From an uncultured Chitinophagaceae bacterium (lineage in GTDB: Bacteria > Bacteroidota > Bacteroidia > Chitinophagales > JADJOU01), in the NCBI GenBank assembly GCA_964465185.1, contig CAYXKX010000003.1:1527-65526 (forward strand): a stretch of 64,000 nt of DNA, given 5' to 3'. The notes under the pieces were generated by a model that made no database searches, was not told where the DNA came from, and was given only the letters and a program-made list of their open reading frames with translations. Position numbers and translations under genes: made by a program. Of this stretch, positions 1 through 64,000 are shown piece after piece; position 1 is the stretch's first letter, and each line of letters begins with the position of its first letter.

Positions 1-62
1 CTAGACTCAATCTATAACAAAGAAATTATCGATAAAGTTTACTTTACTCTAGCTGATAATAC

Positions 63-1334
63 ATGCGTATAGGACTTGTCACCAAGGGCTCCCGAGGAGA
101 TATACAGCCATTTATTGCTTTAGCCTTAGGACTCAAGACTAGGGGTCATTCAGTGTCCATTGTTACCTTCAAGAATTTCCGCGATCTAGTCTCCGACTAT
201 GGTATTGATTTCATTCCACTCGATATGGACATGGAAAATGAGATTTATACGGAAGAAATAATGGAGGTTCTCCGCAATGGAAATATGTTAAAGTTTGCCC
301 AGCTTGTAGGGAGACACTCAGCAAAACACAATGAGAAAACGATTCTAGAAGTCAATAAAGCCGCGGATGACTTCGATTTCATAGTTTCTAGTGGGTTGGC
401 ATTCCCTACCATTTTACCGATAACAAAAAAGAATAATATCGGCTATGCCATTTTGAATTTTAGCATGCCGTATTCTTTGACTCGAGAGTTTCCTGCTATG
501 GGCTTTGGCTTTCAGAATATACCTTTTTTGAATAGATTGTCCTACTATGTTTTCAATTATTTCGCTATCAAACTGGTTATTCAGAAAGAAGCCAATCAAA
601 CAGCCAGCTTATTAAATCTCCCTAAATGGACGACTTCTCAACTTAGAAAAGTACTAATGAGATCCAATCAGCTCATTATTCATCCTATGAGCAAGCATTT
701 GCTGCCCCCACCAGCAGACTGGCCAACAAACTCAGTAGTTACGGGTTTTTTGGCGCTACCTGCCGATTTAAGAAATTCGAACCCCAATGAACTGATTTCA
801 AAGGATTTAGAAGCCTGGCTGGAGAGGGGAGAGGCGCCTATTTATATAGGATTTGGAAGTATCCCTGTGCCCGATACCGCATTATTAAAATCAATTATTC
901 AACAACTATTGCTTCAAACAAATCACAGAATTATCTATTGCCTAGGCTGGACCAAACCATTTCTGGATATAGAACATGATAATTTGTTCATAATAGATAA
1001 GATAAATCACGATTGGTTATTTCCAAGATGCAAGTTGGCTATCATTCATGGAGGAATAGGTACAATAGGTGCGGCACTTAAAGCGCAGCTTCCTTTAATC
1101 ATTGCTTCTATTGTGGTAGATCAACCATTTAATGGTCAAATGATTGAGAAACTAAATGTCGGAATTCATTTTCCTTTTAGAAAACTGAGCTTTGATAAAT
1201 TAATATCCGCTATTGATAGGATTTTAGATGGAAATTATCGGATAAATGCGAAGCTAATAGGTGAAAAAATGAGGCTTGAAAATGGGGTAGGGGAAAGTGT
1301 GGAGATTATTGAGAATTATATTGCCAAGATTTAA
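63..1334 (+). CDS. Glycosyltransferase family 1 (UDP-glycosyltransferase, MGT/sterol-glucosyltransferase-like)
   Basis: 423-aa ORF. N-terminal GSRGDIQPFIALALGLKTRGH motif and C-terminal HGGIGTIGAAL nucleotide-sugar binding region are typical of GT1 UDP-glycosyltransferases. Confidence 0.8.
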   Translation: MRIGLVTKGSRGDIQPFIALALGLKTRGHSVSIVTFKNFRDLVSDYGIDFIPLDMDMENEIYTEEIMEVLRNGNMLKFAQLVGRHSAKHNEKTILEVNKAADDFDFIVSSGLAFPTILPITKKNNIGYAILNFSMPYSLTREFPAMGFGFQNIPFLNRLSYYVFNYFAIKLVIQKEANQTASLLNLPKWTTSQLRKVLMRSNQLIIHPMSKHLLPPPADWPTNSVVTGFLALPADLRNSNPNELISKDLEAWLERGEAPIYIGFGSIPVPDTALLKSIIQQLLLQTNHRIIYCLGWTKPFLDIEHDNLFIIDKINHDWLFPRCKLAIIHGGIGTIGAALKAQLPLIIASIVVDQPFNGQMIEKLNVGIHFPFRKLSFDKLISAIDRILDGNYRINAKLIGEKMRLENGVGESVEIIENYIAKI

Positions 1335-1376
1335 ATCATCAAAATACTTAAAATTCACAATTCATGCTTTCTAGCA

Positions 1377-1384
1377 TAGCTTTG
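1377..1384 (+). promoter_or_regulatory. Bacteroidota-type -7 box (TAGCTTTG) upstream of tspO
   Basis: Exact match to TAnnTTTG, ending 5 nt before the ATG at 1390. Confidence 0.35.
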
Positions 1385-1389
1385 CATTT

Positions 1390-1848
1390 ATGATTAAACG
1401 AATTCTTATTTTTCTCGTCCTCAATTTCGGCGCATTAGCGCTTGGAGGTTATTTTACTGGCGCAGGTGTCACTTCAGATTGGTATTACAATTTGAAAATA
1501 GCCCCTTGGACACCTCCGGGATGGGTTTTTGGCTTAGCATGGACCATGATTATGATTTGTTTTAGTTTCTATATGGCTTATCTAATATCCAGAGTAGAGA
1601 ATAGAAGATTTTTAATTTCTATCTATATATTTCAATGGATATTAAACGTGACGTGGAATCCTGTCTTTTTCTATTTTCATCAAATAGGTTTAGGTTTGGC
1701 AGTCATTGTCGCATTAACAGTCCTTGTGGGCTATTTTCTATTTAAATATTTACCCTTAATCAGAGTCTGGTCGCTTTGGATAGCACCATATTTTATTTGG
1801 CTTTTGATAGCAACGTCATTGAATGTTTACTTGTTTTGGTATAACTGA
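1390..1848 (+). CDS. tspO: TspO/MBR family tryptophan-rich sensory protein
   Basis: 152-aa protein with five predicted TM segments. Trp-rich motifs (WYYNLKIAPWTPPGWVFGLAWT, WNPVFF) are characteristic of TspO. Confidence 0.85.
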   Translation: MIKRILIFLVLNFGALALGGYFTGAGVTSDWYYNLKIAPWTPPGWVFGLAWTMIMICFSFYMAYLISRVENRRFLISIYIFQWILNVTWNPVFFYFHQIGLGLAVIVALTVLVGYFLFKYLPLIRVWSLWIAPYFIWLLIATSLNVYLFWYN

Positions 1849-2096
1849 ATAGGAGATAATTTAACCAATTAAACTTTCCTTCCAATATGTTACTTAACAT
1901 AATGTAAATTATAAGACAAATTGGTCCATTTGGATTTACAATAAATAATTGATAAGATGCTCATAATAAATACATCAAAATCTTCCCTTCATGAATTTTA
2001 TTTTCTATTTCATCTAATTATTTATCAGCAAATATTTTACAATATATTTGTAGTAAGACAAAAAACAATTTTTTCAAACTTTAAAAAACGTAAATC

Positions 2097-2285
2097 ATGA
2101 GTAAAATTAAATTAACGGAAGAAGAATTGCTGAAAAACGAATCGATCCTAGATGCTAATACGGAAGAAATCAATGCGAGCGCAGCTAAGAAACCGAGAAA
2201 GCCCAAAGTGCCGAAAAATCCCAAGACACCGAGAAATCCCAATTTACCGCCCAGATCAGTGCCACATACCGAGGCAAGTATATAA
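2097..2285 (+). CDS. Small hypothetical protein with Lys/Pro-rich tail
   Basis: 62-aa ORF. A TATATTTG -7-like box lies about 47 nt upstream. No family recognised. An alternative-frame ORF (2152..2334) overlaps it. Confidence 0.3.
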   Translation: MSKIKLTEEELLKNESILDANTEEINASAAKKPRKPKVPKNPKTPRNPNLPPRSVPHTEASI

Positions 2286-2322
2286 GCTAAACCGAATGGT
2301 CACATTAAAAAGTAACACACTT

Positions 2323-2826
2323 CTAGATTTTTGAATTAATAACAGAATAATAGATTGAATCTCTATAAACACCATTCTTAATCACATATGATTTAAAAGT
2401 TCCTTCATATTCCATGCCAGCATTTAGCATCACTTTTCCCGAAGCTGGATTTATAGCATCATGGCATGCGCAAATACGAACCAATTTAAGTTCGGTGAAT
2501 CCAATTTTAATAATCATTTTAAGCGCTTGGGTCATGTATCCGCGCCCTCGATAGTCTTTTCCCATCCAGTAGCCAATTTCGGCCGCCCAGGGTTTTATTT
2601 GGTTAAAATTAATGCCTATAATACCTATAAGTTCAGGATTTCCGTCTAAATGAATCGCATAGGTCTTGGATTTGCCTCCTAAAACTATATTATCGTAGAA
2701 AAAACGTGCATGTTCCATTTCATAAGGATATGGAATATTTAAGGTCATCTGACTTATTACAGGATCCTGACACAGTTCGACAATTCTTTCCAAATCCGTT
2801 TCCAATATATCGCGCAAATGAATCAT
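2323..2826 (-). CDS. GNAT family N-acetyltransferase (RimJ/RimL-like)
   Basis: 167 aa. The GYWMGKDYRGRGYMTQA acetyl-CoA binding motif is typical of RimJ/RimL-type GNATs. Confidence 0.85.
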   Translation of the reverse strand: MIHLRDILETDLERIVELCQDPVISQMTLNIPYPYEMEHARFFYDNIVLGGKSKTYAIHLDGNPELIGIIGINFNQIKPWAAEIGYWMGKDYRGRGYMTQALKMIIKIGFTELKLVRICACHDAINPASGKVMLNAGMEYEGTFKSYVIKNGVYRDSIYYSVINSKI

Positions 2827-2840
2827 ATCTTATTGTTTTT

Positions 2841-3710
2841 CTATTGTTTAAAGTTGATTAAATAAAGCGCTAGTAAAGCTAAAAAAAGCCCAAATAGTTT
2901 GAATTTATCTAGCTTTTCTTTAAACATTACGAGTCCTATTCCTACACTTAATATCACAATGGACAAATTATTGACCATAAATACGGTAGAACTCTTCATT
3001 TGGAAGTCCTTTTCCATTTCCTGAAGTGCTTTGACTAAAAAATAGATCGAAAAATAGTTGGGAATGCCCAATGCGATACCTCCCACAAGACTTTTCACGT
3101 CCCATTTCATTCGTTTAAATATAACAAAACTAAGACTTGAGATAGCTGCCGCTAAAAACGCTGTAAATGAGAACATTCCATTAGAAGCAGGCACGACAAA
3201 TTTCTGTTGAATGAGTTGAACCGCACTATCACAAACCCCAGAGCCCAACCAGACGAAAACAGGGAGCAATAATACTATCTTATCTAGCTTATTATCAACG
3301 TATTTACTAGGCTTATTTAGGAAATAAATAGAAGTAAAGCCAAAAATCAATCCAATATAGTTAATCCATTGAAAATGTTCATCATAGAATAAAATTCCAA
3401 TAACAACGGGAAAAACAACCCCTAATTTCATGGCAACACTGGTTATTCCCATACCTACAGATTGGGTGGCAGCTCTGCTGAGATTAAAAACGATGGAAAA
3501 CATCACCCCTAAACCACAGGATATGAGCACCCAATCTAAGTCGCTAGAATTCAATAAAGCCGGCTTATGAAGAAAAAACAACCCTACGCAGGCCGCAGCA
3601 GCGTAGTTTACGGCTATGGCCAATACAGAATTCACTTTGTATTTATCAAATAATTTGAAGAAAATCAACAAACTAGATGAAAATAAGATACTAAGGAGTA
3701 GGTAAATCAT
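2841..3710 (-). CDS. Multi-pass membrane protein, DMT (EamA-like) superfamily candidate
   Basis: 289 aa with about 10 hydrophobic segments in two halves. No sharp motif, so the call rests on topology and size only. Confidence 0.5.
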   Translation of the reverse strand: MIYLLLSILFSSSLLIFFKLFDKYKVNSVLAIAVNYAAAACVGLFFLHKPALLNSSDLDWVLISCGLGVMFSIVFNLSRAATQSVGMGITSVAMKLGVVFPVVIGILFYDEHFQWINYIGLIFGFTSIYFLNKPSKYVDNKLDKIVLLLPVFVWLGSGVCDSAVQLIQQKFVVPASNGMFSFTAFLAAAISSLSFVIFKRMKWDVKSLVGGIALGIPNYFSIYFLVKALQEMEKDFQMKSSTVFMVNNLSIVILSVGIGLVMFKEKLDKFKLFGLFLALLALYLINFKQ

Positions 3711-4686
3711 TGCGTAAATATTGACAAATTAAGTGCTGAAAATAGTTTTTCTCTTCAATGAGGTTGTAATTTGATGATATTACCTTGGGACTAGCTATCC
3801 CAGATTGTAAGATTAGGTTTTGATTTTCAAAGGTATATATCTCATGGAATAGAAGATTATTTATGAAAAAACGAAACACCTCTGCCCCACCCTCGACCAA
3901 GACATTTCTATAGCCAAGCCCAAAGATTTTTCTCTTCAAATCAGTGGAGTCCAAAGTCGATATAAAATGCGTCAAGCGTCCATCCTTTCCAATTATTGTT
4001 TGGTCTACATCATGCTGTAAAATAATTATATCAGGCTGAAAATCTGTAGGATAAAACCTAGCAGTTAATTCTGGTTGATCATTCAACCAAGTATTTTTTC
4101 CAACCAAAATTGCATCTACTTCTGAGCGCAACTTATGGCCTAGAATATCAATTTCCTGACATGTAATTTTCACCCTTTCACCTATTCTACCTATAAAACT
4201 GTCTTGACTATAGGCTAATTTACCAATGAAAAACGGCTCATTTTGAGTTTGGTTAATAATAAATATTATGTTAAGTGATTTCTGCTTTTCTTCCCAATTA
4301 AGATTAATAACCTCAATTTCCTGTGACCTCAGAAAGTCCATGCCTTGAAAACGAACTTTAGGATTAACATCGGCTGAACCAATAACTACCTTTTTTACCC
4401 CACTATTCAAAATCAGATCTGTACATGGAGGAGTTTTGCCATAAAAATTGCATGGTTCTAGTGAAATATATAAGGTAGATTCTTTTAATAAAGTCTTATT
4501 ATCCAGATTTTTAATACAATTTACCTCTGCATGGGGTCCACCAAAGTAGGCGTGATATCCTTCAGATATGATTTTATCTTCATGAACCAATAAAGCGCCA
4601 ACCATTGGGTTAGATCGAGTCTTTCCTTTGCCTTTTTGGGCCAATTCAAAGCAACGATTCATAAAATATTCATGTGACCACACCAC
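3691..4686 (-). CDS. ribD: Bifunctional riboflavin biosynthesis deaminase/reductase RibD
   Basis: CMP/dCMP deaminase zinc motifs HAEVNCI and PCNFYGKTPPC, followed by a RibD C-terminal reductase region. The ORF starts at GTG 4686; an alternative ATG is at 4662. Confidence 0.9.
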   Translation of the reverse strand: MVWSHEYFMNRCFELAQKGKGKTRSNPMVGALLVHEDKIISEGYHAYFGGPHAEVNCIKNLDNKTLLKESTLYISLEPCNFYGKTPPCTDLILNSGVKKVVIGSADVNPKVRFQGMDFLRSQEIEVINLNWEEKQKSLNIIFIINQTQNEPFFIGKLAYSQDSFIGRIGERVKITCQEIDILGHKLRSEVDAILVGKNTWLNDQPELTARFYPTDFQPDIIILQHDVDQTIIGKDGRLTHFISTLDSTDLKRKIFGLGYRNVLVEGGAEVFRFFINNLLFHEIYTFENQNLILQSGIASPKVISSNYNLIEEKNYFQHLICQYLRNDLPTP

Positions 4687-4707
4687 ACAAATGTAGAAAA
4701 AAATGCT

Positions 4708-4715
4708 TAGTTTTG
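4708..4715 (+). promoter_or_regulatory. -7 box TAGTTTTG upstream of the LOG-family gene
   Basis: Exact TAnnTTTG match 22 nt upstream of the ATG at 4738. Confidence 0.4.
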
Positions 4716-4737
4716 AATTAGATTATAAGTAAAAAAT

Positions 4738-5331
4738 ATGAATAAAATACAATCTCTAGCCATTTTCTGTGGCTCTAGCCAAGGGAATAACCCTCATTTT
4801 ACCAAATTAGCCCAAGAACTAGGAGCTTATCTGGCCAATAATAAAATAAAATTGATTTATGGTGGGGCGCATGTCGGTTTGATGGGTGAGGTCGCCAACG
4901 CTTGTCTGTATAATGGCGGCGAAGTTTTAGGCGTTCTACCTAAATTTTTAAGCTCTAAAGAGATAGCCCATGGTGGACTTACGGATATCATTTTAACGGA
5001 TTCTATGCATGAGCGCAAAGCTAAAATGGAGGAATTAGCTGATGGGTTCATTGCTATTCCTGGTGGTTTTGGAACTTTAGATGAATTGTTTGAAATACTG
5101 ACCTGGGCTCAATTGGGATTGCATACTAAACCAATAGGATTACTGAATATAGATAATTTCTTTTCTCCCCTTCTCGCTATGATAAAGAATATGGAAGACA
5201 GTCAGCTTCTCAAAACTACGCATAAGAATATGTTATCGGCCTCTGATAATGTTGCTGAGCTCATACAACAGATGAAAGCATATAAAGCACCTGATTTACC
5301 TAAGTGGATCAAAAAAGTTGAGGAAAGTTAA
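4738..5331 (+). CDS. LOG family protein (cytokinin riboside 5'-monophosphate phosphoribohydrolase-like, TIGR00730 type)
   Basis: GGAHVGLMG and PGGFGTLDELFE motifs are diagnostic for the LOG/lysine-decarboxylase-like family. Confidence 0.9.
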   Translation: MNKIQSLAIFCGSSQGNNPHFTKLAQELGAYLANNKIKLIYGGAHVGLMGEVANACLYNGGEVLGVLPKFLSSKEIAHGGLTDIILTDSMHERKAKMEELADGFIAIPGGFGTLDELFEILTWAQLGLHTKPIGLLNIDNFFSPLLAMIKNMEDSQLLKTTHKNMLSASDNVAELIQQMKAYKAPDLPKWIKKVEES

Positions 5332-5380
5332 TTAAATCAAATTTGCTAATAAGCAAGTCAACAAAGGGTCAATGTATTGT

Positions 5381-5980
5381 CTAATTTCTATGCTTACCTG
5401 TAGTCCAGCCTTTTTCTTTCAAATATTTTTCGCCTGATTCAACAGCACCATCTTCTATAGTTGTTCCCATAGAGTCATTCCAGCGATTGAGATAGCCGAA
5501 TAGGGCTACCACACCTAGTATCTCGACAATCTCGCCATCATTCCAGTATTTTCTTAAGTTTTCAGATATTGGCTCATCTACTGCATTGGGTATACTTGAA
5601 CTCGCCACAGCAAACTCAAGTGCTGCTTTTTCTGCTTCTGAAAAGACTGGGTGAGTCCGAAACTCCCAAATATGATTTAATTGCTCCTCCTCTGCTCCAT
5701 AGCGCTCTGCTGCTCTTATTGTATGCGCCTGACAATAACGACAACCTGCTGCATTGCTGCTGATATAACCTATCAATCGCTTGAGCGCACTCGTCACTCG
5801 ACCTTTATTTTCCATCACTGCTTTATTGAGCTCTATGAAGGCATAAGCAATAGCAGGTCGGTGATACATTGTTTTGACACTATTGGGACAAAAACCCAAG
5901 GTTTCATTGAAAAATTCAATTAATTCCTGAAAGGCTTTGTCTTCCTTTTCTGAGGCGGGAGATACGAGGGGGCTATTCAT
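5381..5980 (-). CDS. Carboxymuconolactone decarboxylase (AhpD-like) family / peroxidase-related enzyme
   Basis: 199 aa with the CRYCQAH (CxxC-x-H) motif characteristic of the AhpD/CMD fold. Confidence 0.75.
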   Translation of the reverse strand: MNSPLVSPASEKEDKAFQELIEFFNETLGFCPNSVKTMYHRPAIAYAFIELNKAVMENKGRVTSALKRLIGYISSNAAGCRYCQAHTIRAAERYGAEEEQLNHIWEFRTHPVFSEAEKAALEFAVASSSIPNAVDEPISENLRKYWNDGEIVEILGVVALFGYLNRWNDSMGTTIEDGAVESGEKYLKEKGWTTGKHRN

Positions 5981-6042
5981 AAATTTATTCTTGTTCTAAA
6001 AATATAAAAGTTATTTTGACAATATATACTATTGATTAGATA

Positions 6043-7200
6043 TTACTCTATCCAAAGCACCAAACCTTTCAAGTAATTACTTTCAGGATGGAAGAGATTG
6101 ATAGGGTGATCTTCAGGTTGAGAGAGTTGCTGCACGATGCGTATGGATCTACCTGCTTCGATACCAGCAGCGACCACAGTATCTCGAAAAGTCAACGCAT
6201 CTATGACTTGTGAACAAGAGAAAGTAAACAAAATACCTCCTTTTTGAATATGACGAATTGCTTGATAATTGATACGTTTGTATGCTTGTATAGCTTTGTG
6301 CTTAGCAGATAAATGCTTGGCAAAGGCAGGAGGATCTAGGATAATAACGTCAAACTCATTGCTCATCTCCTTCATATAGTCCAGGGCATCAGCTGTAATC
6401 GCTTCGTGTTCAGATTGAAAATTGAGTTGAAAATTTCGCCTACAAATCTCATTGGCACTGGCGGAAGCATCGACGGACACTACTTTCTCCGCTCCAGCGC
6501 CTTGCGCATAAATAGAAAATCCTCCACTATAGCTAAATAGATTCATGACCTTTTTTCCTTGACAATATTTCTGCAAGGCCGCTCTATTGTTCCTTTGATC
6601 TATGAAGAAACCCGTCTTCTGCCCTTTCTCCCAGTCTATATCGAAGTGGTATCCATTCTCTACCCAATCCTCTTTCACATAGCTTCCTTTTATATAATTT
6701 TTATCTGTGGCTTCGTTTATGAGGTCGCTCGATTTGTCGAAGATATTCAATTGATCTCCATAAATACTAGTCAAAATCTCTGTCAACAAAGGTAAATGCT
6801 GATACATGCCGACGGTGTGACATTGAATGACGGCTGTAGAGCCATACATGTCAATAATCAAACCTGGCAATCCATCGCCCTCCGCATGAACTAGACGATA
6901 CATATTCGTTTGATAATTTTCCGTCAAGCCGAGTTGCTTGCGATAGGAATAGGCACTCTTTATCTTGGTTTTTACTATTTCTTCTATTGTTTGATTGCCA
7001 TCGAAACTCAAAATACGAACTGCGATAGAACCGTCAAAATAATGACCTACAGCGAGTTTATCCCCTTTTACATTGATGAGAGAAATGACGTCGCCATTCT
7101 TGGTGCCTTTTTCCACAGAATGAATAGAGCCGGAAAATATCCAAGGGTGAAATCTTTGTAAACTAGCCTCGCGTTGTGGTTTTATGGTGACCTTCTTCAT
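6043..7200 (-). CDS. rlmI: Class I SAM-dependent rRNA (cytosine-C5) methyltransferase, RlmI-like
   Basis: N-terminus REASLQRFHPWIFSG (PUA-like region), DGLPGLIID, and an MTase core (NLFSYSGGFS, ILDPPAF) closely parallel E. coli RlmI. Confidence 0.85.
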   Translation of the reverse strand: MKKVTIKPQREASLQRFHPWIFSGSIHSVEKGTKNGDVISLINVKGDKLAVGHYFDGSIAVRILSFDGNQTIEEIVKTKIKSAYSYRKQLGLTENYQTNMYRLVHAEGDGLPGLIIDMYGSTAVIQCHTVGMYQHLPLLTEILTSIYGDQLNIFDKSSDLINEATDKNYIKGSYVKEDWVENGYHFDIDWEKGQKTGFFIDQRNNRAALQKYCQGKKVMNLFSYSGGFSIYAQGAGAEKVVSVDASASANEICRRNFQLNFQSEHEAITADALDYMKEMSNEFDVIILDPPAFAKHLSAKHKAIQAYKRINYQAIRHIQKGGILFTFSCSQVIDALTFRDTVVAAGIEAGRSIRIVQQLSQPEDHPINLFHPESNYLKGLVLWIE

Positions 7201-7204
7201 GCGC

Positions 7205-7234
7205 CAAAGATAGGGCGTAAGGCCACGAATTCAC
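7205..7234 (-). promoter_or_regulatory. -7 box TATCTTTG plus upstream 13-mer GTGAATTCGTGGC (rlmI-like promoter)
   Basis: CAAAGATA at 7205-7212 and GCCACGAATTCAC at 7222-7234 on the + strand. The same pair recurs upstream of purQ (45693-45723). Confidence 0.4.
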
Positions 7235-7259
7235 CAATTATTTATTCTCAAAGAATATG

Positions 7260-8279
7260 CTACTTCTCTCCAAGAATCCTTGAATACATATCTAAAACTC
7301 CTTCCTTAAACTCTTTTTGAGATAACTTAGGCTCAAACATAGTCATAGTTGGTTTCCCATTAATCTCATGAAGCCTGTAATAAAAACCAAATGTACCCCT
7401 CATGTCTTTTAAAGTCATATTGGTTCTGCCAAATTTGACACAATAAACGTTTAAGGTATCACCGTTTTGTTCAGATAAATTATAGCCATGACTAAACCAG
7501 ATGAGGGCATTTCGATTCTTGATATCTGGATGATTTTCTATCAATTGTTTGTTTCTTGGATAACTTAACCACTCCATTTTTTCTTTAGGAAATAAAAGAG
7601 AATTTTCAGATATATAAAGCATACTATCATTGCTAGCTATGCCATACCATAAAAAATTATTCAGAATAGCTGGGTTGGTCATCGATTGCGAATAATCAAT
7701 TTTATTGTCTTCTAAAGATTTCTGGAAGATATGATTGGCATAAACTTTATTGCCAAAAGTATATCCCAGATAAATCAAACAATAGATCAAAACACTCGCC
7801 GAAAACTTAGTTCGAGCTTTTGATTGATTCTTCATAAAAATAGCAATGATTAATAGAATGAGCATTGGCAAGGTGAAAAACAAATCTACAATAGCCAAAT
7901 TATTGGAACTATAGGCATGATTGGTTATAGGTAGAAAGATTTGGGTACCAAAATTGGTGCAGACATCTAATAAGGAATGTCCCCATAAACAGGCTAGAAA
8001 TAACCAAGCCCAGCGCTTAAAACTCACCTTTTTAGAAAAGAGACGATAGAACAAATAAGCTATCGGAAATGCGTAAAGAGTCTCCCAAAGCAAGGAATGG
8101 GTGTGGCCTCTGTGATGGCACATATATTTAAAAGGATCATCAAGACCTGTATAGAATATATCAAAGTCGGGAATGGTTTTAGCCAGAGCTCCGACAAGCA
8201 TAGCTTTTCTCCCGAGTTGCTTGCCTAAGATGAGCTCGCCTATGGCAGCTCCTATAACTATGTGGGTGAGAGAATCCAA
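7260..8279 (-). CDS. Membrane-bound metal-dependent hydrolase (YdjM/DUF457-like)
   Basis: The N-terminus MDSLTHIVIGAAIGE, His-rich motifs (HRGHTHS) and several TM segments are typical of the YdjM family. Confidence 0.7.
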   Translation of the reverse strand: MDSLTHIVIGAAIGELILGKQLGRKAMLVGALAKTIPDFDIFYTGLDDPFKYMCHHRGHTHSLLWETLYAFPIAYLFYRLFSKKVSFKRWAWLFLACLWGHSLLDVCTNFGTQIFLPITNHAYSSNNLAIVDLFFTLPMLILLIIAIFMKNQSKARTKFSASVLIYCLIYLGYTFGNKVYANHIFQKSLEDNKIDYSQSMTNPAILNNFLWYGIASNDSMLYISENSLLFPKEKMEWLSYPRNKQLIENHPDIKNRNALIWFSHGYNLSEQNGDTLNVYCVKFGRTNMTLKDMRGTFGFYYRLHEINGKPTMTMFEPKLSQKEFKEGVLDMYSRILGEK

Positions 8280-8287
8280 ATTTATAT

Positions 8288-9472
8288 TTAATTTTGCATA
8301 GTTAGAACTTGAATTAGCTTATCTATAAACTCATCTATTTGCTCATAAGTGATGGTCAAAGGGGGACAAATTCGCATACATTGAGTATTAAACAAAAACC
8401 AATCAGTAATGATGCCATGTGTGATACAAGCTTCTATTAATTCGAAATTTTTGACCTGCGAATCCATGTCAACTGCTAAAAGTAGCCCTTTTCTTCGTAT
8501 ACGGCCAAATCCTATGTCTTCAAGTGATTGTTGTAGATATAAACCTTTCTTTTCTACCTCTTTTAATAGCGTTTCTTCTTTTAAAACCTTTAAACTGGCC
8601 AGTGCTGCAGCACAGCAAACAGCATTGCCCCCATAGGTAGAAATATGTCCAAGTATAGGGTCAAAACTAAGTGTTTTCATGACCTCTCTATTGGCAATAA
8701 AGGCAGCTATGGGCATACCCCCTCCGAATCCTTTTCCTAACAATAAGATATCTGGAATTATATCATATTGCTCAAAGGCAAAAAGAGTGCCTGTTCGTCC
8801 ACAACCCGTTTGAATTTCATCTAAAATCAATAGAGCGCCCACCTCTGTGCATCGCTTTCTCAAGGCTTGGAAATAATCGTAATCTCCAATAATCACGCCT
8901 TTCTCTGCCGAAATCAGCTCTATAATGACAGCGGCCGTATGTTCTGTAATTTTACTTATATCTTCCTTCTTATTAAACTCGATAAAACTATGCCCAGGCA
9001 CTAGAGGTCGAAAGGCGGTTTGGTAGGTTTCATCACCCATGGCACTCAAAGCACCTGCAGTACTGCCGTGGTAAGAATGAAAACATGAGATAATTTCACT
9101 TCTCTTGGTATATCTTTTCGCGAGTTTGAACGCGCCTTCCGTGGCTTCGGTTCCTGAATTGGTGAAATAAAAGTTGTCTAATTCTTTCGGTAGAACTTCC
9201 TTCAAGGCCTCCGCAAGCCTAGTCTGGGGCGAATAGATATATTCTCCATACACCATCAGATGCATAAAACTAGCGGACTGCTCTTGCACTGCTTTGACCA
9301 CTTCGGGATGGCAATGACCTACATTGCTGACTGAAATTCCAGAAATCATATCCATATATTTCTCGCCATTAGGGCCATAGAGATAGACCCCCTCTGCCCT
9401 GTTAACTTCTAAGGCTAAGGGATGCTGTGTGGTTTGAGCTATATGAGATAAAAAGAGTTGACGATTGTTCAA
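8288..9472 (-). CDS. Class III PLP-dependent aminotransferase (acetylornithine/ornithine aminotransferase-like)
   Basis: LILDEIQTGCGRTGTLFAFE followed by LLLGKGFGGG (PLP lysine region). The NSGTEATE motif is also present. Confidence 0.85.
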   Translation of the reverse strand: MNNRQLFLSHIAQTTQHPLALEVNRAEGVYLYGPNGEKYMDMISGISVSNVGHCHPEVVKAVQEQSASFMHLMVYGEYIYSPQTRLAEALKEVLPKELDNFYFTNSGTEATEGAFKLAKRYTKRSEIISCFHSYHGSTAGALSAMGDETYQTAFRPLVPGHSFIEFNKKEDISKITEHTAAVIIELISAEKGVIIGDYDYFQALRKRCTEVGALLILDEIQTGCGRTGTLFAFEQYDIIPDILLLGKGFGGGMPIAAFIANREVMKTLSFDPILGHISTYGGNAVCCAAALASLKVLKEETLLKEVEKKGLYLQQSLEDIGFGRIRRKGLLLAVDMDSQVKNFELIEACITHGIITDWFLFNTQCMRICPPLTITYEQIDEFIDKLIQVLTMQN

Positions 9473-9725
9473 ACAGAATAATTTTAAACTTACAAAATCC
9501 TCTCAAAAGTATACAAATCAGTTCAAGTGTTTATTATGAAATCAAGAATACTCTTTGAATGACTAAAAAACGAATGCAATAATCACATTTTCAAAAGATT
9601 TCGAAATATTTTCGTGAAGCCTTCTCTAAGCTCCCTCGATTATTGGTCAACTAGAAGGCTTGCTCATTCTTATTTTTTTTACTTTTACTCATTATTAAAA
9701 TTACATCACTCAAATTTAAAAATCT

Positions 9726-11399
9726 TTGGACCTAAAAACTATAGTTCATTTAACGAAGAAATATAAATACCTAGCTTTGTTTACAGCTATACTATCTGTT
9801 TATTTTTTCAATATGTTGATTGATGTAATGGAAATAGATGCAGCCCAATACGCATTGATTTCCATGGAGATGAGTTGGACTAAGAGTTTTCTGCACGTTT
9901 ATCTTCAGGGACAAGATTATTTGGATAAACCACCTTTGCTCTTTTGGCTTTCCTCTTTATCATTCATGTTATTTGGCATTTCAAGTTTTAGCTATAAATT
10001 ACCCTCCGTTCTCATTGCTATTTTAGGGATTTATAGTCTTTATAGATTTGCCTTACTCTGGTATAGTAAAGAAATAGCCCTGCTTTCTGCCCTTATACTC
10101 GCCACCTGCCAGGCTATGTTTTTAATGACCAATGATGTGAGAACAGATACCATTTTATTAGGATTGGTTGTGTTTTCTTTTTGGCAAATTGGTGAATTCT
10201 TAATCAAGTCGAAATACTATCATCTAATCTTGGCCTCTATAGGTCTTGGTGGAGCTATGATGGCCAAAGGCCCCATCGCACTTATTATTCCAGCGGCAGC
10301 TTTTGGGACAGATTTTCTTTTAAAACGTCAGTGGAAAACAATTCTAAATCCACAGTGGATACTTATGCTGATAGTCATAGCCATCACTTTAATCCCTATG
10401 AGCTATGGACTTTACACCCAATTTGATCTGCATCCTGAAAAAAGCCTCAATGGGCTGCAAGGTCCTTCTGGTTTGAAGTTTTATTATTGGATACAAAGCT
10501 TCGGGCGCATTACAGGCGAGAACCAGTGGAAAAATGGCAATGGATTTTTCTACTTTTTTCATACTATTCTCTGGGATTTTCAACCTTGGATCCTATTATT
10601 TATTCTAGCCTTGGTATCTAAAAGCAGAAGCGTATTTCACGTTAGATTTAAGATTGGAACGAATGAAGAATGTATTAGTCTAGGAGGATTTTTCTTTGTT
10701 TTTATGGCGCTTTCCATGTCGAACTATAAATTACCACATTATATTTTTGTTCTCTTCCCTTTCGCATCCATTATTACGGCCGAATTTATTTATAGTCTTA
10801 AGGATCAATTTTTATCTCGCCTTTCAAAAATACAATTTGGCATTATGCAATTGATGTGGTTAGCCATCCTAGTTAATTTTATTTTCTTTTTCCCACCCCA
10901 AAATCTCATATTACCTCTTATTTTAGGGCTATTTTTAGCATTAAACTATTATTCTTTTATTTATTTAAAAGGAAGTACAGAGCGAATATTCATCCCAACA
11001 ATGATTACGGCCATCAGTTTAAATCTAGTCATGGCGGTGAACTTTTATCCTAATTTGCTTAAGTACCAAGCAAGTTCTCAAGCTGGCAAAATGATAAGGG
11101 AACACAATATTCCAAATGATATGTTTTATCATTACTCCAGCTACAACTATTCACTTGATTTTTACGCTAAAAGATTTACACCCATGGTTGATATAAATAC
11201 GGTAAAACAAGTGAAACCAGGTAGTTGGATTTTCATTCATAAGAATGGATTAAACGAGTTAAACGACAACAAGATCACGTTCAGAACAATTAATGCTTTT
11301 CCAAGTTTTGGTATAACTCAGGTTAAGTTGCCTTTTTTATATGCTAAAACAAGAAGAAGTACAATTATTGATTCCAATTATTTAATTGTCATTCAATAA
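9726..11399 (+). CDS. ArnT-like glycosyltransferase family 39 (PMT_2) membrane protein
   Basis: 557 aa with more than 10 TM segments. An N-terminal loop DAAQYALISMEM...DKPPLLFW is typical of GT39/ArnT-type enzymes. The start is a TTG. Confidence 0.75.
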   Translation: MDLKTIVHLTKKYKYLALFTAILSVYFFNMLIDVMEIDAAQYALISMEMSWTKSFLHVYLQGQDYLDKPPLLFWLSSLSFMLFGISSFSYKLPSVLIAILGIYSLYRFALLWYSKEIALLSALILATCQAMFLMTNDVRTDTILLGLVVFSFWQIGEFLIKSKYYHLILASIGLGGAMMAKGPIALIIPAAAFGTDFLLKRQWKTILNPQWILMLIVIAITLIPMSYGLYTQFDLHPEKSLNGLQGPSGLKFYYWIQSFGRITGENQWKNGNGFFYFFHTILWDFQPWILLFILALVSKSRSVFHVRFKIGTNEECISLGGFFFVFMALSMSNYKLPHYIFVLFPFASIITAEFIYSLKDQFLSRLSKIQFGIMQLMWLAILVNFIFFFPPQNLILPLILGLFLALNYYSFIYLKGSTERIFIPTMITAISLNLVMAVNFYPNLLKYQASSQAGKMIREHNIPNDMFYHYSSYNYSLDFYAKRFTPMVDINTVKQVKPGSWIFIHKNGLNELNDNKITFRTINAFPSFGITQVKLPFLYAKTRRSTIIDSNYLIVIQ

Positions 11400-11416
11400 A
11401 TATACCAATTACCTCC

Positions 11417-14212
11417 CTATTTTATAATCACTTCCTGCCCTTGGCTGTGGCTATTGAATTCAGGGGCGTACATAGATTGAAAAGTGGTTATACCGTTCGA
11501 GAATTTACCTTTGAGATTGGTTTTGAGGTCGTACTCGATGGTGTAAGTTCCTTTGTAAATCTTGTCAATGAGGAAATTCATAGAAGCATCACGCGTGGTT
11601 TGATAGTAGCCGAGGTCGCTGGACCATTTATAACCACTAACGGCATCTGTAGGCTCTAGTCCTGCACTGCGCATATCTTTGAGGTGCAGAAATTCCATTT
11701 CTCGCTCTGCCATCAAGGTCAATCGAATTCTCAATTTAGTGCCAATTTTAATGTTCGATGCCGTGGCTTCTTCTAAGACCTCACCTTTCTCGGTATTGGT
11801 GACGATAAAGATTTTCTTCTGCACTTTTAGTGGACTCGATTGATTGGTTTTGATATTGTTCATCGTTTCTAAATACTGCCAGTAGACCCCTCCCCAACTT
11901 ACATTTGCATTCGGATTGGAAACTTCGATCTTCGAGAAATTCGCTTGAATCTCATCTTCTTTCCACGTTTTTTTGATATAGCCTGTTCCTTGCTCTACCT
12001 TGCTCGCTGAGAAATCCAAGACCTCTTCTCCTACTTTGATCGTAGGCATAGAAGGCAATTCCAATTTATCATTCTTCCCACCTAATAAAGCATAAATAGC
12101 ACTGGCCGTGGCTTTTGTCGTCTTCCATCGATTGGTCTGCTTATTCTTCAATAAGAACAATTTGAGATTGTCTTTCTCCGTTTGATTATCGCTCAAGTAT
12201 TCGAAGACCTCTGTCATCAAGCTGTGCGTCTCTATTGGTAATTCATACCAAAAATAACCATAGTCATTATCCCAGTACATTCCCTTCTCCTCATTGACTT
12301 TGGCGCGCTCACGGAAAGACTTCATCATGGCAGGAGTCGTCAAGTTATCCTTGGTTCTATGTACATAAAGGGCTAGCATACCTTGCTGATAGATGGATTT
12401 ATTGACCCAATATTTTTTCCCTTGACCGCTGTAATAGTCAATAACGGCTTGCGTTGACTCAGGAATAGGGTGATTGAAAAACGAACGCGTGTATAAATAA
12501 TGAATAGCAAAAGGATCTAGATGATCATCATTCAAATTTCCCTTACTCCTCAATACCCATTTTTTCATCTCTTCGTAGTGATAAATGATGTGCGCATCTA
12601 GAAAGTTAATTCCGCGATCTATTATTGCTTTTGCTTTATCATTTGTTTCATAACTCTTGACTCCGAGAAAACACAAATGCCCCATGCCTTCCAAGACGTA
12701 TTGTGTCATATAAGGATTGTCTGGACCGCCTGGGAACCAAGGGAAAGAGCCCGAAGAACCTTGACGCATATGCAGTTTATCGATAGCAGATTTTTCTTCT
12801 TCTGCCAATCGAGAGAGATTGAATAAAACGGAAATATTCTTTCGCTGTTCTTCTTCGCTCTGCGCATCCAATACCCAAGGGGTTTCCTCTAACAAGGCGG
12901 ATTTTAATTCTTGATTTTTAGATAAATTACTTAACATTCCATCTGTTCCTTTCCACGACTCGAAGACCGATTGAATCTTTGGATAGCGCTGTACAATAGA
13001 ACTAGAGAGGGAATTGGCGAAGTAGCGACTAAAAATCTGCTCCGTGCATTCGTATGGATATTCCATCAGATAAGGCAAGGACTGAATGGCATACCAAACA
13101 GGATTAGCGGAGTATTCGAGAGTAAATACCTTCGACTTCAGTGTAGGCGATTTGATTTTCTCTGACATTTCTTTGAAATCAAATGTCTTGCTCGTATTGG
13201 CTCGCAAATGAAAAGGCATGGTTTCTCTGACTATCATTCTATCCGTCAAAACAGGCAAGGTATTTTCCTCGCCATCGGAGAAATTACCCGCTTTAGCTAA
13301 GACTCGATAGGTCAAAGCGGAGATATTCTCTGGAACTTGTAATTTCCATTCCACCGCCTTGGTCTGCCCTGCTTCAATATCGATCATTTGCTGAGGCTGA
13401 GTCAAACCAAATTTCTCATTCACGTCTTTATTGTTCTCTGCATTCAACAATTCTAGCTTGGCCCAGCCACTTATCTTTTTATCAGATAAATTCGTCACAC
13501 GAGCTGTCATGTAGATTTCATCATTCTCGCGCATAAAACGAGGTGCGTTTGGCTGTATCATCAAATCTTTCTGGGTGACAATCGATTTCTCCGAAATACC
13601 TATTTGCAAGTCTTTCGTCATAGCCAAGGTCATAAACTTCCACTTGGTCAGCGCTTCATTCATTTTAAATTTAATAATGACATTGCCCTCCGCATCCGTC
13701 AGGAGATTAGGGAAGAAGAAAACAGTCTCATTCAGATTGGTGCGGACCTTAATAGGATCTGGTTTTTTACTTTCTTTTTTATTTTTTAATTCTACAGCTT
13801 TGGCTTCAAATACATCTACCAATTTTGGTGCTTTAACTTCCGCTTCCATACTACTCTCAGCTTTAGCCATAGTAGGAGCCGCAGCCATTTGCATCACTGC
13901 TCCGTCATCCATAGCTTCTGCGTGAACAGATTTTGCCATGCGACTCGTCATTTTCCCTCTTCCACCCCCATAAAAACCTCCTCCGTAGTAGGAATCTTGC
14001 CATAGTAAATGAGGATAAATTTTAGCTTCAATCTCATGGTGTTTTTCTCTAGGCAGGTTATGGTAAGTGACTTCACTTCCTATAGGACTGAAGCTATGTG
14101 AACTTATAGAAGAGTTCTCACTAAAGGATTGATAAGGGAAAAAGTAATAATGATTCGGCGCGAACACATCTAAGGATTGATCATACATATTGGCTAGTAC
14201 TTCAGCCATCAC
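11417..14212 (-). CDS. Alpha-2-macroglobulin family protein, C-terminal fragment of a disrupted gene
   Basis: Thioester motif YPYECTEQ plus A2M thioester/receptor-like regions. It is in the same frame as ORF 14306..17479, separated from it only by two stop codons. Confidence 0.85.
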   Translation of the reverse strand: MMAEVLANMYDQSLDVFAPNHYYFFPYQSFSENSSISSHSFSPIGSEVTYHNLPREKHHEIEAKIYPHLLWQDSYYGGGFYGGGRGKMTSRMAKSVHAEAMDDGAVMQMAAAPTMAKAESSMEAEVKAPKLVDVFEAKAVELKNKKESKKPDPIKVRTNLNETVFFFPNLLTDAEGNVIIKFKMNEALTKWKFMTLAMTKDLQIGISEKSIVTQKDLMIQPNAPRFMRENDEIYMTARVTNLSDKKISGWAKLELLNAENNKDVNEKFGLTQPQQMIDIEAGQTKAVEWKLQVPENISALTYRVLAKAGNFSDGEENTLPVLTDRMIVRETMPFHLRANTSKTFDFKEMSEKIKSPTLKSKVFTLEYSANPVWYAIQSLPYLMEYPYECTEQIFSRYFANSLSSSIVQRYPKIQSVFESWKGTDGMLSNLSKNQELKSALLEETPWVLDAQSEEEQRKNISVLFNLSRLAEEEKSAIDKLHMRQGSSGSFPWFPGGPDNPYMTQYVLEGMGHLCFLGVKSYETNDKAKAIIDRGINFLDAHIIYHYEEMKKWVLRSKGNLNDDHLDPFAIHYLYTRSFFNHPIPESTQAVIDYYSGQGKKYWVNKSIYQQGMLALYVHRTKDNLTTPAMMKSFRERAKVNEEKGMYWDNDYGYFWYELPIETHSLMTEVFEYLSDNQTEKDNLKLFLLKNKQTNRWKTTKATASAIYALLGGKNDKLELPSMPTIKVGEEVLDFSASKVEQGTGYIKKTWKEDEIQANFSKIEVSNPNANVSWGGVYWQYLETMNNIKTNQSSPLKVQKKIFIVTNTEKGEVLEEATASNIKIGTKLRIRLTLMAEREMEFLHLKDMRSAGLEPTDAVSGYKWSSDLGYYQTTRDASMNFLIDKIYKGTYTIEYDLKTNLKGKFSNGITTFQSMYAPEFNSHSQGQEVIIK

Positions 14213-14305
14213 TCTATCCCCCTTTTTTCCTTTGATTTTAATGCGCCATTCTTACTGCTGACCCGGTGATAATTTATCTCGAAAGCTCGTGTATTCAATG
14301 TCTAG

Positions 14306-17300
14306 CTATTTATTGGTAAAAGGTATATTCAAATACTCTTTATTCGAATAGAGGCGATTATTCCAAACGCTGGTCCATAAAACATAAGCCCCTCCTCTAT
14401 CCTCTTCTTTCAGGTCTAGAATTAATTTAGCGGATGTACCATCTGTCCAAGCTTGACTAGAAGTTTGATTTTTTCGAATGACGGAATACCAAATACGCTG
14501 ACCTGTTTGACTTCCCGTCAAGCTTATATTGGTCTTTTCTCCCGGTTGATAACTCGACTTTAAATTTTGAATGTGGAGGGGTTTATCCTTGCCGAGTTCT
14601 TGATCATCTAGAATAGTGAAATATTTATCTATACTCAGTTCTTTGCCATCTTGATCTAAGGCTGATAAAGTGAGTTTATAAGACCCTCCTTTATACGTTT
14701 CAATATTAATAGCCAAGCCTTCCAATCCAGCAGTTTTTGTTGCTTGTTTAGTCGTGACATATACAATACTTCCTTTTTTATAATTTTCTATTCTATCTTC
14801 ATTGCCATAAGGAAGGTAAGGGAATTTCTTTCTGAACTCAGACTCTGAAATAATGTATAAATCTGGCTTTTCCCAGTATCGTGTTTGGTAAAGAACTGCT
14901 GGGTCAGATAATTTAGTGATTTCGATATCCACTTTTTTATCTATTAATTGACCATTGATGTTTTGAACGAAAAGAGGTATATAGAATGGGTCGTTTTTTC
15001 CATAAGTTGGTTTGACATCCGCATTCAACTGAAAGTCCACCTTCCCAACAGATACCGCGGTCGAGCCCATTTGCATCTCCCCTGTGATGTCGGTCATTTC
15101 TATTTTCACCGTGTATTGAAAGATAGGATTTGTATCCCAAGGATTGTCTTTACCGGGCTCAGCCATAAAGGATAAATTAAACTTACCGTTCTCATCCGTT
15201 TTGGTTTCTCCGAAGGTGATTTGCTTTTCTTCACTCGGCATAGGCATCCACCAGCAGCGCCAGTAAGGATAATTGGTCGCGCGGGTCACTCTATACTTGA
15301 CTGTTGCATTGGGTAAATTAGCTCCGCTGTATGCCTTGCCTGTGCCATGAATTTTGACTTCCTGGCCTAGCTTGACCTGCTGTCTAAAGGTATCGAAAAG
15401 CACTTCGAAACTCGGTCGTGTGTATTCTTCTATTCTTACTTCCTTGGTCGAATTATTATTGACTGTAAAAGACATTCTACCCAGCAAGCCACCCTTAGGC
15501 GCAGTAAAATCTCCGTGAAAGGTTCCGTATTCGTTGGTTAGAAAGCTCTTCTTGGCTATTTCTTGGTGGTTGGCATCGCGGAAAATAACTTCTACCGCTT
15601 TATTGGTCAATAATTTAGGATTAGCCTTATTCGAAGACTGGTAAGCGATACCTTTGAAATAAATGGTTTGATCTGGGCGATAGATTTCGCGGTCTAGAAA
15701 TAAGTCATAGTGGTCTGAGATATGTTCCATACCATAGTTATTATCTCGATAAAAATGATCTTCTTGCAATTCATTCAAAACATCAGAACCTTTTTTCAAA
15801 ATGAAAAAATAATTATTGTTCTGATAGTTTTCAATAGGATAGACGACCAGACCAGCACTATTTGACATTAAGGTCTTGATCAATTTGGATTGGCGTTTAT
15901 TGGTCCAATAGCTCTGATATAGGCTGACTTCCACCTCGCTCAAGGGCTGACCGTTATTTCTATCCACCGTGTATAAATTCATCTCCGTATGGGCCGCTTC
16001 TCTATGCTGGAAATAAGCGAGATTCGAAACAGAAGTAGAAACCGCATGCAATAAATTTCCACTAAACTCGAAGTCCGGGTTTTTAGAGTAGACGATGGTA
16101 TAATTACCCACAGGTAAAGAAGGAAAATCTAGTTCGGTGGTATGGCTGTAATAATCGCCGGGATTGGTGAGAGTAAAGATCCCTTGCTGAGCGAGCGAGT
16201 TTTTGAATATCTTTATGAAACGCTCCTTTTGGTCATAATTCTCATCGTAGAGGTTATTGACATCTATTTTCTTATTGTAGATGCGATAATGGATTTTATC
16301 TAGATTAGTATACTGCAAATGACCTAGAATAGGCTTATTAGGCAAATAGACTTTTTCTAAGGTCGGTGAAAACTGAATATTTTGAATGATATTATTCTTA
16401 TGGTTCTTCGCTTGACTGACTATATTAATATCTCCACATTGGCTTATGATTTGATCGCAGACGGCTAGAGACTCTTTGAGGCGCCAACGATCGCTGCTAT
16501 CCTTTGTGGACTGATATGTATAGCCTTCATTCTGTAGCACCTGAGCTAGTGTTAACAGGGCGTAATAAGATTCGCTATGTTTTTTGTATTTGTCAAATAA
16601 GGCTTGCAGATTTTTCTTATAAATCTCTGTTTTGTTTTCATGCTCTAGATTGTTGTAGACAAAAGCTAGGCGCTGTAAATCCAAATCAATAAAAATGGTA
16701 GGATCCGCATCATTTATATGCTCAGCCAATAAAGATTGGTAAAGCTTGAGAGCCGTATATTTCTTCGAATCGAAGAGGCTTGGTTTTATTAACACTTTAA
16801 TAAAGGAAGGAGCCGCGGAGAAATGATCCAATGAGGGCTGGAAGGCATGCGCAGGCTGGGAGATATAGTGTCTTTCATTGCTGAGGGCTTCTATGGCTCT
16901 GCGTGCGAGAAAATCATAGAGGGTCTGGCAGTATTTCGAATCCGTATTGGAGATCAACTTGGCATACTGGGCGATCTTCACCTTTTTATTCAGTTCATCC
17001 TCTAAGGATTTCAGATAGAGTTCGATGGTCTGATTCTCCAGGTCTTCCATGGTCCAGAGGGCCAGGTCCTCTGCCCTGCTGCCCGTATTCTTGGTTCTAT
17101 CCTTGATTTTCCAATAATTCTGATCCAGAAATTGAGAATATTTAGAGGCTAAGAAACTCAGTAAAATACTCTTAGCTCCGCCACTGACTTTTTCTAGGTG
17201 CTTTTCTATAAACTTAATCTCTTTTTGACTTCTAGAATCATATTCAATTTCTTCTAACTGGGAAGAGAGATTTTGAAGATAGAAAATAGACTTGACGATC

Positions 17301-17479
17301 TGGTGTTGATTATTAGCTATCAAGGCGGACTCGAAGATGGCATTGGCTTTTTCAAAGGCCGACTTAGGCAGCCTCTTCTGCTGTAAGGCCTCTACTTCCT
17401 GCCATTCTTTGCTGTAATCCTGAGACATAAGCGTACTAGTGAGCCCTGCAAATAGGAGCGCGATCAATGATAATTTCAT
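14306..17479 (-). CDS. Alpha-2-macroglobulin family protein, N-terminal fragment (signal peptide plus MG-type domains) of a disrupted gene
   Basis: Signal peptide MKLSLIALLFAGLTSTLMSQ. Long N-terminal region and repeated beta-rich MG-like segments. It ends at TAG (14306-14308) in frame with the downstream fragment. Confidence 0.8.
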   Translation of the reverse strand: MKLSLIALLFAGLTSTLMSQDYSKEWQEVEALQQKRLPKSAFEKANAIFESALIANNQHQIVKSIFYLQNLSSQLEEIEYDSRSQKEIKFIEKHLEKVSGGAKSILLSFLASKYSQFLDQNYWKIKDRTKNTGSRAEDLALWTMEDLENQTIELYLKSLEDELNKKVKIAQYAKLISNTDSKYCQTLYDFLARRAIEALSNERHYISQPAHAFQPSLDHFSAAPSFIKVLIKPSLFDSKKYTALKLYQSLLAEHINDADPTIFIDLDLQRLAFVYNNLEHENKTEIYKKNLQALFDKYKKHSESYYALLTLAQVLQNEGYTYQSTKDSSDRWRLKESLAVCDQIISQCGDINIVSQAKNHKNNIIQNIQFSPTLEKVYLPNKPILGHLQYTNLDKIHYRIYNKKIDVNNLYDENYDQKERFIKIFKNSLAQQGIFTLTNPGDYYSHTTELDFPSLPVGNYTIVYSKNPDFEFSGNLLHAVSTSVSNLAYFQHREAAHTEMNLYTVDRNNGQPLSEVEVSLYQSYWTNKRQSKLIKTLMSNSAGLVVYPIENYQNNNYFFILKKGSDVLNELQEDHFYRDNNYGMEHISDHYDLFLDREIYRPDQTIYFKGIAYQSSNKANPKLLTNKAVEVIFRDANHQEIAKKSFLTNEYGTFHGDFTAPKGGLLGRMSFTVNNNSTKEVRIEEYTRPSFEVLFDTFRQQVKLGQEVKIHGTGKAYSGANLPNATVKYRVTRATNYPYWRCWWMPMPSEEKQITFGETKTDENGKFNLSFMAEPGKDNPWDTNPIFQYTVKIEMTDITGEMQMGSTAVSVGKVDFQLNADVKPTYGKNDPFYIPLFVQNINGQLIDKKVDIEITKLSDPAVLYQTRYWEKPDLYIISESEFRKKFPYLPYGNEDRIENYKKGSIVYVTTKQATKTAGLEGLAINIETYKGGSYKLTLSALDQDGKELSIDKYFTILDDQELGKDKPLHIQNLKSSYQPGEKTNISLTGSQTGQRIWYSVIRKNQTSSQAWTDGTSAKLILDLKEEDRGGAYVLWTSVWNNRLYSNKEYLNIPFTNK

Positions 17480-17564
17480 AAGCGATGGATTTCATTCAGA
17501 TAATTCTAGACTAAGATAGTGCAGATGGGATTTAGTTTAATGAAAAAATGGTTAAGATGAAGGT

Positions 17565-17669
17565 GAGTTGATGTGGGAATGAGACAATTTGAAAATGCGA
17601 TAATTTGATAATGGGTTGATATGATAATGTGATGATGAGTTGATGGGGGAATGGGACAATTTGAAAATG
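17565..17669. repeat. Two copies of a 33-nt direct repeat (GAGTTGATGkGGGAATGrGACAATTTGAAAATG) 72 nt apart
   Basis: Copies at 17565-17597 and 17637-17669 differ at 2 positions. The sequence between them is low-complexity GAT-rich. Confidence 0.7.
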
Positions 17670-17673
17670 AATG

Positions 17674-17752
17674 CTCTGCGCCATTCAAGGTCTTTCGACC
17701 TTGAATCATTTATCCTATTTAGTTCTATTACCTATTTTTTTTGCTATCCTTG
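17674..17752. repeat. Direct repeat copy A (contains palindromic unit P1, ATTCAAGGTC-tttc-GACCTTGAAT)
   Basis: 79 nt. Matches 32204-32281 with 3 substitutions and 1 indel. The hairpin is at 17683-17706. Confidence 0.9.
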
Positions 17753-17770
17753 ATTGGTTAGGCGTGTTTG

Positions 17771-17787
17771 TTGGTGAATAACACCAA
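17771..17787. repeat. Palindromic unit P3 (TTGGTG-aataa-CACCAA)
   Basis: The same unit with a longer stem occurs at 50214-50236. Confidence 0.7.
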
Positions 17788-17924
17788 AGGGAGAAATGGC
17801 TAAGCTAATGGTGTTTTTTCGTTTAACCGCAAAGGACTCAAGGGTAGCGCAAAGAACACGAAGAATTTTCATGGGAAGTTAAGTTTAGTTGGAATATAGT
17901 AAGAGGTTATGATTTATGTTGGCT

Positions 17925-17942
17925 TCAGGTGGCAACACCTGA
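17925..17942. repeat. Palindromic unit P2-like (TCAGGTGG-ca-ACACCTGA)
   Basis: Related to AGTCAAGGTGG-yaa-CACCTTGACT at 32287-32310 and 50285-50308. Confidence 0.6.
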
Positions 17943-18035
17943 CGAGGCGGAGGATTTCGTATTACAAGAAGATAACCTTCATATCTTTTATTTTCTGATA
18001 TTCTAGCTAAAAATCAATCATAAATTTTCACGAAA

Positions 18036-18512
18036 TTAGCCTATTAAACACTCCTTATCCTTCTTTTCGTCGTAGTCGATGAGGAGATCCACCCCATTCC
18101 AGGTGGCTAGGCTGCTTTCCAGTCGAAAACAATCCCCCTGATTCCAGCTGGAGCCTATATAGTCTTCAATGAGATCCTTTATCCAGACCTTCTCCCCTAT
18201 CTGAATATCTGCTGGTATGAGATAAGCAGCGAAAGGCGATTTGAAGTGATAGGGATAGTAAAACGTCCAGTCTATGACGGTTTCATAATCTTCCAGTTCT
18301 AATCCTGAGCCCATACCAGAGCGATAATCTGTCAATACCTCTATCTGGCCTGTTTTTTTATTTCGCACCACTGCATACTTGGTTTTGATTTTCGGTGAAG
18401 GCTTCACCTGCTTGACCAAGGGTTTAAATCCCTTATGAATAGCCGCATTGATACTTTGCTCGTCTCTGGCGGTTTCTATGACTCTGAGGTCTTCTTGCTT
18501 ATTATTTTTCAT
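18036..18512 (-). CDS. Hypothetical protein (158 aa), second gene of a two-gene module
   Basis: Its start overlaps the stop of the upstream ORF in an ATGA (18509-18512). No family recognised. Confidence 0.6.
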   Translation of the reverse strand: MKNNKQEDLRVIETARDEQSINAAIHKGFKPLVKQVKPSPKIKTKYAVVRNKKTGQIEVLTDYRSGMGSGLELEDYETVIDWTFYYPYHFKSPFAAYLIPADIQIGEKVWIKDLIEDYIGSSWNQGDCFRLESSLATWNGVDLLIDYDEKKDKECLIG

Positions 18513-18778
18513 TCATTTGAGTTAAAGGTGATTTGTAAATTTTCTTGCTTGTAATCTATCTTCAGGCAGGTAGCGGGCTGAGTACGGAGCTGCTGTTTGA
18601 CCTCTTCATCCGTGAGAAAAGCTGTATCGATAATGATTTGCTGACACTGCCTGCATTTTTTATTTTGAGAATTCGTTCTCTCCAGATCTTCCCAGGCCAT
18701 GCGGTAGGGGCAGTGGAGCTTTTTCAGCAGTTCACCAACATCTGTATAAAGTTCATTTTTGATCGGGTTAAATTTCAT
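18509..18778 (-). CDS. Hypothetical small protein with putative zinc ribbon (HCP...CRQC)
   Basis: 89 aa. The pattern C-P-x4-W-x2-L-x10-C-x2-C resembles a small zinc-ribbon module. It is preceded by the shared promoter architecture at 18823-18860. Confidence 0.6.
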   Translation of the reverse strand: MKFNPIKNELYTDVGELLKKLHCPYRMAWEDLERTNSQNKKCRQCQQIIIDTAFLTDEEVKQQLRTQPATCLKIDYKQENLQITFNSNE

Positions 18779-18822
18779 AATTTTTCTCTAAAGTTAAAAA
18801 TAACATAGGCTATCTGGCCGTG

Positions 18823-18910
18823 TAAAGCTAAGAGTGGTGATTGTCAGAAAATGTCGTTTTAAACTTATTTTTTAAACGACAAGTTCTGGCGAGATAACCC
18901 AATATTTTTG
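18823..18910. promoter_or_regulatory. Divergent promoter cassette, copy 1, with central dyad TGTCGTTT-N14-AAACGACA
   Basis: Minus-facing near-consensus -7 box (taaagcta, 18823-18830), TGTCA (18842-18846), TGTCGTTT (18852-18859), AAACGACA (18874-18881), TGGCG (18887-18891), plus-facing TATTTTTG (18903-18910). Confidence 0.5.
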
Positions 18911-18954
18911 TGTGTAATTTTTTATTTTCATATAACCTAATAAGAAGTTTCAAT

Positions 18955-19317
18955 ATGTTGTTTAGTATTATTGAAAAAATCATTCTAACCACTGCACGTA
19001 TAGTATGTATAGCAGGAAGTCTACTTTTAATATTAGTGATAGATATTCTTGTACGCGCTAGAATTTTTACCTTAGACCAAGTTTTTTCTTACTTTAATAT
19101 GACCAACAAGACCGTTGAAACGAATCATGCCGGGACTTATATAATACAAGAAAAGCCTCTTGTATTAGGGAGTCAGAAAGCTACTACAACTAATAAACTA
19201 GAATATACTCCACAAAAACCTAAGCCAATAAAACCACCCACCATCAAATCTCCACCCAAACCCGGCTGGCGAAAACGAGATCTCGGGATCAAGCCGAGGG
19301 AGAATGGGAGGAAGTGA
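18955..19317 (+). CDS. Small membrane protein A with conserved C-terminal peptide PPKPGWRKRDLGIKPRENGRK
   Basis: The track ORF starts at GTG 18910. The ATG at 18955 has the same tcaatATG context as paralog B. One or two hydrophobic segments. The C-terminal 22 codons are shared with ORF 20418..20798. Confidence 0.6.
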   Translation: MLFSIIEKIILTTARIVCIAGSLLLILVIDILVRARIFTLDQVFSYFNMTNKTVETNHAGTYIIQEKPLVLGSQKATTTNKLEYTPQKPKPIKPPTIKSPPKPGWRKRDLGIKPRENGRK

Positions 19318-19343
19318 ATCTACCACTTTTATAGTAAACAGTA

Positions 19344-19351
19344 TAAATTTG
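19344..19351 (+). promoter_or_regulatory. -7 box TAAATTTG upstream of the KilA-N gene
   Basis: Exact TAnnTTTG match 70 nt upstream of the ATG at 19422. Confidence 0.35.
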
Positions 19352-19421
19352 AGGAGTTAAAAATGAGGTATTGGAAAGAGAGGGTTGATACGAATGAATA
19401 TAAAAATCATCTAAACATAAT

Positions 19422-20240
19422 ATGATAAAGAATAAATCAATCATTGTTAAAGATATAGATATAACTATACTCCAAAAAGATAGTTTCGACTATATTTCGC
19501 TTACAGATATGGTAAAAGGTTTTGGCGATGACACTATGATTTACAGCTGGATGCGCAACCGTAATACTATAGAGTTTTTAGGGATTTGGGAAGAAATGAA
19601 TAATCCAGATTTTAAAGGTAACGAATTCGTTACCTTTAAAAGTCAGGCAGGATTAAATAGCTTTAACCTCACGCCTAAGAAGTGGATAGAAGCTACCAAG
19701 GCCATTGGGATTATATCAAAAGCAGGCAGATATGGTGGTGGCACGTTTGCTCATAAAGACTTGGCTTTTGAATTTGGAAGTTGGCTGAGTCCAGAATTTA
19801 AACTCTATCTGATCAAAGAGTTTCAACGACTGAAAGACGACGAAAATAATCGTCTTAACCTCACTTGGAACCTACACAGAACTCTGAGCAAGATAAACTA
19901 TCGCATTCACACGGATGCCATCCGAGAGCATATTATTCCTGGCAGTATCACCAAAGAACAAGCCGCATTGGTTTATGCCCACGAGGCAGATGTACTCAAT
20001 ATGGCCCTATTTGGGAAAACGGCTAAGCAATGGAGAGACGATAACCCTGATGCAGAAGGAAACATAAGAGATCAAGCCAGTATTGAGCAGCTTTTAGTCC
20101 TTGCCAACATAGAAAGTATGAATGCTGAATTTATTAAAATGAATCTAACCCAGAGCGAACGCCTGCTGAAACTAAACCAGATAGCCATCAGCCAACTGAA
20201 AAGTATCCTAGGTAACCAAGAAATTAAGAAACTGAAATAG
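19422..20240 (+). CDS. KilA-N domain-containing protein
   Basis: N-terminal region ISLTDMVKGFGDDTMIYSWMRNRNTIEFLGIWEEMNNPDFK...FAHKDLAFEFGSWLSPEFKLYL is typical of the KilA-N DNA-binding domain of phage/mobile-element proteins. Confidence 0.85.
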   Translation: MIKNKSIIVKDIDITILQKDSFDYISLTDMVKGFGDDTMIYSWMRNRNTIEFLGIWEEMNNPDFKGNEFVTFKSQAGLNSFNLTPKKWIEATKAIGIISKAGRYGGGTFAHKDLAFEFGSWLSPEFKLYLIKEFQRLKDDENNRLNLTWNLHRTLSKINYRIHTDAIREHIIPGSITKEQAALVYAHEADVLNMALFGKTAKQWRDDNPDAEGNIRDQASIEQLLVLANIESMNAEFIKMNLTQSERLLKLNQIAISQLKSILGNQEIKKLK

Positions 20241-20313
20241 CCAAAGACGAAGATGAGTAACATCGCTACTTCATAGAAAGAAGCCGAAGTGCGCTGAATA
20301 TATTTCATTACCG

Positions 20314-20402
20314 CAAAGCTAGTGCAGGGGATTGTCAAAACCTGTCCTTTTATAAATTAAAAATAAAACGACAAGTTCTGGCTATAAGAGCAATTATTTT
20401 TG
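20314..20402. promoter_or_regulatory. Divergent promoter cassette, copy 2
   Basis: CAAAGCTA (20314-20321), TGTCA (20333-20337), TGTCCTTT (20343-20350), AAACGACA (20366-20373), TGGCT (20379-20383), TATTTTTG (20395-20402). Spacings are identical to copy 1. Confidence 0.5.
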
Positions 20403-20417
20403 CAAATAAAAATCAAT

Positions 20418-20798
20418 ATGCGAGACACCCGAACCGATATTATAGTCTTAATTATTATGATTTGCATTATGCTCATCAGCTATCTCTACTATGCGTTTAT
20501 GATTATAGGACTGGTCATGCTCATAGCCAACTGGATATCTCCTCCTAAGAAAGAAGAGTTCATCATGTATGATCCCTTAAAAGACCCTAAGTTTATCAAA
20601 CGCCTAGATAGTATGAATCGACTAAATGAACAACTACAAAGTGGTCAAAAAAGCAAAAATAACAGCGCCACACAAGAGAAAAAAGCTCCTATAGAGAAAG
20701 AAATAAAACCAAATACCCCCAAGGCTCCGCCCAAACCTGGCTGGAGAAAAAGAGATCTCGGGATCAAGCCAAGGGAAAATGAGAGGAAGGTTAAATGA
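20418..20798 (+). CDS. Small membrane protein B with conserved C-terminal peptide PPKPGWRKRDLGIKPRENERKVK
   Basis: The track ORF starts at TTG 20400; the likely ATG is at 20418. Two hydrophobic segments. The C-terminal motif is shared with ORF 18955..19317. Confidence 0.6.
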   Translation: MRDTRTDIIVLIIMICIMLISYLYYAFMIIGLVMLIANWISPPKKEEFIMYDPLKDPKFIKRLDSMNRLNEQLQSGQKSKNNSATQEKKAPIEKEIKPNTPKAPPKPGWRKRDLGIKPRENERKVK

Positions 20799-20826
20799 CT
20801 AAATCAAATTAATTAATTAATTATAC

Positions 20827-20834
20827 TAGTTTTG
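20827..20834 (+). promoter_or_regulatory. -7 box TAGTTTTG upstream of the dcm operon
   Basis: Exact TAnnTTTG match 91 nt upstream of the ATG at 20926. Confidence 0.3.
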
Positions 20835-20925
20835 TGATGCTAAAACAAATCATCATTACTTTAATAAAAAAGATTTTACAATTTTATTCAAGTAATTTTA
20901 AATCAAACATAAGTAAAAAGTATAG

Positions 20926-22179
20926 ATGAATTTCATAGACTTATTTGCGGGAGCAGGAGGACTTTCGGAAGGTTTTATCCAAGCTGGCTTTGAGCCGATT
21001 GCTCACGTTGAAATTGAAATTTCTGCTTGTAATACTCTGAGAACAAGAGCGGCTTACCATTACTTGAAGACTAACAATAACTACCAAGTTTATATTTCCT
21101 ATCTAAAAGGTGAGATAACTCGTGAACAATTGTATTTAAGTGTACCAAAGGAAATCTTGCATTCTGTTATTAATCTGCCGATTGGAGAAGAAAATAATGA
21201 AACTATTCACCGTCAAATAAAGAAAAGCCTAGGAAAAAGAAAGGTTGACTTAATAATTGGGGGACCTCCTTGCCAGGCTTATTCATTGGTAGGAAGATCA
21301 CGGTCGAAAACAAAAATGGAAGGTGACCCAAGAAATTATCTATTTATTCAATATGCAGAATATTTAGAAAAATACAAACCGAAGATGTTTGTATTTGAAA
21401 ATGTACTGGGATTAAAGTCTGCTAAAGGTGGTCACTATCTCGAAGAGATGGAGAAGATTTTTAACAAAAAAGGCTATCAAATAAAACTGCATACGCTTGA
21501 AGCAAGAAACTTTGGAGTATTGCAAAACAGAAAACGAATTATCATTCTTGGTTGGCAAAAAAACAAAAAGATTAGCATACCAAACTTGGAAGAAATTGGA
21601 ATTGAAAACGATTATTTAGTTAAAGATTTATTGGACGATTTGCCTGTAATAAAAGCTGGTGAAGGTGCAGATAGATTTTTAAAATACAAAACTGAAACAA
21701 CGGAATACTTAAAATACCACGCATTACGCAATGGTATTGATATTTTAACCCAACACGTTGCAAGACCGCATAGAGAGCAAGATAAAGAAATTTATAAAAT
21801 TGCTGTCCAGAAATGGGGAAATAAACAAGAACGATTAAATTATAATGATTTACCTGAGCGATTAAAGACTCATCAAAATCGCACTTCATTTTATGACAGA
21901 TTTAAAGTCGTTGCATCAGACTTGCCCTATTCACAAACAGTAGTAGCCCATATTGCCAAAGATGGACATTATTACATTCATCCTGATATTAAACAGAATC
22001 GATCAATCAGTGTGAGAGAAGCTGCGCGTCTTCAATCTTTTCCTGATAATTATTATTTTGAAGGAGAAAAGGAAGGAGCGAATAGGACTGCTGCTTTTAA
22101 ACAAATAGGAAATGCAGTTCCACCGCTTATGGCGGCTGCTTTAGCAAAAACTATAAGCCAACTTTTGAATGGAAAATAA
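20926..22179 (+). CDS. dcm: DNA (cytosine-5)-methyltransferase
   Basis: All canonical C5-MTase motifs are present: I FIDLFAGAGGLSEGF, IV GGPPCQAYS (PPCQ at nt 21265-21276), VI FVFENV, VIII QNRKRIIILG, IX RSISVREAARLQSFPDNYYF, X QIGNAVPP. Confidence 0.95.
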   Translation: MNFIDLFAGAGGLSEGFIQAGFEPIAHVEIEISACNTLRTRAAYHYLKTNNNYQVYISYLKGEITREQLYLSVPKEILHSVINLPIGEENNETIHRQIKKSLGKRKVDLIIGGPPCQAYSLVGRSRSKTKMEGDPRNYLFIQYAEYLEKYKPKMFVFENVLGLKSAKGGHYLEEMEKIFNKKGYQIKLHTLEARNFGVLQNRKRIIILGWQKNKKISIPNLEEIGIENDYLVKDLLDDLPVIKAGEGADRFLKYKTETTEYLKYHALRNGIDILTQHVARPHREQDKEIYKIAVQKWGNKQERLNYNDLPERLKTHQNRTSFYDRFKVVASDLPYSQTVVAHIAKDGHYYIHPDIKQNRSISVREAARLQSFPDNYYFEGEKEGANRTAAFKQIGNAVPPLMAAALAKTISQLLNGK

Positions 22180-23686
22180 AAACATACAGTCCGAGACCGC
22201 AGACCCCAATCCTGAATATCTGATCAAGTCAATTGCAGAACAGGGTTACAGTTTGGAATCTTCGTTAGCGGATTTGATGGACAATTCTGTTTCAGCAAAC
22301 GCTAACAAAATTGAAGTGCTTATTAAGATGGAGCAAGAGCCATTCACTTTGTTTATTGCTGACAATGGTAATGGAATGGATGAGGAAACACTTAAAGCAA
22401 GTATGCAGTTTCCAAGTAATTCACCAGAAAAAGAAAGAAATGTTTCTGACTTAGGAAGATTTGGATTAGGCATGAAGACTGCATCTTTTTCCCAGACAAG
22501 ATCTTTCACAGTTTTATCAAGAAAAAAAGGAACGAAAACTTTTAGTGGGAGAACTTGGGATGTTAACCATCTGAAACATGTTGGCAAGTGGCGATTAATT
22601 GTAAACACACAGGAAGAAATTACCAAACTCATTCAACAGTATCATTCACTCAGCGAAGGTCATTTGAATCGCTTTGAAAATTTTGAGGCAAATACAATTG
22701 TTGTGTGGAATGGTCTTTACAAGTTTGAAAATTATCTTGAAGAAGACAACAGACAATCTGCCTTGAAGAAACAGATTACAGAAGTTACTTCGGACTATTT
22801 ATCGCTGGTGTTTCATAGGTATATGGAACGCAAAGCAAATTCGTTGCAGATAAGAATCAACAACAATCTGATTGCACCTTTCAATCCATTTCCAACAACT
22901 ATAACTGATTTCCGTCCGATAGAATTCAAACAAAAGCATTTCAGCACTGACACTATTAAAATTGAAGGATTCGTGCTCCCATCCAGAAGTATTGATGAAA
23001 GCCAAAGCATTTCCCTTTGGACTACGAAAAATCGAAGTCTGATGGACATGGAAGGAATCTATATTTACAGAGCAGACAGATTAATCCACTTTGGTGGCTG
23101 GAATGGTTTAATCAAGAAAGCACCACGCCTTCAATTGGCGAGACTTCGTGTTGATATTGGTAACAGCGTTGACCATTTGTTGCATCTGAATGTTGCTAAA
23201 TCTCAAATTGAAATACCACACGACTTGAAAGTAGCTTTTGAAAAATATATTGATGAATTAAAATCTCAGGCAGAGAGAGAATTCTTCAACAGAGGCATCA
23301 GGAGATTTTCATCAAATCGTAAAGAAGATAATGTACAACTATTTGAGAGAAAATCAAGCAACAAAGGAACATTGCTAGAAGTGAACAGCAGTTTTCCATT
23401 ACTCAAATCATTGAAGAATGAATTGAAAAAAGAGCAACTCACAAAACTGAATCTGGTCATTAGGATGATAAATACAAGGATTAATGAAATCAGGCAAACT
23501 CATGAGCAGAAAGAATTTGTAGGAATTGAAGAGAAAGACGGATTGTCATTGAAAGATTTAATCACCTGTGTGAACGAACTCATGGAAAGTGGGCTGTCTT
23601 CTGAACTGATAAAAAAAGAGATACTTCCAAATCTAGGATTTACGGAAAGTTCATTGCCACAAGAAGTCATTCAACTATTAAAATAA
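22169..23686 (+). CDS. GHKL (Bergerat-fold) ATPase, HATPase_c_3 / MORC-like
   Basis: N box DLMDNSVSANA, G1 box IADNGNGMD, G2 box GRFGLGMKTASFS. The start overlaps the dcm stop by 11 nt. Confidence 0.85.
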   Translation: MENKNIQSETADPNPEYLIKSIAEQGYSLESSLADLMDNSVSANANKIEVLIKMEQEPFTLFIADNGNGMDEETLKASMQFPSNSPEKERNVSDLGRFGLGMKTASFSQTRSFTVLSRKKGTKTFSGRTWDVNHLKHVGKWRLIVNTQEEITKLIQQYHSLSEGHLNRFENFEANTIVVWNGLYKFENYLEEDNRQSALKKQITEVTSDYLSLVFHRYMERKANSLQIRINNNLIAPFNPFPTTITDFRPIEFKQKHFSTDTIKIEGFVLPSRSIDESQSISLWTTKNRSLMDMEGIYIYRADRLIHFGGWNGLIKKAPRLQLARLRVDIGNSVDHLLHLNVAKSQIEIPHDLKVAFEKYIDELKSQAEREFFNRGIRRFSSNRKEDNVQLFERKSSNKGTLLEVNSSFPLLKSLKNELKKEQLTKLNLVIRMINTRINEIRQTHEQKEFVGIEEKDGLSLKDLITCVNELMESGLSSELIKKEILPNLGFTESSLPQEVIQLLK

Positions 23687-23691
23687 ATTTC

Positions 23692-26600
23692 ATGGAGAAT
23701 AGATATATAGACATCATTATCAAAATCATTGCTAGCAAGGCAAAAGAATATTCACAGAATTATTCCTTGTCTCCAACTTATTTTCTAAATCTTCTTCCAG
23801 AGATTCATGATTCTATCATAGCTATAATCAAAGTGTATGGTTATCCTGAAATTGATGAAGTGACTTTAAAAAATTATTATGAGACTGCAAAGAACCAGTA
23901 TTTGTCTGTTAATCCAATTGACATTGACCCTAGCAATTCACTTACGAAAAAAGGATTTAGAACATGGCTGACAGCAGAAAGAAAAGAGGAATTGAAAAAC
24001 TCTTGGAATTACAGCGACAGATATTTCACCTTACTTGAAAAAGCTGGTCGTTCCGAAAAAGTAATTGACGAAACTAAAAAGACCAGTCTTGAAATTCTTG
24101 AAAAAATGGGAGACCCAAAATCAAGAGAGGAATTTTATGTAAAAGGATTAGTAGTTGGTAGTGTTCAGGCAGGGAAAACCCAAAACTTTAATGCAGTAAT
24201 CAACCGTGCAATAGATTCGGGATACGGATTAATAATTGTCTTGGCTGGTTTAATGGAAGACTTGAGAAATCAAACTCAGTTAAGAATTGAGAATGATGTT
24301 ATAGGAGAAGGACTTGACATTGATACTGATACTTTGGTAAAAAAAGGTGTTGGAGCAATAAGAAGATTTGGAAACATGGGAGATAGCAGTGTTACACAAG
24401 TTATTTCAATTACATCTGCCAAATCTGATTTCAAAAAATCATTGCTTGATGCTGATTTCTCTCTTAATCATACAAATATACTAGTATGTAAAAACAATGT
24501 GAGTGTTTTGCGTAACCTTATTGTTTGGTTGCATGATTACCTTGAAGAAAACAAAGATCAACATGATATTCCTTTGCTTATTCTAGATGATGAGGCGGAC
24601 AACGCATCATTAAACAATGAAGGAAAAAGAGGAAGGGAATATGCTTCAAAAACAAATGGACATATCAGGGCTTTACTTGCATTGTTCAAACGGAAAACTT
24701 ATCTCGGTTATACTGCAACACCATTTGCAAATATTCTTGCCGACCGCAATGATGCACCAGAAAATAACTGGATTGTAAAATATAAAGTGAGAGGACAGGC
24801 TGAAGAAAAAGCTCTTCAACGTGTTGATAATTTATTTCCTGATGATTTTATCGTGCTGCTTAATCCGCCAACAAATTATGTTGGAGCAAAGCAAATATTT
24901 GAAACAACCAAACCAATAGATAACAAAGCCGAATTAAAAATTCCTTTAGTGGAACTTGTAGATGATAACATCGAACATTTTCCAGATAAGGTTTATTCAC
25001 CAAGTAATGGAGAATTATTAGGTGTCTTGAAAATCAAAAGTCAAAATGACTGGAATGAAAAAATTGGACAATTTAATTCTTATCTTGACTTTGCAGACTA
25101 TAGTGAATATAGAAGACAAACAAGGTCTTCCAGAACAGGTGATGGCTTCCCAAGAAGATTGCCTGATTCAATAAAAGAAAGTATTCTCTGTTTTATTCTT
25201 ACAATTGCAATTCGTGAAAGCAGGAAACCTGCTATGGTAAATTCTACAATGTTCAATCCACATAATTCAATGTTGATTCACATTTCGAGATACACTCTTT
25301 GGCAAAATACTCTCAAAGATTTAATTGATGTGTATATAAGAGACTTGCAAAGTAGCTTACAGCTTGACGACCCAAGTAATCCCAGTTCTATCTTCGCAAC
25401 TTTTGAAAGAATCTGGTTCAAATACTACTCGATAATTATTGAACATGTTTCTGACTATTTGCCGAAAGGATATGACGATGAGTTTCTGAAACCTATCAGT
25501 TTTGAAACAATAAAAAATAATTTTCTCACTGATGCAATTAAAGGAATTGAAGTTAAGGCTGTAAATAGTTCTACTGGCGACAAACTTGTTTATCCGAGGA
25601 ACACACCAAAGAAATATATTGCCATTGGTGGAAATAGATTATCCCGTGGATTTACACTTGAAGGATTAAGTATAAACTATTTTGTTCGTTCAACCGATTA
25701 TTCTGATGCTTTACTCCAAATGGGAAGATGGTTTGGTTACAGACCAGGCTATCTGGATTGTTGTAAACTTTTCATCACACGGGATTCAATGGAGAAATAT
25801 GATTTGGTTACAAGAACCATTGAAGAATTGGAAAGTGAGTTTAGGATAATGGAAGAGAAAAACAGGACACCTGCCAATTTTATTCTTCGGGTAAAGAAAC
25901 ATCCAGGAGCTCTTAAAATAACAAGACCAGCAATTCTTAGGGATACATTAGAAGTCAATTGGTCTTATCAGGATACGCTTGAGCAGTCTACAAACTTTGA
26001 TATTCGAAGGCAAAAAATTGAAGCGGTCTGGCAACAATTCAAGAACAACATTGTAGGTAAGCATAAATTTGAAATTAAAAAGAAAGAAAATGGAAGTGAT
26101 ACAGGTTTTCTTACAGCACAAACAGATATTGCTGGTGTATTGGAAATTCTAAAACAAGAAAACAATTTTACAAATGAAACTTGCGACAGCATAATAAAAT
26201 TCATTGAGCGATGTAAAGAAGTAAATAAGCTAACAAAATGGACGATAGCAATTAAGACTACTGGTAGAGCAAAAGAAAATGAAGGTAAGGGGAAATTGAG
26301 AAAGGAAGAATCCAATTTGGATATTGATATAACAATGACAGTTAGAAGAGGTCCTTCCACTGAAGATGGAGTAAAATATTTTAGAGAAAAATTTATTCAC
26401 GGGAAAATTTTCGGTGCATCTGGAAAATCTGCGAATCTAATTTCAGCCGGACTTGACATGTCAATACTTTTGACTGAAACTCAAATCAAAGCTGCCGAGA
26501 AAGAATTTATTGATAACAGAAGAAAATACTATAAGGAAAAATATCCTGAATGGTCAGAGAAGCAAGTCAATAAAAAAGCAGAAGAAGTAAACATACCTGA

Positions 26601-26898
26601 AAGAGTCTACCGTGAGAAAATGACAGACCAAGAAGGACTACTTGTAATCTACATTTTAGATTCTTACTATGTTTTCCTTCAAGAGAATGGCAAAGATGAT
26701 TCTCAATTGAAGGCGATTGTAGAAAGCGAAGGGATTGACTTAAATACTCCATTGATTGGGTATGCCATTGGATTTCCACCGATAGAACCTGATCCAGGTG
26801 GTGTTTATGTTCATGGAAATTATGGATTTGAAGAGGAAGAAGAAATTGAATTTAACGAAGTGGATTCTGAATTGCCAGATGATGCTAACGAAATATAA
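23692..26898 (+). CDS. Z1 domain-containing P-loop NTPase (SF2 helicase-like)
   Basis: Walker A GSVQAGKT (nt 24157-24180), DEAD-like ILDDEADNAS (nt 24580-24609), YTATPFAN, and the Z1 signature GGNRLSRGFTLEGL...LQMGRWFGYRPGY. Acidic C-terminal tail. Confidence 0.85.
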   Translation: MENRYIDIIIKIIASKAKEYSQNYSLSPTYFLNLLPEIHDSIIAIIKVYGYPEIDEVTLKNYYETAKNQYLSVNPIDIDPSNSLTKKGFRTWLTAERKEELKNSWNYSDRYFTLLEKAGRSEKVIDETKKTSLEILEKMGDPKSREEFYVKGLVVGSVQAGKTQNFNAVINRAIDSGYGLIIVLAGLMEDLRNQTQLRIENDVIGEGLDIDTDTLVKKGVGAIRRFGNMGDSSVTQVISITSAKSDFKKSLLDADFSLNHTNILVCKNNVSVLRNLIVWLHDYLEENKDQHDIPLLILDDEADNASLNNEGKRGREYASKTNGHIRALLALFKRKTYLGYTATPFANILADRNDAPENNWIVKYKVRGQAEEKALQRVDNLFPDDFIVLLNPPTNYVGAKQIFETTKPIDNKAELKIPLVELVDDNIEHFPDKVYSPSNGELLGVLKIKSQNDWNEKIGQFNSYLDFADYSEYRRQTRSSRTGDGFPRRLPDSIKESILCFILTIAIRESRKPAMVNSTMFNPHNSMLIHISRYTLWQNTLKDLIDVYIRDLQSSLQLDDPSNPSSIFATFERIWFKYYSIIIEHVSDYLPKGYDDEFLKPISFETIKNNFLTDAIKGIEVKAVNSSTGDKLVYPRNTPKKYIAIGGNRLSRGFTLEGLSINYFVRSTDYSDALLQMGRWFGYRPGYLDCCKLFITRDSMEKYDLVTRTIEELESEFRIMEEKNRTPANFILRVKKHPGALKITRPAILRDTLEVNWSYQDTLEQSTNFDIRRQKIEAVWQQFKNNIVGKHKFEIKKKENGSDTGFLTAQTDIAGVLEILKQENNFTNETCDSIIKFIERCKEVNKLTKWTIAIKTTGRAKENEGKGKLRKEESNLDIDITMTVRRGPSTEDGVKYFREKFIHGKIFGASGKSANLISAGLDMSILLTETQIKAAEKEFIDNRRKYYKEKYPEWSEKQVNKKAEEVNIPERVYREKMTDQEGLLVIYILDSYYVFLQENGKDDSQLKAIVESEGIDLNTPLIGYAIGFPPIEPDPGGVYVHGNYGFEEEEEIEFNEVDSELPDDANEI

Positions 26899-26900
26899 TT

Positions 26901-27869
26901 ATGACAAGTATTGAATTAAAACAAAAGTGGTCAGGGCTTTCTGAGAATCCTACTACAATTGGCTTTCGGTCACTAAGAATTTCCGCTGACTGTATCTGTG
27001 AACTTTACCTAGCAGTTAGCAAGGAAGGAAAAAGATGTTTGATACTTTCACTTCCTTCGAATAAGCATTTAGATTTCAAAGGAATTCAAAAAGAAAATTT
27101 ATCCATCGAATACTTCAGAGAAAAAAATCTAATCGTCCTTCAATTAAATGACAGTGATTTCAACGACCTTTTTGACGACCTAATTCTTTCCCTTTATAAT
27201 GGAATAAAAAGCATCCGTCAGGTAGATGAGTATTCAAATCATTTCATTGAGGCCTTTTACAGATGGAGTGAATTTTTTGAAGACAAGAAATCAGATATAC
27301 TGTCTGAGGAAGCAATAAAAGGCATCATGGGAGAATTGTTGGTTCTGAAATTATTAATCACAGCTCCAGACAAACCCGAAATTAATTTCCTTTTAAAAGC
27401 ATGGACTGGACTTTATGATAAAGGCAACGACTTTGAATTGGAGAGTAAAAATATAGAAGTAAAAGCCAAATCCTCCTCAGGCATTGATGTTAAAATATCA
27501 AGTGAATTTCAGTTAGAAGTATCCCCAGGAAAAGGACTTGAACTATTTGTAGTTTCATTATCAAGCGACTTCACTGTTGGAATTCATATTGGAAATTTGA
27601 TATTAGAAATCAAGAAATTGGTTCAAGAATCTTCAGGTGACAATACAATTTTGTGGAAGGCACTGAGCCAAAAGAATATTACTGCGAAAAATGTTAGCCA
27701 TTATGATAGATACAGATTCAAGCCTGTCAATTGGGTATCTTACAACTGTGCAGACGAAAATTTTCCAAAACTTAGCAGGTCAAATATTCCAGAAGAAATA
27801 AGTAGCTTGAAATATATGCTGAGAACAAACTTGCTTACATCTTTTATCATTGAACAAAACGATTTTTAA
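26901..27869 (+). CDS. PD-(D/E)XK motif protein (putative nuclease)
   Basis: GELLVL ... GNDFEL ... NIEVKAK gives the E / D / ExK arrangement of PD-(D/E)XK nucleases. It starts 2 nt after the Z1 gene stop. Confidence 0.7.
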   Translation: MTSIELKQKWSGLSENPTTIGFRSLRISADCICELYLAVSKEGKRCLILSLPSNKHLDFKGIQKENLSIEYFREKNLIVLQLNDSDFNDLFDDLILSLYNGIKSIRQVDEYSNHFIEAFYRWSEFFEDKKSDILSEEAIKGIMGELLVLKLLITAPDKPEINFLLKAWTGLYDKGNDFELESKNIEVKAKSSSGIDVKISSEFQLEVSPGKGLELFVVSLSSDFTVGIHIGNLILEIKKLVQESSGDNTILWKALSQKNITAKNVSHYDRYRFKPVNWVSYNCADENFPKLSRSNIPEEISSLKYMLRTNLLTSFIIEQNDF

Positions 27870-27871
27870 AA

Positions 27872-30481
27872 ATGAAAATTGAAGAATTCCTAAATTATAG
27901 AAAAGAATTACTCGACAGTTCAAAAGACGAAGAGGGATTTGTTCAGCAAACACAATTGTTGAGTCAGATTCTTCCTTTAATGGTTGATGCTAAATTGCTC
28001 GATTCAGAAGACTGGAATGATTCATATTTCTTGAATACTGCTGAGAACTTAAAGTTGAATGGTTATACAGTTAACGAATCATCAGAAAGATTGCAGTTAT
28101 TCATTGTTGATGAATCAAGTATTGACCTTACTTCATCTGATAAAGATTTACAAATCTCGACTAAAAGCCATTATGACAATCAGTTTAAGAGAGTCACAAA
28201 GTTTTTGAATAAAGCAATTAAGGGATTTTTGAATGATGATGTTCAGGATGCAGATCCAATCAGACCATTGTTATCTCAACTTTCATCCGCAAGAGGTGCA
28301 GAGCAGTTTGATGTAATAGAAATATTTTTAGTTAGCACTACTGCCACAACTGAAACTCGTGGCTCAATTCCACAGCCAAAGAGGATAGAGTTTGAGGATG
28401 AGAACATTTCAGTGGGTTTTACCAGAAACAGAGTAAGAATAAATAAAGAATTACTCATCATTAAGAAACTAGTTGACTTAAACTTTTTGTATGATGTTTT
28501 GATTTCTCAAGGTAACAGAGAAGCTCTTGTAATTGATTTCGAAAAATTGTTTGACTACAAAATTGAAGTAATTAAAGCAGCAGAAGAAGAAAACTTTGAA
28601 TCTTATCTATGTGTTCTACCAGCAAACATTCTTTCTGACCTTTACAAAAGATACAGTTCAAGATTACTTGAAAAAAATGTGCGGTCATTTCTACAGTTTA
28701 AGGGAGCAAACAAAGGAATAAGAGAAACGATAAGAGTAAGCCCCGAAAAATTTATTGCTTTCAATAACGGAATTACAATAACATCATCAGCAAAAGAAAT
28801 TGAATCCAAAAATGGCAAAATGTTTATCAAATCCTTAACGGATTTTCAAATTGTAAATGGCGGCCAAACAACTGCAAGTATCTACTTCACTCAAAAGGAT
28901 GGATTTTCAATTGACAAGGTCAAGATAATGGCCAAGATTAATGTTGCACGCGATGTAACAGAGGAAGGGTTAGATTCTTTGATTTCTGATATAAGTAGAT
29001 ATTCAAATTCTCAGACCAAGGTTTCAAATGTTGACTTAAGTTCAAGAAGTCCGCAACTGAATAAAATCAAAGCACTTTCCGAAAGCATTATTACGCCTTC
29101 TGGAAGAAAATGGTTCTTTGAAAAATCAAGAGGCGAGTTTAATACCAAGCTAAGAATTGCAGGCTCAAACAAAGCAAGAATTGAAAAAGAATATCCAAAG
29201 AATTATCGTTTCTCCAAGGAGCAATTAGGCAAGTATTTTACTGCCTGGGGAGACCAACCATATGTTGTAAAAAAGGGTGGTGAAAAAGTATTCAGATATT
29301 TTTTGGAAGAAATAACAGGCGAGTTACGGGGCAAGAAAGTAGTCAATGTAAACCGTGATTTTTACGAAGATTTAATTTCTAAAATCATTCTGTTTACCCA
29401 ACTAGAAAAAATTTATGGCCAAGGGAAACATTCAATGGGGCAAATAAGGTCAGCAGTTGTGCCTTATGCTATTTCAATAATCTACATTTATACTGATGGT
29501 GCAAAAGATGGAAAGCAATTTGATCTATCCAAGATTTGGAAGAAAGAGAAACTTGAAGATGACCTAGTAACATTTTTTACAGAGTTAATGGAACTAATGA
29601 ATGGCTTAATTAAAAATTATTCGGAAAGCGATGACTATGGTGAGTATGCGAAGAACAAAAAGTTGTGGGAAAACATATCGGTTTCTAAAGAAATTCTGAA
29701 ATTCATGACTTCAAAAATTTCTCAGCAGATACTTGGCAAATATTCCATAGCTGTTAAAGAGAAAAAAAATGGAGAGAGAGCAGAAGTTGATTTTGAAAAA
29801 ATACAATTAAACATTGATGTTCTTTCTAAAGGGATGGAGTTTTACAATCAACTCAGTAACCAATATGATAGGCTTTCAAAGTTACAAGAGAAGAAAATGG
29901 ACATAATTATCTCTTCAATTATAAAGTTGGAAGATTTAAGCGGAGAACTTTTAAGATTTGAGAGTAATCTTATGAACGAGATACGAAAAAATAATCCTGA
30001 GATTTTTGACAAAATAACTGCTCCATACAATCATCAGATTGAAAGCACCTTGAAGCTTATCATTTTGAAATATAATCAAGCAGTTGATAAAGGAATTGGA
30101 ATAATTGATTTTTTCAAGACTATTATGCAGAAACCTTCTGAGGACATAAACAATTTAACATCAGTGTTTGACAAGATTGCACTTCAACTTTCAAAAGGGG
30201 TTGCCCCTTCAGTTAAAGACATTCACTTAGCATCAAAATATTTTAACAAGGAATTAGACTCTACGAAAGCAGAAATTCCCAAAAATTCAGACCAAGAAAT
30301 AAATTTAAATGTATTAAAACAGATGGTGGATTGGGATTCCAGAATGAAAATTTTGTCTACAGGAGAAAGGGCATACATAGCTGATTTAGCTTATGAACTC
30401 AAGCCGCTTAATGAATTTCATAAAACAAATGCGGAAAAACATTTGAAAACATTATTGAAAGTTGGATTAAAATTGAGTTGA
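27872..30481 (+). CDS. AIPR (abortive infection phage resistance) family protein
   Basis: Central region FNNGITITS...FQIVNGGQTTASIY matches the conserved AIPR core. 869 aa. It starts 2 nt after the PD-(D/E)XK gene stop. Confidence 0.8.
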   Translation: MKIEEFLNYRKELLDSSKDEEGFVQQTQLLSQILPLMVDAKLLDSEDWNDSYFLNTAENLKLNGYTVNESSERLQLFIVDESSIDLTSSDKDLQISTKSHYDNQFKRVTKFLNKAIKGFLNDDVQDADPIRPLLSQLSSARGAEQFDVIEIFLVSTTATTETRGSIPQPKRIEFEDENISVGFTRNRVRINKELLIIKKLVDLNFLYDVLISQGNREALVIDFEKLFDYKIEVIKAAEEENFESYLCVLPANILSDLYKRYSSRLLEKNVRSFLQFKGANKGIRETIRVSPEKFIAFNNGITITSSAKEIESKNGKMFIKSLTDFQIVNGGQTTASIYFTQKDGFSIDKVKIMAKINVARDVTEEGLDSLISDISRYSNSQTKVSNVDLSSRSPQLNKIKALSESIITPSGRKWFFEKSRGEFNTKLRIAGSNKARIEKEYPKNYRFSKEQLGKYFTAWGDQPYVVKKGGEKVFRYFLEEITGELRGKKVVNVNRDFYEDLISKIILFTQLEKIYGQGKHSMGQIRSAVVPYAISIIYIYTDGAKDGKQFDLSKIWKKEKLEDDLVTFFTELMELMNGLIKNYSESDDYGEYAKNKKLWENISVSKEILKFMTSKISQQILGKYSIAVKEKKNGERAEVDFEKIQLNIDVLSKGMEFYNQLSNQYDRLSKLQEKKMDIIISSIIKLEDLSGELLRFESNLMNEIRKNNPEIFDKITAPYNHQIESTLKLIILKYNQAVDKGIGIIDFFKTIMQKPSEDINNLTSVFDKIALQLSKGVAPSVKDIHLASKYFNKELDSTKAEIPKNSDQEINLNVLKQMVDWDSRMKILSTGERAYIADLAYELKPLNEFHKTNAEKHLKTLLKVGLKLS

Positions 30482-30485
30482 ATTG

Positions 30486-30511
30486 AAAAAACCCTCCGCA
30501 CTTGCGCAGAG
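30486..30511 (-). terminator. Candidate rho-independent terminator (minus strand)
   Basis: On the minus strand: CTCTGC-gcaagt-GCGGAG (6-bp stem including one G-U pair) followed by GGTTTTTT. It abuts the AIPR stop codon. Confidence 0.35.
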
Positions 30512-30754
30512 TTAAGCAAAGCGGTCCCTGTGCCATCCATAACCCCTCCTGCTCCCCATCTGACCTATGTCTATAGCCATTTATTGATCGATTAGTACTA
30601 AGCGACGTAGCATGAATTTGTATGAATAATTGCTTGAAGTTTTTTATATTTGTAACGGACCAGATTCTGGGTCTTAAGTTCCTTTTGCCAGAAAGTAGAA
30701 TATTTTAGACTTTGCTTATTATTACATTTAAAGGTTTAAAATGATTTGAATCGC

Positions 30755-32116
30755 TTACTCTTCCATCACTTCCTTCCATAGAAAATCATAGAGTTTCAGC
30801 ACACCCAGCGTGTCCTGTCGGCAGTAGATGAGCATATTCTCGAGGACTTTTTCACGAAGCAGTTCGTCTGTGATAGAGGCTAGCTCGGCATATTGCTGGC
30901 TGGTCTCCATGCCATGGGATATTTCCAGATCGTCATAGTTCATTCCCTCCACATAGGCGGGGAGCACTGTCTTGAGCGAAGCACTGTGCGCGGTCTTATT
31001 CGTTCGATAATGGTTTCTGAATATGGGCAGGAGGTCTACTAGTTGCTCCTGGATTCTGGTCAGATCGTCCGTATAATGCGGAAAGTCTAGTATGAGTCCA
31101 TTGATGCAGGCTCTCTCAAAATTCACATTATAGCACAGCGCATGGTGTCCATGCTGGAAATCCGCTATCATCTGCTGAATCAGCGCTTCTCGGGGGTCGT
31201 TCAGCCCATCGCCTATGAAATCGTAGTAGATAGGCTCGCTCTCTGCGGATGCTTTGTAGATAAGCGAATACTGGAAAGGAATCTGCTGATAAGGACTGGA
31301 TCTATCATAGAGGGGTACTCCGGGCATGACCGTCTCGAAATCGAAGGAATAGAGTGGATACTGAACCTTATGGAGAAACTCTGCTATCTTCTCTTTTTCA
31401 TAGGTAATCAATTCATCCGGATTCCAATCACTGGCGATCTCCTCCTCTATTTCATCGAGAATCAGACCAGTGCAGTAGTTCATAAACTCACATCCATAAG
31501 GCTTGGAGCACTGCGGACCCATTTCTACTTCTGGTTCTTCCCCTTTGAGCACTTGGATGAGCTCTGGTATTCGGTTCGCGATTTCCTGCTGATAGTCCTC
31601 CATCTGATCTAGAACAGTATCACTCGTAAATAGTTTATGTACATCCAAGTCACCCTGCCGCTTATAATCCCGGTTGAAATGCATGACACGCACATCAGCA
31701 ATAGGATAGCCTAGATGTTTCAGAACATAATACTGAATAGCGACATCCTCTATATGCTCCGCTTTGGTGCTATTCGTGCTTTTCACTTCATAAATAATAT
31801 ATCCAGCAGGTGTTTTGTGGAGAATATCGATAGCTACGAGTACTTGATTATGAATAAATGTGGCTTCGTAAATAGTCTCCACGCCCTCTGCAATCAGCTC
31901 TAGCGTTCGCTCGGCTGTTTTAGCTGTGGGATAGTCATCTTCCAGTGCGAGTATACCGCCGGGGAAATAAGACTGCGCCAAGGTGCCTACATCGGTGCCC
32001 GCCTGAAATATGGCTTGCTGCGCTTCTGAAATTTCGGCTTCTTCGCGCTTGTAGCGGCTTAACCAGAGCGCTTTAACGCATTTTTTTCCTTTGAGAATTC
32101 TAGATTTTGATAACAT
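30755..32116 (-). CDS. DUF2779-type protein: Cas4-like PD-(D/E)XK nuclease fused to DnaQ-like exonuclease fold
   Basis: N-terminal half has D...YEVKS plus Cys at position 13 and a CSKPYGCEFMNYC cluster (4-Cys, Cas4/AddB-like). C-terminal half has FDFET (ExoI-like DxE) and CRQDT motifs. Confidence 0.8.
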   Translation of the reverse strand: MLSKSRILKGKKCVKALWLSRYKREEAEISEAQQAIFQAGTDVGTLAQSYFPGGILALEDDYPTAKTAERTLELIAEGVETIYEATFIHNQVLVAIDILHKTPAGYIIYEVKSTNSTKAEHIEDVAIQYYVLKHLGYPIADVRVMHFNRDYKRQGDLDVHKLFTSDTVLDQMEDYQQEIANRIPELIQVLKGEEPEVEMGPQCSKPYGCEFMNYCTGLILDEIEEEIASDWNPDELITYEKEKIAEFLHKVQYPLYSFDFETVMPGVPLYDRSSPYQQIPFQYSLIYKASAESEPIYYDFIGDGLNDPREALIQQMIADFQHGHHALCYNVNFERACINGLILDFPHYTDDLTRIQEQLVDLLPIFRNHYRTNKTAHSASLKTVLPAYVEGMNYDDLEISHGMETSQQYAELASITDELLREKVLENMLIYCRQDTLGVLKLYDFLWKEVMEE

Positions 32117-32134
32117 ATTCGCTTTTTTGTTTCA

Positions 32135-32171
32135 CAAAATTAGAGCTAAACTAGGACAAAACATGTCGTTG
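32135..32171 (-). promoter_or_regulatory. Promoter of the DUF2779 gene with shared extended architecture
   Basis: Read on the minus strand: AACGACA-tgttt-TGTCC-N11-TAATTTTG, ending 18 nt before the ATG (32116). Confidence 0.45.
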
Positions 32172-32203
32172 ATAAAATTTAGTTTGTATGATAGATAATA
32201 TCA

Positions 32204-32281
32204 CTCTCGCCATTCAAGGTCTTTCGACCTTGTATTATTTATCCTGTTTAGTTCTATTACCTATTTTTTTTGCTATCCTTG
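32204..32281. repeat. Direct repeat copy B (contains palindromic unit P1)
   Basis: 78 nt, 75/79 match to 17674-17752. Confidence 0.9.
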
Positions 32282-32286
32282 TTTTT

Positions 32287-32310
32287 AGTCAAGGTGGTAA
32301 CACCTTGACT
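32287..32310. repeat. Palindromic unit P2 (AGTCAAGGTGG-taa-CACCTTGACT)
   Basis: Near-identical copy at 50285-50308. Confidence 0.8.
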
Positions 32311-32493
32311 GGCTAGGAGTTCATTATTACTTTCTGAAATCATGAGCTAGTATCTTGTAAATCTAGTTTAGAAACATATAGAATAATATTTACATTTGTT
32401 TCTATTAAAACTTCAATAAGTCATTAGTTTCTCTAAACTTAAGAAGCATCATTAGTCGGTAAAATTTCTATTTTTAACCTTAAACAACTTAGT

Positions 32494-33111
32494 ATGTTAT
32501 CCATCACACAAATGAAAGCGGTGCTACCTCGATTGAATTGGGAAAAAGCACAATTGTACATTCCTTCTATCCCTGTGGTTTTGCCGAAATTCGGCATTGA
32601 CACTCCCCTGCGCAAGGCGCATTTTATGGCGCAAATGGCCCATGAAAGCGGTGCCCTTCAATATTCACAGGAAAACCTGAACTATTCTGCACAGGGCTTG
32701 CGGAGTGTTTTTGGAAAATATTTCCCCACCTTAGACTTGGCCAATAAGTATACCCGAAAACCTGAAAAAATAGCTAACAGGGTATATGCCAGCAGAATGG
32801 GCAATGGGAATGAAGCCAGTGGCGATGGTTGGAAATACAGAGGGCGAGGCTTGATTCAGCTCACTGGTAAAGAAAACTATCTCAAGTTTAGTCAGGAAAA
32901 TGGCATCGATTGTGTGAAGAATCCGGATCTACTCCTTCAGCCAGAATGGGCCTTGACATCAGCCTGTTGGTTTTGGAAGAAAAAGAACTTGAATGATTTC
33001 GCCGATAAAGATGATATCATTATGGTCACAAAACGTATCAATGGAGGTACCCATGGTCTGAACGACCGACAGCAGTATCTCGATTCATTTAAACAAATCT
33101 ATCAGATTTAA
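32494..33111 (+). CDS. Glycoside hydrolase family 19 (chitinase class I / lysozyme-like)
   Basis: HFMAQMAHESGALQYSQENLNYS and YRGRGLIQLTGKENY are the GH19 catalytic-core motifs common in phage-type endolysins. Confidence 0.85.
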   Translation: MLSITQMKAVLPRLNWEKAQLYIPSIPVVLPKFGIDTPLRKAHFMAQMAHESGALQYSQENLNYSAQGLRSVFGKYFPTLDLANKYTRKPEKIANRVYASRMGNGNEASGDGWKYRGRGLIQLTGKENYLKFSQENGIDCVKNPDLLLQPEWALTSACWFWKKKNLNDFADKDDIIMVTKRINGGTHGLNDRQQYLDSFKQIYQI

Positions 33112-33144
33112 TAGGACAATCGCAGACTAAACTAGTCTTTATTC

Positions 33145-35697
33145 CTATCCGCATTTCGATGCCCCACAATCTTTGCAAGTCAGACAACCTTCTAAGTATT
33201 GCTGATTGACAGAGCCACAGTTGGGGCATTTCGATTTCTGAACTAAGGTGCCATCAGGTACATAGCGCTTCAGGGCTCTCACCACCCCGTTTTTCCAAGT
33301 ATTGATAGACTCATCCAGTTGCAGACTAGTGATGAGGTCTACGACATTTTCTATGGGCATACCGTGTCTCAGTGTACCAGAGATTAGCTTGGCGTAGTTC
33401 CAGTACTCCGGATTGAATTTGTGAGACAATCCTTCGATCGTCGTCTTATATCCCCTCTGATTTTTATACTGAAAATCATAGCGCGAACTTCCATCTGCTT
33501 CTTTGCTCTTGATAATAGTTCCTTCATTGACCCAGCGCGGAAGTATGATGCCATCTTCATCGTCATTCAGTCCGGTGAATATTTCGTATGGCTTATCCTC
33601 TATCAGTCCGATGAAGGCTATCCATTTGTCTTTGTTGTTTTGAAAGCGCACGACATCGGCATTTAAAGTGACAGGGCGCTGCAGTGGAAATAGGCTGGAC
33701 GATTCAGCGTCCACTTCTTTTTTCTTTTCCTCATTGCTGATTAGAACACCCGATCTGGAGCCGTCTCGATAGACTGTGACCCCTTTACATCCCGATTTCC
33801 ATGCCTCCATAAAGCATTCAGCCACCGTCTCTTCCGTCACCTCATGTGGCATATTGATCGTGACACTGATAGAGTGATCCACCCATTTCTGAATCGCACC
33901 TTGCATTTTTACTTTTTTCAGGTAATCTATATCATTGGACGTGGCTTTGTAATAGGGTGATTTTTTTACGAGTTCATCCAATTCTTCCTGACTTAGTCTC
34001 TTATTTGCATCATGACCATTCACTTCCATCCATTGATTAAACCCGTGATGGAAGACTAGATATTCTTCCCAGGAATCACCCAGTTCGTCTACAAAATCGA
34101 TTCGAGCATTCTTATCATTTGGATTTACTTTTCGGCGTCGTTTGTACACAGGCATAAACACGGGCTCTATGCCTGAACTCGTCTGTGACATTAAGCTAGT
34201 AGTGCCTGTCGGTGCAATAGTGAGAAGGGCAATATTTCTTCTCCCATAAGTTTCCATCTCAAAGTATAGCTGTTCGTCCGCTTCCTTCAAGCGTTGTATA
34301 AAGGGATTTTCTCGTTCGAGATTCGCATCAAATAATTCAAATGGACCTCTCTCCTTCGCAGTGTGGACGGAAGCTCGATATGCTTCCAAGGCGATCGTTT
34401 TATGGATGTCCACGGAGAAGGCTATCCCTTCATCACTGCCGTACTGCAGACCAAGAGCGGCGAGCATATCTCCTTCTGCAGTGATGCCTATACCCGTGCG
34501 TCTTCCTTGTTTTGCTTTTTCTTTTATTTTTAACCAGAGATTTATTTCTCTGCGTTTGACTTCTTTGTCTTCAGGATCTTTATCGAGTTTATCGAGAATT
34601 ACATCGATTTTCTCTAGCTCTAGATCGATGATATCATCCATGATGCGCTGTGCATAAGCGATATGCTGCTTGAATAAATCCTGATTGAAATATGCTATTT
34701 GGGTATATGGATGCTCCACATACGAAAATAAATTAATCGCCAGCAATCGACAGGAATCATAAGGGCATAATGGAATTTCTCCGCAGGGATTGGTAGAGAC
34801 CGTTTTGAACCCAAAACTGGAATAGCAATCGGGCAAAGACTCCTTGATAATGGTATCCCAAAATAAAATACCAGGCTCTGCCGATTTCCATGCATTGTGT
34901 ACTATTTTTTTCCACAGAAGAGTGGCATCGACATCTCTCTTAACCCTAGGTGTCTCAGCGGTGACAGGAAATTGTTGTGTATAGGGTTTCTGTTGTTCGA
35001 CAGCCTTCATAAATTGGTCGTCTATGCGCACGGAGATATTCGCTCCGGTGACTTTTCCCTGTTCGAGTTTGGCATCGATAAAATCCTCGGCATCTGGATG
35101 TGCTATAGATACGGAGAGCATCAATGCCCCTCGTCTACCATCCTGTGCTACCTCACGTGTAGAGTTGGAATAGCGCTCCATAAATGGTACAAGTCCTGTG
35201 GAAGTCAGGGCTGAATTCTTTACTGGAGAGCCCTTGGGGCGGATATGCGAAAGGTCTTGGCCTACACCCCCTCGGCGCTTCATAAGCTGCACCTGCTCTT
35301 CATCTAGTTTCATTATTCCTCCGTATGAATCCGAATCTTCTTCGTTTCCAATGACAAAACAATTGGATAGAGAGGCAATCTGATATGGATTCCCGATGCC
35401 TGTCATAGGGCTGCCCTGTGGAATAATATATTTAAAATCCTTCATCAATTCGAAGATGATCTCTTCGGACACTGGATTGGGATAATTCAATTCTATGCGC
35501 GCAAGTTCTCGAGCAATCCTACGGTGCATATCATCAGGGGTTTTTTCGTAAATATTACCTAAAGAATCCTTCAAAGCATATTTATTTAGCCAGACTCTCG
35601 CGGCCAAATCATCCTCCTTAAAATATTTGAAACTGGCATTGAAAGCCTCCTCTTGAGTGTAGCTTAGTTTATTTATTACTATATCTTCAGTTTGCAT
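33145..35697 (-). CDS. nrdJ: Adenosylcobalamin-dependent (class II) ribonucleoside-diphosphate reductase
   Basis: YTQEEAF...LAARVWLNKYALKD N-terminus, the NPCGEIPL active-site loop, TIAPTGTTS, and a C-terminal zinc ribbon CPNCGS...CLTCKDCGASKCG. The track ORF starts at TTG 35742; I prefer the ATG at 35697. Confidence 0.9.
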   Translation of the reverse strand: MQTEDIVINKLSYTQEEAFNASFKYFKEDDLAARVWLNKYALKDSLGNIYEKTPDDMHRRIARELARIELNYPNPVSEEIIFELMKDFKYIIPQGSPMTGIGNPYQIASLSNCFVIGNEEDSDSYGGIMKLDEEQVQLMKRRGGVGQDLSHIRPKGSPVKNSALTSTGLVPFMERYSNSTREVAQDGRRGALMLSVSIAHPDAEDFIDAKLEQGKVTGANISVRIDDQFMKAVEQQKPYTQQFPVTAETPRVKRDVDATLLWKKIVHNAWKSAEPGILFWDTIIKESLPDCYSSFGFKTVSTNPCGEIPLCPYDSCRLLAINLFSYVEHPYTQIAYFNQDLFKQHIAYAQRIMDDIIDLELEKIDVILDKLDKDPEDKEVKRREINLWLKIKEKAKQGRRTGIGITAEGDMLAALGLQYGSDEGIAFSVDIHKTIALEAYRASVHTAKERGPFELFDANLERENPFIQRLKEADEQLYFEMETYGRRNIALLTIAPTGTTSLMSQTSSGIEPVFMPVYKRRRKVNPNDKNARIDFVDELGDSWEEYLVFHHGFNQWMEVNGHDANKRLSQEELDELVKKSPYYKATSNDIDYLKKVKMQGAIQKWVDHSISVTINMPHEVTEETVAECFMEAWKSGCKGVTVYRDGSRSGVLISNEEKKKEVDAESSSLFPLQRPVTLNADVVRFQNNKDKWIAFIGLIEDKPYEIFTGLNDDEDGIILPRWVNEGTIIKSKEADGSSRYDFQYKNQRGYKTTIEGLSHKFNPEYWNYAKLISGTLRHGMPIENVVDLITSLQLDESINTWKNGVVRALKRYVPDGTLVQKSKCPNCGSVNQQYLEGCLTCKDCGASKCG

Positions 35698-35840
35698 TTT
35701 GGGAAATTTTTTGATTTTCAGATCGACATCAAAGTTACTCAATTTGTAATTTTATACAATACCCATCTTTGGTAAAGTTTCAAAATAAATTTATTAATAT
35801 ATTGATATACATGTGTTTGAAATTTTATAAAACTAAAAAT

Positions 35841-35860
35841 GTTGACAAATATTTATCAAC
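35841..35860. promoter_or_regulatory. 20-bp near-perfect palindrome GTTGACAAATATTTATCAAC upstream of nrdJ
   Basis: 9 of 10 positions are self-complementary. It lies about 145 nt upstream of the preferred nrdJ ATG. Confidence 0.3.
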
Positions 35861-36211
35861 AAGCGTGTAGAATAAATCAAACAGATTTCAAAAAAATAAA
35901 ATAAATTCTTGAGCAAATTGATCTAAAGTATTGAGAAAAAGATGAGTCTAGTTCGCTCCTATATTGATTGTATATTTATAATAGGGACATAAATATATCT
36001 CTACTCCAGATACAAAATTCTGTATTTGGATAAGTCCAAACCCTTTTCGTTTTTTGGTTCAACTGAAAGGACAAAGCTTGACTTTCTTAATATATAAATA
36101 CGTTTAACCCCCAAGCTAGATTTTGTATTTCTAATGCGTAATCTGGGTTTAAATAATGCTAGGTAACTAGCGCTAGTATTTAAATTTAATAATCATAGAT
36201 GAATATTTTTT

Positions 36212-36499
36212 CTATATCCCCATTTCCTCCACCGACCAAGCCTCGGGCTTAGCATCGAACCAAGGTTTGACCTTAGTCCAGACCTCGTTGAAGAGTTCAC
36301 TATTTCTATAGTCTTCTAGGTTTTCTGGTTTCTCCCAGTGGCTATAGGTAAAGAAGATATTGGGATTTTGACGGTCATTTAGAAAATCCACGCCCCTGCA
36401 TCCAGAAAAGGCTCTGATTTTATCCTTATGCACTGCCAGTGCATGAAGAAAATCCTCTCTATGCTCGGGGCTGAAAGTTAATTTCACGATTCGTATCAT
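36212..36499 (-). CDS. Antibiotic biosynthesis monooxygenase (ABM) domain protein
   Basis: 95 aa. N-terminus MIRIVKLTFSPEHREDF and a ferredoxin-like ABM pattern. It overlaps the upstream gene by 41 nt. Confidence 0.75.
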   Translation of the reverse strand: MIRIVKLTFSPEHREDFLHALAVHKDKIRAFSGCRGVDFLNDRQNPNIFFTYSHWEKPENLEDYRNSELFNEVWTKVKPWFDAKPEAWSVEEMGI

Positions 36500-37271
36500 T
36501 GTCTATAACTATTTCGAATTTATTATTTTTCCACTTATTGATATTGAACAGCTCTGCGAGATTTCCGCCTATCATAAAGAGCTCTAAAAAGCCAGTAGGA
36601 TTGAATAAAGCCCCTATGCGGTTTTGATTATAGGTCGTGGCGTAGTTGGGGGATAATTGAAAGATTTTCGAGCTGATAAACGCTATATGAAAGGCGCGGT
36701 TGTTCAAGTAATGATAAAACTCTTCTTTTTGAATATTCAGAACTACATTTCCGACCGAATCCGTGTGAATCACCCTGGTGATCATTTTTTCGTCCATAAA
36801 ATGGAGATCGGTATTGAAGGGCTTGGATTGGACGAATTGATTGGTCTCTGCAGCATGGGATGGAATCTTTGCTTCGATTAAACTCTGGACCGTTTGCAGC
36901 CAGAGCGTCCATTCACCGCTTTCTGCCGGGGTATTTTCTACTAAATAAACTCTAGCGTTGTAATCCAAGAAATGAACCAAGGATAACAGGCCATTATTCG
37001 GCGCTAGGATATATTGGTTATTGATTTTGGTGATGAGGAGCTGGTTATTCTGAACGGCATATTTATTGTAAACAATATGAATACTATTCTCTGGAAAGGT
37101 GTTTAAAGCCCCTAGAACTTGATAAGCTATACTTTCAATATCATAGATTTCCTGATGGTGAAAGAGGTCTAAAACTGAGTGTTGGGGAAACTGACTGACA
37201 AACCGAGCTTTGAATTCGGCTAAGGCAAAATTGTTGTAGCCTAAATCGGAAGTCAGCGTTATGAGAGACAA
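36459..37271 (-). CDS. SAM hydrolase / SAM-dependent halogenase family protein (DUF62, SAM hydroxide adenosyltransferase-like)
   Basis: N-terminus ITLTSDLGYNNFALAEFK and the overall size match the DUF62 family. Confidence 0.75.
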   Translation of the reverse strand: MSLITLTSDLGYNNFALAEFKARFVSQFPQHSVLDLFHHQEIYDIESIAYQVLGALNTFPENSIHIVYNKYAVQNNQLLITKINNQYILAPNNGLLSLVHFLDYNARVYLVENTPAESGEWTLWLQTVQSLIEAKIPSHAAETNQFVQSKPFNTDLHFMDEKMITRVIHTDSVGNVVLNIQKEEFYHYLNNRAFHIAFISSKIFQLSPNYATTYNQNRIGALFNPTGFLELFMIGGNLAELFNINKWKNNKFEIVIDNDTNREINFQPRA

Positions 37272-37339
37272 AACAGTTGTTAGTTTTGAGTTTTAAGTTG
37301 TAAGTTCTGGTTCGCCATTATTAAACATTCAAAATTTAA

Positions 37340-38968
37340 TTAAGTTTGTATAGCTCCTAGAATGTACTGATCGGGAATAGGTGCGTGGTTGGCGGCTTCG
37401 ATACCGAGAGAAACGACTTTTCTAGTCTCTGCGGGGTCAATGATACCATCCGTCCATAATCTTGCAGCAGCATAATATGGCGTGGTAGTTTTTAAATATT
37501 GATCGGTGACCGTTTTGAGCATTTCTTGTTTCTTGGCTTCATCTATTTCTTCCCCTTTCTTTTTTAGTGCAGCGACTTGTATCTGAAGTAGGGTATTAGC
37601 AGCCTGAGAACCTCCCATAACGGCCATTTTGCCCGTAGGCCAGGAATAAATCAAGCGAGGGTCATAGGCTTTTCCGCACATGGCGTAGTTGCCTGCACCA
37701 TAGCTATTTCCTACAATGAAGGTAAATTTCGGCACGATAGAATTTGCCATAGCATTGACGAGTTTAGCGCCATCCTTGATGATACCGCCGTGTTCGCTTC
37801 GAGAGCCCACCATAAAACCCGTCACGTCTTGTAGAAAAACCAGCGGAATTCTTTTCTGATTGCAGTTCATGATAAAGCGCGCAGCCTTGTCTGCACTATC
37901 GCTGTAAATCACTCCACCAAATTGCATCTCCCCTTTCTTGCTCTTCACCACCTTGCGCTGATTAGCGACAATACCTACCGCCCAGCCATCTATTCGAGCA
38001 TAAGCACAAACGATAGACTGACCATAAAGCTCTTTATATTCATCAAATTCTCCTTTATCTACCAATGATTTCAGCAAATCTCGGGTGTCATAAGGCTTGG
38101 AATTATCTTCGGAAATCAATTTGTAAATATCATCCTCTTTACCTATCGGTGGAAAAGACTCTACCCTGTCAAAACCCGTGTAGGCTCTATGTCCCAACTT
38201 ATCCACCAAATTTCTAATTTTCTGAATACAGGCTTGGTCATTTTCCATTTTATAATCCGTGACCCCACTAATCTCACAATGTGTTGTTGCGCCCCCCAGG
38301 GTTTCATTATCGATATCTTCACCGATAGCTGCTTTGACTAGAAATGAACCTGCTAGAAATATACTTCCTGTTTTATCTACAATCAGAGATTCGTCGCTCA
38401 TGATAGGCAAATAAGCTCCACCAGCGACGCAGCTGCCCATGACCGCGGCTATTTGAGGGATACCCATGGCACTCATTTTGGCATTATTGCGGAACATGCG
38501 TCCGAAATGCTCTTTATCTGGAAAAATTTCATCCTGCATAGGTAGAAATACGCCTGCACTATCTACCAAATAAATAATTGGAATTCTGTTCTCCATCGCG
38601 ATTTCTTGTGCGCGTAGGTTTTTCTTAGCAGTAATTGGAAACCAAGCGCCCGCTTTTACTGTAGCATCATTGGCTACTATAATAACAAGGCGTTTCGACA
38701 CATATCCCATCACCACGACTACACCCCCTGATGGGCATCCTCCCACATCTTCATACATTTCATAACCAGCAAACTCTGCTACTTCTATTGAATCTTTTTC
38801 TGGGTCTAATAAAAGCGCAATTCGCTCTCGAGCGGTTAGTTTGCCCTGTTCATGTTGCTTATCAATCGCTTTTTGACCGCCACCCAATTTTACAACGCCT
38901 CTCAATCTTTTTAAATGAGAAATCTTGAGCTGCATATTATCTATGTTTTTATTCTCTTCTAGGCTCAT
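37340..38968 (-). CDS. Acyl-CoA carboxylase carboxyltransferase (beta) subunit, methylcrotonyl/propionyl-CoA carboxylase type
   Basis: 542 aa with duplicated crotonase-like carboxyltransferase halves (GGGQKAIDKQHEQGKLTARERI, AVMGSCVAGGAY, MGGSQAA). Confidence 0.9.
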   Translation of the reverse strand: MSLEENKNIDNMQLKISHLKRLRGVVKLGGGQKAIDKQHEQGKLTARERIALLLDPEKDSIEVAEFAGYEMYEDVGGCPSGGVVVVMGYVSKRLVIIVANDATVKAGAWFPITAKKNLRAQEIAMENRIPIIYLVDSAGVFLPMQDEIFPDKEHFGRMFRNNAKMSAMGIPQIAAVMGSCVAGGAYLPIMSDESLIVDKTGSIFLAGSFLVKAAIGEDIDNETLGGATTHCEISGVTDYKMENDQACIQKIRNLVDKLGHRAYTGFDRVESFPPIGKEDDIYKLISEDNSKPYDTRDLLKSLVDKGEFDEYKELYGQSIVCAYARIDGWAVGIVANQRKVVKSKKGEMQFGGVIYSDSADKAARFIMNCNQKRIPLVFLQDVTGFMVGSRSEHGGIIKDGAKLVNAMANSIVPKFTFIVGNSYGAGNYAMCGKAYDPRLIYSWPTGKMAVMGGSQAANTLLQIQVAALKKKGEEIDEAKKQEMLKTVTDQYLKTTTPYYAAARLWTDGIIDPAETRKVVSLGIEAANHAPIPDQYILGAIQT

Positions 38969-38970
38969 TA

Positions 38971-39660
38971 TTAGTAGTGGATTATTTCTTTAGAATATTG
39001 AAAACTCAATTTTGAATGATTATAAATTTTCTCATAATAGACTCTATAAATGAGAAATACAGCAACGTAGGCTCCTAAGATATCGATGGTGTAATGCACA
39101 TGCTGGACAATAAGTAAGAGAGCCAAAAGAACGGAACCTATCAAATATAAGAATTTTAAAATCCGATTGGGCATAGCAAAATATGCACAAAAAACGGTCA
39201 CCATGTGACCACTAAAAAATAAATCTTTAGTGATTTTGATCCCTTCATAGGTGCTCGATGATAAAATGGGGTCCGAAAACTCTTGATACATTAGCGGAGG
39301 TTCTAAATTGATAAAACTTAATAAAATAAAGCGTATCAATAAACAAGTAGCATAGAAAATAAAAAAGCATACTAACATTCTAGGATAAGCTATCAAAAAA
39401 AGATAATTAAAGAAAATAATGGTGTATAGAAGGACGAAGATGTATACGGAAACATCTGCGGGTTTGAAAATATCAAGCATTATATCATAGAGCTGAATAC
39501 CGGGTATCGTTTCATATACTACCAGGTATTTTTTAAATAAAAAGGAAACGAAAAGAAAGTAAAGCACGCAAAAAAGTAACTCTATAAAATTTCCTTTCTT
39601 GGATAGAAACTTTTTCCAATTATATTTTAAATCCAAAAACCAGTAGTCTATTGCTTCCAT
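38971..39660 (-). CDS. PAP2-superfamily membrane protein (sphingomyelin-synthase-like C-terminal motifs)
   Basis: Six hydrophobic segments. FFSGH and HYTIDILGA motifs correspond to the PAP2_C signature. Confidence 0.55.
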   Translation of the reverse strand: MEAIDYWFLDLKYNWKKFLSKKGNFIELLFCVLYFLFVSFLFKKYLVVYETIPGIQLYDIMLDIFKPADVSVYIFVLLYTIIFFNYLFLIAYPRMLVCFFIFYATCLLIRFILLSFINLEPPLMYQEFSDPILSSSTYEGIKITKDLFFSGHMVTVFCAYFAMPNRILKFLYLIGSVLLALLLIVQHVHYTIDILGAYVAVFLIYRVYYEKIYNHSKLSFQYSKEIIHY

Positions 39661-39662
39661 TT

Positions 39663-40637
39663 CTATTTTATTCGGTCTACAGCCTTTTGGGCAAAGCTAA
39701 TTAAAAAATCTTTATCATCAAGGGATATGGAGCTAGTTTGAAGAAATACCAGCGCTTGCTGATAGTAATAATCGCGTTTTCGAATTACGTAGTCCTTCGC
39801 TCCTGAATCCTTAAATATTTGTGTAATTTGATTGACCTTCATTTCATTGAAGTCACTTGTTTGGGACCATTGGAGAAGCAATTCTTTATGTGTTTTGTGT
39901 GCATTTTGTAATGAAAAAATGTAGAGTAAAGTCTTCTTATTATTACAAATATCTCCACCGATCTGCTTCCCAACTGCTGCGCGCTCTCCAAAAGTATCTA
40001 AAAGATCATCTTGAATTTGAAAAGCCATACCAATATTTAAACCAAAATGATAAAATGCCTTTTGGTCTGTTTCAGAAGCATCCGCTAAAATGGCGCCTAT
40101 TTGCATACTAGTGGCTAAAAGAACGGCAGTTTTATGTTCTATCATCATTAAATATTCCGGCTCAGAAACCTGAAATTCTTTTTCGAAATTCATATCCAAT
40201 TGCTGCCCGATACAAATCTCCATAGCCGTTTTATTGTATAGGCTATATACCTGGACGAAATGATCCTTATTTTTTATGTTTTCTAACAATTTATAGCTCA
40301 GGATCAATAAAGCATCTCCTGATAATATAGCACTATTTTCCCCATATTTTTTATGGACGGTTGGAAGACCGCGCCTCGTATCTGATTTATCCATGATGTC
40401 ATCATGCATGAGAGAAAAATTGTGAAACAACTCTATAGCTAGAGCGGCGTAATAATCATCTTTGTTTAATTGGTCAAAGCAAAGTTTAGAAGCGAGAAGC
40501 ATGACGGGGCGAACTCTTTTCGCTTCGAGGTTTACTATATAGTTATAAGGCTCATATAGCTCGCGCGGTGCTATTTTCGGCAAATCTGAAGCTATAAAAT
40601 CTTCAAATCGTGTTTTTAAGTCTTTAAATTTATCCAT
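39663..40637 (-). CDS. Polyprenyl diphosphate synthase (trans-isoprenyl diphosphate synthase family)
   Basis: First and second aspartate-rich motifs LMHDDIMD and IQDDLLD. Confidence 0.9.
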   Translation of the reverse strand: MDKFKDLKTRFEDFIASDLPKIAPRELYEPYNYIVNLEAKRVRPVMLLASKLCFDQLNKDDYYAALAIELFHNFSLMHDDIMDKSDTRRGLPTVHKKYGENSAILSGDALLILSYKLLENIKNKDHFVQVYSLYNKTAMEICIGQQLDMNFEKEFQVSEPEYLMMIEHKTAVLLATSMQIGAILADASETDQKAFYHFGLNIGMAFQIQDDLLDTFGERAAVGKQIGGDICNNKKTLLYIFSLQNAHKTHKELLLQWSQTSDFNEMKVNQITQIFKDSGAKDYVIRKRDYYYQQALVFLQTSSISLDDKDFLISFAQKAVDRIK

Positions 40638-40741
40638 ATTGTGTAATCGCTAAAATTATAGCAATTGAATTATTTGGGCTTTTTTTTTTAGATTCACATT
40701 TATTGTGATTGTCATCACATCCATTAAACCGAAAACATACT

Positions 40742-40749
40742 TATATTTG
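40742..40749 (+). promoter_or_regulatory. -7 box TATATTTG upstream of kmo
   Basis: Exact TAnnTTTG match 21 nt upstream of the ATG at 40771. This supports the internal start rather than GTG 40705. Confidence 0.45.
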
Positions 40750-40770
40750 CTGAAATACATTTCATATAAA

Positions 40771-42108
40771 ATGAGTCAGAAAAAAGCAACAATTATAGGA
40801 GCCGGATTGGTAGGTTCTTTGCAAGCATGTTATCTTCAAAAAAGAGGGTATAAAGTCGATGTCTATGAAAGTAGAGGCGATATGCGAAAGGTTGGTTATA
40901 TAGGGGGAAGGAGCATCAATCTGGCCTTAAGCACGCGAGGTTGGACTGCTTTAGAAAAGATTGGTCTAGCGGATGAGATACATAAAATAGCCATACCAAT
41001 GTATGGCAGAACGATTCATGGAATAGATGGTTCGATAAATTATCAACCCTACGGAAAGGAGAATCAGGCCATTTACTCTGTATCTCGAGGTGAGCTGAAT
41101 AAACGAATGGTGGAATTAGCTGATTCATTCTCTGAAGTTGATTTTCACTTCGACCATTTCTGCAAAAATGTGAACTTTAAAAACAATAAAATTACGTTTA
41201 ACCAAAGTGAAACTAATCAAGATATTGAATTAAATTCGGACTTTATTTTGGCTTCTGATGGCGCTTTTTCAAGAGTTCGACTGGCTATGCAAGCAATGCC
41301 GCGATTTCAATATTCACAATATTACATTGACTATGGATATAAAGAACTCTTTATTCCCGCTGGACCCAACGGCGAATTCCTATTAGATAAAAACTCACTG
41401 CACATATGGCCTAGAGGGGAGTTTATGATGATTGCCTTACCTAATCTTGATGGCAGTTTTACTTGTACCTTATTCCTACCTTTTGAAGGCGAGTTAGCAT
41501 TTGATGATTTAAATAACGAAGCCCAAGTTAGCGCTTATTTTGATACGTATTTTCCCGATGCGGTGAAACTAATGCCGACTTTAATTCAGGATTTCTTTAA
41601 AAATCCTACTTCTGCCTTGGTTACCGTTCGATGTTTTCCATGGCATCATGAAAATGCTGTATTATTAGGCGATGCAGCACATGCTGTGGTGCCATTCTTT
41701 GGACAAGGTATGAACTGCGGTTTTGAAGATGTGCGGATTTTTGATGAATTGCTCGACAAATTTGAAGATAAAAAACAACTGTTTGAAGAATATTCAAACT
41801 TAAGGAAGGAAAATGGCGATGCCATAGCTCAAATGGCATTAGATAACTTCATCGAAATGCGAGATAAGGTAGGTATTCCAGAATTTCTAGAGATGAAGCA
41901 TATCGAACATGAAATCATGGAAAATCCTATATACAACTATACTTCGATGTATCAATATGTTTCCTTTTCCAATGAACCTTACTCTTTTGCTTACGAACTA
42001 GGTAAAAAACAATATGCCATGCTGGAAGCTATGGCAAAGGATAAGGACATCTATCAAAAAATTAAAGATAATCAAATCAAAGATTATTTTGACAAATATT
42101 TAGTATAG
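40771..42108 (+). CDS. kmo: Kynurenine 3-monooxygenase (FAD-dependent)
   Basis: The Rossmann motif IIGAGLVGS directly follows the proposed start. DGAFSRVR and GDAAHAVVPFFGQGMNCGFED motifs are typical of KMO. Confidence 0.9.
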   Translation: MSQKKATIIGAGLVGSLQACYLQKRGYKVDVYESRGDMRKVGYIGGRSINLALSTRGWTALEKIGLADEIHKIAIPMYGRTIHGIDGSINYQPYGKENQAIYSVSRGELNKRMVELADSFSEVDFHFDHFCKNVNFKNNKITFNQSETNQDIELNSDFILASDGAFSRVRLAMQAMPRFQYSQYYIDYGYKELFIPAGPNGEFLLDKNSLHIWPRGEFMMIALPNLDGSFTCTLFLPFEGELAFDDLNNEAQVSAYFDTYFPDAVKLMPTLIQDFFKNPTSALVTVRCFPWHHENAVLLGDAAHAVVPFFGQGMNCGFEDVRIFDELLDKFEDKKQLFEEYSNLRKENGDAIAQMALDNFIEMRDKVGIPEFLEMKHIEHEIMENPIYNYTSMYQYVSFSNEPYSFAYELGKKQYAMLEAMAKDKDIYQKIKDNQIKDYFDKYLV

Positions 42109-42148
42109 TTTTCTTATTTTTACCTCATGTTTTCAAAACAGGGGAAAA

Positions 42149-43009
42149 ATGAATACAGAAAACCTAAGGCAACTTGTCAACGAGTTGACAGACCTGATTT
42201 ACATTGAACGCAAAGTTGTATTTACTTTTATAAGCATAGCTTTTTTCATCAAGCTCGGCTTTTATTGGTTGAACTCAAATTGTTTAAGTCGGAGTGATGA
42301 TTTACGAATAGTGAAGTCTGTCGACACGGCAAAAGAATCAAAATCTTATTATTCAAAAGGAGGCTCAACAATGAGGCTTTTCCCTTTCTATCCTGCGAGT
42401 GCGAGCCACGAGGAATTGATGGAACTGGGATTCAGCGATCGTGTCGCAGACATTTTTATTAACTACCGAACAAAAGGCGGTCAATTTCGATCAAAGCAAG
42501 ATGTAAAAAAAATTTATGGCGTTACGCCTGAGCTTTATGCTAGAATAGAACCTTATATACTGATTAATTCAAGCGCTCACACGTTTGAAAAACAGAATTT
42601 ATCCGCTGAAAATAAAATACCAACGGCCATCGATGTGAACTTTGCAACCAAGGATGAGTGGAAATCCTTACCTGGAATCGGGGATTATTTCGCCACAAAG
42701 CTTACAGAAAAACATGAAGGACTAGGGGCCTTTATAGACCTAGAGCAAATAGCAGAGGTATATAATTTGCCTGACTCTACCTTTCAAAAAATCAAGCCGC
42801 TACTCAGATTAACAAAAGGAAGTATTAAAAAAATAAATATTAATACTGCCAAGGAGGAGGAACTGCGGAAACATCCATATGTACTGCGCTGGCAAGCGGA
42901 TGACATACTGAGACATAGGCCAATATATGGTCTAGATGACTTATATGACTTAAAGACCTATAAGGATAAGACTAAGAATAAATATGTTGGTGTATACTTC
43001 GAGTTCTAA
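42149..43009 (+). CDS. Helix-hairpin-helix domain protein (ComEA-like)
   Basis: N-terminal TM segment and repeated HhH-type segments (ELMELGFSDRVADIFINYR, WKSLPGIGDYFATKL, EEELRKHPYV). Confidence 0.7.
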   Translation: MNTENLRQLVNELTDLIYIERKVVFTFISIAFFIKLGFYWLNSNCLSRSDDLRIVKSVDTAKESKSYYSKGGSTMRLFPFYPASASHEELMELGFSDRVADIFINYRTKGGQFRSKQDVKKIYGVTPELYARIEPYILINSSAHTFEKQNLSAENKIPTAIDVNFATKDEWKSLPGIGDYFATKLTEKHEGLGAFIDLEQIAEVYNLPDSTFQKIKPLLRLTKGSIKKININTAKEEELRKHPYVLRWQADDILRHRPIYGLDDLYDLKTYKDKTKNKYVGVYFEF

Positions 43010-43027
43010 ACCTAAAATGGATTCAAG

Positions 43028-43996
43028 TTATTTTTTTCTAATATAGAATGAACCAGGCTCTCTGTCGACAGTCATTACAGGACAAACCTTATTCAGTTCA
43101 TGATAATGAAAATGTTTGAGGTAATTTAATGCTCCGATGATTTCCCATTCGTCATTTTTTGATAAAAAAACTTCGAGCATGTATTGTTCTCCAAAAATCC
43201 TAACCTCATCAATTATCCAAGCTCTAGGATAATCAAAAGGAGTAAAAATGTCATGAAAATGGACGATAACGCCCGATTTCAATCTCGGTAAAATATACAA
43301 AAAATAGGCGATGACGTCTCCTTGTGGTCTAATAACATGTGAGCTATCTATGAATAAAATATCACCGGCGTTTAATGTATCAAATAAAGTGAGTTCTACT
43401 AATTCTAAGCGCTGACGGTATACCTTTACTCCTAATTCTTCTAACCATGGTCGTTCATAAGGCTCTATACATATATGCTCGCAGCTTATACTTTCCTCTT
43501 CGAGTTTATTTTTTTTGATAGCCAATTGGGTTAAATAACTACTAAAGCCGCAACCTACCTCGATGATGCGTCTTGGTTTACATCTTCGTATCATGCTATA
43601 CCAATATTCTGCATCACCAGAACCAAAGGACGAATTATTATAGTAAAACCCTTGATTTGCTTGCAAAGGAATTTGCAGAACCTCTAGACTGTAATCCAAT
43701 TCTAGTAGCCATTTTAATTGATTCTTGTCATCCCAGTTTATATTTATTTGCCTCGGTTCGTCGCATGATTTATATAAATATTTTTCCTGAAACAAGGGAT
43801 CATAGTAATGGTCAATAATAGGGAAAACTCCGATTCTACTAAACAAATTTCTTGTATGCGGGAAATTCTCAATTTTCTGATTGCGGATCCACCACAGCCA
43901 CTTTCCAGCCAACCAAGTCATAGGTAGCATAAAAATGTCGAGAAATGCTCGAATCTTTTGTTTAAAATTCTCTTTAAACCTTGCGGATTTAATCAC
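43028..43996 (-). CDS. Class I SAM-dependent methyltransferase
   Basis: Motif I IIEVGCGFSS and motif-II-like ILFIDSSH. Confidence 0.65.
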   Translation of the reverse strand: MIKSARFKENFKQKIRAFLDIFMLPMTWLAGKWLWWIRNQKIENFPHTRNLFSRIGVFPIIDHYYDPLFQEKYLYKSCDEPRQININWDDKNQLKWLLELDYSLEVLQIPLQANQGFYYNNSSFGSGDAEYWYSMIRRCKPRRIIEVGCGFSSYLTQLAIKKNKLEEESISCEHICIEPYERPWLEELGVKVYRQRLELVELTLFDTLNAGDILFIDSSHVIRPQGDVIAYFLYILPRLKSGVIVHFHDIFTPFDYPRAWIIDEVRIFGEQYMLEVFLSKNDEWEIIGALNYLKHFHYHELNKVCPVMTVDREPGSFYIRKK

Positions 43997-44044
43997 TCAA
44001 AAAATATTTTAAAGACAAAATAAGTTTATTTAATAGCAATGGGC

Positions 44045-44071
44045 AAAAAAAAACTCCACCCGAAGGCAGAG
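44045..44071 (-). terminator. Rho-independent terminator downstream of rpmE
   Basis: On the minus strand: CTCTGCC-ttcg-GGTGGAG stem-loop followed by a run of nine T. Confidence 0.6.
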
Positions 44072-44097
44072 TTTATAAATTTATAAGGAAAGGAAAC

Positions 44098-44370
44098 TTA
44101 TTCTGAAGCTTTCTTTGTAGTAAGTTTCTTTTCGAATTTCTTCTGGAACTTATCAATTCTACCAGCAGTATCGACGAATTTCATCTTTCCTGTAAAGAAA
44201 GGGTGCGACATATTGGAGATTTCAATCGGAATCATTGGATATTCGTTGCCATCTTCCATCTTGATTGTTCCTTTAGAAGGAGCGCAAGATTTTGTAATGA
44301 AAGAATAATCACATGAGAAGTCTTTGAATACGACTGTTCTATAATTTTCAGGGTGGATACCTTGTTTCAT
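44098..44370 (-). CDS. rpmE: 50S ribosomal protein L31, type B (no CxxC zinc motif)
   Basis: MKQGIHPENYRTVVF...HPFFTGK is the L31 signature. The CxxC pairs are absent, which defines type B. Confidence 0.95.
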   Translation of the reverse strand: MKQGIHPENYRTVVFKDFSCDYSFITKSCAPSKGTIKMEDGNEYPMIPIEISNMSHPFFTGKMKFVDTAGRIDKFQKKFEKKLTTKKASE

Positions 44371-44416
44371 CTTTATATGTGTTTAATATTATCTATTTAT
44401 TCAGAATTTCGGAGTG

Positions 44417-44459
44417 CAAATATAAGGAATAATTAATAATTAATAGGGAATAATTAATA
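44417..44459 (-). promoter_or_regulatory. rpmE promoter: -7 box TATATTTG plus two GGAATAATTAATA direct repeats
   Basis: CAAATATA at 44417-44424 on the + strand. Repeats at 44426-44438 and 44447-44459, 21 nt apart. Confidence 0.4.
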
Positions 44460-44497
44460 GTTTCTTCATAATTTACATAAAATCAAGAAGATGAAAG

Positions 44498-44971
44498 TTA
44501 AACAAACTTCCTCAAACTCATTACAATACCCATATGAAGGGCTTCGTGGACTTGATTGAAGCGAATGATATCATCCAATGTTTTCAATTCGAAATGATAG
44601 CTTGTAGTGTAGGCTTTAGGTAAATTTTGAGGGAAAATTCCTTCTTTTACATCTATTTCTATTCTTTCTAGTTGGGAAATTAAATTTAGTTTCAACGTAT
44701 CAATCATTGCTTCATCGACCATTTCCGAAGGTTTAGTGCCTTTTCGGTAACTATCGATAAACCTAGAATCCAATTTAGGGGTGAGGCCATTTAAGTTATA
44801 ATATAAAATATCCATAGTCGCCACTATATGCGAAATATTCCAAATGACATTATTGTTAAAGCCAATGGGGATAGCATTGAGTTCGGGTATCGATGAGCAC
44901 TCTAGTATCGCAAGAAAGTTTTTTCTCGTCTGAAGCGCTAGAGGTAAATTTTCTTGAAAAAGATTAGCCAT
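44498..44971 (-). CDS. DinB family protein
   Basis: 157 aa with the DinB_2-type His pattern (WNISHIV ... HEALHMG). Confidence 0.7.
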   Translation of the reverse strand: MANLFQENLPLALQTRKNFLAILECSSIPELNAIPIGFNNNVIWNISHIVATMDILYYNLNGLTPKLDSRFIDSYRKGTKPSEMVDEAMIDTLKLNLISQLERIEIDVKEGIFPQNLPKAYTTSYHFELKTLDDIIRFNQVHEALHMGIVMSLRKFV

Positions 44972-45674
44972 TGGCTGTTTGAGCTAGAATGGTCAAGCCT
45001 TTGAGCATATTGAGTCCATCTGTATTTCCTAAACCTTCTTCAGAAGCTCGCTCAGGGTGAGGCATCATACCAAAGACATTCCCTGTTTTATTCATAATGC
45101 CAGCTATACTTTCTAGTGAGCCATTGAAATTGGTATCTTCATTGACTAACCCTTTTTCATCACAATATTGGAAAAGGATTTGGTTATTTTGCTTCAACTC
45201 GGCCAAAGTAGGCTCATCGCAATGATATCTTCCCTCAGCATGGGCTACAGGAATGCTCAACACTTGATTTTGCTCCAATAATTGCGTGTATTGGGATTTT
45301 GTATTGACAACCTTGATCGTTTGATTATTACAGTAAAATTTTTGATTTTTATTTCTCAATAATACACCTGGTAGCAGCCCAGACTCACAAAGAATTTGAA
45401 AGCCATTACATATACCTAAAACACGACCGCCGTTATGAGCGAATTTGATCACTTCTTCCATAATCGGAGAAAAACGTGCGATAGCACCTGTTCTCAAATA
45501 ATCTCCAAAAGAAAAACCTCCTGGTAATACAATACAATCTTCTTTGGAAAAGGCTGATAAATCAGTGCTTTTATGCCATAATGTAATCACTTCTTTACCT
45601 AATACTTCACCACAAACATGGATCATATCTCTATCACAATTACTTCCAGGGAAAACAACAACTCCAAATTTCAT
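44964..45674 (-). CDS. purQ: Phosphoribosylformylglycinamidine synthase subunit PurQ (glutaminase)
   Basis: MKFGVVVFPGSNCD, catalytic Cys in GICNGFQ, and HPER near the C-terminus. Confidence 0.95.
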   Translation of the reverse strand: MKFGVVVFPGSNCDRDMIHVCGEVLGKEVITLWHKSTDLSAFSKEDCIVLPGGFSFGDYLRTGAIARFSPIMEEVIKFAHNGGRVLGICNGFQILCESGLLPGVLLRNKNQKFYCNNQTIKVVNTKSQYTQLLEQNQVLSIPVAHAEGRYHCDEPTLAELKQNNQILFQYCDEKGLVNEDTNFNGSLESIAGIMNKTGNVFGMMPHPERASEEGLGNTDGLNMLKGLTILAQTANG

Positions 45675-45692
45675 TTTTGCATTTTAATGTCG

Positions 45693-45723
45693 CAAAGATA
45701 AGGGTTTGGAGCCACGAATTCAC
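45693..45723 (-). promoter_or_regulatory. -7 box TATCTTTG plus upstream 13-mer GTGAATTCGTGGC (purQ promoter)
   Basis: CAAAGATA at 45693-45700 and GCCACGAATTCAC at 45711-45723 on the + strand. Same pair as at 7205-7234. Confidence 0.4.
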
Positions 45724-45978
45724 GAATTAATTATAAACATTTTTTTTAAAATAGCTACAAAGGCGATATGGAACTAGAGTTTTTCTTGATTACGAATGAA
45801 GGAGCACAAAGTTCCACAAAGATTTTCATCAAGTTTCACAACGTTATTTTCGACTGAGGCCTGACTATTTAACGTACAAAGGAATTGAAAAACTTACCGC
45901 AGAGTCGCGGAGAACGCAAAGTAAAGTTCATTTTCAATCCCGATAGCTATCGGGACAAATTATCAAATCAACTAATCA

Positions 45979-46710
45979 TCACATCAGATTATTCCATATC
46001 TCCCATGACAAGTCTGCCTGGCTAAACAGCATTGGCAATCCGTTTAATATCATACATCCCTGCTCATCGGCTTTTTCGAGAAATTTTGTAATCATAGGAT
46101 TGTAAATCAAGTCTACAAAAAGGGTATCTTGAAGTGCGGTTCCGAAATTTAAAGGTGGGCAATCATCTAAATTCGGAAACATACCGATTGGTGTAGAATT
46201 AACTATTAAAGAATAGTCCGCTAAGTCTAATGTTTCTATCTGAGACCAAGGAATATCCGAATGATCTCTACTCAGTATATCCACAGGCATTTTTAATAGA
46301 TTTTCAATAGCATAGTTTACAGCTAAACTAGCGCCACCATTTCCCAAAATCAACGCTTTTCGATTTCTGGAAAAACTCTTTTTAAAGACTGATTTATAAA
46401 ATCCTTGAAAGTCGGTATTGTATCCATAGCTCTTTCCTGCTCTAATTGCTATACAATTAATAGCGCCGATTCTTTCTGCGTGAATATCTAATATATCAAT
46501 TTGATCTACTAAAGATTTTTTATAAGGTATGGTGATGTTGAAACCATCAAATTGATGCCTTATTTCAGGCCAAGAATTCATTAAATCTTCCTCAGATTCG
46601 AATTCTAAATTTTCATAGCTAGCTTCTATGTTTTCCCGTTGAAACTTCGATGTGAAATAGGTTTTGGAAAACGAATGCGAAAGGGATTTACCGATTAATG
46701 CGAATTTCAT
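45979..46710 (-). CDS. aroE: Shikimate dehydrogenase
   Basis: LIGKSLSHSFS (SKS-type substrate motif), NITIPYK, NTD, GNGGAS Rossmann motif. Confidence 0.85.
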   Translation of the reverse strand: MKFALIGKSLSHSFSKTYFTSKFQRENIEASYENLEFESEEDLMNSWPEIRHQFDGFNITIPYKKSLVDQIDILDIHAERIGAINCIAIRAGKSYGYNTDFQGFYKSVFKKSFSRNRKALILGNGGASLAVNYAIENLLKMPVDILSRDHSDIPWSQIETLDLADYSLIVNSTPIGMFPNLDDCPPLNFGTALQDTLFVDLIYNPMITKFLEKADEQGCMILNGLPMLFSQADLSWEIWNNLM

Positions 46711-46784
46711 TTCATTTATTTTTTTGAATATGCTCGAATCTTTGCAAAATTAACACTATAAAACGCTTCTGCATAAACAATTTA

Positions 46785-46947
46785 CCACATAGACCACATA
46801 GTTTATTTTGGTATGCTATGTGTAAAAGTTTAACTTTTCTATATTACCTTTGGTGTAGCTACGAGTATTATGCTCAGTAAGCGAATTTACTCGCAAAGTG
46901 CGAGAGATTCATATAGAAATATCAAACAATCTATGTGTACTATGTGG
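46785..46947. repeat. 163-nt segment bounded by 17-nt imperfect inverted repeats (CCACATAGACCACATAG / CTATGTGTACTATGTGG)
   Basis: Left arm 46785-46801, right arm 46931-46947, 15/17 complementary. No ORF inside. Confidence 0.4.
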
Positions 46948-46994
46948 TCTTATCACCGGTCTTTGCGAATATAAAGTGATATTCATTTAGTTTA

Positions 46995-49900
46995 TTAATT
47001 CAAACTTTGTCTATGAGCTAATTGCTCACACCAAGGACATTCTATTTTTTGACAACAACCAAATTCTTTACTTTGAATCTTCTCAAAGGTAGTTAATATG
47101 AGGTTTTTCATATATTTCTCGTCCTCCAACGAAGGCTGAAAAGTGAATATCTTAATTTCCTTATCCTCAGGTAAAATATAGACATAACGGACTTCTTGGA
47201 GTTTTTTATCGGGATAGTTTTCCTTGACCAACATCGAGTAAATTACAGCCTGGCGCCAATAATTTCCACCGAAAATTTCATCTACTGTCGCGTCTTCTTT
47301 CAATTCTTTATCCGGATTAAAACTATCCAGTTTATGTTTCTTTTTTGAATTAGAAAGCTTACCTGTCTTATAATCCACGATAGTTATACTATTATCATCA
47401 AAGATGATTTTATCTAATTTGCCAGTAAAAGAACAAGGTCCGATTTTCATTTCGAGACTGGCTTCTAATTCAAAATTGGAAGATTTATTCGTTTGTAAAT
47501 ATTGATGATAAAGTATGGGCAGATTGGTCTCTAGAGCCTGCTGAACATCTCTAAACTCGATTTCTGTCATGAGTCCACGGTAATGATAGATCAATTGTCG
47601 CGCCATGTTAAGCAGCTCTTCGAGACTGTCTTTTTCAGGTTGGTCTTTGAGCATTTTATCAAAATTTTCAAGCAATCCGTGGTAAAAATTACCCATACTC
47701 ATCTGAAACGATGTTTCGGAAGGGATGCTTATCATCTTGTCCATATAAAATTTCTGCGGACATTCGAGATAGGTATTCATCGTCGAATGGCTCATTTTAA
47801 AATTTTCCAAACGCTGATGAATAAAATTATTCTCAAACAATTTTTCATCTTTTATCGCTAAGGCTGAAACATTGAGAGTCTCGAAGCGCGTATAATCATT
47901 TTCATTCAATTTATAAACGAAGGAAATCACAGGTGCTGCTATATCTGGTGTTTTTTTCATCTCCTCTTCAGATACGGGATTGATTTCAACTTTGAATTTA
48001 TTTTTCGAATCTCCTTTACCATCCGTGACGATATCTGTGAGATAAAGTTTTTTCTTAGCTCGAGTCATAGCCACATAAAGCAAACGCCGCTTCTCTTCTT
48101 CGTTTCTTGACTTCTCGTTTTCATCTGATAGATTCAAATCAATGAGTTCCTCTGGAACATAGAGACTTTCTTTACTTCTATTGCTATATCTTCCAGCATT
48201 ATAAACAAAAACAAAGTCGTACTCCAGTCCCTTACTCTTATGATATGTCATAAGGTTAATACTATTTTCTGATTGAAATCGTTTGGTATACGGGATAGCG
48301 ATATCCTCTCGCAGATAGGCTTCTAGTCTTTTTATAAAGTCGCTCATCTTTCCATTTTCCACTTTATTCAGATAGTCTTTTAGGAAATTATCCAAAACTT
48401 CTATTTTCTGTAAAATATCCATTCGCTGTGGCTGTTTCAGCGCCCATTCCTTGATTTGAAAACTATCTAGCACGAAGTGGAAAAATCGCTGAGGAGGCAT
48501 CAATGAAAGCTTTTGCACACAAGTTTTGTAAATAGCCAAGGCTTGTTCTATTTTTTCTATGCCTTGATATTTCTCTAAAAACAGTAAAAAATCAAGCGGA
48601 TTACGTATCTCTAGTTCCTTGACTTCTGCCCAAAAACGACTGATATCATAGAGAGAAATTCCCATCCATGGGTGCATCAACAATTCACCGAACTGCTCTG
48701 GCGATAGCACTTTTCGATTGGCAAAGTCTTGAATAAAATAGAAAATTTGAATGTAGGAAAGTATGAGTTTATCTTCTAAAATGTTCTCATCTTTACTCAA
48801 TTCATAAGGATAGTCAAGCACCGCCAAATACTGTGCAAAGTCAATCATTTGATTATTATTGGGGAATAGAACAGCGATATCTTTAAAATCGACTCCTTTC
48901 TTTACTAAGTCTTCTATTTTCAAAACTATCGGCAACATTTCATCTTCCTTATTCTCCACTTCTATCAGTTCGATAGGTTCTGAACTTTCTTTCAGACTAG
49001 GATGGGCCGCCTCTAGTTTCTTGATAATCGTTTTGCCTTCGATAATATTCGTAATTCTCTCCGTATTTTTTTCTATCAATACGCGGGAAACATCCAATAT
49101 AATTGGTGTAGAGCGGTAGTTTTTATCCAAAACCACCATGCGATCGTATTGTTCTTCGGCTGGTAAATGCGCTAAATATCGCTTGTGAAAATCGTGAATA
49201 TTAAACAAGTTAGCACCCTGAAAGCGATAGATAGACTGGTCTTCATCTCCTACCACCATGACATTCGGATCTTCAACGTCTCGACACAATTGATGTATAA
49301 GGTCCAACTGCGCACCGCTCGTATCTTGAAATTCATCGACGAGAATGACTTGATATTGCTCTTGTATATCCAACCGCAAGTCTTCACTCTTATCCATTAG
49401 CTCTAAAGCTTTCAGAAGCATATCATCGAAATCCATGAGTTTTCGAGAGGTGACTATTTCATTGTATTTTTGATAAATCTGAAGCGCTTGTATATTCTTG
49501 GTTAGCTTATTTTCAAACTTATCCCATTTACCTTGATTAAAATCCCCTTTGACAAAATCTCCTGTTTTCTTTTTATATACAAACTCTTCCGAATCTTTCT
49601 TGATTCGCAGTTCGTCCTCAATCGCTTTTATAAGAATATCCGCATCGTATTTTTCCTTTTTTATTTGAGAAATAATAGAAAGAATAAAGCTAATACTGCT
49701 ATCTACACTCGACACACCTTTTTTGAGGGGTGTATTGAATTCTAATTCTTCCAGTAGTTCGCGAACTAAGATTTTTTTATCGATATCATCGATGAATTGA
49801 AAAGTCTCTAAATCATTGTAACGACTATATCGCTGAATGACTTTCTCCGCAAAGCTGTGAAACGTATAGACCTCCACATCATTTCCTTCTGGGCCTATGA

Positions 49901-50138
49901 GTTCGACCAATCGCTGCTTCATAGCGGCCACACCACTAGTGGTATAAGTCAGACAAAGGATATTAAACGGTCGAAAATCTGTTTCGCGCAGAATATGCCC
50001 GACTCGTGTAGAAAGAAGCTGGGTCTTTCCCGTCCCAGGACCTGCTATGACCATGAGAGGACCATAAATAGTATCTACAGCTTGCTTTTGCTTTTCATTA
50101 AGACCTTGATAGGCTTTCGTATATTTTTCTTGGTTCAT
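46995..50138 (-). CDS. UvrD/PcrA-type SF1 helicase fused to a C-terminal PD-(D/E)XK (AddB/Cas4-like, Cys-cluster) nuclease
   Basis: Walker A AGPGTGKT, VDEFQDTS, and further helicase motifs through YVAMTRAKK. The C-terminal region has YLECPQKFY ... DYKTGK ... CCQKIECPWC. Confidence 0.9.
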   Translation of the reverse strand: MNQEKYTKAYQGLNEKQKQAVDTIYGPLMVIAGPGTGKTQLLSTRVGHILRETDFRPFNILCLTYTTSGVAAMKQRLVELIGPEGNDVEVYTFHSFAEKVIQRYSRYNDLETFQFIDDIDKKILVRELLEELEFNTPLKKGVSSVDSSISFILSIISQIKKEKYDADILIKAIEDELRIKKDSEEFVYKKKTGDFVKGDFNQGKWDKFENKLTKNIQALQIYQKYNEIVTSRKLMDFDDMLLKALELMDKSEDLRLDIQEQYQVILVDEFQDTSGAQLDLIHQLCRDVEDPNVMVVGDEDQSIYRFQGANLFNIHDFHKRYLAHLPAEEQYDRMVVLDKNYRSTPIILDVSRVLIEKNTERITNIIEGKTIIKKLEAAHPSLKESSEPIELIEVENKEDEMLPIVLKIEDLVKKGVDFKDIAVLFPNNNQMIDFAQYLAVLDYPYELSKDENILEDKLILSYIQIFYFIQDFANRKVLSPEQFGELLMHPWMGISLYDISRFWAEVKELEIRNPLDFLLFLEKYQGIEKIEQALAIYKTCVQKLSLMPPQRFFHFVLDSFQIKEWALKQPQRMDILQKIEVLDNFLKDYLNKVENGKMSDFIKRLEAYLREDIAIPYTKRFQSENSINLMTYHKSKGLEYDFVFVYNAGRYSNRSKESLYVPEELIDLNLSDENEKSRNEEEKRRLLYVAMTRAKKKLYLTDIVTDGKGDSKNKFKVEINPVSEEEMKKTPDIAAPVISFVYKLNENDYTRFETLNVSALAIKDEKLFENNFIHQRLENFKMSHSTMNTYLECPQKFYMDKMISIPSETSFQMSMGNFYHGLLENFDKMLKDQPEKDSLEELLNMARQLIYHYRGLMTEIEFRDVQQALETNLPILYHQYLQTNKSSNFELEASLEMKIGPCSFTGKLDKIIFDDNSITIVDYKTGKLSNSKKKHKLDSFNPDKELKEDATVDEIFGGNYWRQAVIYSMLVKENYPDKKLQEVRYVYILPEDKEIKIFTFQPSLEDEKYMKNLILTTFEKIQSKEFGCCQKIECPWCEQLAHRQSLN

Positions 50139-50154
50139 TTGGGTTGTTTTGGAG

Positions 50155-50191
50155 CAAATCTAGGGCTTATGGGTGTCAAGGAATGTCGTTT
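50155..50191 (-). promoter_or_regulatory. Promoter of the helicase-nuclease gene with shared extended architecture
   Basis: Read on the minus strand: AAACGACA-ttcct-TGACA-N11-TAGATTTG, ending 16 nt before the ATG (50138). Confidence 0.45.
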
Positions 50192-50213
50192 GAGATTTTA
50201 TTTTTATACTTGA

Positions 50214-50308
50214 TTGTTGGTGAATAACACCAACAATTAAGCCATTCAAGGTCTATCGACCTTGAATCATTTGTTTTTTTCTTAAGTCAAGGTGGCAACA
50301 CCTTGACT
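50214..50308. repeat. Cluster of palindromic units P3, P1, P2
   Basis: P3 TTGTTGGTG-aataa-CACCAACAA (50214-50236), P1 ATTCAAGGTC-tatc-GACCTTGAAT (50244-50267), P2 AGTCAAGGTGG-caa-CACCTTGACT (50285-50308). Confidence 0.8.
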
Positions 50309-50416
50309 GGCTGGGGAAGTATAGCGAAGATGTGCAGCAGAGTCTCTCGAAGAGGACTCTGCCTTAGGAGAAGGGGACATACCTGACATAAACAAGAAAT
50401 TTATTCTATCCTCAAA

Positions 50417-50899
50417 CTAACCTTTCTTCTTCCTCTTCTCTACCACTTCATCATTCAATTTCTTCTTATAGTCCATCAGTTTATTCGCTATAGATTCATC
50501 GGAAGTGCCTAAAATCTGTGCAGCGAGTATGCCGGCATTTTTAGCGGCATTGAGGGCTACGGTAGCTACAGGCACGCCATTCGGCATTTGGAGAATGGAG
50601 AGAACGCTGTCCCAGCCATCAATAGAATTAGAAGACTTTACGGGTACACCTATCACTGGAAGATGAGTCAAAGAAGCTACCATCCCCGGTAAATGTGCTG
50701 CACCTCCTGCACCTGCTATGATGACTGCAATATCATTTTTTGCGGCATTCTTCGCAAAATCAAACATATACTCTGGTGTGCGGTGCGCAGAAACGATATC
50801 AACTAAGTTTGGAATTCCAAACTCATTGAGTATATCCACTGCATCTTGCATCACGTTCAAATCACTATCGCTTCCCATTATGACGGCTACTTTCTTCAT
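50417..50899 (-). CDS. purE: 5-(carboxyamino)imidazole ribonucleotide mutase
   Basis: VAVIMGSDSDL, SAHRTP and GAGGAAHLPGM are class I PurE motifs. Confidence 0.95.
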   Translation of the reverse strand: MKKVAVIMGSDSDLNVMQDAVDILNEFGIPNLVDIVSAHRTPEYMFDFAKNAAKNDIAVIIAGAGGAAHLPGMVASLTHLPVIGVPVKSSNSIDGWDSVLSILQMPNGVPVATVALNAAKNAGILAAQILGTSDESIANKLMDYKKKLNDEVVEKRKKKG

Positions 50900-50917
50900 C
50901 TTTACTTCGTTTTAGAT

Positions 50918-52066
50918 TTATGATTTTATCTTGATATTTTCTTTGATCCAGTTTAGCTGAGTAATCAATTTACTTTTATTTGTGTTTAAGACCGTAATAT
51001 GTCCCATTTTTCGTCCAGGCTTGGTTTCCTTCTTACCGTAGAGGTGAAGATATGCTTCGCCATGCTCATGTAATTGCTGCAAATTTTCTACATAAGGTGC
51101 TCCGATATATTGTTCTTCACCTATCAGATTGACCATGCCCGCATAGCCTTTCATTGTGATATCAGGTATAGGTAACCCTAGAAGTATTCTCAATTGTGCT
51201 TGATATTGGGAAATATTGCAACCTTCAATTGTATAATGTGCACTATTATGTGCTCGAGGAGCCACTTCATTCACCATGACCTCTCCCTTTTTAGTTAGGA
51301 AAAATTCAATAGAAAAGAGTCCTGGAGATTTGAGGGATTTGGCCAGTTTTGAAGCTATGGAATTTACTTTTTTAGTATGTTTATCTTCGATGCTTGCTGG
51401 GGCTATTAAAAAATCAACGAGGTTTAGTTTGGGGTTAAATACCATTTCACAAATAGGGAAAAAATGAACCTTGCCATTCTGCTCTATGGCAATGGTTATG
51501 GCTAACTCTTTTTCAATTTCTACCTTTTTTTCTATCAAAGATGGAACCATTAGTTGCTTCTCCAACTCAGATTTATCTTCAATTATAGTAACACCTTTCC
51601 CGTCATAACCATCTATCTGTGATTTCTGGACGAAAGGATACCATGAATCTGCAATATCGTTTGGTATATTTTTCGTTTCTATCACACAGAACTCTGAAGT
51701 CGGGATATCATTTTCTTTTAAAAATTGTTTTTGTAACGCCTTATTTTGAATCATTTTAATGATTTCAACTCTAGGTATGACCATTTTATCATATTTGCTG
51801 AGTTGCTCTAAGGCATCAGCATTTATATGTTCTATTTCGATAGTCAAGGCATCTTTATCTTTACCAAACTGAATGGTTGTATTGAAATCTTTATAACTAC
51901 CATGGGTAAAGTTGTTTTTAAAAATACTACATGGAGCCTTGATATCATTATCCAAAAAATAAAGATCAACTCCATACAAGAGAGCTTCTTCCTGAAGCAT
52001 TCTTCCTAACTGGCCTCCCCCTAAAACACCTATTTTCCTGCTTAGGTCGATTTTTTTATCTGTCAT
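50918..52066 (-). CDS. purK: 5-(carboxyamino)imidazole ribonucleotide synthase
   Basis: IGVLGGGQLGRM N-terminus, an ATP-grasp core, and a C-terminal GRKMGHITV motif. Confidence 0.95.
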   Translation of the reverse strand: MTDKKIDLSRKIGVLGGGQLGRMLQEEALLYGVDLYFLDNDIKAPCSIFKNNFTHGSYKDFNTTIQFGKDKDALTIEIEHINADALEQLSKYDKMVIPRVEIIKMIQNKALQKQFLKENDIPTSEFCVIETKNIPNDIADSWYPFVQKSQIDGYDGKGVTIIEDKSELEKQLMVPSLIEKKVEIEKELAITIAIEQNGKVHFFPICEMVFNPKLNLVDFLIAPASIEDKHTKKVNSIASKLAKSLKSPGLFSIEFFLTKKGEVMVNEVAPRAHNSAHYTIEGCNISQYQAQLRILLGLPIPDITMKGYAGMVNLIGEEQYIGAPYVENLQQLHEHGEAYLHLYGKKETKPGRKMGHITVLNTNKSKLITQLNWIKENIKIKS

Positions 52067-52073
52067 ATGAAAG

Positions 52074-52081
52074 CAAATGTA
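52074..52081 (-). promoter_or_regulatory. -7 box TACATTTG upstream of purK
   Basis: CAAATGTA on the + strand, 7 nt from the purK start codon. Confidence 0.35.
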
Positions 52082-52198
52082 TCAAATAAATTTCGAACAA
52101 ATATTTCGTTTCTTTCAATTGTTGATAAGTTTATAATACACTTTAAATTCCAGCAAGAATTTAGCTAAATATAACAAGATTATTGAAGTTTTAATAGC

Positions 52199-52206
52199 TA
52201 ATTTTG
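52199..52206 (+). promoter_or_regulatory. -7 box TAATTTTG upstream of the S41 peptidase gene
   Basis: Exact TAnnTTTG match 16 nt upstream of the TTG start at 52223. Confidence 0.4.
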
Positions 52207-52222
52207 CAATCATTTTTACCCT

Positions 52223-53824
52223 TTGAGTATCAAAAACAATTATATAGTTTACAATGCTATAGAAGCAAACCAGTTTCTAAAGAATATATTATTGATTGCA
52301 ATTGGAATCCTACTTGGATTTCTATTTATTCGCACAACTCTCCCAAGTGTCAAGGGACCCAATAAGTTCGAAGAACTTCTAGACATCATCCACAAAAACT
52401 ATGTCGATTCCATTGATCAAAAAGCGGTAGAAAGTAAAGCTGTCAATCATCTCTTAAATAGCTTGGACCCCCACTCTGTGTACATTTCTCGAGAGGATAT
52501 TGATGCCGCTAATGAGCCTTTGTTGGGTTCTTTTTCAGGAATAGGTATCGAGTTTTACATCGTTCATGATACGATAACAGTTGTGTCTCCAATATCAGGA
52601 GGACCTTCAGAATTGGCTGGGATCAAATCTGGTGACAAAATTATTAAAATCAATGATACTACAGTTGCAGGTGTAAAAATAACCAATATTGATGTTTATA
52701 AGAAGCTGAGGGGTGAAAAAGGCAGTAGGGTGAAATTAACTCTTCAAAGAAACCAAACTATTCTACCCTCCATTCTTCTAAAGAGAGACGATATTCGTGT
52801 AAAGAGTGTAGAAGAAGGAATTCTTGTGGACAGTTTCACTGGTTTTATCAAAATAAATTCATTTGGAGAAACGACCTATGAGGAGTTTTATGCAGAATTA
52901 AGCGAGTTAAACCAGCGTAAAATTCAAAATCTGGTCATCGATTTACGACAAAACACAGGGGGTTTTTTAGAAATAGCGGTCAAAATTCTTGATGAATTGA
53001 TCCCCAATAAGCAGTTATTGGTCTTTACAGAAGGCTTAAAGTATAAGAAAGAGGAGTTTTATAGTGGTAAACCTGGGATTTTTGAACAAGGTAAAATTAT
53101 TGTTTTGATCGATGAGGGTTCAGCTAGTGCATCAGAAATTTTAGCTGGGGCTATTCAGGATCTTGATAGGGGTATCATATTAGGAAGAAGGAGTTTTGGC
53201 AAAGGACTGGTTCAAAATCAAATTGAGTTAAGTGATGGGAGTGCAGTCAGGCTAACGGTGGCTAAATACTATACTCCTTCTGGTAGAAACATACAAAAAC
53301 CATACAAACAGTTAGAGAATTATGAAGACGAAGTCTATGAGCGCTATAAAAACGGGGAGTTCTTTCATGAGAATCAAAATGCATCTGGTGATACGGTGGT
53401 TTATTTAACCAAAAAAGGTCGAAAGGTGAAAGGCGGTGGCGGCGTATACCCAGACCTTTTCGTGGCTTTAGATACCAATTATGATTTTGTGAGTTTTTCT
53501 GCATTGAGAAGTTTTGTGCCAGATTTTATTTATTCAAATTACAGTAGATTCGGTTCGGAAATGAAAACGTATAACTCATTCTCTGAATTCCAGAAAAATT
53601 ATCAAATTGACGCATTAATACTCAATGAATTTTATGCATATGCCAAAAAGAATGGCGGAGTTTGGAATGACAAGACGAAACCAAATTATGAAATTAGATT
53701 AAAGAATAGCTTAAAGGCTTTTATGGCTAAGCAATATTATAAAACTGAAGGGTTTCAAAAAATAATCAACGAGTCAGATCCAATGATGCTGAGAGCAAGG
53801 CAATATTTCACAACACTTAAATAA
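52223..53824 (+). CDS. S41 family C-terminal processing peptidase
   Basis: N-terminal TM anchor, PDZ region (GGPSELAGIKSGDKIIKIND), catalytic region LRQNTGGFL ... DEGSASASEI ... GKG. Confidence 0.9.
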   Translation: MSIKNNYIVYNAIEANQFLKNILLIAIGILLGFLFIRTTLPSVKGPNKFEELLDIIHKNYVDSIDQKAVESKAVNHLLNSLDPHSVYISREDIDAANEPLLGSFSGIGIEFYIVHDTITVVSPISGGPSELAGIKSGDKIIKINDTTVAGVKITNIDVYKKLRGEKGSRVKLTLQRNQTILPSILLKRDDIRVKSVEEGILVDSFTGFIKINSFGETTYEEFYAELSELNQRKIQNLVIDLRQNTGGFLEIAVKILDELIPNKQLLVFTEGLKYKKEEFYSGKPGIFEQGKIIVLIDEGSASASEILAGAIQDLDRGIILGRRSFGKGLVQNQIELSDGSAVRLTVAKYYTPSGRNIQKPYKQLENYEDEVYERYKNGEFFHENQNASGDTVVYLTKKGRKVKGGGGVYPDLFVALDTNYDFVSFSALRSFVPDFIYSNYSRFGSEMKTYNSFSEFQKNYQIDALILNEFYAYAKKNGGVWNDKTKPNYEIRLKNSLKAFMAKQYYKTEGFQKIINESDPMMLRARQYFTTLK

Positions 53825-53833
53825 ATCAAAGAA

Positions 53834-54880
53834 ATGCATTTTAACAAGCTTAGAGTAGCAAGCATTGAACAACTAACACCACTATCCAAAAAGATCACAT
53901 TCGAACTACCTGCTTCGATTAGTTCAAATTACAGCTTTAAATCTGGACAATTTGTCAGTTTGGAATTGAATATTGAAGATAAGAAAATAAGGCGTTCGTA
54001 TTCTATATGTTCCCCATCATCTCAATCGAATCAATTCTCTATTGGTGTCAAAGAAATAGTGGATGGATATGGTAGTAAGTACATAAATCAATCCATAAAA
54101 TCAGGCGATGAATTAGAAGTCTCAACTCCAGAGGGAGGCTTCCTTTTAGGTGATATTTCTAGTCAAAAACAATATGTTTTTATCGCAGGCGGCAGTGGTA
54201 TTACGCCTATCTTATCCATGCTTTATGAATTGTTGAGCAATACAACGGCCCTTGTATATCTGAAGTATAGCACATTATCCCAAGAAGAGACCATGTTCTA
54301 TAGTGAATTGAAAGAATTAGAATCAAAATATCCCAATTTAAGGATTGATTTCCTTTATACCAATGGTGAAAATGTATTGAATGAGAACAATCTTGCTGAA
54401 TGGATTAAATCTTTGGGGGTCTCTAATTTCAATGTTTGGGTTTGTGGCCCTGCTGGGATAATTTCTGCTACAGAAAAAGCTTGTCTACTTATTGGATTAG
54501 CTCCTGAAAAGTTTCACAGAGAATATTTTACTGCCAAAAGTGCTGAAGATATGCATTCTGCAAGTGTAGGGAGTGGTTCAGATGCTCCATTATCACCTGG
54601 CGAAGCTGCAGAGATAGAAATCAAATATGAAGGCAAGAAGTTGAAATTTACTTGTCAGTATAATGAAACGATTTTAGACGCTGCATTAAATGCAGGAGGA
54701 GATCCTCCATATTCTTGTTTGGTAGCAGCGTGTAGTACATGTAGAGCTATGGTCAAGACTGGAAATATCGAAATGAAAGATCGTGATGCACTGTCTGATA
54801 AAGATATAGCCAAAGGATTTGTATTGACTTGCCAATCTATGCCTAGAAGTAAGAAGATCATTTTAGATTATGATGAATAA
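53834..54880 (+). CDS. Ferredoxin-NADP reductase-type oxidoreductase with C-terminal 2Fe-2S ferredoxin domain (PaaE-like)
   Basis: FAD motif RRSYSICS, NAD motif FIAGGSGITP, and plant-type 2Fe-2S cysteines CLVAACSTC plus a distal Cys. Confidence 0.85.
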   Translation: MHFNKLRVASIEQLTPLSKKITFELPASISSNYSFKSGQFVSLELNIEDKKIRRSYSICSPSSQSNQFSIGVKEIVDGYGSKYINQSIKSGDELEVSTPEGGFLLGDISSQKQYVFIAGGSGITPILSMLYELLSNTTALVYLKYSTLSQEETMFYSELKELESKYPNLRIDFLYTNGENVLNENNLAEWIKSLGVSNFNVWVCGPAGIISATEKACLLIGLAPEKFHREYFTAKSAEDMHSASVGSGSDAPLSPGEAAEIEIKYEGKKLKFTCQYNETILDAALNAGGDPPYSCLVAACSTCRAMVKTGNIEMKDRDALSDKDIAKGFVLTCQSMPRSKKIILDYDE

Positions 54881-54903
54881 ATATCAGTTTTAAGTTTTGA
54901 GTT

Positions 54904-55416
54904 ATGTTACCAGGAAAAAAAGCACAAGAGTCGTATTCGCAAATGATGGAAATCGTTTTGCCAAATGATACCAATACGATACATAATTTAAGAGGTGGGA
55001 AAATACTGCACTGGATGGATATATGCAGCGCGGTGAGCGCAGGTAGACATGCAGAAGCGGTAGTAGTCACCGTCACAGTAGATCAGGTGAGCTTTGAGAA
55101 TCCTATCAAAATGGGAGATGTCGTTACTATCATGAGCAAAGTGACTCGCGCTTTTTCTACTTCGATGGAAGTCAAAATAGAAGTTTGGGCAGAAAATCTC
55201 CCTACTAAAAATAGATACAAATGTAACTCTGCCTATTATTCCTTTGTGGCATTGGACAGTAATGGTAAACCGAAAAAGGTAGCACCCCTCATTCCAGAAT
55301 CAGATGATGAAAAATTAGATTTTGATACAGCGCAGCAGCGACGAGAGATACGCTTATTTATGGCAGGGAAATTGAAAATGGCGGATGCGCCTGCCTTGAA
55401 AGAATTGTTTAAATAA
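54904..55416 (+). CDS. Acyl-CoA thioesterase (hotdog fold, YciA/BFIT-like)
   Basis: VLPNDTNTIHNLRGGKILHWMD is the typical YciA-type N-terminal motif. Confidence 0.85.
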   Translation: MLPGKKAQESYSQMMEIVLPNDTNTIHNLRGGKILHWMDICSAVSAGRHAEAVVVTVTVDQVSFENPIKMGDVVTIMSKVTRAFSTSMEVKIEVWAENLPTKNRYKCNSAYYSFVALDSNGKPKKVAPLIPESDDEKLDFDTAQQRREIRLFMAGKLKMADAPALKELFK

Positions 55417-55420
55417 TGTA

Positions 55421-55454
55421 TTTGTAGAGGCAAGGCATACCTTGCCTCTACAAA
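55421..55454. terminator. Perfect 15-bp stem hairpin between convergent genes (bidirectional terminator candidate)
   Basis: TTTGTAGAGGCAAGG-cata-CCTTGCCTCTACAAA lies between the thioesterase stop (55416) and the SOD stop (55464). Confidence 0.7.
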
Positions 55455-55463
55455 TGCGAAATA

Positions 55464-56156
55464 TTATTTCTCTATTGTAGGCACGGCAGAATATCTGCGA
55501 CTGACTTCCTGCCAATTGATTATAGCCCAAATAGATGAGAGATAATCTCCTCGCTTGTTCTGGTATTTAAGATAATAGGCATGTTCCCAGATATCGATAC
55601 CCAAAATAGGAGTGCCTCTCCTCTCAGCTATATCCATGAGTGGGTTATCTTGATTGGGTGTAGAAGAAACAAATAATTCATTTTCTTTACTGACCGAAAG
55701 CCAAGCCCAGCCTGAACCAAATTGCTTTAGGGCAGCTGAGTTAATCAGTTTTTTTAAACTATCCAGACTTCCAAATTGCTTGATGATGGCATCGTTTAAT
55801 GCTTTTGAAGGCTTGGTATCATGATCTGGAGATAGTATAGACCAAAACAAGGAATGGTTATAGTGCCCTCCTCCATTGTTTCTAACTGAAATAGGATAGG
55901 CAGATATAGATTTCAAAATATCCTCGATACTGCGTTTTAATGTATCTTTTTCTAATGCCTTATTTAAATTAGTAATATAAGCCTGATGATGCTTACTATG
56001 ATGAATGGCCATAGTTTGAGAGTCGATAATGGGCTCTAAGGCTGCGTATGAGTATGAGAGACCAGGCAGGGCAAAAGTCGTCTGAGCAAGGGAAGATATG
56101 TTAATCAAAGTAATAATTACGTAAATACTAATACTACTATTAAGCTTCTTCATCAC
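55464..56156 (-). CDS. Fe/Mn superoxide dismutase with N-terminal signal peptide
   Basis: HHSKHHQAYITNLN and DIWEHAYYL metal-ligand motifs. A hydrophobic N-terminal leader ends in SSLAQ. Confidence 0.95.
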   Translation of the reverse strand: MMKKLNSSISIYVIITLINISSLAQTTFALPGLSYSYAALEPIIDSQTMAIHHSKHHQAYITNLNKALEKDTLKRSIEDILKSISAYPISVRNNGGGHYNHSLFWSILSPDHDTKPSKALNDAIIKQFGSLDSLKKLINSAALKQFGSGWAWLSVSKENELFVSSTPNQDNPLMDIAERRGTPILGIDIWEHAYYLKYQNKRGDYLSSIWAIINWQEVSRRYSAVPTIEK

Positions 56157-56176
56157 TGATTAAAATTTTATTCAAA

Positions 56177-56184
56177 CAAATGTA
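56177..56184 (-). promoter_or_regulatory. -7 box TACATTTG upstream of the SOD gene
   Basis: CAAATGTA on the + strand, 20 nt from the start codon at 56156. Confidence 0.4.
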
Positions 56185-56513
56185 GTAAAACTTGTCAATA
56201 CATTAGGTTGTATGTTTTGATCATTCATATAATTTTGTATACCATTAATTAGGTCATTAAATATTTTATGTACGAATTTGTGGGTTCAAATGAATCAATT
56301 TGTCAATATAAAATACTATAAATGAGCAATATAGCCCTAATAGTAAAGCATAATATATGTAATTTTATTTAAAATATATATTCATATTTATTTTTTATAT
56401 CTAATTTTGTTTAAAATTATTTAGCAACTTAACATTATGGTATGCTAACATTGATGTATCAAGTGAAGATTTTGCTTTATCGTTTTATTTGTAAACCTTA
56501 TAAATTGATAATC

Positions 56514-57350
56514 ATGTTCAAAAAAAAATTTACACTCTATAAACTAATGATTTTATTAGTTCTGTTAATTAGTTATTCCAAAGGCTGGTCTCAGCTCCCA
56601 AATAAAGTATCATTCAAATGCGATCTAGGCACCTATCTATGCATGTGCAATGGATGTCAGAAAACAATAAATAACATAGAATATACAGCTACTCTTCATT
56701 GTAACTCAGAAGCACAGTTTAAGGACTTTAGTCAATTTCAAGCTATCCGATTGCCAAATGGCTACTATGCTTTCAGGGCTTTTAATGGTAAATATATGGC
56801 CGTATGCGATGGCTGTATAGAAGGAGGCACACAAACCAGTTTTATAACTTTTCATGAATCATCATCTGACCATCCTTGGGCACAATTTAAAGTAACAAAG
56901 CTTAATAATGGTCGATATGCTATTTGGAATATTCATGCTCGACTTTACATGGCTCGCTGCAATGGTTGTTCTCCCGGTGCTTCAACTCCAAATCAGGTGA
57001 CCGCTCATGCCGGAGATGCTGGACCAGAATGGGCACAATGGGAAATTATTGGTATAAATGAGAATAATAATAGCCCAAGAGAGCGTGTAGAAGAAAGAGG
57101 AATAAGTTATGTAGAATATAATGATGGCGGTACTATAGGCAAATTTGTAAAAACTGGCCAAGATAAATGGACAGAGTATTCAAAAAATGGCACCTTTAAT
57201 TTTACGCCAGCTCAAAGCGATGCATACTCTGTTCTGCTATATGATCGTTCGCGAGAATTATACATTCGATTAGAGACCAGAACGAAAAAGATCTATACAG
57301 GACCCAATGCTAATACCACAGTTCTTTATGAGATAACGTATTTTAAGTAA
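56514..57350 (+). CDS. Secreted protein, paralog 1: three-fold Cys-containing repeat (beta-trefoil-like) domain plus a second conserved domain
   Basis: The track ORF starts at 56442. The Met at 56514 begins a signal peptide MFKKKFTLYKLMILLVLLISYSKGWSQ. Three internal repeats each contain Y[LM]xxC[ND]GC. No family recognised. Confidence 0.7.
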   Translation: MFKKKFTLYKLMILLVLLISYSKGWSQLPNKVSFKCDLGTYLCMCNGCQKTINNIEYTATLHCNSEAQFKDFSQFQAIRLPNGYYAFRAFNGKYMAVCDGCIEGGTQTSFITFHESSSDHPWAQFKVTKLNNGRYAIWNIHARLYMARCNGCSPGASTPNQVTAHAGDAGPEWAQWEIIGINENNNSPRERVEERGISYVEYNDGGTIGKFVKTGQDKWTEYSKNGTFNFTPAQSDAYSVLLYDRSRELYIRLETRTKKIYTGPNANTTVLYEITYFK

Positions 57351-57454
57351 GAAGGATAATATGTAATATTGCTTTTTAACAGCTGATAAGATATTAACTC
57401 CAAACTTGAGATTATGCTCTGTCAGCCTATTTTAATCCATTTAAATTACAATTT

Positions 57455-59881
57455 ATGATTTGGAATAAAATGATGACCTTAAAACTATTTGTCTTATGGT
57501 TTCTTACGTTTTTTGTTTATACAAGTTGGGCTCAGCTCCCTAATAAAGTTTCGTTCAAATGCGATCTTGGCACCTATCTATGTATGTGCAATGGATGTCA
57601 GAAAACAATAAATAACATAGATTACACTGCTACTCTTCATTGCAGTGAAGATGCACAGTTTAAGGACTTTAGTCAATTTGAGGCTATTCGATTGCCAAAT
57701 GGCAACTATGCTTTTAGGGCATTTAATGGCAAGTATATGACCGTATGCGATGGCTGTATAGAAGGAGGCTCGCAAACCAGTTTTATAACTTTTCATGAAT
57801 CATCATCGGACCATCTTTGGGCACAATTTGAAGTCAAAAAACTCAATAATGGTCGCTATTCTATTCGGAATATGCATGCTCAGCTTTTTATAGCTCGATG
57901 CAATGGCTGTTCACCTGGTGCTTCAACTCCAGATCAGGTGACTGCGCATGCCGGAGATGCGGGACCCGAATGGGCACAATGGGAAATAATAGACAAAGAA
58001 GAAAATAACAATAATAGAAGTATTAATAATACTAGTAACAATAACGTTAATAATACGCCAAGTGGCATTGTAAATGGTGAAAACTTGAGATATGTCGAAT
58101 ACAATAACCAAGGCTCCATAGGTAAATTTATTCAAACAAGATCTGGAGGGTGGAAGGAATATGCGAAGGATGGAACTTTTAGTTTTGATGAAACGCAGAG
58201 AGACGAATGGTCAGTTTATTTAATAGATAGATCTAGAAATGTTTCTGTCCAATTAGATTTATGGAAAAAAGAAATTTATCTTAATTGGGACAGAGAAAAC
58301 CGGTCATTATTGTATGCTATAAGTGAATTTTCATCTAACTCATCCAATATAGATAACTCACAACAAACAAATGATCCACCGTCCAATTACAATTCAAACC
58401 AATCAACTTCACAAAACAATAATTCTCAAAATAATAACGCACAAGAAAATAATTCCCAAAATAATCAATCACGAAACATTTCAATAGGCCATGAAGCAAA
58501 AGAAATAGCTAAAGACGCTGTTATGTCTACTTTAAGTTCAGAAACCAAGTATGCTATCGGCGCATTTTTTAGTAAGCAAGATGAAGTTAAAATTCTTAAG
58601 TGGATAAGCGATGAGGTAACGGATTCCAAAGTGCAGTATTGCTGGAAAAGAAGCCATCCAAGGCGTACAGAACCCTTGACAACCTGTGCCAATGGATTAG
58701 TAAAAGAGGATTGGGAAGCGGTTTGCTACACTCCTTGTAAGTCAGGCTATAAACGTACTTTAGATAGATGTTGGCAGGATTGTCCTTCAGGTTACACCAA
58801 TACGGGATTGTTTTGTTCTAAAGGCGGGGATTCAAAACATGCACCCTCTAGATTAGCTGACTGTCCTAGTGGATACACCAATACGGGATTAACCTGTTTT
58901 AAAGAGGCGAGCACATACTCAGCTCCTTCGACCTTAGCTAACTGCCCTAAAGACTTTGAACATACTGGTACTACCTGCCATAGATGGTGGCCTCCAAAAA
59001 GTATTAGTTTAGATAATGCCACATGTCCTTCAGATAGATTTAAAAGAAATGGAAGATGCTATGTGAATTGTAGAGAAGGTTATACAAACAATGGGGAATT
59101 CTGTGGTCGTGGGGCACATTCATTATCGATGAACAGTATGATTTGTCCGCAAGGCTATTTCCAAGGGGCTGACGCAAGATGTCATCAAAATTGCGAAAAT
59201 GGATATACGAATACGGGAGAACATTGTATTGCAAAAATTGTGACCATCGAGAGAGCAAACTACTATAATGGTGCAGGAGAACCTATGAAATGCAGAGAAG
59301 GATTGATTCATAATAAAGCAGGATTATGTTTCGAACCTTGCCCTCCAGGATATATAGCTGACAGTGATGCAGATCCAGTCTGCTGGCAACCATGCCGCGG
59401 ATACCAAAGTACCCCATGTGGAGCTGGTTGTGCAGATAATATTAGCTCATGCGCACAAGAAACCTTTAATATGGTAGACGCAGTGGTGCAAGTCGCTTTG
59501 AACATAATTTCTTTAGGAGAAACTTCAGCCGTTACAGCAGCGAAAAAAAGTTTTAAAGTAGCGGTCATGTCGGGAGATAGAGTGGCAGCCAAAGCGGCAG
59601 CTAAGTTGGCTGCAAAGGAATTGGCAAAAGGATTTGAGCAGCTAACTACTAAAAAGGTAGTTAAACAATTGAAAGATAACATGAAGGATAATGCGATAGA
59701 GTATATTCAAGAGCAGTATGCAACTTTATTACTCAAAACAGCAAACAATGATATCTCTACAGATGATTTATGGGAATTGACAGCTCTGGATCCAACGGGA
59801 ATAGCGGATGTGGTTAAAGCATTTTACAAACCTTTATGCACTAAAGAAACACCGTTTCCTAATATCACACAATTGAAGTAA
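57455..59881 (+). CDS. Secreted protein, paralog 2: same N-terminal two domains, plus N/Q-rich linkers, a 27-Cys repeat region and an Ala/Lys-rich C-terminus
   Basis: Signal peptide ending in SWAQ. The N-terminal ~150 aa is nearly identical to paralog 1. About ten C-x2-GY-x3-G-x2-C-like units. No family recognised. Confidence 0.75.
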   Translation: MIWNKMMTLKLFVLWFLTFFVYTSWAQLPNKVSFKCDLGTYLCMCNGCQKTINNIDYTATLHCSEDAQFKDFSQFEAIRLPNGNYAFRAFNGKYMTVCDGCIEGGSQTSFITFHESSSDHLWAQFEVKKLNNGRYSIRNMHAQLFIARCNGCSPGASTPDQVTAHAGDAGPEWAQWEIIDKEENNNNRSINNTSNNNVNNTPSGIVNGENLRYVEYNNQGSIGKFIQTRSGGWKEYAKDGTFSFDETQRDEWSVYLIDRSRNVSVQLDLWKKEIYLNWDRENRSLLYAISEFSSNSSNIDNSQQTNDPPSNYNSNQSTSQNNNSQNNNAQENNSQNNQSRNISIGHEAKEIAKDAVMSTLSSETKYAIGAFFSKQDEVKILKWISDEVTDSKVQYCWKRSHPRRTEPLTTCANGLVKEDWEAVCYTPCKSGYKRTLDRCWQDCPSGYTNTGLFCSKGGDSKHAPSRLADCPSGYTNTGLTCFKEASTYSAPSTLANCPKDFEHTGTTCHRWWPPKSISLDNATCPSDRFKRNGRCYVNCREGYTNNGEFCGRGAHSLSMNSMICPQGYFQGADARCHQNCENGYTNTGEHCIAKIVTIERANYYNGAGEPMKCREGLIHNKAGLCFEPCPPGYIADSDADPVCWQPCRGYQSTPCGAGCADNISSCAQETFNMVDAVVQVALNIISLGETSAVTAAKKSFKVAVMSGDRVAAKAAAKLAAKELAKGFEQLTTKKVVKQLKDNMKDNAIEYIQEQYATLLLKTANNDISTDDLWELTALDPTGIADVVKAFYKPLCTKETPFPNITQLK

Positions 59882-59931
59882 TTTAGTTTCGGGTCAATTT
59901 GAATCCTTCCATTTTTAATTTTTTGCGAATT

Positions 59932-61401
59932 ATGATAATTGGAAAAGTAAGGACAATAAGTCTTTTATGTATAGTCTCGTTTGGGATTCAAAGTCAAGTT
60001 AAACTGGAAAAAATTGAATTCAATAATAGTCATCAATTAAAGGTAAAGTTAAACCATTCCGATACTAGAATAGTGTATTTAGGACACTATTTTGGTTATG
60101 ATTATCCGTTAGTAGATTCTGCATATCTAGACTACAAGAAGGAGTTTGTTTTTAGAGGGAATTTTCCTTTATCACATGGTCTATATATCATTTATGATAG
60201 CCAAGGTGAATTCCTTTTTGATTTTATTATTGATTCAAATCAACATTTTAAAATTGAAGCAGATTTAATGAATCCCCAGGATCCTAAATTAGTATTTAAA
60301 GGTTCTAAAGATAACGATCTATTCTTAGAGTACAAAAAAAATGAATACGAAAACTATAGGAATATAGAAGATATAGGATATGAAATAAGTAATGCTAAAT
60401 CGGAGAAGGATAGTAATTATTGGAAATCTAAACGTGAGTATGAGCTAGAATCCATAAATAGCTATAAAGATAAAATAATAGTCCGATACCCTAATTCTTT
60501 TGTTAGTCTTATGCTCAAGGCGATTCAAATCCCAACTTTACCTTTACATTTGAGATTACAAAAAAACAAACTTGATAGTACAAACGCCAGACAATATATT
60601 AAATCAAACTATTGGAATGGAGTCTATCTATGGGATGGACGACTTAGCTATACCCCTTTTTTAGGTCCCAAATTAGATCGCTATTTGACAGAAGTTATCA
60701 CTCAAGAAGAAGATTCTATTAAGAAGGAAATCGATTGGATAATGATTTCTGCTATGGCAAATGAAAAAATGAACCAATTCGTCTTAAAAAGAATCTTGAA
60801 AAATATTTTAGGTCGCAAATACAAGTGGGGCGATGAAATATTTGTTCACATATTTGAAAAATATATTGCTCCAAAAAATTATTCATGGATAACTGAAAGC
60901 GATAAAGCGTATATCTCTGAGAGGGCTTATTTCGCTATGGGAAAACTTATAAACAAACCTGCACCCGATATTAATCTTCCTGGCTTAGATGGCCTTAATT
61001 TATCCCTATATTCAATCAAAGCCAAGTACACTATTATATGCTTTTGGGATCCAACTTGCCACCATTGTCGAGAAACGCTACCTCAACTAGACTCCTTTCA
61101 AAGATTGGTTTGGCAAAAAAATATGATAAAAGTATTTTGCTTAGCATCTGAATCTTCTGGAAATATTGAGGATTGGAAAACCTACATTCATGAGTATAAA
61201 TTATCTAGGTGGGGTAATGTATATAATTCAATTTCTGAAGAAACAAAAAGATATAATGCTGGTGAAAAGTCATATGCCCAACTTTATGATGTTTGGTATT
61301 ATCCAAGCTTTTTTTTAGTAGATGAAAAGAAACGATTCATAGCCAAGAAATTAAGTTTTAAGCAAATTACTGAGCTTTTAAATGTGCTTTTAAATAAATA
61401 A
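59932..61401 (+). CDS. Thioredoxin-fold (TlpA/AhpC-TSA-like) protein with large N-terminal domain
   Basis: CxxC motif in FWDPTCHHCRE near the C-terminus. The track ORF begins at TTG 59899. The ATG at 59932 begins a signal-peptide-like MIIGKVRTISLLCIVSFGIQSQ. Confidence 0.75.
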   Translation: MIIGKVRTISLLCIVSFGIQSQVKLEKIEFNNSHQLKVKLNHSDTRIVYLGHYFGYDYPLVDSAYLDYKKEFVFRGNFPLSHGLYIIYDSQGEFLFDFIIDSNQHFKIEADLMNPQDPKLVFKGSKDNDLFLEYKKNEYENYRNIEDIGYEISNAKSEKDSNYWKSKREYELESINSYKDKIIVRYPNSFVSLMLKAIQIPTLPLHLRLQKNKLDSTNARQYIKSNYWNGVYLWDGRLSYTPFLGPKLDRYLTEVITQEEDSIKKEIDWIMISAMANEKMNQFVLKRILKNILGRKYKWGDEIFVHIFEKYIAPKNYSWITESDKAYISERAYFAMGKLINKPAPDINLPGLDGLNLSLYSIKAKYTIICFWDPTCHHCRETLPQLDSFQRLVWQKNMIKVFCLASESSGNIEDWKTYIHEYKLSRWGNVYNSISEETKRYNAGEKSYAQLYDVWYYPSFFLVDEKKRFIAKKLSFKQITELLNVLLNK

Positions 61402-61482
61402 AAATTTTACTTAATAGGACTCAGAGTTATTTTTGCTAGCTAAAACATCATAAGTTTAAATAAACTAGTTCAATTTTCAAAA

Positions 61483-62337
61483 TTAAGGCAAAACATACTT
61501 AAACCTATTATGCGAAAGCAGCCATAGACTTGGATTTTCAAGTATATTTTTTTCGAGAAGTGCGAACTGTTTCTCTGTAAGGTCATAGGGTAATGAAGAA
61601 TCATAGTTTAGCTCTATGAGTTCAAATTCATAACTTTCTCCCTTGGTTACATAGAGGAAATAGGCCTTTTGTGTTTGCGACTTGACAAATTTTTCTGCTC
61701 CTGAAATCACAGGCACCGATTGACCGAAAAAGTTCAACCAATGCTGATTGTATGGATCGCCAGGGTTTTGATCAATCGCAAAGAAATTTAAGCAGACATT
61801 TTTCGTTTTCTGTGCACGATATAGATCTAATGTGGCCTTTGTCGAGACTAAATAAGCCCCAAAACGCTGTCTCAAGTTCAGTATATAATTATTGAGTTTT
61901 TCATTTTTTATTTGCGTATATAGTATGACGATGTTTATTCTCGGTTCATAAAGGCTTGCCCATTGACAAAAGAGTTCCCAGTTGCCAATGTGAGATAAAA
62001 GAATGGTCGCGTTTTGACCACTTTCAAGAATCTGGTTAATAACTTCTGGGTTTTTAAAAAATACTTTAGTCTTTAGCTCTTCAGGATTAGCCCGAAAACA
62101 CCAGAGCGTTTCCACAATTAAATCTGCCAGGTGATTATAGAACTTCTTTTTATAAAAATGAGATTCTTCAGAAGTAATATTAGGATAAAGAATAGCCAAA
62201 TTTTTATCAATTACTTTCGCTCTATAACGAAGAATCCTAGCCAAGATAAAAAAAATAAATCTCCTTAATAAAAACCCAAGCTGAAGTGATTCCAGATGGT
62301 ATATCGTATAAATAAGTAGCTTTAATAAAAGTTTCAT
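61483..62337 (-). CDS. Lysophospholipid/lipid A biosynthesis acyltransferase family protein (LpxL/HtrB-like)
   Basis: The SHIGNWE motif (HX4D/E-type acyltransferase box) and an N-terminal TM anchor. Confidence 0.8.
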   Translation of the reverse strand: MKLLLKLLIYTIYHLESLQLGFLLRRFIFFILARILRYRAKVIDKNLAILYPNITSEESHFYKKKFYNHLADLIVETLWCFRANPEELKTKVFFKNPEVINQILESGQNATILLSHIGNWELFCQWASLYEPRINIVILYTQIKNEKLNNYILNLRQRFGAYLVSTKATLDLYRAQKTKNVCLNFFAIDQNPGDPYNQHWLNFFGQSVPVISGAEKFVKSQTQKAYFLYVTKGESYEFELIELNYDSSLPYDLTEKQFALLEKNILENPSLWLLSHNRFKYVLP

Positions 62338-62352
62338 TCCAGAATTGAACGA

Positions 62353-62643
62353 TTAATCGATAAATAATTCTTTTAAAGAAGTCTCTAACTCATTTTTAGC
62401 TATTGATCCAAGACATTCGCCTTTAAAATAAACTATGATATGATCTAATTCAGACCTTAGTTTAATTCTCCCTTGAAAAATACCAATTCCTGTGGATCGA
62501 AAAAAAGAAGTCAACACTTTAATGTCTTCCTTTCTGCATGCAATTTCTTCCTCTTTAAAATAAATAATAAATCTCAGCCTACCCTTGAACTTTTCAATAC
62601 CAAATTCATAGTGATTGGCATTAGACAAGGAGGCGATAAGCAT
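62353..62643 (-). CDS. Hypothetical protein (96 aa)
   Basis: ORF in a gap between same-strand genes. No motif recognised. Confidence 0.45.
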   Translation of the reverse strand: MLIASLSNANHYEFGIEKFKGRLRFIIYFKEEEIACRKEDIKVLTSFFRSTGIGIFQGRIKLRSELDHIIVYFKGECLGSIAKNELETSLKELFID

Positions 62644-62745
62644 TTTATACTATTTATAAATTTTAGATAGTCTAATCTTTTTTGGTATAATACCGTGGTA
62701 ATTTATGTTTCCCGCAAGTGCGGGATTACATAAATATATACGGTA

Positions 62746-63945
62746 TTACCTCTTGACCAATTTAGACTTGATTGCTGGTGGAATACCATTCTTATTGACC
62801 AAAATAGCGGTGGTCTTATATAGCAAATATGCTTTGGTCACATAGATATAGCCTTTGTGGTCATTTTTTTCACCCCAAGAATTTTTGACGATATAATATT
62901 CTCTACCCGTTTGGTCCTTGGCTAAACCTGTGATATGCATTCCGTGGTCATCGGTCGTCTCATAATTGTCATAGGCCTTTTGACGCATTTCAGGTGTAAT
63001 GGTCAATTCGGGTTTCGGTCCGTCAAAAATTTTCTTCATTTTATTTTGATACTCATCGTCTCTGTAGTCCTCTGGAAGACTATCCGGAACTATGGCAACG
63101 CCATTTTTCCAGCTAAATCCTTTTTCACTCACATCGGTTGCCCAGGCGACAGAATAGCCATTTTTCAAGGCAAAATCGATCGTTTCCGTTAATTCATTCA
63201 TTTTGACATTCCATACTTTATCAAAGCTCCAATTGTCCTGTACTAATAAAATAGACTCTTCGTAATAAGGCACATGGGTAAAGCTCGAAATCTCGACATA
63301 ATCATCTGCCTTAATACCTAAATAATTGTCAGCAAAGGATTTCGGAGTATATTTTTTACCTTCAAACTCAAATTCTGAAGGGGGTGTACCTAAATAGGCA
63401 TCGACCAAAGTCACGAAATTCTTTTTCCAAAGTGGAGAAATTTTACCGCTCTTATTACTCACTATTCCTTTTAAATAACCCTCCAATACAGCCATCAATT
63501 CACCAAAATTATTGATTTTACTATCGTATTCAATACCAGAATAAACAGATTGCGGCAATGCTCCATATTTACGATACATATTCATAACATCGTGAAAAGC
63601 ACCCCCTTCTCCCCAGCCGAGATTTCCGTGCAGACGCACATAGGTCTCTGCCTTGTCTATCAATGCACAACGAACAGCGAATATGTCCGCCAAATCAACT
63701 GGCTTACCTTTTGACTTAATGTATTCACTTTCTAGAAATGAGTTTCCACTATAACTCCAGCAAGTTCCAGACTTGCCCTGAGCCTTGACAGACGTCTTTT
63801 CAATATCATATATAGTTGTAAATTGAAATTTTTTCTTGGCACTGTCTGATTTGTTTTTCTCAAGAGCATTGATAAGATTGTCTTGTGCTAAAGAAGCAAA
63901 AATCTGACAGGATAAGAGGACTAATAGTAAATACTTATTTCTCAT
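62746..63945 (-). CDS. C1 family cysteine peptidase (aminopeptidase C / bleomycin hydrolase-like) with signal peptide
   Basis: Catalytic Cys motif QGKSGTCWSYSG, a distal DDHGMHITG (His) motif and a NSWG motif. Confidence 0.9.
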   Translation of the reverse strand: MRNKYLLLVLLSCQIFASLAQDNLINALEKNKSDSAKKKFQFTTIYDIEKTSVKAQGKSGTCWSYSGNSFLESEYIKSKGKPVDLADIFAVRCALIDKAETYVRLHGNLGWGEGGAFHDVMNMYRKYGALPQSVYSGIEYDSKINNFGELMAVLEGYLKGIVSNKSGKISPLWKKNFVTLVDAYLGTPPSEFEFEGKKYTPKSFADNYLGIKADDYVEISSFTHVPYYEESILLVQDNWSFDKVWNVKMNELTETIDFALKNGYSVAWATDVSEKGFSWKNGVAIVPDSLPEDYRDDEYQNKMKKIFDGPKPELTITPEMRQKAYDNYETTDDHGMHITGLAKDQTGREYYIVKNSWGEKNDHKGYIYVTKAYLLYKTTAILVNKNGIPPAIKSKLVKR

Positions 63946-64000
63946 TTTTAAAAATTGAATGGCAAATTTATAGAATTAGAATGTTATGGCGGATTTTAAA

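Follow-up and report, generated by a model that had tools for sequence, protein, structure and literature searches.

The accessory genes between an alpha-2-macroglobulin (A2M) gene and an ABM-domain gene in the 64,000-nucleotide stretch of DNA analyzed here (hereafter the window) are best read, with a probability of roughly 0.6, as a core-gene-flanked defense hotspot of 18.7 kb that was built by modules, within which two direct repeats are copies of a dispersed element as opposed to attL and attR. Since both repeats are copies of a scattered element and sit within a broader mosaic of phage-defense and phage-derived genes, it is unlikely that they delimit a single mobile element. We document the element family, the borders of the slot, cargo that differs between relatives, and the presence or absence of individual modules.

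A previous sequence-only reading of this DNA had described same-orientation repeats at 17674-17752 and 32204-32281, which we confirmed at approximately 95% identity. A repeat search of the window found an ungapped match of 77 nt at 95%, and BLAST aligned the left and right repeats over 74 nt at 95.9% (E 6e-29), far above chance in a genome of 2.56 Mb (G000, where the window lies on contig C3). Similarity extends past the 79-mer, as positions 17748-17765 again match 32303-32320 past the point where the left copy has lost 29 nt between two CCTTG words.

Each of the two 79-mers belongs to a non-coding element some 115 nt long, of which they are sister copies. Hairpin A (GCCATTCAAGGTC-loop-GACCTTGAAT) is followed by an AT-rich stretch of 45-50 nt, the spacer, and then by hairpin C (GTCAAGGTGG-loop-CACCTTGAC-nGGC), and the element ends GCCATTCAAGGTC and GCCAGTCAAGGTG (the reverse complement of the 3' end) form inverted repeats. 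The right copy (32204-32322, + strand) is full length and is the best covariance-model match at 111 bits; the left copy (17674-17768, + strand) matches at 72 bits, with hairpin A and the spacer intact and hairpin C gone via the 29-nt deletion. Alignment of eight copies from four genomes revealed conserved hairpins and unrelated spacers, and the consensus fold consists of a GCC/GGC closing stem and two hairpins in which stems are conserved, loops are variable, and 5 of 24 pairs covary. Covariance-model sites were detected in 5 of the 13 genus genomes (eight in G000, nine in G003, four in G007, three in G004, and two in G005), many of them matched on both strands.

The family includes a third locus in the window (50204-50315, + strand), where hairpins B and A, a 12-nt spacer and hairpin C occupy, in that order, the gap separating purE from an AddA-like helicase gene; G004, G007 and G005, whose intergenic regions are shorter here, showed no alignment to this element. 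Hairpin B (TTGTTGGTGAATAACACCAA), which also occurs at 17767-17790, is a separate dispersed palindrome with 11 genome sites at ≤3 substitutions. Further copies of the element lie between housekeeping genes, 3' of a GNAT gene and 3' of a RecQ gene. The first 32 nt of the 79-mer recur at 50241-50272 and at G000:C5:36405, and its 42-nt tail is limited to the left and right sites (two of two matches in a genome search). The left and right copies alone have a spacer in common (86 of 98 positions, spacer z 13), compared with z ≤3.9 for other non-orthologous pairs. The earlier caveat that a dispersed 79-mer would make the bracketing coincidental is thus borne out for the hairpin part, present at eight sites, and not for the spacer tail, found only at the pair. 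Exact scans for a 34-nt repeat tail returned 0 matches in metagenome contigs and 0 in genome contigs, collections from which records of this genome may be excluded. Just upstream of the left copy are short degenerate tandem repeats (17553-17669; periods 16 and 24, with a 45-nt pair 72 nt apart), and 17561-17674 is replaced by 31 other letters in a related strain represented by a metagenome contig.

Comparison with relatives defined a larger variable region. Its left border is the conserved A2M promoter and leader (17480-17548, - strand), which matches G003 and G005 at 87-90% with homology ending at 17548, and its right border is the ABM-domain gene (36212-36499, - strand; Pfam ABM), which is syntenic in both genomes. 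The variable slot between them (17549-36211) is an 18.7-kb mosaic accessory and defense island, delimited by comparison with G005, G003 and metagenome variants. G005 is collinear with the window from 53200 to 36209, where it passes to 17527 across approximately 195 bp; its slot is empty, and the region absent there is 17549-36211, GH19 and nrdJ included. The sequence-only reading had counted these two genes as chromosomal and proposed looking for an empty site consisting of A2M, a single repeat and GH19. Both genes are instead accessory, and the empty site in G005 has neither GH19 nor a copy of the repeat, both G005 covariance-model sites lying elsewhere. Relative to G005 and G003 the borders fall at 17548/17549 and 36211/36212, placing the repeats 125 nt and 3.9 kb inside the slot. 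The G003 slot carries different cargo: HsdR (a type I restriction subunit), a DUF1353 ORF, and Hen1/RhuM-Fic/Pnkp. This comparison covers three genomes (G000, G003 and G005) and the metagenome variants X3 and X4, the relatives being other species or metagenome contigs only; metagenome contigs searched for sequences related to the A2M N-terminus produced 76 pattern matches, 0 of them confirmed.

Strain variants were read from Logan contigs, with uncovered stretches in X2 left out of the evidence. A 33-kb X4 contig contains A2M, the left element with the identical deletion, and the two-gene pair that follows it, after which 18873 joins 20366; KilA-N is absent from this strain, which has the left copy and left cargo without the right copy, the Mza cassette or DUF2779. 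On a second X4 contig, of 14 kb, the joint runs from 20557 to 36218. In X3, 33115 joins 36218 with zero depth over 33500-36155, the shorter side of this joint being only 21 letters, and nrdJ is apparently absent from that strain. None of these breakpoints (18873/20366, 20557/36218 and 33115/36218) falls on the repeats.

The sole joint at the repeats, 17711 to 32287 in X1 and X4, was examined as the predicted deletion and rejected. Its 12 inner letters equal window 50273-50284, a companion joint of 17787 to 17680 with CAATTAA corresponds to 50228-50240, and its shorter side is only 28 letters; we therefore attribute it to sequence of the third locus that was aligned to the repeats. A joint of 18013 to 32971 in X1 was likewise discarded as a slot variant, since its depth of 41 versus about 6 for the organism and its shorter side of 23 letters point to another organism or a repeat.

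The repeats resemble the attL/attR of integrative islands and prophages in being same-orientation direct repeats around accessory DNA. They differ in that there is no integrase, the target is neither a tRNA nor a gene 3' end, the repeats lie off the borders of the variable region, and a single-copy empty site was not found. The earlier proposal of attL/attR borders is not supported in view of the extent of the slot (17549-36211), the copy-free empty site of G005, the dispersed family, and the breakpoints located elsewhere.

Between the repeats lies horizontally acquired DNA of accessory and defense type. Its accessory character, already suspected from the letters, was upheld by Pfam and PADLOC for KilA-N, the Dcm cassette and DUF2779; the supposed Zn-ribbon pair (two overlapping small genes of 158 and 89 aa, 18036-18778, - strand) belongs to no known family, and what stands of that label is the Cys pairs in the translation of the Cys-rich 89-aa product. 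An 87% nucleotide copy of this pair lies at a different place in G003 (C57). The KilA-N protein (19422-20240, + strand; Pfam 9.6e-22) is PADLOC candidate PDC-S22 (4.4e-130). Two paralogous small proteins with hydrophobic N-termini (18910-19317 and 20400-20798, both + strand) were recognized from their translations and from repeats, D3 and D6 for the first. A Dcm methylase, GHKL ATPase, Z1 NTPase, DUF4420 nuclease and AIPR cassette follows (20926-30481, + strand; GC 0.341), identified with Pfam and the PADLOC MzaB-E models, and then a DUF2779/Cas4-like PD-(D/E)XK nuclease (30755-32116, - strand; Pfam/PADLOC; GC 0.462) that has no match in a phage collection. The cassette resembles mzaABCDE, as it matches MzaB-E in PADLOC (E 4e-13 to 6e-88) beside a cytosine methylase, a likeness that concerns the cargo and not the repeat; in excerpts of PMC9523054, mzaA is called a sigma factor and methylase-linked relatives are a separate untested system.

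Beyond the right repeat lie a GH19 lysin module (32358-33131, + strand; gene 32494-33111) and NrdJ, an extra B12-dependent ribonucleotide reductase (33145-35742, - strand; NrdJ_Z 571 bits). The GH19 protein is phage-endolysin-like, with 59% amino acid identity to a Cellulophaga phage endolysin; its module has a second copy at G000:C40 (776 nt, 89.7%), and the gene is found in 1 of 12 congeners. The nrdJ gene is found in 0 of 12 congeners and has about 75% nucleotide identity to another family of the order; the genus-wide ribonucleotide reductase sits on C6 and is also present in G000. The composition check proposed for 17753-32203 gave a divided answer: overall GC is unremarkable (0.360 versus 0.365 for the genome, 35th percentile), and tetranucleotide distance reaches the 97th percentile of 223 windows. 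With module GC values of 0.341, 0.462, 0.434 and 0.433 against the genomic 0.365, the segment is flagged by per-module GC and tetranucleotides only, not by overall GC. A second occurrence of the 14.5-kb unit was sought in 401 genomes of the order and by two exact-word scans, without success.

The same flanking genes enclose differing cargo in G000, G003, G005, X3 and X4, the pattern by which a hotspot is recognized, and the cargo is enriched in defense genes: G000 has PDC-S22 and an MzaB-E-like cassette that includes Dcm, and G003 has HsdR and Hen1/Pnkp with Fic. The modules would be the two-gene pair, KilA-N with the duplicated small-protein gene, the Dcm-GHKL-Z1-DUF4420-AIPR cassette, DUF2779, the GH19 lysin, and the extra NrdJ. 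With no recombinase resident in the slot, their gain and loss may proceed through illegitimate insertion or through recombination within the conserved flanking sequence. The two element copies might have arisen by copying of the element or been brought in with a module, and would then not be attL and attR of one 14.6-kb mobile element. Comparable loci are cDHS1/2 of Pseudomonas aeruginosa, for which excerpts of the source propose transfer via conserved flanks by transduction and homologous recombination, without mobile-element scars (PMC10250203). Like those loci, as described there, the slot has constant core flanks, variable size and cargo with defense systems, and no obvious mobile-element group. 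Unlike them, it lies between A2M and ABM genes in a small-genome genus, assigned to the Bacteroidota on the strength of its Por_Secre_tail and CarboxypepD_reg/Plug proteins, has no flanking non-coding RNA gene, and is known from three genomes and two metagenome variants, not hundreds.

Some observations run against the hotspot reading. The spacer is common to this pair alone, and with eight sites in 2.56 Mb, same-orientation sisters 14.5 kb apart around cargo are not expected from random scatter; elsewhere too, the element edges presence/absence cassettes (G003:C53 and G000:C5). The repeats could instead be a recombination scar, formed when circular or linear DNA carrying one element integrated at a resident copy, by homologous (Campbell-type) recombination or by a site-specific recombinase in trans, leaving cargo between direct copies; the element would then serve as a landing site for cassettes in the hotspot. 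This would account for copies in the same orientation with a spacer at 95% identity that no other genome pair matches, for left/right homology that stops at the element's own ends, and for the element edging other differences in gene content (G003:C53, G000:C5, and beside ABM in G003). However, in the X4 strain the left copy, its hairpin C deleted in the same way, accompanies the left cargo, and the right copy, Mza and DUF2779 are all missing; neither the slot borders nor any breakpoint seen coincides with the repeats; the G005 empty site has no element copy; and neither an integron-type nor any other integrase is tied to the element. As the hairpins are dispersed and the spacer is not, the scar reading is weakened, and we keep it as an unlikely, minority alternative.

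A broader idea is that the element is a recombination site through which genes or cassettes are added to hotspots of this genus, with the enzyme supplied in trans. It would operate in the manner of an integron attC or an IS200/IS605-type hairpin end, and the 14.5 kb might then represent one capture, a proposal that we regard as speculative and improbable. Further cases of this kind come from the wider family. At G003:C53 the element accompanies an SDR gene, and the corresponding site in G000:C8 is empty; at G000:C5 one full and one partial element copy enclose a 163-aa ORF, and G003 has different DNA there; and in G003 the element adjoins ABM, beside 48 nt duplicated from the ABM 3' end, a type of duplicate not found in G000. 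G003:C113 holds two element copies and the matching region of G000:C1 is shorter, as for a filled and an empty site, and the purE-addA region gives a second such contrast, filled in G000 and empty in G004, G007 and G005. Filled and empty element sites showed no clear doubling of flanking bases that would mark a target-site duplication.

We also considered that the element is a functional cis-element (a terminator, an insulator or a structured RNA upstream of A2M and DUF2779) with selection or gene conversion maintaining the similarity of the copies. At both of them the + strand of hairpin A has a terminator-like score, several copies sit just beyond gene ends (RecQ, ABM in G003, and GNAT), and the conserved stems with variable loops and a few covarying pairs are in keeping with such a role. 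Yet there is no + strand gene end near either window copy, the right copy lies between divergent gene starts, the copies have no consistent orientation relative to neighboring genes, the model fits both strands, and related genomes have no element at equivalent intergenic sites. No Rfam family was matched at E up to 1, a scan of 17000-37000 yielding one chance snoRNA-like match only. We hold a cis-acting function to be doubtful as an explanation of the pair.

The absence of an integrase, recombinase, transposase or tRNA gene, reported from the sequence alone, agrees with our Pfam, six-frame and tRNA searches. A tRNA search across the whole window was negative, Pfam identified no integrase or recombinase among the 11 segment ORFs, and a six-frame genome search returned 0 matches on contig C3 to Phage_integrase (PF00589), Resolvase (PF00239) or Y1_Tnp (PF01797), the genome totals being 3, 0 and 4. 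The three tyrosine recombinases of the genome (XerD, one XerC-like, and one without assignment, on C26) are all off contig C3. Three of the four Y1_Tnp matches are complete genes that score above the IS200/IS605 cut-off (69-75 bits versus 55) and below the REP_Tyr_transpos (RAYT) cut-off (26-33 bits versus 80). Their flanks carry other hairpins or none, and the only Y1 gene with clear flanking hairpins (on C37) has a different palindrome, GCCCAGGGTTTAAACCCTGGG. A search for any connection of the Y1 transposases with the element was negative, and no transposase is tied to it.

In architecture, with its inverted ends, the element recalls a MITE or a REPIN. It is like a MITE in being about 115 nt, non-coding, and present at 2-9 sites per genome, and like a REPIN in being non-coding, intergenic and dispersed, with two inverted palindromes and a spacer. 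REPINs are described, in excerpts of the sources, as REP doublets moved by RAYT transposases (PMC3337134, PMC3116915). Unlike a REPIN, the element has only 2-9 sites per genome; the GTAG or CGTC tag given in an excerpt of PMC3733652 was not seen by eye beside the hairpins of the eight aligned copies; and the genome's Y1 genes, which fall under the RAYT cut-off and score as IS200/IS605, have no element palindromes at their flanks. It is very improbable that the copies are the ends of a MITE-flanked composite transposon mobilized in trans by, for example, an IS200/IS605-type Y1 transposase: the inverted ends with two subterminal hairpins and the four Y1_Tnp matches, three of them complete genes, would suit such a unit, but the left copy has no hairpin C, inspection of the outer flanks by eye gave no convincing target-site duplication, neither the 401 genomes nor the two exact-word scans yielded a second unit, and the C37 gene is flanked by another palindrome.

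Clean direct repeats around accessory genes thus need not mark a mobile element. Comparison with relatives shifts the borders of this island by kilobases and brings into it two genes that had been taken for chromosomal, those for a phage lysin and an additional ribonucleotide reductase. Read as we prefer, the locus is a compact, recombinase-free defense hotspot in an environmental Bacteroidota lineage. The analysis also reveals a low-copy family of two-hairpin elements that often adjoin differences in gene content; if this association is causal, it would represent a route of cassette capture undescribed for this group.

The direct repeat that the sequence-only reading had described, 17674-17752 (left copy) and 32204-32281 (right copy), is present in the same orientation at both sites; a repeat search of the window aligned the two over 77 ungapped nucleotides at 95%, and whole-genome BLAST over 74 nt at 95.9% (E 6e-29). 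The similarity is longer than first described: a 29-nt stretch between two CCTTG words is missing from the left copy, and beyond this gap the copies align again (17748-17765 with 32303-32320). A perfect hairpin, CAAGGTC-TTTC-GACCTTG, with its flanks makes up the first 32 nt of the repeat. The repeat is not private to these two sites: those 32 nt recur at 50241-50272 and on another contig of the same genome, G000 (G000:C5:36405), in both cases followed by a second hairpin, GTCAAGGTGG-loop-CACCTTGAC, and the right copy runs into the same hairpin at 32289-32310. Within G000 only the left and right copies have a common spacer (86 of 98 positions, spacer z 13), with spacer z at or below 3.9 for all remaining non-orthologous pairs; the two repeats are sister copies of one element.

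Alignment of eight copies, from G000 and its congeners G003, G004 and G007, defines an element of ~115 nt in which hairpin A and hairpin C, the latter followed by nGGC, are separated by an AT-rich spacer; the spacer measures 45-50 nt, or 12 nt in one copy, and differs from locus to locus. Inverted repeats form the ends of the element (GCCATTCAAGGTC at the 5’ end; GCCAGTCAAGGTG, read as the reverse complement, at the 3’ end), and RNAalifold folds it into two hairpins closed by a GCC/GGC stem, with compensatory change in 5 of 24 pairs. A covariance model built from this alignment matched 5 of the 13 genomes of the genus searched, at 8 sites in G000 (84% complete, in 80 contigs), 9 in G003, 4 in G007, 3 in G004 and 2 in G005 once both-strand matches were merged; many sites fit the model on both strands, as expected from the element's inverted symmetry. 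Proteins of the Por_Secre_tail and TonB-receptor domain types point to Bacteroidota as the phylum. Rfam holds no family matching it. The remaining copies lie in ordinary intergenic DNA, including between purE and an AddA-like helicase gene, past a GNAT gene, 20 nt past a RecQ gene and upstream (5’) of a UPF0227 gene, and the element is missing from some corresponding sites in related genomes. Four palindromes, B, A, C and GCAGAGTCTCTCGAAGAGGACTCTGC, are clustered in the purE/addA-like intergenic region of the window (50139-50416); they failed to align with G004, G007 and G005, whose intergenic DNA there is shorter, and in G003 other DNA interrupts the spot.

The architecture of the element resembles that of a MITE or REPIN. 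There are four Y1_Tnp matches in G000. Three are complete genes, which score as IS200/IS605-type but do not reach the cut-off for REP-associated transposases; they are flanked by other hairpins or none rather than by those of the element, which is therefore left as MITE- or REPIN-like and is not assignable to the REPIN class. At G000:C37:6400-7200, an IS200/IS605-type Y1 gene has several copies of a GCCCAGGGTTTAAACCCTGGG-type palindrome on both sides, an arrangement reminiscent of REP-associated transposases, even though its product falls below that family's cut-off.

Comparison with congeners, all of them other species, locates the borders of the variable DNA. Close orthologues of the alpha-2-macroglobulin (A2M) gene occur in two of them (G003, 84% aa; G005, 69% aa), and conservation among G000, G003 and G005 ends on this side at 17480-17548, the promoter and leader. 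G005 is collinear with the window from 53200 down to 36209 and, ~195 bp later, continues from 17527 downwards; its intergenic sequence between A2M and the ABM-domain gene (36212-36499) holds no element, both model sites of that genome being elsewhere. Taking this collinearity with 17480-17548 as the last conserved A2M-side bases, we place the variable slot at 17549-36211 (18.7 kb). The closest genome, G003, has different cargo in the same slot: an element copy, a DUF1353 ORF, a repeat of the last 48 nt of the ABM gene and an HsdR gene on the ABM side, and Hen1, a RhuM/Fic protein and Pnkp on the A2M side. The duplicated last 48 nt of its ABM gene (G003:C98, 3153-3200 and 3970-4017) bracket ~770 nt containing the hairpin element, another hairpin and the DUF1353 ORF, which looks like an insertion into the 3’ end of the ABM gene. 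The window's A2M gene (11417-17479, minus strand) is interrupted by two in-frame stops, TAG at 14308-14306 and, 18 codons away, TAA at 14254-14252; G003 has GAG in place of the first, and in G003 and G005 the gene is a single open frame of ~2026 aa. Either the G000 copy is a pseudogene or the assembly is in error here.

GH19 and nrdJ, earlier counted as flanking chromosomal genes, lie inside this slot and are accessory. Of 12 congeners, one was found to carry GH19. The protein shares 59% identity with a Cellulophaga phage endolysin, and a second copy of the module lies in unrelated chromosomal context on contig C40 (776 nt at 89.7%); that copy (G000:C40:15338-16113, 95% aa) stands alone between MbnP/MauG-type and glycosyltransferase genes. 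The nrdJ product scores 571 bits as NrdJ_Z, with no NrdJ match at E 1e-50 in 12 congeners, and the genus-wide ribonucleotide reductase is also kept, on contig C6. Over nrdJ and ~130 nt upstream (33138-35875), DNA identity to genes of genus g6, which belongs to a different family of the order, is 73-76%, suggesting that the gene was transferred within the order. Pfam and PADLOC matched the KilA-N gene to PDC-S22, the Dcm, GHKL ATPase, Z1, DUF4420 and AIPR cassette (Mza, 20926-30481) to MzaB-E models, and a DUF2779/Cas4-like nuclease; they found no family for two small ORFs at 18036-18778, a module with an 87% nt copy at another place in G003. A 1.49-kb internal duplication (18857-19317 and 20349-20798) encloses the KilA-N gene, each copy comprising a small-protein gene, paralogous to the other, and its upstream region. 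No tRNA gene occurs anywhere in the window. GC content does not mark 17753-32203 as deviant (0.360 versus 0.365 for the genome); its tetranucleotide distance ranks at the 97th percentile among 223 windows, and single modules vary (Mza 0.341, DUF2779 0.462, GH19 0.434, nrdJ 0.433 GC). Among the matches listed from 401 genomes of the order, DNA similarity is to single modules, chiefly nrdJ, KilA-N and dcm, and none spans the whole repeat-bracketed unit.

Strain variants were sought by comparing assembled contigs of public runs, which drop rare variants and do not display circles, with window positions 16900-36800. Run X1 shows no differences and may be the source of the window. Run X4 contains a relative at ~40x depth, differing by ~10% in A2M, with its contigs assigned to one strain by inference: a 33-kb contig carries A2M, 31 replacing letters, the left element with the same hairpin-C deletion, 717 nt in place of 17953-18039 and the two small genes up to 18873, which is joined to 20366, leaving one small-protein paralogue and no KilA-N gene; a 14-kb contig joins 20557 to 36218, and depth is near zero over Mza, DUF2779 and nrdJ. 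Run X3 has the Mza genes at ~99% identity. Its joint of 33115 to 36218 through 18 other letters (the shorter side only 21 letters) and its zero depth over 33500-36155 are why nrdJ appears to be missing from that strain. None of these X3 and X4 breakpoints falls at the repeats. A joint of 17711 to 32287, which resembles the predicted deletion, was rejected, as its 12 middle letters and companion joint reproduce the third locus (50213-50315).

The best-supported reading is a hotspot flanked by core genes, within which a low-copy hairpin element is present as two sister copies. It leaves unexplained why the sole same-spacer copies share an orientation at a distance of 14.5 kb, and why the element also borders other differences in gene content: G003:C53 6085-7016 against G000:C8:31244-31247 is a clean 932-nt presence/absence of a degenerate copy and one SDR-type dehydrogenase gene, and on G000:C5 a 163-aa ORF lies between full and partial copies. 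We therefore retain two further readings, an unlikely one in which the element is a recombination scar or landing site, and a bolder and still more doubtful one in which it captures cassettes. The proposal that the repeats are attL and attR, prompted by their bracketing of accessory genes, fails because the variable DNA ends at 17549 and 36211 rather than at the repeats, the empty site in G005 is free of the element, the contig encodes no integrase or recombinase, and the X4 relative lacks the right copy while carrying the left one and the left cargo. The core-gene-flanked hotspot would instead have gained its modules one at a time, with no resident recombinase, and is of the same kind as those reported in Pseudomonas aeruginosa (PMC10250203).
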